IMG/VR virus record: IMGVR_UViG_3300049734_000160
Source: an uncultured virus (IMG/VR IMGVR_UViG_3300049734_000160)
Lineage: Duplodnaviria > Heunggongvirae > Uroviricota > Caudoviricetes
Length of the DNA: 20,000 nt
Reading direction: 5' to 3' (one strand)
The translations under genes were made by a program, and so were the position numbers. The notes under the pieces are model-generated. The model was not told the DNA's origin. It did not search any database and worked only from the letters and a program-made list of their open reading frames with translations. Positions 1 through 20,000 of the stretch are shown piece by piece (positions within the stretch are counted from its first letter, which is position 1; each line of letters opens with the position of its first letter).

Positions 1-114
1 AATAACAACAGTTTCGCCAACGTCCAGGTCGCGACCGACGGCCAGGTACAGATCGCTACGCTGAACAACAACGTCTCTCTCAGTTTGGACCAGATCCAGT
101 ATTCGATCAGATAG
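1..114 (+). CDS. 3' end of a gene entering from the left; probable tail fibre/receptor-binding protein C-terminus (partial)
   Basis: Frame 1 is open from base 1: NNNSFANVQVATDGQVQIATLNNNVSLSLDQIQYSIR, stop TAG 112-114. The beta-rich 'V..DG.V.I......SLD.I.Y/F' ending resembles C-terminal head domains of phage tail fibres. Not in the ORF track because it is truncated. Confidence 0.5.
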   Translation, partial: NNNSFANVQVATDGQVQIATLNNNVSLSLDQIQYSIR

Positions 115-117
115 GAG
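113..117 (+). promoter_or_regulatory. Shine-Dalgarno site for the 125 ORF
   Basis: AGGAG 7 nt upstream of ATG 125, overlapping the upstream TAG stop. Confidence 0.75.
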
Positions 118-124
118 CAACGCC

Positions 125-316
125 ATGACGCTGATAGGAATGTTCATCTTCCTCATTATTCTCGGGGTCGTGCTGTGGCTACTGCGCGGCAAAATCGATC
201 CGACCGTTCACACAATCCTGATCATTCTGGTGTGTGTGTTCTTTTGCCTGTGGCTCTTGAGCATCTTTGGGCTGGTCCATCTGCCCAGTGGTCTACAACC
301 GGCGCCCGCTAAATAG
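125..316 (+). CDS. Small two-TM membrane protein (63 aa), resembling Thivi_2564-family proteins; possible holin
   Basis: Two hydrophobic helices (LIGMFIFLIILGVVLWLL and ILIILVCVFFCLWLLSIFGLV) joined by the short polar loop RGKIDPTVH; good RBS. The holin role is inferred only from size, topology and phage context. Confidence 0.75.
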   Translation: MTLIGMFIFLIILGVVLWLLRGKIDPTVHTILIILVCVFFCLWLLSIFGLVHLPSGLQPAPAK

Positions 317-318
317 CC

Positions 319-1749
319 ATGGCTGTAACCGTCAAAACCCGGGAGAGAAAACGTCCGATCTTCGTGACCAGGGCGACTGTGTCTCCGCCGCTCGCGGAAT
401 CGGTGCCAACACTCGATCCGGTGCCGATGGCGCCCGACGCGCTGCCGCCGGAACTGTTGCCGACTCGCCCGGGTACGCCGGCCGTCGATGCGTTTTACAC
501 GCATCCAGCGCCCGTCCCGGAAGTAGTAGTGCCCGATGAGCAGGCGACGCCGGAAGCAGCGAACGCGGAACTGCCCACCTACCTTGGACCAGTAGAAGCG
601 GCTGCCGCGCGCGTGCGCGCCCTCGAGAATGCCCCCTTGCCGACATACAGCCGTAAACGGGCAGCGCTGGCCGGCGGGCTATACGGTCTCAGCAAGGGGC
701 TGGCGACGGGCAACATCGGCGCGGGTATCGGCGCGGGTATCGCCGGTACCGTCGGCGGCGCCGTTCGGCCGCAACGCATTGCCTACCTGCAACGGCAAGA
801 CGAAATCGCCGAAGAGCAGGAACGGTTCAAACGCGAAGTCGGACGCGCTACAGCGATCGGCACGCTGGAGTCGCAAGCGGCGCTCGCTAAGCAGCGGCGC
901 GACAAGGCGCAGCACGACGAGCTAACCGCGGCGCGGGCGGCGAAGGACAAAAGAATTGCGCGGCTCATGCAGCAGTTGTCACCGGCCCGGCTGGATAAGT
1001 ATGACCCGACGGATAAGAGTCATGCTGCGTCACAGCAGATCCTGAAAGAAGCAACCGAGCTTGGCATCGCCGATCAACTCGTTCCTTTCACGAAGCCGGA
1101 AGGGGCGCCGCAGCATATCAAAGTGCTGGGCGTTACTTATGTCTGGAACAACAAGACCAGGGAGTACGAAAAGGCCAGAGGCATTCCGGAAGAGCCGATG
1201 GTGGAAATCGAAGGACCGCAGGGGAAGGGGTATATCGGGCTGCCGCAATGGTACCAGGGCGATCTCAATAGACAGGCGCGCGACTACAGCACCCAGCAAA
1301 CCGACCAGCGGCGCGCGGAAGATGAATACCGCAAAGAGCAGGAGAAGCGCGACCAGCAGCGGAAAGAGGCGGCCGACATTATCTCGGATTTGGAGGAAAG
1401 CCGGCAGGACTACTACGACCTTAAATTCAGGGCGGAACAGTCGGCAAAAGCGGAACAGTCGGCCTCACCAGCGGGAAAGGCGACGGCGGCAGAGGCCCGA
1501 GAGACCTGGGAATACCACCGCGACAAGGCACTCTCAAAAGCGAAAGCCCTGATGAAGAAGCTCGGCGGTTACGGTCACCTGTATGAAACCGGGCTCGGTT
1601 CTGACGGCGTGCCTTACGTGAAAGAGCGCGTCGAGGCCGGGGCTCCGCCCGCAGTTCCCGTCTATGGACCAACGCGCCAGGCGCCGGCGCCGTTGTTACC
1701 CACGCGCCAGGGGTCAAAGAGGTACGACGTTTCCCGATACTTGCAGTGA
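319..1749 (+). CDS. Putative internal virion/DNA-ejection (pilot-like) protein, 476 aa
   Basis: Long ORF starting 2 nt after the previous stop. Pro-rich N-terminus, glycine-zipper hydrophobic segment ALAGGLYGLSKGLATGNIGAGIGAGIAGTVGGAV (661-765), then charged coiled-coil stretches. Lies directly upstream of the giant lysozyme-bearing protein, a position typical of podovirus ejection proteins. Confidence 0.65.
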   Translation: MAVTVKTRERKRPIFVTRATVSPPLAESVPTLDPVPMAPDALPPELLPTRPGTPAVDAFYTHPAPVPEVVVPDEQATPEAANAELPTYLGPVEAAAARVRALENAPLPTYSRKRAALAGGLYGLSKGLATGNIGAGIGAGIAGTVGGAVRPQRIAYLQRQDEIAEEQERFKREVGRATAIGTLESQAALAKQRRDKAQHDELTAARAAKDKRIARLMQQLSPARLDKYDPTDKSHAASQQILKEATELGIADQLVPFTKPEGAPQHIKVLGVTYVWNNKTREYEKARGIPEEPMVEIEGPQGKGYIGLPQWYQGDLNRQARDYSTQQTDQRRAEDEYRKEQEKRDQQRKEAADIISDLEESRQDYYDLKFRAEQSAKAEQSASPAGKATAAEARETWEYHRDKALSKAKALMKKLGGYGHLYETGLGSDGVPYVKERVEAGAPPAVPVYGPTRQAPAPLLPTRQGSKRYDVSRYLQ

Positions 1750-1752
1750 GAA

Positions 1753-4700
1753 ATGGACCAGGCACAGAACAACAAACCCAAATCCGCGCAAATGACCTTG
1801 CGGGAGTTTATTGACGCCTACGGCGAAAAGCTGGGTGTTCCCCGCCAACTCCGCGAATCAATCTTCGAACAAGAGTCCAACTGGAACCATTACTGGCCTA
1901 ATGGTTCGGTAAAGGTCTCACCGAAAGGCGCGCGTGGCGTGGGCCAACTAATGCCGGACACGGCCCGGCGGCTGGGCGTCGCGGATATTGACGATCCGAT
2001 TCAAAACGCCGAAGGCTCGCTGCGGCTCCAGAAACAGCTTTATGAGAAATACCTGAAAGCGCAGGGTGACCCGAACGAAGCGGCGCTGCTGGCGGCGGCA
2101 GCCTATAACGCCGGCGAGGGCGCGGTGGATAAGTTCAGGGGCGTGCCGCGCTATCGGGAGACTCAGAATTACGCGACCCGACTGGCCCAACAGTTAAAGG
2201 CGAATCCGATTCAGGGTCTGCCGACCCGAGCCGTCGCGCCGCAACAGAAACCCATTGCGCCAGTTACTCCGCCCACGCCAACCCGGCCCGCTCCCGCGCC
2301 GTTTGCCCCTCCGCCCCTGCCGTCGAATGAGCCCGTCGAACTCGGTGAAGCGCCGCCGGTTCCTACCCGGCCGGCGACGCTCGCCGAATTCCAGGAGCAA
2401 GAGCCGCCGCCCTACATGGGACCGGCCTTGACGTCGCCGCCACCCCTCGGGGCGCCGGTCTTGCCCGATCCGGCGACGCTGCCCATTACACAGCAAGCGA
2501 TGGCGGCGACACCAATGTGGGTGCCGAAGGAATTCTCGCCGCGGCCACCAGTCGGGTTACCAACCCGGCGCCCGCAACGAACGCGCGCGCCTGGTACGCT
2601 CAATGTGGCAGTGCGAAACGCGCTCCGCAATCCGGAACAACTGGGCCGGGATCTCGAAGCGCACTTCGGCCCGGATGCTCTCTCCGTGATACGCAACCTG
2701 AGCCCGCAGCAGCGACGGCAGATGGTCTATATGGCCAATCGGGCCGCGGCCCAGGATGCGCGCAAGAAAGCGGAGCACTACAAGCAAACCGGACAATGGC
2801 TCGAAATACCCCGGCCACCAATTGAAGAGAATCGCAAGCGAGTCGGAGCGCCACCTTTGGGCACTACGAGCATTGCCGACCTTCGTATGCGTGACGACAC
2901 GCGCGCGGTACTGGCCGACCTGAAACGCCAGGATGATGCGCTGCTGACCGCGCCCGGCTCCATGCCGGGCCGCACGGTACCCTCGATTGAAGAATTCATG
3001 CCGGCCCCGGAGAAGCCGGTGACCTTCGAAGAAGATCGCGCCAAGCGAGTCGAAGCCACGCGACCGATCATAGGCCGGGGCGAATTCCTGCAGCGCGACG
3101 AGCCCGCGGCAGCGCGACAAGCAAAGCTCTTGAATGAAGCGCGCGATCGCGCAGCGCGAGAAGTAGCCGCCGAAGTAGCCGCCGGGCATCAGCCTACTTA
3201 TCAGAAGTTGATGAGCAATCGCGCCCAGGGCTGGGGCGAGTTCCTCGAAGGTAAGGTGGAAGAGAAAGCCAGCGGGTATGTGGCGAACTTCCGCGAACGT
3301 GAAGATCGACTGACCGCGGTGGAGCAAGGCCTGGCCGGGGAGGTCCCTTTGAAAGCGCTCAGCAAAGAGGAAGCGCGCGATCGGGCCGCCAAAGAGGTAG
3401 CCGCGGAGGTAGCGGGAGGCCATCAGCCTACTTACGAAAAATTGATGAGCACTCGTGCTCAGGGTTGGGGCGATTACCTGGAACAGAAGGTAGCGGAGAG
3501 AACCGGTCAATACGTTAGAGAGGCGCGCGCGGAGCAAAGCCAGGTCCCCCGGCTGGGTCTAATGGATAAGCTGCGCGAACTTAGTGAGAAGCCCAGCCAG
3601 GTTGTGCCGTTTTTAAGAAGCGCCTCCAACATAGTCGACCTGCTTGAACTGGGCCTGTCCGCTGAACGGGTCTCCAAGGGGGAGGGCACTGAAGAGGACG
3701 AGTTGAAGATTCGCGAGTATCAGGTGGCGGGTCAACAGGACCAGACGATGGGATACAAGATCGCCAATATCGTCTCGGCGCTGCCCGGCTTTGCCCTTGA
3801 ATTAGGGGCGACCAGTGGGGCCTTCACCTTTGGCCGCGAGGCTGCGGTTCGAGGCCTGGAAAAACTCATCACCAAAAAAGGCCTGGGAATGCTGGAACAG
3901 AAGCTGACCGGGAAGCTACTCAGCAAGAGCATTCAGAACATCGCGGGAGCGGCCGCGCAAACCATCCCTGCCGGCGCGGCCAGTATCCCCGAAGGAGTTC
4001 TATACCGCCAGCGCGAGGGAAAAGATTTTGCTACGGCCTTAGCCGAAACCCTGGGCGACCAGTTCATTGAAGTTGCCTCTGAGCGTACCGGGGGCATCTT
4101 TTCTCATATCCCCGTACCCAAACGGCTGGCGGCTATCCGTGACGCAATCACCGCCAGGTGGATCGCTAAATCACCAGGAAGAACCGCGGCCCAACTACAA
4201 AAGCTGGTTGAGAAAACCGGCTGGCATGGCCCATTAGGGGAAGTGTTCGAAGAGCGCGTGGGAGACATCGCGCGCTACACCGCGGGGCTGCAGGATTATC
4301 CAATTGCAGGCGCTGAGGGCGGTTGGCGCGGAGTCGCTGAGCAGCTTCTGACCGAAGGGCTCGCCTTCAGCGTTCCTTCAGCCGGCGCCGCTGCTGCTAC
4401 TCGCCTGGAACGCAAGGCCCCGCAAGTAGCAAAGGCTGTTCAGCGCGGCGCTTCGCGGTTGCTGGAATTAGCGGGTGGGAAACCCGCAGCGCCGACACCC
4501 GAGGCCCCTGCGGCGGAAGCTCCCGAGCCCAAGACCGAGTTTGCCGGCGGTTGGACCATGCCGGATGAGGCGGCAATCCAAGACGTCGTTAAGTTCAGCG
4601 AGCATGAGAATGTCGCGGCGCGGCAAGAGATTGATTTCACGGAACACTTCGGTGAGTACGGGTTAGAGCGCGCCGAAGTGGCGCGGCAGTATTTACCGCA

Positions 4701-7700
4701 GCTTCGTCAACGCTTCGAAAGGCTGCAGAAAATAAAGCAGGTGCTGAGCGAGGGAGAACTGAGCGAAGCGGACCGCGAGAAACTCACCGGCGCCTACAAC
4801 GATTTCGTGCAGGACTATCAGGCCGCCTACAACGAATTCCGCGAGGGCTTTGACCATCAAGCCTCCGAACGACTGCGCGCCCTGGTGGAGCGTGATGAAT
4901 TCGAGGACGTTGACCGAAGTGGCGCGGAGACACTGGAGTTTCAAGCGAAGGGCGCCAACAACGGCGCCACCGTTGACGTGCTGAAAGTTCCCGAGGGCTG
5001 GATGAGTCGGGCCAGTATCCAGCATGACATCGGCGGCTTCGGTGACGCTGGTCATAGCCGGACAAGCACGGTCTTTACGAGTCGCGAAGCAGCAATCAAG
5101 AATGCCGCGCAAAAGGTCCTCGATTATGCCCAGCGCGAACTTGAAAACCCGCCGCCCAACCTCACGCAACGAGATCGCGAAATGCTACCGCGCGCGATCA
5201 AGTGGGCCAAGAGCCACGGCGCCGAAGGTGAAATCAAGCCAGCAACGATTGACGAGATCGAGCAAACCATTCCGGAGCCGGAAGAGGCGGAAGCCAAAGA
5301 ACCGTGGGAAATGACCCGCGAAGAGTTTCGCCGTCACGTCATTGCTACCGAAGGACCCGGAGGTCAACCGCGTGACATTAGGGAATCAGAGGCCCAGGCA
5401 CGCATTCATCGTGATTACGTGGAGACTGCGATTCGTGAAGGCAAAACTGTGCCTCCCGAAGTGCTCGCGGAGTATCCCGACTTAGCACCTAAGCCCGAAA
5501 AGGAAGAAGCGGACAAAGAAGAAGAGCCGCCACCACCGCCGACCGCGGCAAAGCGAGTGCGCTTCCGCACGCCGAAAGGCGACATCGAGGGTACGGTCAT
5601 TAAGGAGTTCACGACTAAAGAGGGCGTGCCTACTTATCAGGTGCAGGTCGAAGGCCGCGATAAGCCTTACACCGTCGCGCAGAAGAACACTACGGTCCTC
5701 GGTGGTCCAACCGAAGCAGCGCCACCGGAGGCGAAGCCGCCGAAAGTTACGCCGCCGCCAAAACCAAAACCGCCGCAGGGAGAAATGGGGCCAGGTGAGC
5801 GCCGGGCCTACAAAGGCTACCTCATTACGGCGGGAAGAACCCGCGGCGAATACCATGTAAGTAAAGACAATACGCACATCACAACGCAACCCACGTTAGC
5901 CGGGGCCAAGGCGGCGATCGACAGTCTTGTACCAGCGGCCCCGCCGCCACCTAAGCCGCCTGAGACCAGGCCGCCGGCGCCACCGCCCGAAGCGAAACCG
6001 CCGAGTGCGCCGCCGCCGCCGGCAGGAACGAAGCCGCCGCCAAAGCTCTCGCCGGAAACGCTGGAGAGGATTCGAAAGGCGAAAGAGAAGCTGCAACAAA
6101 AAGGTGGACCAGCGCCAACAGGCGGCGCTATGGGAATGCCCGAAGCTCCCGGCGAAGGCGAAGGCGGGTTCGACGAAGAGGACGTGCTGGACGTCGCGAT
6201 GGTGGGCCACGAGCTATTTCAAAATGGCATTCGTGACCAGGCCGAGTGGGGCCAGATGCTACGCGACTTGATTGACCCGGCAATTGAGCCCTACCTCGCG
6301 GACATTTGGGAAACCGCGGTACTTCATCACTTCAATGAAGGCGGTGACACGAGCGACCTGCCGGAAGAGTGGAATCCGCAGGAAGCTGCGCCACCGCAGG
6401 CGCCCGAAGAAAAAGAGCCGGAAGAGGAAGAGGCGGAAGAGCCGGAAACGCCCGAGCATGAGGACCTGGTACCCGGGACTACCAAACTGCGAAACCGGAT
6501 TTATGACTTCCTGCACAACGAACAGGGACCATTGGGTTATCGCCAACTCGACGCGATGGCTGATGAGGCGTTCGGCGGTTCGCGCGCTGAGGGTCGCTAT
6601 GAACCGCGCGATATGTATGACGCGCTGGAGGCGGCGCTGGCTAAGCACATCGGCGCAATGGATCTCAGCAACGTCGACCCTCGCGAAGCGCTGGCGCAGA
6701 TGCGTCGGCTGGTCCAACGTCTACCAACTCAGACCACGCGCACCGCGGAACAGATCGGCCTGCAACAATTCTCGACGCCGCCGACCATTGGCTACATCGC
6801 CGCCGTTGCGCTCCAGGCCCGACCGCAAGACGTAGGTGTAGAGCCTTCGGCTGGGACCGGCATCCTCGCCGCTCTGATGAGGGCGGTGGGTACCGGCCAG
6901 GTGCATGTAAACGAAATCTCCCCGCGCCGCTCAGGGCTCTTGCACGGGCAAGGTTATGACAGTCAGCACCGAGTTGACGCGCAGCACCTGAACGCGCTCT
7001 TGCCGCAGACAATCAGACCGACCATCGTACTGATGAATCCGCCTTTCTCGACGCAGATGGGCATTGACAAGACGAGCACTAAAAACGGCTTCGACCATAT
7101 CGAGCAAGCGCTGGCGCGACTCGAGCCGGGCGGTCGGCTGGTAGCCGTCCTCGGGCAATCAGCCCGCTTCGACCGATCGACCATGCACGACTATTGGGAT
7201 CGGTTGATGAAGAAGTATAATGTTCGCGCTAACATCGGCATTCCCGGTGACGAGTACCGCAAGTTCGGCACTACGTTCGGTACGCAGTTAATTGTTATTG
7301 ACAAGGTCGGTCCCACGCCCGGCGCAACATTCGCCGAGCGCATGAATAACGTGGTCCAAGTGGACCCGGCCGATTTGGAAGGGGTCCTAGATGCCGTCCA
7401 GCAACTCCCGCTTCGCGAACAAACAGCGCCGCCTTTGGGAGGCGGTCGTGGACCAGGTGAGTCTCCATCCGGCGGAGGACCTGGGGGCCAAAGTGAAGCT
7501 GGTGGAGAACGGCCTCCTGCAGGGGGAGGACCTCCCGGCGGCACTGGCACTACTGAACCCGGACTGGAGCCTGGAGAGACTCCGCCGACTGGTCCCGAAG
7601 AGGTTGCTGGCGAAGGTGGCGAGGCTGGAGGAACTGAACCCGGAGGAACTGAACCGGCTGGCCCAGGCGGCGCTGCACCTGGTGGGCTTGGCGGACCCGG

Positions 7701-10700
7701 CGAACCAACTGCGCCTACGGCCGAAGAACTCGGGGTCGAATACCAAACCGAAGCCAGCAAGCGAGAAGCCGAATCCGATCTCTTTGTCGACTACAAACCT
7801 GCCAAGCTAACGGGCGGCCAACCGCACCCGGGCCGCATTGTTGAATCCGCCTCACTCGCCGCCGTCGATCCACCGGACATAACTTACGTTCCCGATCTCG
7901 ATCCGGAAATCATCAGCAAGGGCATTATTTCCGGGCTGCAACTGGAACGGATTACCTACGCCGGCCAGCGCCACAATCAGCGCCTGCCGAACGGGCAGCG
8001 GTCTGCCTATTACGTGGGTGACGGCACCGGCGTGGGAAAAACCCGCATTCTCGCGGGCATTTCGCTCGACAACTGGAACCAGCTAACGAAAGCTGGAAAG
8101 CCCCGCCGCATTGCCTGGTTCACAGTCAACGACGGTCTGGTCGGAAGCGTTGAAGATGCCATGAAGGCGCTTCTGCAGCTTCCTCAGAAAGCCGACCTCT
8201 CGGAGCATTTCCCTTTCCACTTGCTGGGTGACTATGACCTCGGCGACGACCTCGGTGAACTCGCTGGTGACGGGATGATGTTTGTCACCTACAACACTTT
8301 CATCCAGGAAGGCAGCAAGGTTGGCGAGTCGCGCTACAAAGACGTGCTGGATTGGCTCGGCGAGGACGGAGTCATAATTCTCGACGAAGCGCACAAAGCG
8401 AAAAACGCCGAGGCCGCCCAGGGCGCAGGGTCGCAGACGGGCGAAAAGGTAGTGCGGATACAGGAAGAGGGGAGTCCGGATCTCAAGGTCGTTTACGCCT
8501 CAGCCACGGGCGCCACCGAAATACAAAACATGGCCTACATGCAACGGCTCGGCTTGTGGGGGCAGGGTTTGAGTTTTCCGGATTTCGAGGCCTTCAAAGG
8601 AGCCATTAGAGGCGACGACCTGGGAGCCATGGAAATGATTACCCGGGATATGAAGGCCCTCGGTATGTATGGCGCCGCGCAACTGTCATACAAGGGCGTC
8701 ACCTATCGCAGCCTCAAACATCAGCTAGACGAAGATCAGGAGTACGTCTACAACGTGGCGGCCCGCGCCTGGCAGCAAGTGATTGACGCTTTTGAAACTG
8801 CGCTCAATGACCAGCGAGCGCCCGGGCAGCGCCGGGGACGCATCCGCTCGCAGTTCTACTCAACCGAACAGCGTTTCTTTCGCCTGCTCCTTACCGCAAT
8901 GAAAACGCCGACGCTTCTGGCGGACATCGAAAAAGTTCTGGCCGATCCGGTCCAAGACAGGTTTGACCCTGAAAGCGGCAAGGTTGTCAAAGGCCATGGC
9001 GGAGTTGAGTACACCGAAGTAGCAGATTCGAATTCCAGTCTGTTGTTACCGCCACGGCAGGCGAGCGGTGACCCGGAAGAAGTGCGCGCCCGCATGAATA
9101 TGCAGCGCCAGGTGCTGGCGGCGGGCGGTAAGCAGCCTGAACTCACCGTACCGAACATCGGCAAAACGAGACGGATGCCGGCCCAGGTCGTGATTAGCTT
9201 CCTCTACACCGGTGAATCACAAGCGGACCGCGAGGTAACGCAGGCCAAAGCGCGCGGGATCAGTTTGGAGGAACTCGACTTTTCGCCGAAGAGAATGCTG
9301 ATCAGTCTCGTCGATCAATACTTCCCGACTGAGCGCTATCGCGATGTGCCCATTCCTGGCACCAATAGAACCCGTCGCGAGGTTGTTGTTGACGAGGACG
9401 GAAACCCGGTCCACGACCCTGAACTCGTGGCGCGCAAGCAGGCAATGATTGCGGAACTGGACGACACGTTGAAGCTGCCGGAAAACCCGATGGACCAGAT
9501 AGTCAACTATTTTGGACCAGAGAACGTGGCAGAAATTACGGGCCGGTCCAAACGCCTGATTCGCGACCCGGTCACCGGAAAGGAAGAATACGTTTTGCGC
9601 ACCGGCAGCGAACGCGAAGGTCGCGGCAGGGTTTCCAAGAAACGTGCCAACCTGCACGAGCGGGAGGATTTTCAGAACGGCGATAAGCGAATCGCGATGA
9701 TTAGCAAGGCCGCGCAGGTGGGCATTGATCTGCATGCTGACAGTCTCAAGCCTTCGGCCCACCACCGGCGCGTTCATTACATTTTTGAGAGTGCCTGGTC
9801 CGCTGACGACCAGCTACAAAATAACGGCCGGACGCATCGCACTAACCAGAATTCCGAACCGGACTACGTGCTCGTTGAGAGTAACGTCGGTGGGGAGGGG
9901 CGCTTTTTTGCCAGTGTTGCCCGGCGCATGGCGAACGTGGGGGCCTTGTCACAGGGCGAGCGCAAGGCCACCGGCAGCACCTTCGATGATTACGATTTCG
10001 AAAACCAATACGGGCAGACCGCCGCTCGCACCATCCTGCAACACGTTCAGAACCGCCGGGCTCCGCCTGAGTTTATCGACGCGCCCGAGGATTGGGACGC
10101 GATGGACGTGCTGCGCAAGATGGGGCTCACTGACAATGATCCGGACGACGTAAGCCAGCCGCTCAGAGTCAAGCCGGGCGAGATAACCAGCATCGGCGTC
10201 ACCCGGTTTTTGAATCGTGTCTTGGCTCTTGAATTACACGATCAGAATCCCATGTTTCGCTGGTTTATCGGCGAAATGGAAAGGATCATCGAGGCCGCCA
10301 AGAGCAGTGGCACCTTCGATGCCGGTATCAGCGATATCAAAGGTTTGTCTGTTCGCAAGGCCCAACAAGACGTTGTCCACCGCGATCAAGTCACGGGCGC
10401 CGCCTCGCACTACGTCAAGCTAGAAGTCGATGAGCCTACCGTGCCGGTTTCCGTTGACGACGTAAAAGGAACGCAGCAACTGGCCGGGGGCTTTCGGGGC
10501 CGCACCGGCCTCAGCAACACGCTTTGGCGGCAAAAGGTTTCCGGCAACATCATCTTCGTGCAAGAGGCGAGCGCGCGCACGGATCCAGCTACCGGAGCTA
10601 CTCACTATTTCTTTTTCCAGACCAGGCCCAGCGGACGGCTTGACAGTCTCATTAGCGAGCAGGACCTGCGCGAGAAGTATGAACAGGTCCAATGGGCCGA

Positions 10701-13700
10701 CAAAGTTGGCGAACCCTTAAAGACAAAACCCGAGAAACCGTTGCGTCGCATGGTGCCGGCGCCCGCGCGACCAGGCATGCCGGAAGTGAAGCCGGCCGAT
10801 ATTCGGCCGACGGTGCAAACCTGGTGGAACCAGCAGTACGAGCGGGACCCGGGCTTTGTCACTAGAGAGAAACACCTGATTACCAGTCCAGTCGTGCCGC
10901 TCTGGACCCGGCTCACGGTTCGCAATGCCCGCGGGGACGCCGTTCGCCTGCACGCCTCTCGCGCCGTCACCGACGACAATGAGCGAGTGGTCGGCATTGA
11001 TATTCCGTCGCGCGCTATCCGGGAAGTATTGCGCAGGCTCGGCGCCGGGGCGGAGTCAGCCCGCTCGCCCGAAGATGTGTTCAATGCGGTCTACGGTAAC
11101 GGCGAGGACGTTGAGCTTATGGGCGGCATGAAGCTAAAGCGCACCGTGCTTCGCGGAAACCGGGCCATTCAAATACACGGCGTCATTCCTACCGATCGCA
11201 GGATCCTCGAGGACATGGGAGTGATAGTTGAGCGAGGTCTGCAGACTCGCTACTTCGTGCCCGCCGACCCCACTAGAGGCATTGAAGTGCTCGGCAAGAT
11301 GCTTGGACGTTGGCCCGTCTTTGACCCGCGCGCCGCGACGACCGAAGGCGCCGAACTCGAAGGCGGTGATGAAGGCGAAGGCGGCGCGGCCGGGATGCCG
11401 GGTCAATCCGCGCTCGAAGAGAAAAAGGCCGATGTGGCCGAATGGGAACGCCGGCAAGTCGCGGCCAATAAGCGCGTGGAAGCAGGCAAGTATGAATACG
11501 CTGAGCCGCAGGACGAAGAGGACGGGTTAAGCGCGGCGTCGATTGACGACGAGCTAGGCCTGCAATACCAGGAACTGGATGAAATGACCCGCGGTGGTGG
11601 GGCCATGGGAATGCCCGCCGAAGCGGCCGCGGAAACCGAAGCACTGCAGCGCGCATCCGCCGCGCAACTCCACAACTATGGCGAACGCGCCGCTGAGCCG
11701 GACGAGCTTCCGGACCACGAAGCGCAGATACGCGCCCGGTTCGAATGGGTTGAAGAAAGTAACGACGTTAGCGAGCCCGAGATCTACTCGCTGGAACAAG
11801 AGCTTGAGGATCAGGCTGAGTACGAACAACGCGCCATGGCCCGGGTCAACGGCGTTAGCAATTGGGACATTCGCATGGATCCGGAAATTGGTATGGAGAA
11901 CGTCAAGGTCTCCACCGCTGATGTGCGCGACGAGTTTCTAAAGATGTTCGAAGCGATTGGACACTCGACCAGTATTCGTTCCGGTCGCATGGGCCGCTAC
12001 TCGAAAACCGCGCTCGGCATCACCTTGCTGCACAGCCAGGTAATCCGGCTCAAGGAAGCATGGCACATTCCGGTGATGGCCCACGAAGCCGGCCACGCGC
12101 TGCAGGCGGCTATCTACGGTAGTTCGCTCTCGCCGGCGATTAAGCATCTGCCGTTGCCGGTGCGCCGCGAACTGGTCAAACTCGGAAAGGACCTCTACGG
12201 TTCGACGAAGCCTTACGGCGGCTATATCTCGGAAGGGTTCGCTGAATTCATGCGCTACTACCTCACGACCGAAGAGGCGCCGGCGCGCGCTCCATTAATG
12301 ACGGACTTTCTGGAGAACCAGATTCTGCCGAACAATCCGAAGCTGGCGAAGGCCTTCCCCAAGGTCAAGAAGAAGATCGACGAGTACCGATTCCAGGGCG
12401 AGAAGCAGCGCAGCCTCGCCCAAACGACCAGTGAGAAATCATTGAAACAGCGCTACCGCGAAACCGTGCGTAGCTTGACCAAAGAATTACCGAAAGACTG
12501 GATTGATGAGCTAACCCCGATCTTTCATACCTCGCGCGCGGTGCAGGAGACGGCCGGCGTCACGCTCCAGCCAAAGCAAGATCCGGAAATGCTCGCGAAG
12601 TTCTATCGCGGCACCGGCAATCACGTCGCGCGCCTGATGTTTGAAAAGGGCATGGTGGATGGTGATCTAAACTTCATTGGTCCCTCCTACGACCAGGCCG
12701 TCATTGGGCCATTGCGCAACGTCGGCACGCGCCTCGGCATGAACGCCGAAGAACTGCTGGGTCAATACCTTTGGGCGCTGCGGGCGATCGAGCGCTTATC
12801 GCCCTATGTCCTTGGCGGTGAAGAAACGGGCGGTGCCGGCATGTATACAAAGCTCGTCCGGCAGCGCGGGCGATTAGTGCCGATTCCGAAGGAAGTTAAA
12901 AATCCGGGCAAGAACATAGAACAGGCCCAGTACATGAAGCGCCTGATTGAAGAGGCCGCGCCCGAGGTCCAACTGGCCGCGGCCGGCTGGTACAAGTTCT
13001 ACGACGGGCTGATCAATTACGTGCTGGAAGTGAACCCCGATCTAGAGCCGGCCGTCCGGCGGCAGTTACGCACGGCGGCCTATTACGCGCCCCTGCAACG
13101 CTCGTTTGATGAAATCGAAGCGCAGGTGATGGGTAAGCAGCAAGCGTTTGCGGGGCAACCGCTGGTCCGGGAAATGAAAGGTTCGGGCCGCGGCATCATT
13201 GCTCCCACGCGGCAGATATTTCTGAACTTCGAACGGGCGATTAGCAACGCGCACAAGCACCGGCTCTGGACGGCCATTCTCGACCTGGAACAAATTCCCG
13301 GCATTGGCAAGATCGTGGAAAGAGTTCCGGTCGGCAAGATGCCGGTCAATGTCCCGCTGGACCGGATTCGCAAGCAACTTGAAGATGCTGGCATTGACAC
13401 CAGTGGCGCCAATGGCGATGAGATTCTCACCTACTTCCTGCCAATGCAGCGGCCCAATGGCCCACAGCCGATCATGCCGCTGGTGCGCAACGGGAAAGTC
13501 ACGTGGTACGAGATCTCGCCGGAACTTTATAACTCGCTTGCGGGCCTCGATGTGTTCCGCCCGGATAAGACGTTCTATGTTTACGCGCAATACTTCGCCC
13601 GCGCTTTCCGCCTCGGCACTACCGGCCTGCGACCCGGCTTCGGCCTGATTAGCAATCCGGCAAAAGACATCCCGGCCTGGCTAGGCCAATCGCAGATCAA

Positions 13701-15336
13701 GTCAAAGAACTCCCTTAACCGGTTTCAGTTCTACACCCGCTCGCTGGGCGCCTCGCTGGGCTGGCTGATTACGAATCAGGCGAAGTGGCGCACCCCGGGA
13801 TTTATGAAGCAGTCGACCGAGCTTTACAAGCTCTTCAAGCGGCTGCCTATCGAACTGGCCCAACCGCTGGGCTATGACATTCAGACTACGCGCAAGTACG
13901 GCAAACGTCTCTGGCGCCCGCGCGGTAAAGAGATTCTGCGCCACCCGCTGAAACGGGTCGTCACGTCCACGCCCATTGATTTTCTGCGCACCGTGTTTGG
14001 TTGGCCCGAGGCGATACCGCGCATCGCGGAAATGGTTGGGCTAATGAAAGACGTGGGCTATAAGCCCGGCGATCCGATGGATATGAACACGGCCATTATG
14101 CTTGCCGTTGCCGCCCGCGAGGCCACGGTTGATTTCTCGGCGGCAGGCGCTAAAGCGAAGGTCTGGAATCAAGTGGTCCCGTTTTTCAATCCCGCCATTC
14201 AGGGAACACGGTCGTTTGCTCGCGCCTGGAAACGGAGTCCGTACAACGCCTTTATGACCGGCATGACCCTGGCGACCGCGTCGCTGATGCTCTGGTGGCT
14301 CTATAAGGACGAGGACTGGTTTCGGGATCTCGACGAGGATGAGCGCAACCGTTTCTGGAATGTCAAGGTAGGGGACCAGGTGCTGCAAATTCCCAAGTCG
14401 CAGGAATGGGGCACCATCTTCGGCACGCTGCCGGTTGAGCTAATAGACAGCGCTTACCAGGAGGATCCGGACCGAGCCATCAGCGCCATGAAGTTTCTCA
14501 TGGACAGCATGCGACCGAACGTCCTGCCGGTGCCGGTAAGCGCCGCCCTCGAACAAAGCTCTAACTGGAATGAATTCTTTGGCCGCCCGATCGTGCCGGC
14601 GGCTTACGAGGAACTGGCGGCCCCTGAGCAGTGGAACCAGTACACTTCGGAGACCGCGAAATATCTCGCCAGGCATTTGCCCAACTGGCGCATTCCCTAC
14701 ATGAACGTGCCGATCAATTCCCCGATGCGGATTGACGCGGCGATCCGTGAATTTGGCGGCGGCGTCGGCGCTGACATCGTCAACGCGCCGCGCCTCATTT
14801 CTAAAACCGGCCAGGCTCTGAAAGGCGCGGTCAGTGGTGAAGGAGCCGGCGAAGATTACACACCCTCCGATTTACCCGTCGTGGGCCGGTTGTTCCGGCG
14901 TGGCGGCGTGGTCGGCACGGGTCGTTCGCCGCAAGTCACTAAGTTTTACGAAAAGCTCACCGAGGCCCGCCAGTTGTCCGTGTCGAAAGAGCGCGTGGAA
15001 ACAGAGGAACAACGCACTGCGCGCCTGAATTTGGAAGAGGCCAACGTCGCCATTAAGGCTTTGCGCGATGGCGCCCGGGACGAGAAGAACGCGAAAAAGC
15101 GCGACGACATGTATCGCCTGCTTAACGATTTCGCGCGGCGCGCTCTCGCCGGTGAGCAGGTCTACACGCCCAAGAAAAGGACCGAGCGCGAAGAAACCCA
15201 ACATGAACGGTCCCGCGAAAAACGCGAGCAGAGAGCGATCGAGCGTTGGAGCGGAGAAAGGAAAGGCGAAGAGGGTGGCAGCCGTGGGCCAACGCGGCGC
15301 CGGCCGAGCTTACCCACTTCACCATTAGCACCATGA
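1753..15336 (+). CDS. Giant polyvalent virion protein (4527 aa): SLT lytic transglycosylase + DNA methyltransferase + Strawberry-notch SF2 helicase + zincin metallopeptidase + LPD38-like region (DarB-like anti-restriction/ejection protein)
   Basis: Uninterrupted 13.6-kb ORF with recognisable motifs for each domain (see domain features); 3-nt gap to the upstream gene and ATGA overlap with the downstream gene. Confidence 0.92.
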   Translation: MDQAQNNKPKSAQMTLREFIDAYGEKLGVPRQLRESIFEQESNWNHYWPNGSVKVSPKGARGVGQLMPDTARRLGVADIDDPIQNAEGSLRLQKQLYEKYLKAQGDPNEAALLAAAAYNAGEGAVDKFRGVPRYRETQNYATRLAQQLKANPIQGLPTRAVAPQQKPIAPVTPPTPTRPAPAPFAPPPLPSNEPVELGEAPPVPTRPATLAEFQEQEPPPYMGPALTSPPPLGAPVLPDPATLPITQQAMAATPMWVPKEFSPRPPVGLPTRRPQRTRAPGTLNVAVRNALRNPEQLGRDLEAHFGPDALSVIRNLSPQQRRQMVYMANRAAAQDARKKAEHYKQTGQWLEIPRPPIEENRKRVGAPPLGTTSIADLRMRDDTRAVLADLKRQDDALLTAPGSMPGRTVPSIEEFMPAPEKPVTFEEDRAKRVEATRPIIGRGEFLQRDEPAAARQAKLLNEARDRAAREVAAEVAAGHQPTYQKLMSNRAQGWGEFLEGKVEEKASGYVANFREREDRLTAVEQGLAGEVPLKALSKEEARDRAAKEVAAEVAGGHQPTYEKLMSTRAQGWGDYLEQKVAERTGQYVREARAEQSQVPRLGLMDKLRELSEKPSQVVPFLRSASNIVDLLELGLSAERVSKGEGTEEDELKIREYQVAGQQDQTMGYKIANIVSALPGFALELGATSGAFTFGREAAVRGLEKLITKKGLGMLEQKLTGKLLSKSIQNIAGAAAQTIPAGAASIPEGVLYRQREGKDFATALAETLGDQFIEVASERTGGIFSHIPVPKRLAAIRDAITARWIAKSPGRTAAQLQKLVEKTGWHGPLGEVFEERVGDIARYTAGLQDYPIAGAEGGWRGVAEQLLTEGLAFSVPSAGAAAATRLERKAPQVAKAVQRGASRLLELAGGKPAAPTPEAPAAEAPEPKTEFAGGWTMPDEAAIQDVVKFSEHENVAARQEIDFTEHFGEYGLERAEVARQYLPQLRQRFERLQKIKQVLSEGELSEADREKLTGAYNDFVQDYQAAYNEFREGFDHQASERLRALVERDEFEDVDRSGAETLEFQAKGANNGATVDVLKVPEGWMSRASIQHDIGGFGDAGHSRTSTVFTSREAAIKNAAQKVLDYAQRELENPPPNLTQRDREMLPRAIKWAKSHGAEGEIKPATIDEIEQTIPEPEEAEAKEPWEMTREEFRRHVIATEGPGGQPRDIRESEAQARIHRDYVETAIREGKTVPPEVLAEYPDLAPKPEKEEADKEEEPPPPPTAAKRVRFRTPKGDIEGTVIKEFTTKEGVPTYQVQVEGRDKPYTVAQKNTTVLGGPTEAAPPEAKPPKVTPPPKPKPPQGEMGPGERRAYKGYLITAGRTRGEYHVSKDNTHITTQPTLAGAKAAIDSLVPAAPPPPKPPETRPPAPPPEAKPPSAPPPPAGTKPPPKLSPETLERIRKAKEKLQQKGGPAPTGGAMGMPEAPGEGEGGFDEEDVLDVAMVGHELFQNGIRDQAEWGQMLRDLIDPAIEPYLADIWETAVLHHFNEGGDTSDLPEEWNPQEAAPPQAPEEKEPEEEEAEEPETPEHEDLVPGTTKLRNRIYDFLHNEQGPLGYRQLDAMADEAFGGSRAEGRYEPRDMYDALEAALAKHIGAMDLSNVDPREALAQMRRLVQRLPTQTTRTAEQIGLQQFSTPPTIGYIAAVALQARPQDVGVEPSAGTGILAALMRAVGTGQVHVNEISPRRSGLLHGQGYDSQHRVDAQHLNALLPQTIRPTIVLMNPPFSTQMGIDKTSTKNGFDHIEQALARLEPGGRLVAVLGQSARFDRSTMHDYWDRLMKKYNVRANIGIPGDEYRKFGTTFGTQLIVIDKVGPTPGATFAERMNNVVQVDPADLEGVLDAVQQLPLREQTAPPLGGGRGPGESPSGGGPGGQSEAGGERPPAGGGPPGGTGTTEPGLEPGETPPTGPEEVAGEGGEAGGTEPGGTEPAGPGGAAPGGLGGPGEPTAPTAEELGVEYQTEASKREAESDLFVDYKPAKLTGGQPHPGRIVESASLAAVDPPDITYVPDLDPEIISKGIISGLQLERITYAGQRHNQRLPNGQRSAYYVGDGTGVGKTRILAGISLDNWNQLTKAGKPRRIAWFTVNDGLVGSVEDAMKALLQLPQKADLSEHFPFHLLGDYDLGDDLGELAGDGMMFVTYNTFIQEGSKVGESRYKDVLDWLGEDGVIILDEAHKAKNAEAAQGAGSQTGEKVVRIQEEGSPDLKVVYASATGATEIQNMAYMQRLGLWGQGLSFPDFEAFKGAIRGDDLGAMEMITRDMKALGMYGAAQLSYKGVTYRSLKHQLDEDQEYVYNVAARAWQQVIDAFETALNDQRAPGQRRGRIRSQFYSTEQRFFRLLLTAMKTPTLLADIEKVLADPVQDRFDPESGKVVKGHGGVEYTEVADSNSSLLLPPRQASGDPEEVRARMNMQRQVLAAGGKQPELTVPNIGKTRRMPAQVVISFLYTGESQADREVTQAKARGISLEELDFSPKRMLISLVDQYFPTERYRDVPIPGTNRTRREVVVDEDGNPVHDPELVARKQAMIAELDDTLKLPENPMDQIVNYFGPENVAEITGRSKRLIRDPVTGKEEYVLRTGSEREGRGRVSKKRANLHEREDFQNGDKRIAMISKAAQVGIDLHADSLKPSAHHRRVHYIFESAWSADDQLQNNGRTHRTNQNSEPDYVLVESNVGGEGRFFASVARRMANVGALSQGERKATGSTFDDYDFENQYGQTAARTILQHVQNRRAPPEFIDAPEDWDAMDVLRKMGLTDNDPDDVSQPLRVKPGEITSIGVTRFLNRVLALELHDQNPMFRWFIGEMERIIEAAKSSGTFDAGISDIKGLSVRKAQQDVVHRDQVTGAASHYVKLEVDEPTVPVSVDDVKGTQQLAGGFRGRTGLSNTLWRQKVSGNIIFVQEASARTDPATGATHYFFFQTRPSGRLDSLISEQDLREKYEQVQWADKVGEPLKTKPEKPLRRMVPAPARPGMPEVKPADIRPTVQTWWNQQYERDPGFVTREKHLITSPVVPLWTRLTVRNARGDAVRLHASRAVTDDNERVVGIDIPSRAIREVLRRLGAGAESARSPEDVFNAVYGNGEDVELMGGMKLKRTVLRGNRAIQIHGVIPTDRRILEDMGVIVERGLQTRYFVPADPTRGIEVLGKMLGRWPVFDPRAATTEGAELEGGDEGEGGAAGMPGQSALEEKKADVAEWERRQVAANKRVEAGKYEYAEPQDEEDGLSAASIDDELGLQYQELDEMTRGGGAMGMPAEAAAETEALQRASAAQLHNYGERAAEPDELPDHEAQIRARFEWVEESNDVSEPEIYSLEQELEDQAEYEQRAMARVNGVSNWDIRMDPEIGMENVKVSTADVRDEFLKMFEAIGHSTSIRSGRMGRYSKTALGITLLHSQVIRLKEAWHIPVMAHEAGHALQAAIYGSSLSPAIKHLPLPVRRELVKLGKDLYGSTKPYGGYISEGFAEFMRYYLTTEEAPARAPLMTDFLENQILPNNPKLAKAFPKVKKKIDEYRFQGEKQRSLAQTTSEKSLKQRYRETVRSLTKELPKDWIDELTPIFHTSRAVQETAGVTLQPKQDPEMLAKFYRGTGNHVARLMFEKGMVDGDLNFIGPSYDQAVIGPLRNVGTRLGMNAEELLGQYLWALRAIERLSPYVLGGEETGGAGMYTKLVRQRGRLVPIPKEVKNPGKNIEQAQYMKRLIEEAAPEVQLAAAGWYKFYDGLINYVLEVNPDLEPAVRRQLRTAAYYAPLQRSFDEIEAQVMGKQQAFAGQPLVREMKGSGRGIIAPTRQIFLNFERAISNAHKHRLWTAILDLEQIPGIGKIVERVPVGKMPVNVPLDRIRKQLEDAGIDTSGANGDEILTYFLPMQRPNGPQPIMPLVRNGKVTWYEISPELYNSLAGLDVFRPDKTFYVYAQYFARAFRLGTTGLRPGFGLISNPAKDIPAWLGQSQIKSKNSLNRFQFYTRSLGASLGWLITNQAKWRTPGFMKQSTELYKLFKRLPIELAQPLGYDIQTTRKYGKRLWRPRGKEILRHPLKRVVTSTPIDFLRTVFGWPEAIPRIAEMVGLMKDVGYKPGDPMDMNTAIMLAVAAREATVDFSAAGAKAKVWNQVVPFFNPAIQGTRSFARAWKRSPYNAFMTGMTLATASLMLWWLYKDEDWFRDLDEDERNRFWNVKVGDQVLQIPKSQEWGTIFGTLPVELIDSAYQEDPDRAISAMKFLMDSMRPNVLPVPVSAALEQSSNWNEFFGRPIVPAAYEELAAPEQWNQYTSETAKYLARHLPNWRIPYMNVPINSPMRIDAAIREFGGGVGADIVNAPRLISKTGQALKGAVSGEGAGEDYTPSDLPVVGRLFRRGGVVGTGRSPQVTKFYEKLTEARQLSVSKERVETEEQRTARLNLEEANVAIKALRDGARDEKNAKKRDDMYRLLNDFARRALAGEQVYTPKKRTEREETQHERSREKREQRAIERWSGERKGEEGGSRGPTRRRPSLPTSPLAP
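1792..2190 (+). other. Soluble lytic transglycosylase (SLT/GH23-like) domain of the giant protein
   Basis: Catalytic QES (E at 1873-1875), GARGVGQLMP (1927-1956), AYNAG (2101-2115) and ETQNY (2158-2172): the canonical SLT motif series. Confidence 0.92.
3136..3498 (+). repeat. Internal duplicated 43-aa unit (3136-3264 and 3370-3498; period 234 nt)
   Basis: EARDRAAREVAAEVAAGHQPTYQKLMSNRAQGWGEFLEGKVEE vs EARDRAAKEVAAEVAGGHQPTYEKLMSTRAQGWGDYLEQKVAE, 35/43 identical by hand count. Confidence 0.95.
5700..6060 (+). repeat. Pro/Lys-rich low-complexity linkers (PPEAKPP x2, PPPKP repeats) flanking a small domain at 5800-5928
   Basis: APPEAKPPKVTPPPKPKPP and PPPPKPPETRPPAPPPEAKPPSAPPPPAGTKPPPK read directly from the translation. 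Confidence 0.85.
6487..7410 (+). other. Amino (N6-adenine-type) DNA methyltransferase domain, motif I before motif IV (gamma-like order)
   Basis: QQFSTP (6763-6780), SAM-binding EPSAGTG (6841-6861), NEISPRR, catalytic NPPF (7036-7047), LEPGGRLVAV. The lead-in AFGGSRAEG...YDALEAA...LPTQTTRT resembles plasmid/ICE 'methylase/helicase' proteins. Confidence 0.9.
7391..7810 (+). CDS. Candidate overprinted gene (+1 frame, 139 aa, Leu/Glu-rich helical protein) nested in the MTase-helicase linker
   Basis: ATG 7391 preceded by GGAAGGGG, stop TAA 7808-7810. In 7441-7680 the giant-ORF frame has about 28/80 G/C-ending codons, versus 14-15/20 in sampled lines elsewhere, while the +1 frame has about 70/80 and reads as an amphipathic helical protein. 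Confidence 0.6.
   Translation: MPSSNSRFANKQRRLWEAVVDQVSLHPAEDLGAKVKLVENGLLQGEDLPAALALLNPDWSLERLRRLVPKRLLAKVARLEELNPEELNRLAQAALHLVGLADPANQLRLRPKNSGSNTKPKPASEKPNPISLSTTNLPS
7627..7656 (+). repeat. 15-nt tandem duplication ggaggaactgaacc(c/g)
   Basis: ggaggaactgaaccc ggaggaactgaaccg; GGTEP x2 in the main frame, EELNP/EELNR in the +1 frame. The 15-nt unit preserves both frames. Confidence 0.9.
7780..11330 (+). other. Strawberry-notch-family SF2 helicase/ATPase (AAA_34 + Helicase_C_4-like) with C-terminal extension
   Basis: HPGRIVESASLAAVDPP, LQLERITYAGQRH, Walker A GDGTGVGKT (8017-8043), DEAH (8383-8394), SAT (8500-8508), NMAYMQRLGLWG, VAEITGR, GIDLHAD, motif VI QNNGRTHR (9817-9840), RMANVGALSQGER. 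Confidence 0.9.
11890..12400 (+). other. Zincin-like metallopeptidase domain (MPTase of polyvalent proteins)
   Basis: HEAGH (12082-12096) after a beta-strand (VIRLK), plus a downstream helix EGFAE (12232-12246) supplying a likely third ligand. Confidence 0.8.
14080..14960 (+). other. LPD38-like C-terminal region
   Basis: AREATVDFS...G...VPFFNPAIQG, hydrophobic helix ATASLMLWWLY, DEDERNRFW...QIPKSQEWG, NWNEFFGRPIVP and SPMRID: a pattern I recognise from C-termini of large phage polyvalent proteins. Confidence 0.7.
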
Positions 15337-15947
15337 GATCAGATAAACAAAAAGTAAGACCGATCAGAGTGAAGTCACTGCCGAAAGCCGAACAGGTCGC
15401 GCTGCGTGTGCGCACGCTCGCCATGTTGAAATTCAACCAGGGAAACATTCGTAAGACCTCGCGCGAGACCGGCGTGAACGTCAATACCATTCGCACCTGG
15501 TTGCAGGTCAACGACGAAGCGACGCGGCAGATATTTCTCGAACGTAAAGCGAAGCTCGACGCCGAGGCCGCCGCGCGCAACGAGAAGATTATGCAGAGTG
15601 CGGAAGAGGCGGAGGCCGAACAGAACAAACTGATTGCCGACGCCTCGCGCACGGTCCACACGCTCTCCATGGACAAGATGATCGAGCTTGCTAATGGCAT
15701 CGTCGTCTCGCTCTTGCATGATTTGGGCACGTCGCAAAAGTTCTATGACCGCGTGATGGGTTTCGGCGTGGTGTTCGACAAGATTCAGATCATGCAGGGC
15801 AACCCGACCAACATCCGCGAGACGCATCGCGGCATGTCCCGCACGGAGCGCGCTGAGCGAGCAGAGCAGTTGCTGCGCACGGCCGAAGAGCGGCGCCGCG
15901 ACATGAAGGTGATCGCCAAAGAAGTTAAGCATGTCGAACAAGGATGA
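15333..15947 (+). CDS. Terminase small subunit (putative), 204 aa
   Basis: Start reassigned to ATG 15333, which forms an ATGA overlap with the giant-ORF stop. N-terminal HTH GNIRKTSRETGVNVNTIRTWL, central coiled coil, C-terminal 'DKIQIMQGNPT'; overlaps terL by 17 nt. Confidence 0.75.
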   Translation: MRSDKQKVRPIRVKSLPKAEQVALRVRTLAMLKFNQGNIRKTSRETGVNVNTIRTWLQVNDEATRQIFLERKAKLDAEAAARNEKIMQSAEEAEAEQNKLIADASRTVHTLSMDKMIELANGIVVSLLHDLGTSQKFYDRVMGFGVVFDKIQIMQGNPTNIRETHRGMSRTERAERAEQLLRTAEERRRDMKVIAKEVKHVEQG

Positions 15948-18369
15948 TCTACAAAGCAGTCTCGATTACTTGACGCCGGCAGAGCGCGCGGAACTGGATA
16001 TGCTGCTCTCGGTGGAGCAGCCGACGTTTGCCACTTACGTGAGCGTCATTAAGCAGATTCAACTGGACCCCTGGCAGGTAGATTTATGCAACCGGTTGGA
16101 GCAGGCCTTCTGGTTGGCCCAGGCGATGAAGTTCACCTTCTCTGACGCCGGCGATTTTGTCGAAGCGCCCAGCGGCATGCTGATTCCCAAAGAGACGTTC
16201 AAGGCGCGTTACGGGCTAGGCACGCGCGTAGCGATTCACGCGGCGCCGCAATTCGGGAAGTCAATCATCATTTCGCAATGCTACCCGGCGTGGATTCTTG
16301 GTTATGACCCGACGCACCGCTTCCGCTTAGCCACCTATAACGTATTTCACTCGGCGCGCTTCTCGGTGGTCATTAAGCACATTATGGGGTCACTCGAACA
16401 TCGCGCCTTCTTCCCCGCTCGCGAATGTATCGTTCCTAATAAAACCAAAGCCGTCGAATGGTCCACCATCGGCCGGATTGAGGTCGCCGACGGCCAGGCG
16501 TCGTTCACGGCGCTGGGTCTGCAGTCGGGCTTCACCGGCACCGGCGCCGACACGCTGCTCATCGACGACCCGTACAAGTCGATGGAAGAAGCGCTCTCGG
16601 AAATCATTCGCGACAAGACCTGGCGCTTTCACACTGACACGGCGAGCCCGCGTCTCAATGACCAGTCAAATGAATTCATCATGTTCCACCGCTACCACCA
16701 GGACGACATGGGCGGCCGGGCGCTGGCGACGGGTGAATTCGATTTGTTGCGTTACGCGGCCGAAGCTGATGGTCCATACGTCGACGAGCAGACCGGCATT
16801 GAGTACCCCGATCCGCTGGGGCGTGAAGAGGGCGAATACCTGAGCCCGCGTTTTTCACCGGCTTACTACCAGCGGCAAAAAGCCAACGACCAGGTCTGGC
16901 AGTCGATGTTCCAGGGGCGGCCGGTCAGCAAGTCGGGCAATATGTTTGACGTGGCCCGCATACAGGTAGTGGAGGCGCTACCGGAATTTGTGCACGAGGT
17001 ACGAGCCTGGGACAACGCGGCCACCGAAGGCGGCGGCGCTTACACTGCCGGCGTGCGCATGGGCATTACCGGTACCGGTCGCCTGGTGATTTGCAATGTG
17101 AAGCGGGAACAGGTTGGAAGCGCCGAGCGCACTGTGTTGCAACACGCAACGGCCGCCGAAGATGGTTTGCTGGTGGAGATCCACGGACCGCAGGATCCGG
17201 GCTCTGCTGGTAAAGACGTCGCCTTTCAGTTTGAACAGGAACTGGCTGCGAAGCATTACAACGTGACCGTCGAAGTCGTCAGCGGTTCGAAGGAAATGCG
17301 CGCCTATCCGTTCTCGCAGGCAGTCAACAGCGGGTTGGTTGACGCCTACGTTGACGGCAACTGGGATTTCAAAGCGTTCAAAGACGAGCTACACAACTTT
17401 CCGCTCTCAACCTACAAGGACCAGGTTGACGCCGCCTCGGATGCGTACTCGCATTTGTATCGGCTCTTCCACCGCGGGCTCGTGATTAAGAGCTTCCGGC
17501 CGCACATCAATCTCATTCCCTGGTCGCGCTTCACGAAGAAGTTTGGTCTACAGGTCCCGGCGCACTGGGAAGTATCGGGCGGGTTGCGCATTGAGGCTGA
17601 CAAGTCAAAACCTTCGGGTTGGACCATCGTTGCGCGCGCGGCAGAGAACGCCGGCATAGGCGAAGTGGTTTTCGTGGTTGCCTCGCGACGCTACTACAGC
17701 CAGGAAGTGATGTCGATTCTCGGCGAGTTCATGGCCGCCATGGAACACTACTGCGCGGGCGGCATGAAGCAGGCGGGCGCCTGCTGGGTGAAGAAGGGAA
17801 ACACCGAGGTCCTGCAACTGGCTTCGGAAAAGTACGGGCTCACGCTCTATGAATTCGAAGGCGACGAACTCGAGGGCGTGCCGGAAACAAACTGGTACTT
17901 TCAGTTTGAGCCGCAACAGCTTTCCCCGTTCTATCAACGCATCGGCGCCTCGCACTGCTATCTGCTCACGGCCGACGGGCAACTTGATGTGCCTCTCGAT
18001 GATGAAGGGCTCTTGGCAACGCGCCAGGAATTGACCACCTGGGCCTATAACGATAACGGCCTGCCGCAACCCTATGGCGGCATCACCCTCGACTGTCTGC
18101 GTATGACGCTTTACGCCTTCGCGCTCACCGCCACCGCCATGACCGACGAAGAGCGACGCGTTAGCAAACTCCCCGACGAACTGAAACCATCAACTGTGCT
18201 CGCGCGCCTGGGTCAGCCTGATTTCGTGGAAACCTACATGGCCCAGCAGCATGCGCTAACACAGATCAAGCTCAAGGAAGAAAAAGAGCGCAACGAACTG
18301 CGCAAAGACATGGGCAAACTTTTGCACATGCCTCGGCGGCGCAGTTTTCAAAAGCGCAGGGCTGGATAA
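15931..18369 (+). CDS. terL: Terminase large subunit, 812 aa, with a ~300-aa C-terminal extension
   Basis: PWQ motif, Walker A APQFGKS (16243-16263), Walker B LLIDD (16555-16569), HRYHQDD, MFQGRP; nuclease motifs RAWD (D at 17011), QDPGSAGK, GSKEMRA and FP...KDQVDA (17416-17433). Confidence 0.93.
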   Translation: MSNKDDLQSSLDYLTPAERAELDMLLSVEQPTFATYVSVIKQIQLDPWQVDLCNRLEQAFWLAQAMKFTFSDAGDFVEAPSGMLIPKETFKARYGLGTRVAIHAAPQFGKSIIISQCYPAWILGYDPTHRFRLATYNVFHSARFSVVIKHIMGSLEHRAFFPARECIVPNKTKAVEWSTIGRIEVADGQASFTALGLQSGFTGTGADTLLIDDPYKSMEEALSEIIRDKTWRFHTDTASPRLNDQSNEFIMFHRYHQDDMGGRALATGEFDLLRYAAEADGPYVDEQTGIEYPDPLGREEGEYLSPRFSPAYYQRQKANDQVWQSMFQGRPVSKSGNMFDVARIQVVEALPEFVHEVRAWDNAATEGGGAYTAGVRMGITGTGRLVICNVKREQVGSAERTVLQHATAAEDGLLVEIHGPQDPGSAGKDVAFQFEQELAAKHYNVTVEVVSGSKEMRAYPFSQAVNSGLVDAYVDGNWDFKAFKDELHNFPLSTYKDQVDAASDAYSHLYRLFHRGLVIKSFRPHINLIPWSRFTKKFGLQVPAHWEVSGGLRIEADKSKPSGWTIVARAAENAGIGEVVFVVASRRYYSQEVMSILGEFMAAMEHYCAGGMKQAGACWVKKGNTEVLQLASEKYGLTLYEFEGDELEGVPETNWYFQFEPQQLSPFYQRIGASHCYLLTADGQLDVPLDDEGLLATRQELTTWAYNDNGLPQPYGGITLDCLRMTLYAFALTATAMTDEERRVSKLPDELKPSTVLARLGQPDFVETYMAQQHALTQIKLKEEKERNELRKDMGKLLHMPRRRSFQKRRAG

Positions 18370-18385
18370 TTCACCAAAGGAGAAA

Positions 18386-18583
18386 ATGAAGATGAAACCA
18401 GATAAACCAGACAAGCCAGACAAACCGGAGCATCCGCCACAATCCAACAAGCCGGACGTGCCTCCCGGTCTAACAGATAAGCCGGTTGGGCCAGAGCACC
18501 CCGCGCACCCGATTGAGAAACCCGATGATGATGCGCCGCATCCGGCCCATCCGATCGAGTTACCCGAAGAAGAAGAGCAGTAG
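18386..18583 (+). CDS. Small disordered Pro/Asp/His-repeat protein (63-65 aa)
   Basis: AGGAG at 18378-18382; the spacing favours the second ATG at 18392. KPD x3 and HPAHPIE x2; fills the gap between terL and the next gene. Confidence 0.75.
   Translation: MKMKPDKPDKPDKPEHPPQSNKPDVPPGLTDKPVGPEHPAHPIEKPDDDAPHPAHPIELPEEEEQ
18395..18430 (+). repeat. Imperfect 9-nt tandem repeat x4 encoding KPD/KPE
   Basis: aaaccagat aaaccagac aagccagac aaaccggag. Confidence 0.9.
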
Positions 18584-18587
18584 CCAA

Positions 18588-18947
18588 ATGAAAGTCTTTC
18601 TCAGTGGACCAATGACCGGGATGCCGCAGGACAACTATCCAGCGTTTCGCAGCGCGGCGCGAGAACTAAGGACGATGGGGTACGAAGTGATAAGCCCGGC
18701 CGAGTTTGAGGGAAAGCGAGAATTGTCCGCGAGGGAACTGGAATCGTTCACCTGGGAGAACTACATGCGGCGCAGCATAAGCATGCTCGTGGAGGCGGAT
18801 GCCGTGGTCGCGCTCCCAGGCTGGCGTAATTCCAAAGGGTCAACTTTGGAGATAGAGATCGCGCACGCGCTGGGAATGCCGGTGAGGTTTCTGGATCTAA
18901 TGATAACGCCCGCCGATGTGCCGGTGCAGGCTCTTGGGGAGATTTAA
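18588..18947 (+). CDS. DUF4406-like protein (nucleoside 2-deoxyribosyltransferase-like fold), 119 aa
   Basis: Start reassigned to ATG 18588: MKVFLSGPMTG..N.PAF, SPAE, W.NYMR, DAVVALPGWRNSKGSTLEIEIA..LG, matching the DUF4406 motif pattern. Confidence 0.85.
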   Translation: MKVFLSGPMTGMPQDNYPAFRSAARELRTMGYEVISPAEFEGKRELSARELESFTWENYMRRSISMLVEADAVVALPGWRNSKGSTLEIEIAHALGMPVRFLDLMITPADVPVQALGEI

Positions 18948-18949
18948 CT

Positions 18950-19147
18950 ATGCCTCATGCCTACGAAGTGATGCGTAACAAGTTCGCGCGCACCATGAGC
19001 TACGACAAGGCCCAGGCGAAAGCCGCGCGCATTTACAACAGCCAGCACCCGAACAGCCCCGTCGGTCGCTACAGCGACAAGAAGAAACGAAAAAAACGAA
19101 AAAAGGGCGCCTATCTGAGAGCAATAGCGGAAGGAGCACGTAAATGA
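18950..19147 (+). CDS. Small basic hypothetical protein (65 aa)
   Basis: GGAG RBS upstream, 2-nt gap from the previous stop, ATGA overlap with the next gene; contains a KKKRKKRKK tract. Confidence 0.75.
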   Translation: MPHAYEVMRNKFARTMSYDKAQAKAARIYNSQHPNSPVGRYSDKKKRKKRKKGAYLRAIAEGARK

Positions 19148-19530
19148 AATGGCCCTGGGTCTCACGCCGGCGATTCGAAGAGGCGGAATGGTATCGCCGC
19201 AACGCCGAAGCAGCCTTCGACAAGCTACTGGACATGCTGCAAAGCGACCGCCAGAGACACGAGCGGGAAATGGCGGACCTGCTCGACCGCCTGTTGCCGA
19301 AACCACGCGAGCCGGTCCCGGGCACGAGCGTCATTGGGCCACCGCCATCCTCCGCCGTGCTATCGCGCACGCCCGCGGTCGGCAAGCGCGGCATCCGTGA
19401 ACGTAACGCCGCCGTGCAAGATGCGCAACTGCGCGAAGAGGAAGAGTCCGAGGAACGTAAAATTGAACGACGGCGCAACTCACTCACGAGCGAAGAGGCG
19501 CGCCGTTTAGACGAACAGATACCCGTGTAA
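19144..19530 (+). CDS. Hypothetical protein (128 aa), charged/helical, N-terminal WPWVSR
   Basis: AAGGAG upstream and ATGA coupling with the previous gene. Confidence 0.75.
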   Translation: MKWPWVSRRRFEEAEWYRRNAEAAFDKLLDMLQSDRQRHEREMADLLDRLLPKPREPVPGTSVIGPPPSSAVLSRTPAVGKRGIRERNAAVQDAQLREEEESEERKIERRRNSLTSEEARRLDEQIPV

Positions 19531-19551
19531 AACGGGAGGGGAGGGTGATTT

Positions 19552-20000
19552 ATGTATAGCTCTTTAACGCTAGATCGATGGCGGAACGGATCCGGCCTGA
19601 TGGCGTGGCTCGTTTGTCGCTGGGATAAATGGAAATCGCGGAACGCTGTCAGCACAACGGTCCCTGCGGAGACGATGCCGGCCGTCCCGATCGTTAAAGC
19701 CGAAACGGCAACTCTCGCGGCCAGCCCCGACTCTTATCTTTGGAATTTCCGTGCGCATATCCTCGATCGGCTTGACGAGTATTTCGCATGCGCGAGGCGA
19801 CTGCGAAAACACGATCCCGATTCGTATGCTCTTTATTCCCGCATCGGGCTGTCTATCCCCAAAGACCTCCTGATGGAGGGCTCGAACTTTGCCGCTTATC
19901 CGAAGGTGACATTCGGCGGCGTTCTATTTGGTACCGCAGGATCGGAAATCGAAGTTTCCGTCAAGGGCACAGTAAACCCGTCGTGTTTTTATTTACAAAA
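19552..20000 (+). CDS. Hypothetical protein, partial (runs off the window end)
   Basis: GGAGG at 19540-19544, ATG 19552, frame open to base 20000: MYSSLTLDRWRNG...ILDRLDEYFACARRLRKHDPDSYALYSRIG...FYLQ. Absent from the ORF track because it has no stop in the window. Confidence 0.75.
   Translation, partial: MYSSLTLDRWRNGSGLMAWLVCRWDKWKSRNAVSTTVPAETMPAVPIVKAETATLAASPDSYLWNFRAHILDRLDEYFACARRLRKHDPDSYALYSRIGLSIPKDLLMEGSNFAAYPKVTFGGVLFGTAGSEIEVSVKGTVNPSCFYLQ

Follow-up and report, generated by a model that had tools for sequence, protein, structure and literature searches.

A probable nested gene in the spacer between methylase and helicase of a giant polyvalent gene from a phage

The spacer between the MTase and helicase modules of a giant gene in an uncultured phage very probably holds a second, real protein-coding gene in its +1 frame. 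The linker DNA is dual-coding, with the +1 frame under purifying selection and written in the phage's normal codon usage, and comparison with relatives indicates that the main frame is maintained there only as an open, flexible stretch. The Gly/Pro/Glu/Thr-rich 'disordered linker' would then be mostly the shadow of a Leu/Glu/Ala-rich +1 protein. An initial annotation had proposed a nested gene for a small helical protein at this place, and this primary reading is supported by conservation of the +1 protein, by synonymous constraint on the main frame and by a conserved ATG and Shine-Dalgarno (SD) motif. All positions refer to the window, the whole 20,000-nucleotide stretch that was analysed (IMG/VR record IMGVR_UViG_3300049734_000160).

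The host gene and the nested reading frame

The host gene encodes a polyvalent protein that we assign, from its domain matches, as SLT / adenine-MTase-like (NPPF) / Strawberry-notch helicase / LPD38 (Table 1). The helicase matches the Strawberry-notch type through AAA_34 and Helicase_C_4 (Pfam, E = 5e-87 and 3.5e-70), and the same polypeptide carries the unrelated effector domains SLT and LPD38. The MTase module is a weak match, with Pfam MTS scoring 16.8 bits, under its 23-bit cut-off; its MNPPFS motif starts at 7033, and M-N-P-P-F-S is invariant in alignments of relatives. An MTase-SWI2/SNF2 helicase dyad of polyvalent proteins, of the DarB type, has been described by Iyer et al. 2017 (PMC5512222). 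The host gene appears to share the architecture given there, including the rarer Strawberry-notch-type helicase, together with the role inferred there, modification of the element's DNA as it enters. The words overlapping, frameshift, linker and disordered are absent from that paper, and a nested gene does not figure in its description.

Table 1. Positions of the host gene, its modules, the nested gene and its start signals in the window
Feature	Position	Strand	Details
Host gene, polyvalent protein	1753..15336	+	4527 aa; ORF list, Pfam
SLT (lytic transglycosylase) in host product			aa 20-133; Pfam
MTase core of host gene	6847..7164	+	weak Pfam MTS, aa 1699-1804; invariant MNPPFS
SD-like motif GGAAGGGG	7377..7384	+	6 nt before ATG 7391
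TAG stop, +1 frame	7388..7390	+	directly precedes ATG 7391
Candidate nested gene, +1 frame, protein P0002	7391..7810	+	139 codons + TAA (7808-7810)
Conserved core of nested product	7391..7729	+	codons 1-113; alignments of relatives
Low-complexity Gly/Pro/Glu/Thr linker, main frame	7429..7722	+	98 codons, between MTase and helicase
Tail of nested product	7730..7810	+	basic, unconserved, predicted disordered; unaligned among relatives
AAA_34, start of Strawberry-notch helicase	7822..8754	+	Pfam, aa 2024-2334
Helicase_C_4 of host product			aa 2578-2861; Pfam
LPD38 of host product			aa 4187-4376; Pfam
Terminase large subunit gene, after host gene	15931..18369

The ORF list places the nested frame wholly inside the host gene on the same strand. 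Its start, length, +1 frame and translation are those given by the initial annotation, as is the presence of an RBS-like motif ahead of the ATG. In the main frame this motif, GGAAGGGG, codes for the conserved residues L-E-G. A conserved motif stands at the start of the linker in the main frame (L-E-G-V-L-D-A here, L-E-G-I-R-N-D/E elsewhere), and its codons spell both the RBS and the nested ATG. Ribosomes would initiate internally on the giant mRNA, at this SD and ATG. The open +1 frame is in itself unsurprising in this phage, as the amino-acid composition of the linker leads one to expect 0.6 stops, with P(no stop) = 0.52, and two antisense ORFs are also open across the same region. As the initial annotation had said, the real signal lies in the codon anomaly and not in the openness of the frame.

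Codon usage of the linker

Main-frame GC3 in 80-codon windows reaches the minimum of the gene, 0.36, at 7453-7692 (gene mean 0.68), where GC1 is 0.88 and GC2 is 0.80. The 98 linker codons have a GC3 of 0.378 against 0.69 expected from gene-wide synonymous usage (z = -7.0), and none of 20000 synonymous resamplings (0/20000) was as low. The skew is carried by ACT (8 of 9 Thr), GCT (5 of 9 Ala), CCT (8 of 21 Pro) and GGA (14 of 36 Gly). With 60-codon windows no other part of the gene deviates as strongly in GC3 as the linker (z = -5.3); the second independent outlier reaches -3.0 at 5338-5517. The depressed main-frame GC3 that the initial annotation had taken as its independent signal is thereby borne out, as is its claim that another Pro-rich linker has normal GC3: the remaining low-complexity or Gly/Pro-rich stretches of the host gene keep values of 0.60-0.76. 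The codon-usage log-ratio per codon is 0.299 for the nested +1 frame and -0.121 for the main frame over the nested ORF. Own-frame windows of the host gene give 0.338 +/- 0.095, with a minimum elsewhere of 0.077, and the +1 frame elsewhere in the host gene never rises above -0.213. Judged by codon usage, it is the +1 frame and not the main frame that resembles normal coding sequence.

These values bear on an explanation by composition, in which the linker cannot make +1 stops, its third positions drift to A/T and the +1 frame encodes nothing; avoidance of G/C runs or of extreme local GC is the proposed cause of the drift. The open frames fit such an account, because +1 stops require a T at the main-frame second position and this linker has no such T, and because antisense frames are open as well, both here and at 33-42 of 101 loci (see below). 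The normal GC3 of the other Gly/Pro-rich stretches, however, does not fit, and the comparisons with relatives described below make this explanation extremely improbable.

Comparison with relatives

The closest DNA relative, L007, has the same ATG, a GAAGGAG SD motif at the same place and a 133-codon +1 ORF (L007:10101-10502), and its main-frame GC3 over the linker, 0.30, is the lowest in its 5697-codon frame. Between this phage and L007 the +1 protein is 61% identical (112 codons) and the main-frame linker 48%. Differences at main codon positions one, two and three number 47, 28 and 29 in the linker versus 73, 45 and 172 in the MTase (Fisher p = 3e-8). At identical residues the same codon is used in 43 of 54 cases (80%) in the linker versus 82 of 203 (40%) in the MTase (p = 2.4e-7). 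A check for synonymous constraint had been suggested with the initial annotation, and here the main-frame third positions are constrained in the linker by comparison with the MTase; as judged from this alignment, the main-frame synonymous sites of the linker are frozen between the two phages.

Relatives of the nested product comprise P0123-P0127 and the L007 ORF. Besides L007, a HMMER search of 1.8 billion representatives gave four small protein relatives with 33-56% identity. P0003 is the closest relative at the protein level; the DNA comparison rests on L007. The product group of this phage contains only 12 sequences, with DNA for 7, and hhalign against the large group of 80 returned a probability of 0.5%, which is no detectable homology. 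Hence the family-wide statistics carry over to this phage through position and host-gene phylogeny rather than through sequence.

The family-wide set, drawn from contigs of viruses, plasmids and genomes, comprises non-redundant MTase-helicase linkers of two kinds, 117 long and 18 short, among which near-duplicates remain; the loci were found through two motifs, among the matches listed (at most 80 per collection). Frequent +1 stops in homologous linkers had been set beforehand as the outcome that would speak against a gene. Instead, 114 of the 117 long linkers hold a +1 ORF that starts with ATG and runs for at least 80 codons (median 118 aa), 107/117 have an SD-like motif ahead of the nested ATG, and in 94 of the 117 loci examined this ATG is found 2-4 codons past the linker start. 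The +1 frame is open over at least 75% of the linker at 100 of 101 loci, the +2 frame at 1/101 and the antisense frames at 33-42/101, the main frame being open at all 101. The nested-start region is less structured than controls in 103/113 loci. GC3 is depressed to z <= -3 in 95/117 long linkers, including 60/60 with a flank GC3 >= 0.6, and in 0/18 short linkers, which show no such signal.

Main-frame position 1 of the linker tracks genomic GC3 (slope 0.55, r 0.87) and position 3 stays near 0.36, so that the third positions of long linkers act like codon second positions. Synonymous constraint, whose absence had likewise been named as evidence against the gene, is seen beyond L007: in 41 of 41 independent pairs the main-frame third position contributes a smaller share of differences in the linker than in the flank. 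Across these pairs differences by +1 position are 0.33/0.26/0.40, commonest at the +1 third position, and 30 of the 41 have a higher identity in the +1 frame than in the main-frame linker (p = 2e-4). In the remaining 11 the main-linker identity is equal or higher, and these are mostly the most divergent, poorly aligned pairs.

A compositional drift towards A/T is hard to reconcile with these data. In low-GC relatives the third-position GC of the linker is not below that of the flank, and in one of them, L027, it lies above it (z = +5.8), values converging on about 0.36. Stops in the +1 frame are fewer than expected in 74/103 loci, the +1 protein is conserved above the main frame and has a conserved ATG and SD, and +1 translations give a confident AF2 fold. 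The L007 constraint, the independent pairs and the behaviour of position 3 largely refute the compositional account.

The initial annotation had also offered an alternative in which slippage into the +1 frame, rather than independent initiation, would yield an N-terminal protein that lacks the helicase and ends in the helical segment. The nested ORF does share the strand of the host gene and is in its +1 frame, and a truncated MTase-only product is biologically plausible. However, the TAG directly before the ATG closes the +1 frame upstream, so that frameshift entry would have to come after the ATG, and across the family an upstream +1 stop lies at most 1 codon from the nested ATG in 27/114 loci and at most 5 codons in 43/114. 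A frameshift, moreover, needs neither the conserved ATG, nor the SD-like motif, nor the low start structure seen across the family. This alternative is disfavoured and we consider it very unlikely.

A third possibility is that the nested gene is functional in relatives and is here a decaying relic, untranslated though its frame is intact. The SD of this phage is weaker than the family consensus GGAGG, its start region shows no less structure than controls (-17.5 vs -14.7 kcal/mol), its product is unusually basic (pI 9.9 against group medians of 4.3-5.65), and it sits on the longest end branch of its clade (0.82 in a FastTree, midpoint-rooted host-gene tree). Against decay, the 139-codon frame is intact with +1 codon usage as good as that of the phage's real genes, and the L007 comparison points to +1 constraint along the lineages separating the two. 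We regard a relic as improbable, and a working nested gene as the better explanation.

In the host-gene tree the +1 product groups follow the branching of the host gene, and the short linkers are nested within the clade of this phage. These patterns indicate that in more than 100 relatives, among phages, plasmids and integrated elements, the nested arrangement has been passed on along with the host gene, and that one acidobacterial clade appears to have lost the nested gene together with the long linker.

The predicted product and its possible role

The product is inferred to consist of a helical core of about 106 residues and a basic tail. The AF2 model of the product of this phage (m9a691d3ff22f) is mediocre (pLDDT 64, pTM 0.50); in line with the small helical protein originally proposed, it predicts five main helices, at residues 5-24, 45-54, 57-67, 70-77 and 84-100, with pLDDT < 50 beyond residue 107. 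For the product of one group, an AF2 model built from 68 +1 translations is confident, with pLDDT 83 and pTM 0.72. The tail (pI 11.2, net charge +5) overlaps a main-frame segment, EELGVEYQTEASKREAESDLFVDYKPAKL, that is conserved in relatives. The product of this phage had 0 matches in Pfam, PHROGs and NCBIfam; the large product group gave only single-member, chance-level matches to curated families and no match to PADLOC profiles. Foldseek of both AF2 models returned nothing at E <= 0.001, PDB sequence profiles gave no match to the nested products, and the best VIA-align score of the pLDDT-83 model against 48,161 chains was Z 4.1.

Genes lying out of frame on the same strand inside another gene, with their own start, include Rz1 inside Rz of phage lambda, B in A and E in D of phiX174, and comS inside srfA; the Rz and Rz1 products work together. 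Those genes are short (Rz1, E, comS) or belong to small genomes, whereas the phage nested gene fills an interdomain spacer of a gene of more than 4000 codons and, unlike these cases, is conserved across very diverse mobile elements. A closer parallel is traH in traI of the IncP plasmids RP4 and R751, an ORF of about 130 codons wholly inside a large multi-domain DNA-transfer gene and, as here, in the +1 frame. In R751 (L163) traI occupies 13798..16041 and the nested ORF 14103..14495, over a Gly/Arg/Ala/Pro-rich low-complexity stretch of TraI. Published texts give TraH as a protein of 130 aa (PMC3614916) that is acidic and stabilises the complex of its host protein, reported as an experimental finding (PMC7314908); the role suggested for the phage product is by analogy. 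The two differ in that the traH host gene is a relaxase and ours a methylase-helicase, and in that TraH has a Cys-containing C-terminal half as opposed to the Leu-rich helical core of the phage product. Another such layout is mobB of RSF1010, described in print as a gene for a small accessory protein in another frame of the relaxase-primase gene mobA/repB (PMC2200642), again with a different host gene; this likeness is drawn from the published description. The arrangement, on present comparisons, matches traH-in-traI and mobB-in-mobA without detectable homology to TraH, hhalign of both product groups against the R751 nested ORF giving probabilities of 0.14% and 0.24%.

The initial annotation had suggested an inhibitor, a chaperone or a partner of the host protein. 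By analogy with TraH and MobB, the most likely role, which we put forward tentatively, is that the nested product binds and assists its host protein. It could act in the folding of that protein, in holding it inactive or in its loading into the capsid or transfer channel, the last because polyvalent proteins of this kind are believed to accompany the DNA. A role as an independent counter-defence factor is possible but less likely. We also entertain, as a doubtful extension, that throughout this branch the 'linker' of about 130 residues owes its sequence to an ancient hidden gene, as its coding shadow. The product of that gene would be the giant protein's obligate partner, such as a clamp or a chaperone that keeps the methylase-helicase inactive or transport-competent until DNA delivery into a new cell. 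If this is true, hundreds of phages, plasmids and integrative elements would carry, as part of their counter-defence machinery, a co-inherited regulatory component that has gone unrecognised.

Polyvalent methylase-helicases are thought to be a first line of counter-defence, sent in with the DNA by phages and conjugative elements, and a conserved extra gene inside them would make the catalogue of their parts incomplete, the spacer between the two enzymes having been misread as a mere disordered linker. The locus would also be an unusually clean case of dual coding in bacteria and phages, with the short-linker clade as a natural negative control.

The initial annotation predicted that standard annotation would miss the gene, and this proved correct. 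Searching 5.8 billion predicted proteins with a profile built from 68 nested products yielded only 14 entries, as against 1428 relatives scored in the search with the host gene. Gene finders systematically lose the nested gene and almost never report it in more than 100 related phages and plasmids. For a well-studied plasmid of a methanotroph, the giant gene is the sole entry over the nested-gene region in the RefSeq-derived table, and traH is likewise missing from the R751 gene table. Cultivable carriers exist in the form of Methylotuvimicrobium, Methylomonas and Methylobacter plasmids.

Codon usage and reading frames in the giant gene

The initial annotation placed a probable hidden gene in the +1 frame of the giant gene, over the Gly/Pro/Glu/Thr linker (98 codons) between its methylase and its Strawberry-notch helicase. 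The features it described are present: ATG 7391 starts a +1 frame open for 139 codons, the translation (protein P0002) agrees with the one quoted, and an SD-like motif precedes the ATG. A +1-frame TAG lies immediately 5' of this ATG. An open +1 frame carries little weight by itself in the window, because only 0.6 +1 stops are expected in the linker from its amino acids and two antisense ORFs are open across it too. The product of the giant gene is one of the phage 'polyvalent proteins' and has the methylase-helicase dyad of Iyer et al. 2017 (PMC5512222).

Features of the window and of two further loci (positions are those of the window unless a locus or the giant protein is named)
Feature	Position	Strand	Basis or remark
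Giant polyvalent gene, 4527 codons, single open frame	1753..15336	+	ORF list
SLT lytic transglycosylase domain	N-terminal in giant protein		Pfam
Methyltransferase match around NPPF motif, weak	giant protein		Pfam
Strawberry-notch helicase, AAA_34	giant protein aa 2024-2334		Pfam
Strawberry-notch helicase, Helicase_C_4	giant protein aa 2578-2861		Pfam
LPD38 domain	giant protein		Pfam
Other-frame ORF	5024..5314	+	
Second-strongest main-frame GC3 dip	5338-5517	+	
Other-frame ORF	5482..5889	-	
Antisense ORF, 189 aa	7191..7760	-	ORF list; crosses linker
Sigma-70-like site TTGGGA-16-TATAAT	7194-7221	+	10/12 matches
SD-like motif GGAAGGGG	7377-7384	+	
Antisense ORF, 119 aa	7387..7746	-	ORF list; crosses linker
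Nested +1-frame ORF	7391..7810	+	protein P0002
Main-frame linker	7429..7722	+	
Large terminase gene	15931..18369		3' of giant gene
ORF, 153 aa	18486..18947	+	after terminase
Insert in closest DNA relative	L007:10500-11200		between linker and helicase
traH of plasmid R751	L163:14103-14495	-	+1 frame of traI

The depressed third-position GC content (GC3) of the main frame was also reproduced. In sliding windows it is 0.36 at 7453-7692 vs 0.68 gene-wide, and it stays at 0.60-0.76 in the other low-complexity stretches of the giant gene. The 98 linker codons have a GC3 of 0.378 against 0.69 expected when synonymous codons are resampled from the remainder of the gene (z = -7.0), and the linker is the strongest synonymous-GC3 outlier within it. 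Codon-usage scores at 7391-7729 show a role swap between the two frames: the per-codon score of the +1 frame is 0.299, similar to the 0.338 +/- 0.095 of the giant gene's coding windows, and the main frame scores -0.121, lower than any other own-frame window. Elsewhere in the giant gene the +1 frame reaches at most -0.213. The second-strongest GC3 dip (0.47 vs 0.64 expected, z -3.0) is in an area overlapped by two other-frame ORFs.

A sigma-70-like site about 170 nt 5' of the nested ATG lies on a conserved main-frame K-Y-N-V motif. A conserved internal promoter was rejected as a family feature; TATAAT is found at this motif in only 13 of the 86 motif-bearing long-linker loci, and the site in the window is therefore probably incidental.

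Conservation of the nested frame among relatives

With residues 1650-2350 of the giant protein as query, 1428 relatives were scored; among the matches listed, nearly all have a spacer of 113-190 residues, rich in Gly/Pro/Glu/Arg/Ser, at the same place. We considered a compensated frameshift of a folded domain as an alternative origin of the +1 product. It is ruled out because no giant homologue among the matches listed has this product in its main frame (best E = 0.29 among the 120 giant homologues listed); all giant homologues among these matches have a low-complexity linker at the position of the nested gene.

The closest DNA relative of the window, L007 (a metagenome contig, ~61% identical), has the same ATG, a GAAGGAG SD and a +1 ORF of 133 codons, with a +1 stop shortly 5' of the start. 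Its linker has a main-frame GC3 of 0.30, the minimum of a frame of 5697 codons. Over the 112-113 codons shared with the window, identity is 61% between the +1 proteins and 48% between the main-frame linkers. Differences by main-frame codon position are [47, 28, 29] in the linker vs [73, 45, 172] in the 299 upstream codons taken as the methylase set (p = 3e-8). Where the main-frame residue is identical, the codon is also identical at 43/54 linker positions vs 82/203 in the methylase (p = 2.4e-7), as expected of synonymous constraint. L007 also carries ~230 additional residues between the linker and the helicase that resemble the window segment preceding the methylase (…KKQQQAAG…GFDADSVLDAAIIGH…), which suggests, from the sequences, a duplicated module.

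Synonymous constraint was also evident in 41 independent pairs with a helicase-flank identity of 0.60-0.92, each locus being used once. The third-position share of differences was below that of the flank in the linkers of all 41: differences by codon position are 0.36/0.30/0.34 in the main frame (main-frame-guided alignment) and 0.33/0.26/0.40 in the +1 frame, compared with 0.24/0.16/0.61 in the helicase flank. In 30/41 pairs conservation is higher for the +1 protein than for the main-frame linker (identity 0.464 vs 0.389, Wilcoxon p = 2e-4); most of the 11 exceptions are the most divergent pairs, which align poorly. The nested protein diverges faster than the enzymes, being 68% identical (linker 46%) at 80-90% flank identity among 376 pairs picked by +1 identity.

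Retrieval with the flanking main-frame domains (alignment A4) gave at least 154 loci, 75 of them viral and 79 from genomes or plasmids. Together with the window these make 155 sources, and both flanks were present in 146. The non-redundant linkers (n = 135) comprise 117 long ones (median 143 aa; 103 at 120-180 aa) and 18 short ones (30-60 aa). Main-frame GC3 in the long linkers is 0.17-0.58 irrespective of a flank GC3 of 0.14-0.93, and z is -3 or lower in 95 of the 117, including all 60 with a flank GC3 of at least 0.6; none of the 18 short linkers reaches this value. In L027, a low-GC locus, the deviation is upward (z = +5.8). For linkers of 100-200 aa the GC of main-frame position 3 has a mean of 0.36 and a shallow slope, and position 1, which is position 3 of the +1 frame, follows genomic GC3 (slope 0.55, r 0.87). 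The codon positions that act like coding positions in the linker are those of the +1 frame, not of the main frame.

In the main frame, 75% or more of the linker is open in 101/101 loci; the +1 frame is open to this extent in 100/101 and the +2 frame in 1/101. The antisense frames are so in only 33-42/101, which fits a compositional side effect. Of the 117 long linkers, 114 have a +1 ORF that begins with ATG and is 80 codons or longer (median 118). This ATG is 2-4 codons past the start of the linker in 94, and 107 have an SD-like motif 5' of it.

The nested start usually has the context TTGGAGGGnATnAGAA-ATG, and this DNA encodes a main-frame motif that is conserved, L-E-G-I-R-N-D/E. In 81 loci the AT of the nested ATG belongs to an AAT codon, in 27 to GAT; in the window the nested ATG straddles the main-frame codons GAT-GCC. 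In the 38 loci with this ATG and a flank GC3 above 0.7, Asn is AAT in 20 and Asp is GAT in 14. The window has L-E-G-V-L-D-A (7370-7393) where the family has L-E-G-(I/V)-R-N-(D/E). Its conservation may be due, at least in part, to the fact that the same DNA supplies the nested gene with its SD and ATG. The 60 nt around the nested start are less stably folded than control windows in 103/113 loci (-8.9 vs -14.2 kcal/mol), the window being an exception (-17.5 vs -14.7 kcal/mol).

Collectively, the codon swap, the conservation of the +1 frame and the retention of ATG and SD in relatives argue that this ORF is very likely a genuine gene, as the initial annotation had read it.

Product groups and predicted structure

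Exhaustive HMMER searching with the nested product, as initially suggested, recovered P0002 itself and four further small proteins (33-56% identity) with a clear pattern in common. They lie mostly on short contigs, where the giant frame is invisible to the gene caller. P0124, a relative of the nested product found on 5 contigs (the longest 19.8 kb), bears the source name 'pyocin large subunit-like protein', which was probably transferred from the giant gene.

BLASTP divides the nested products into sets of 80, 13 and 10, the last including that of the window. A single family for all of them finds no support in the profiles of the product alignments, which do not link the sets (A3 vs A6, probability 0.5%; A10 vs A6, 4.6%). 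In a FastTree phylogeny of the flanking host-gene domains, which is midpoint-rooted and not a rigorous test, the group of 13 falls inside the group of 80, and the window groups with L017 (support 98) in a separate clade of 21. The short-linker relatives (L090, L093, L097, L102, L104, L105, L107, L108, L117, L126, L128, L131, L133, L138, L147, L148, L153 and also L140) are mostly acidobacterial MAGs, and their 30-60-residue linkers lack the GC3 dip and are too small for the nested gene. Eleven of them, all acidobacterial, form one clade within that of the window, as sister group of the window and L017 (support 96), which suggests that gene and spacer were lost together, secondarily.

The products are rich in Leu/Glu/Ala. 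Median pI values of 4.7 and 4.3 make the two larger sets acidic; the window product has a neutral core and a basic tail. AlphaFold2 predicts a compact six-helix domain from 68 +1 translations (pLDDT 83, pTM 0.72), and five main helices with a disordered tail for the window product from 12 sequences (pLDDT 64). Foldseek and VIA found no solved structure matching either model, the ESM Atlas gave no look-alike (best 0.79), and a PDB profile search gave no match. The products matched no family in Pfam, PHROGs or NCBIfam, nor did the large group in PADLOC. No match came from viral scans with the small relatives (A3) or with the window's own peptide patterns, and no close DNA or protein relative of the window was found among deposited phages. 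What sets the nested gene apart is how broadly it occurs, how old it is and how rarely protein databases contain it: the profile of the large group finds 14 entries.

Known nested genes and possible role

Same-strand nested genes are of a known kind, including Rz1/Rz, the phiX174 genes and comS/srfA, and conjugative plasmids provide the nearest cases. In plasmid R751 the classical traH was located as an ORF of 130 codons, read in the +1 frame of traI. Like the nested gene it sits exactly over a low-complexity stretch, here the Gly/Arg/Ala/Pro-rich one of TraI, in the same 'linker as shadow' pattern. Profile comparison found no homology between TraH and the nested products. traH is missing from the gene table shown for the R751 record; PMC3614916 gives TraH as 130 aa. 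Similarly, in RSF1010 the mobB gene is contained within mobA/repB and uses another frame (PMC2200642). The analogy with TraH and MobB, together with obligatory co-inheritance, leads us to the working hypothesis that the nested product may be an accessory partner of the giant protein.

No published description of a nested gene in methylase-helicase polyvalent genes was found in a search of open-access literature, and the words overlapping, frameshift and linker are absent from Iyer et al. 2017 (PMC5512222). On the conjugative plasmid of Methylotuvimicrobium alcaliphilum 20Z (NC_016108.1) the nested ORF, at 105156-105497 on the minus strand, underlies a gene for which the PLSDB table, incomplete by design, gives only the name 'strawberry notch-like NTP hydrolase domain-containing protein'. 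This gene comes after traI, the coupling protein gene, traF and topoisomerase III. In the window, the 153-aa ORF after the terminase matches the nucleoside 2-deoxyribosyltransferase family PHROG 355 (E = 3e-37), a hint that the phage may carry out nucleotide or DNA-modification chemistry.
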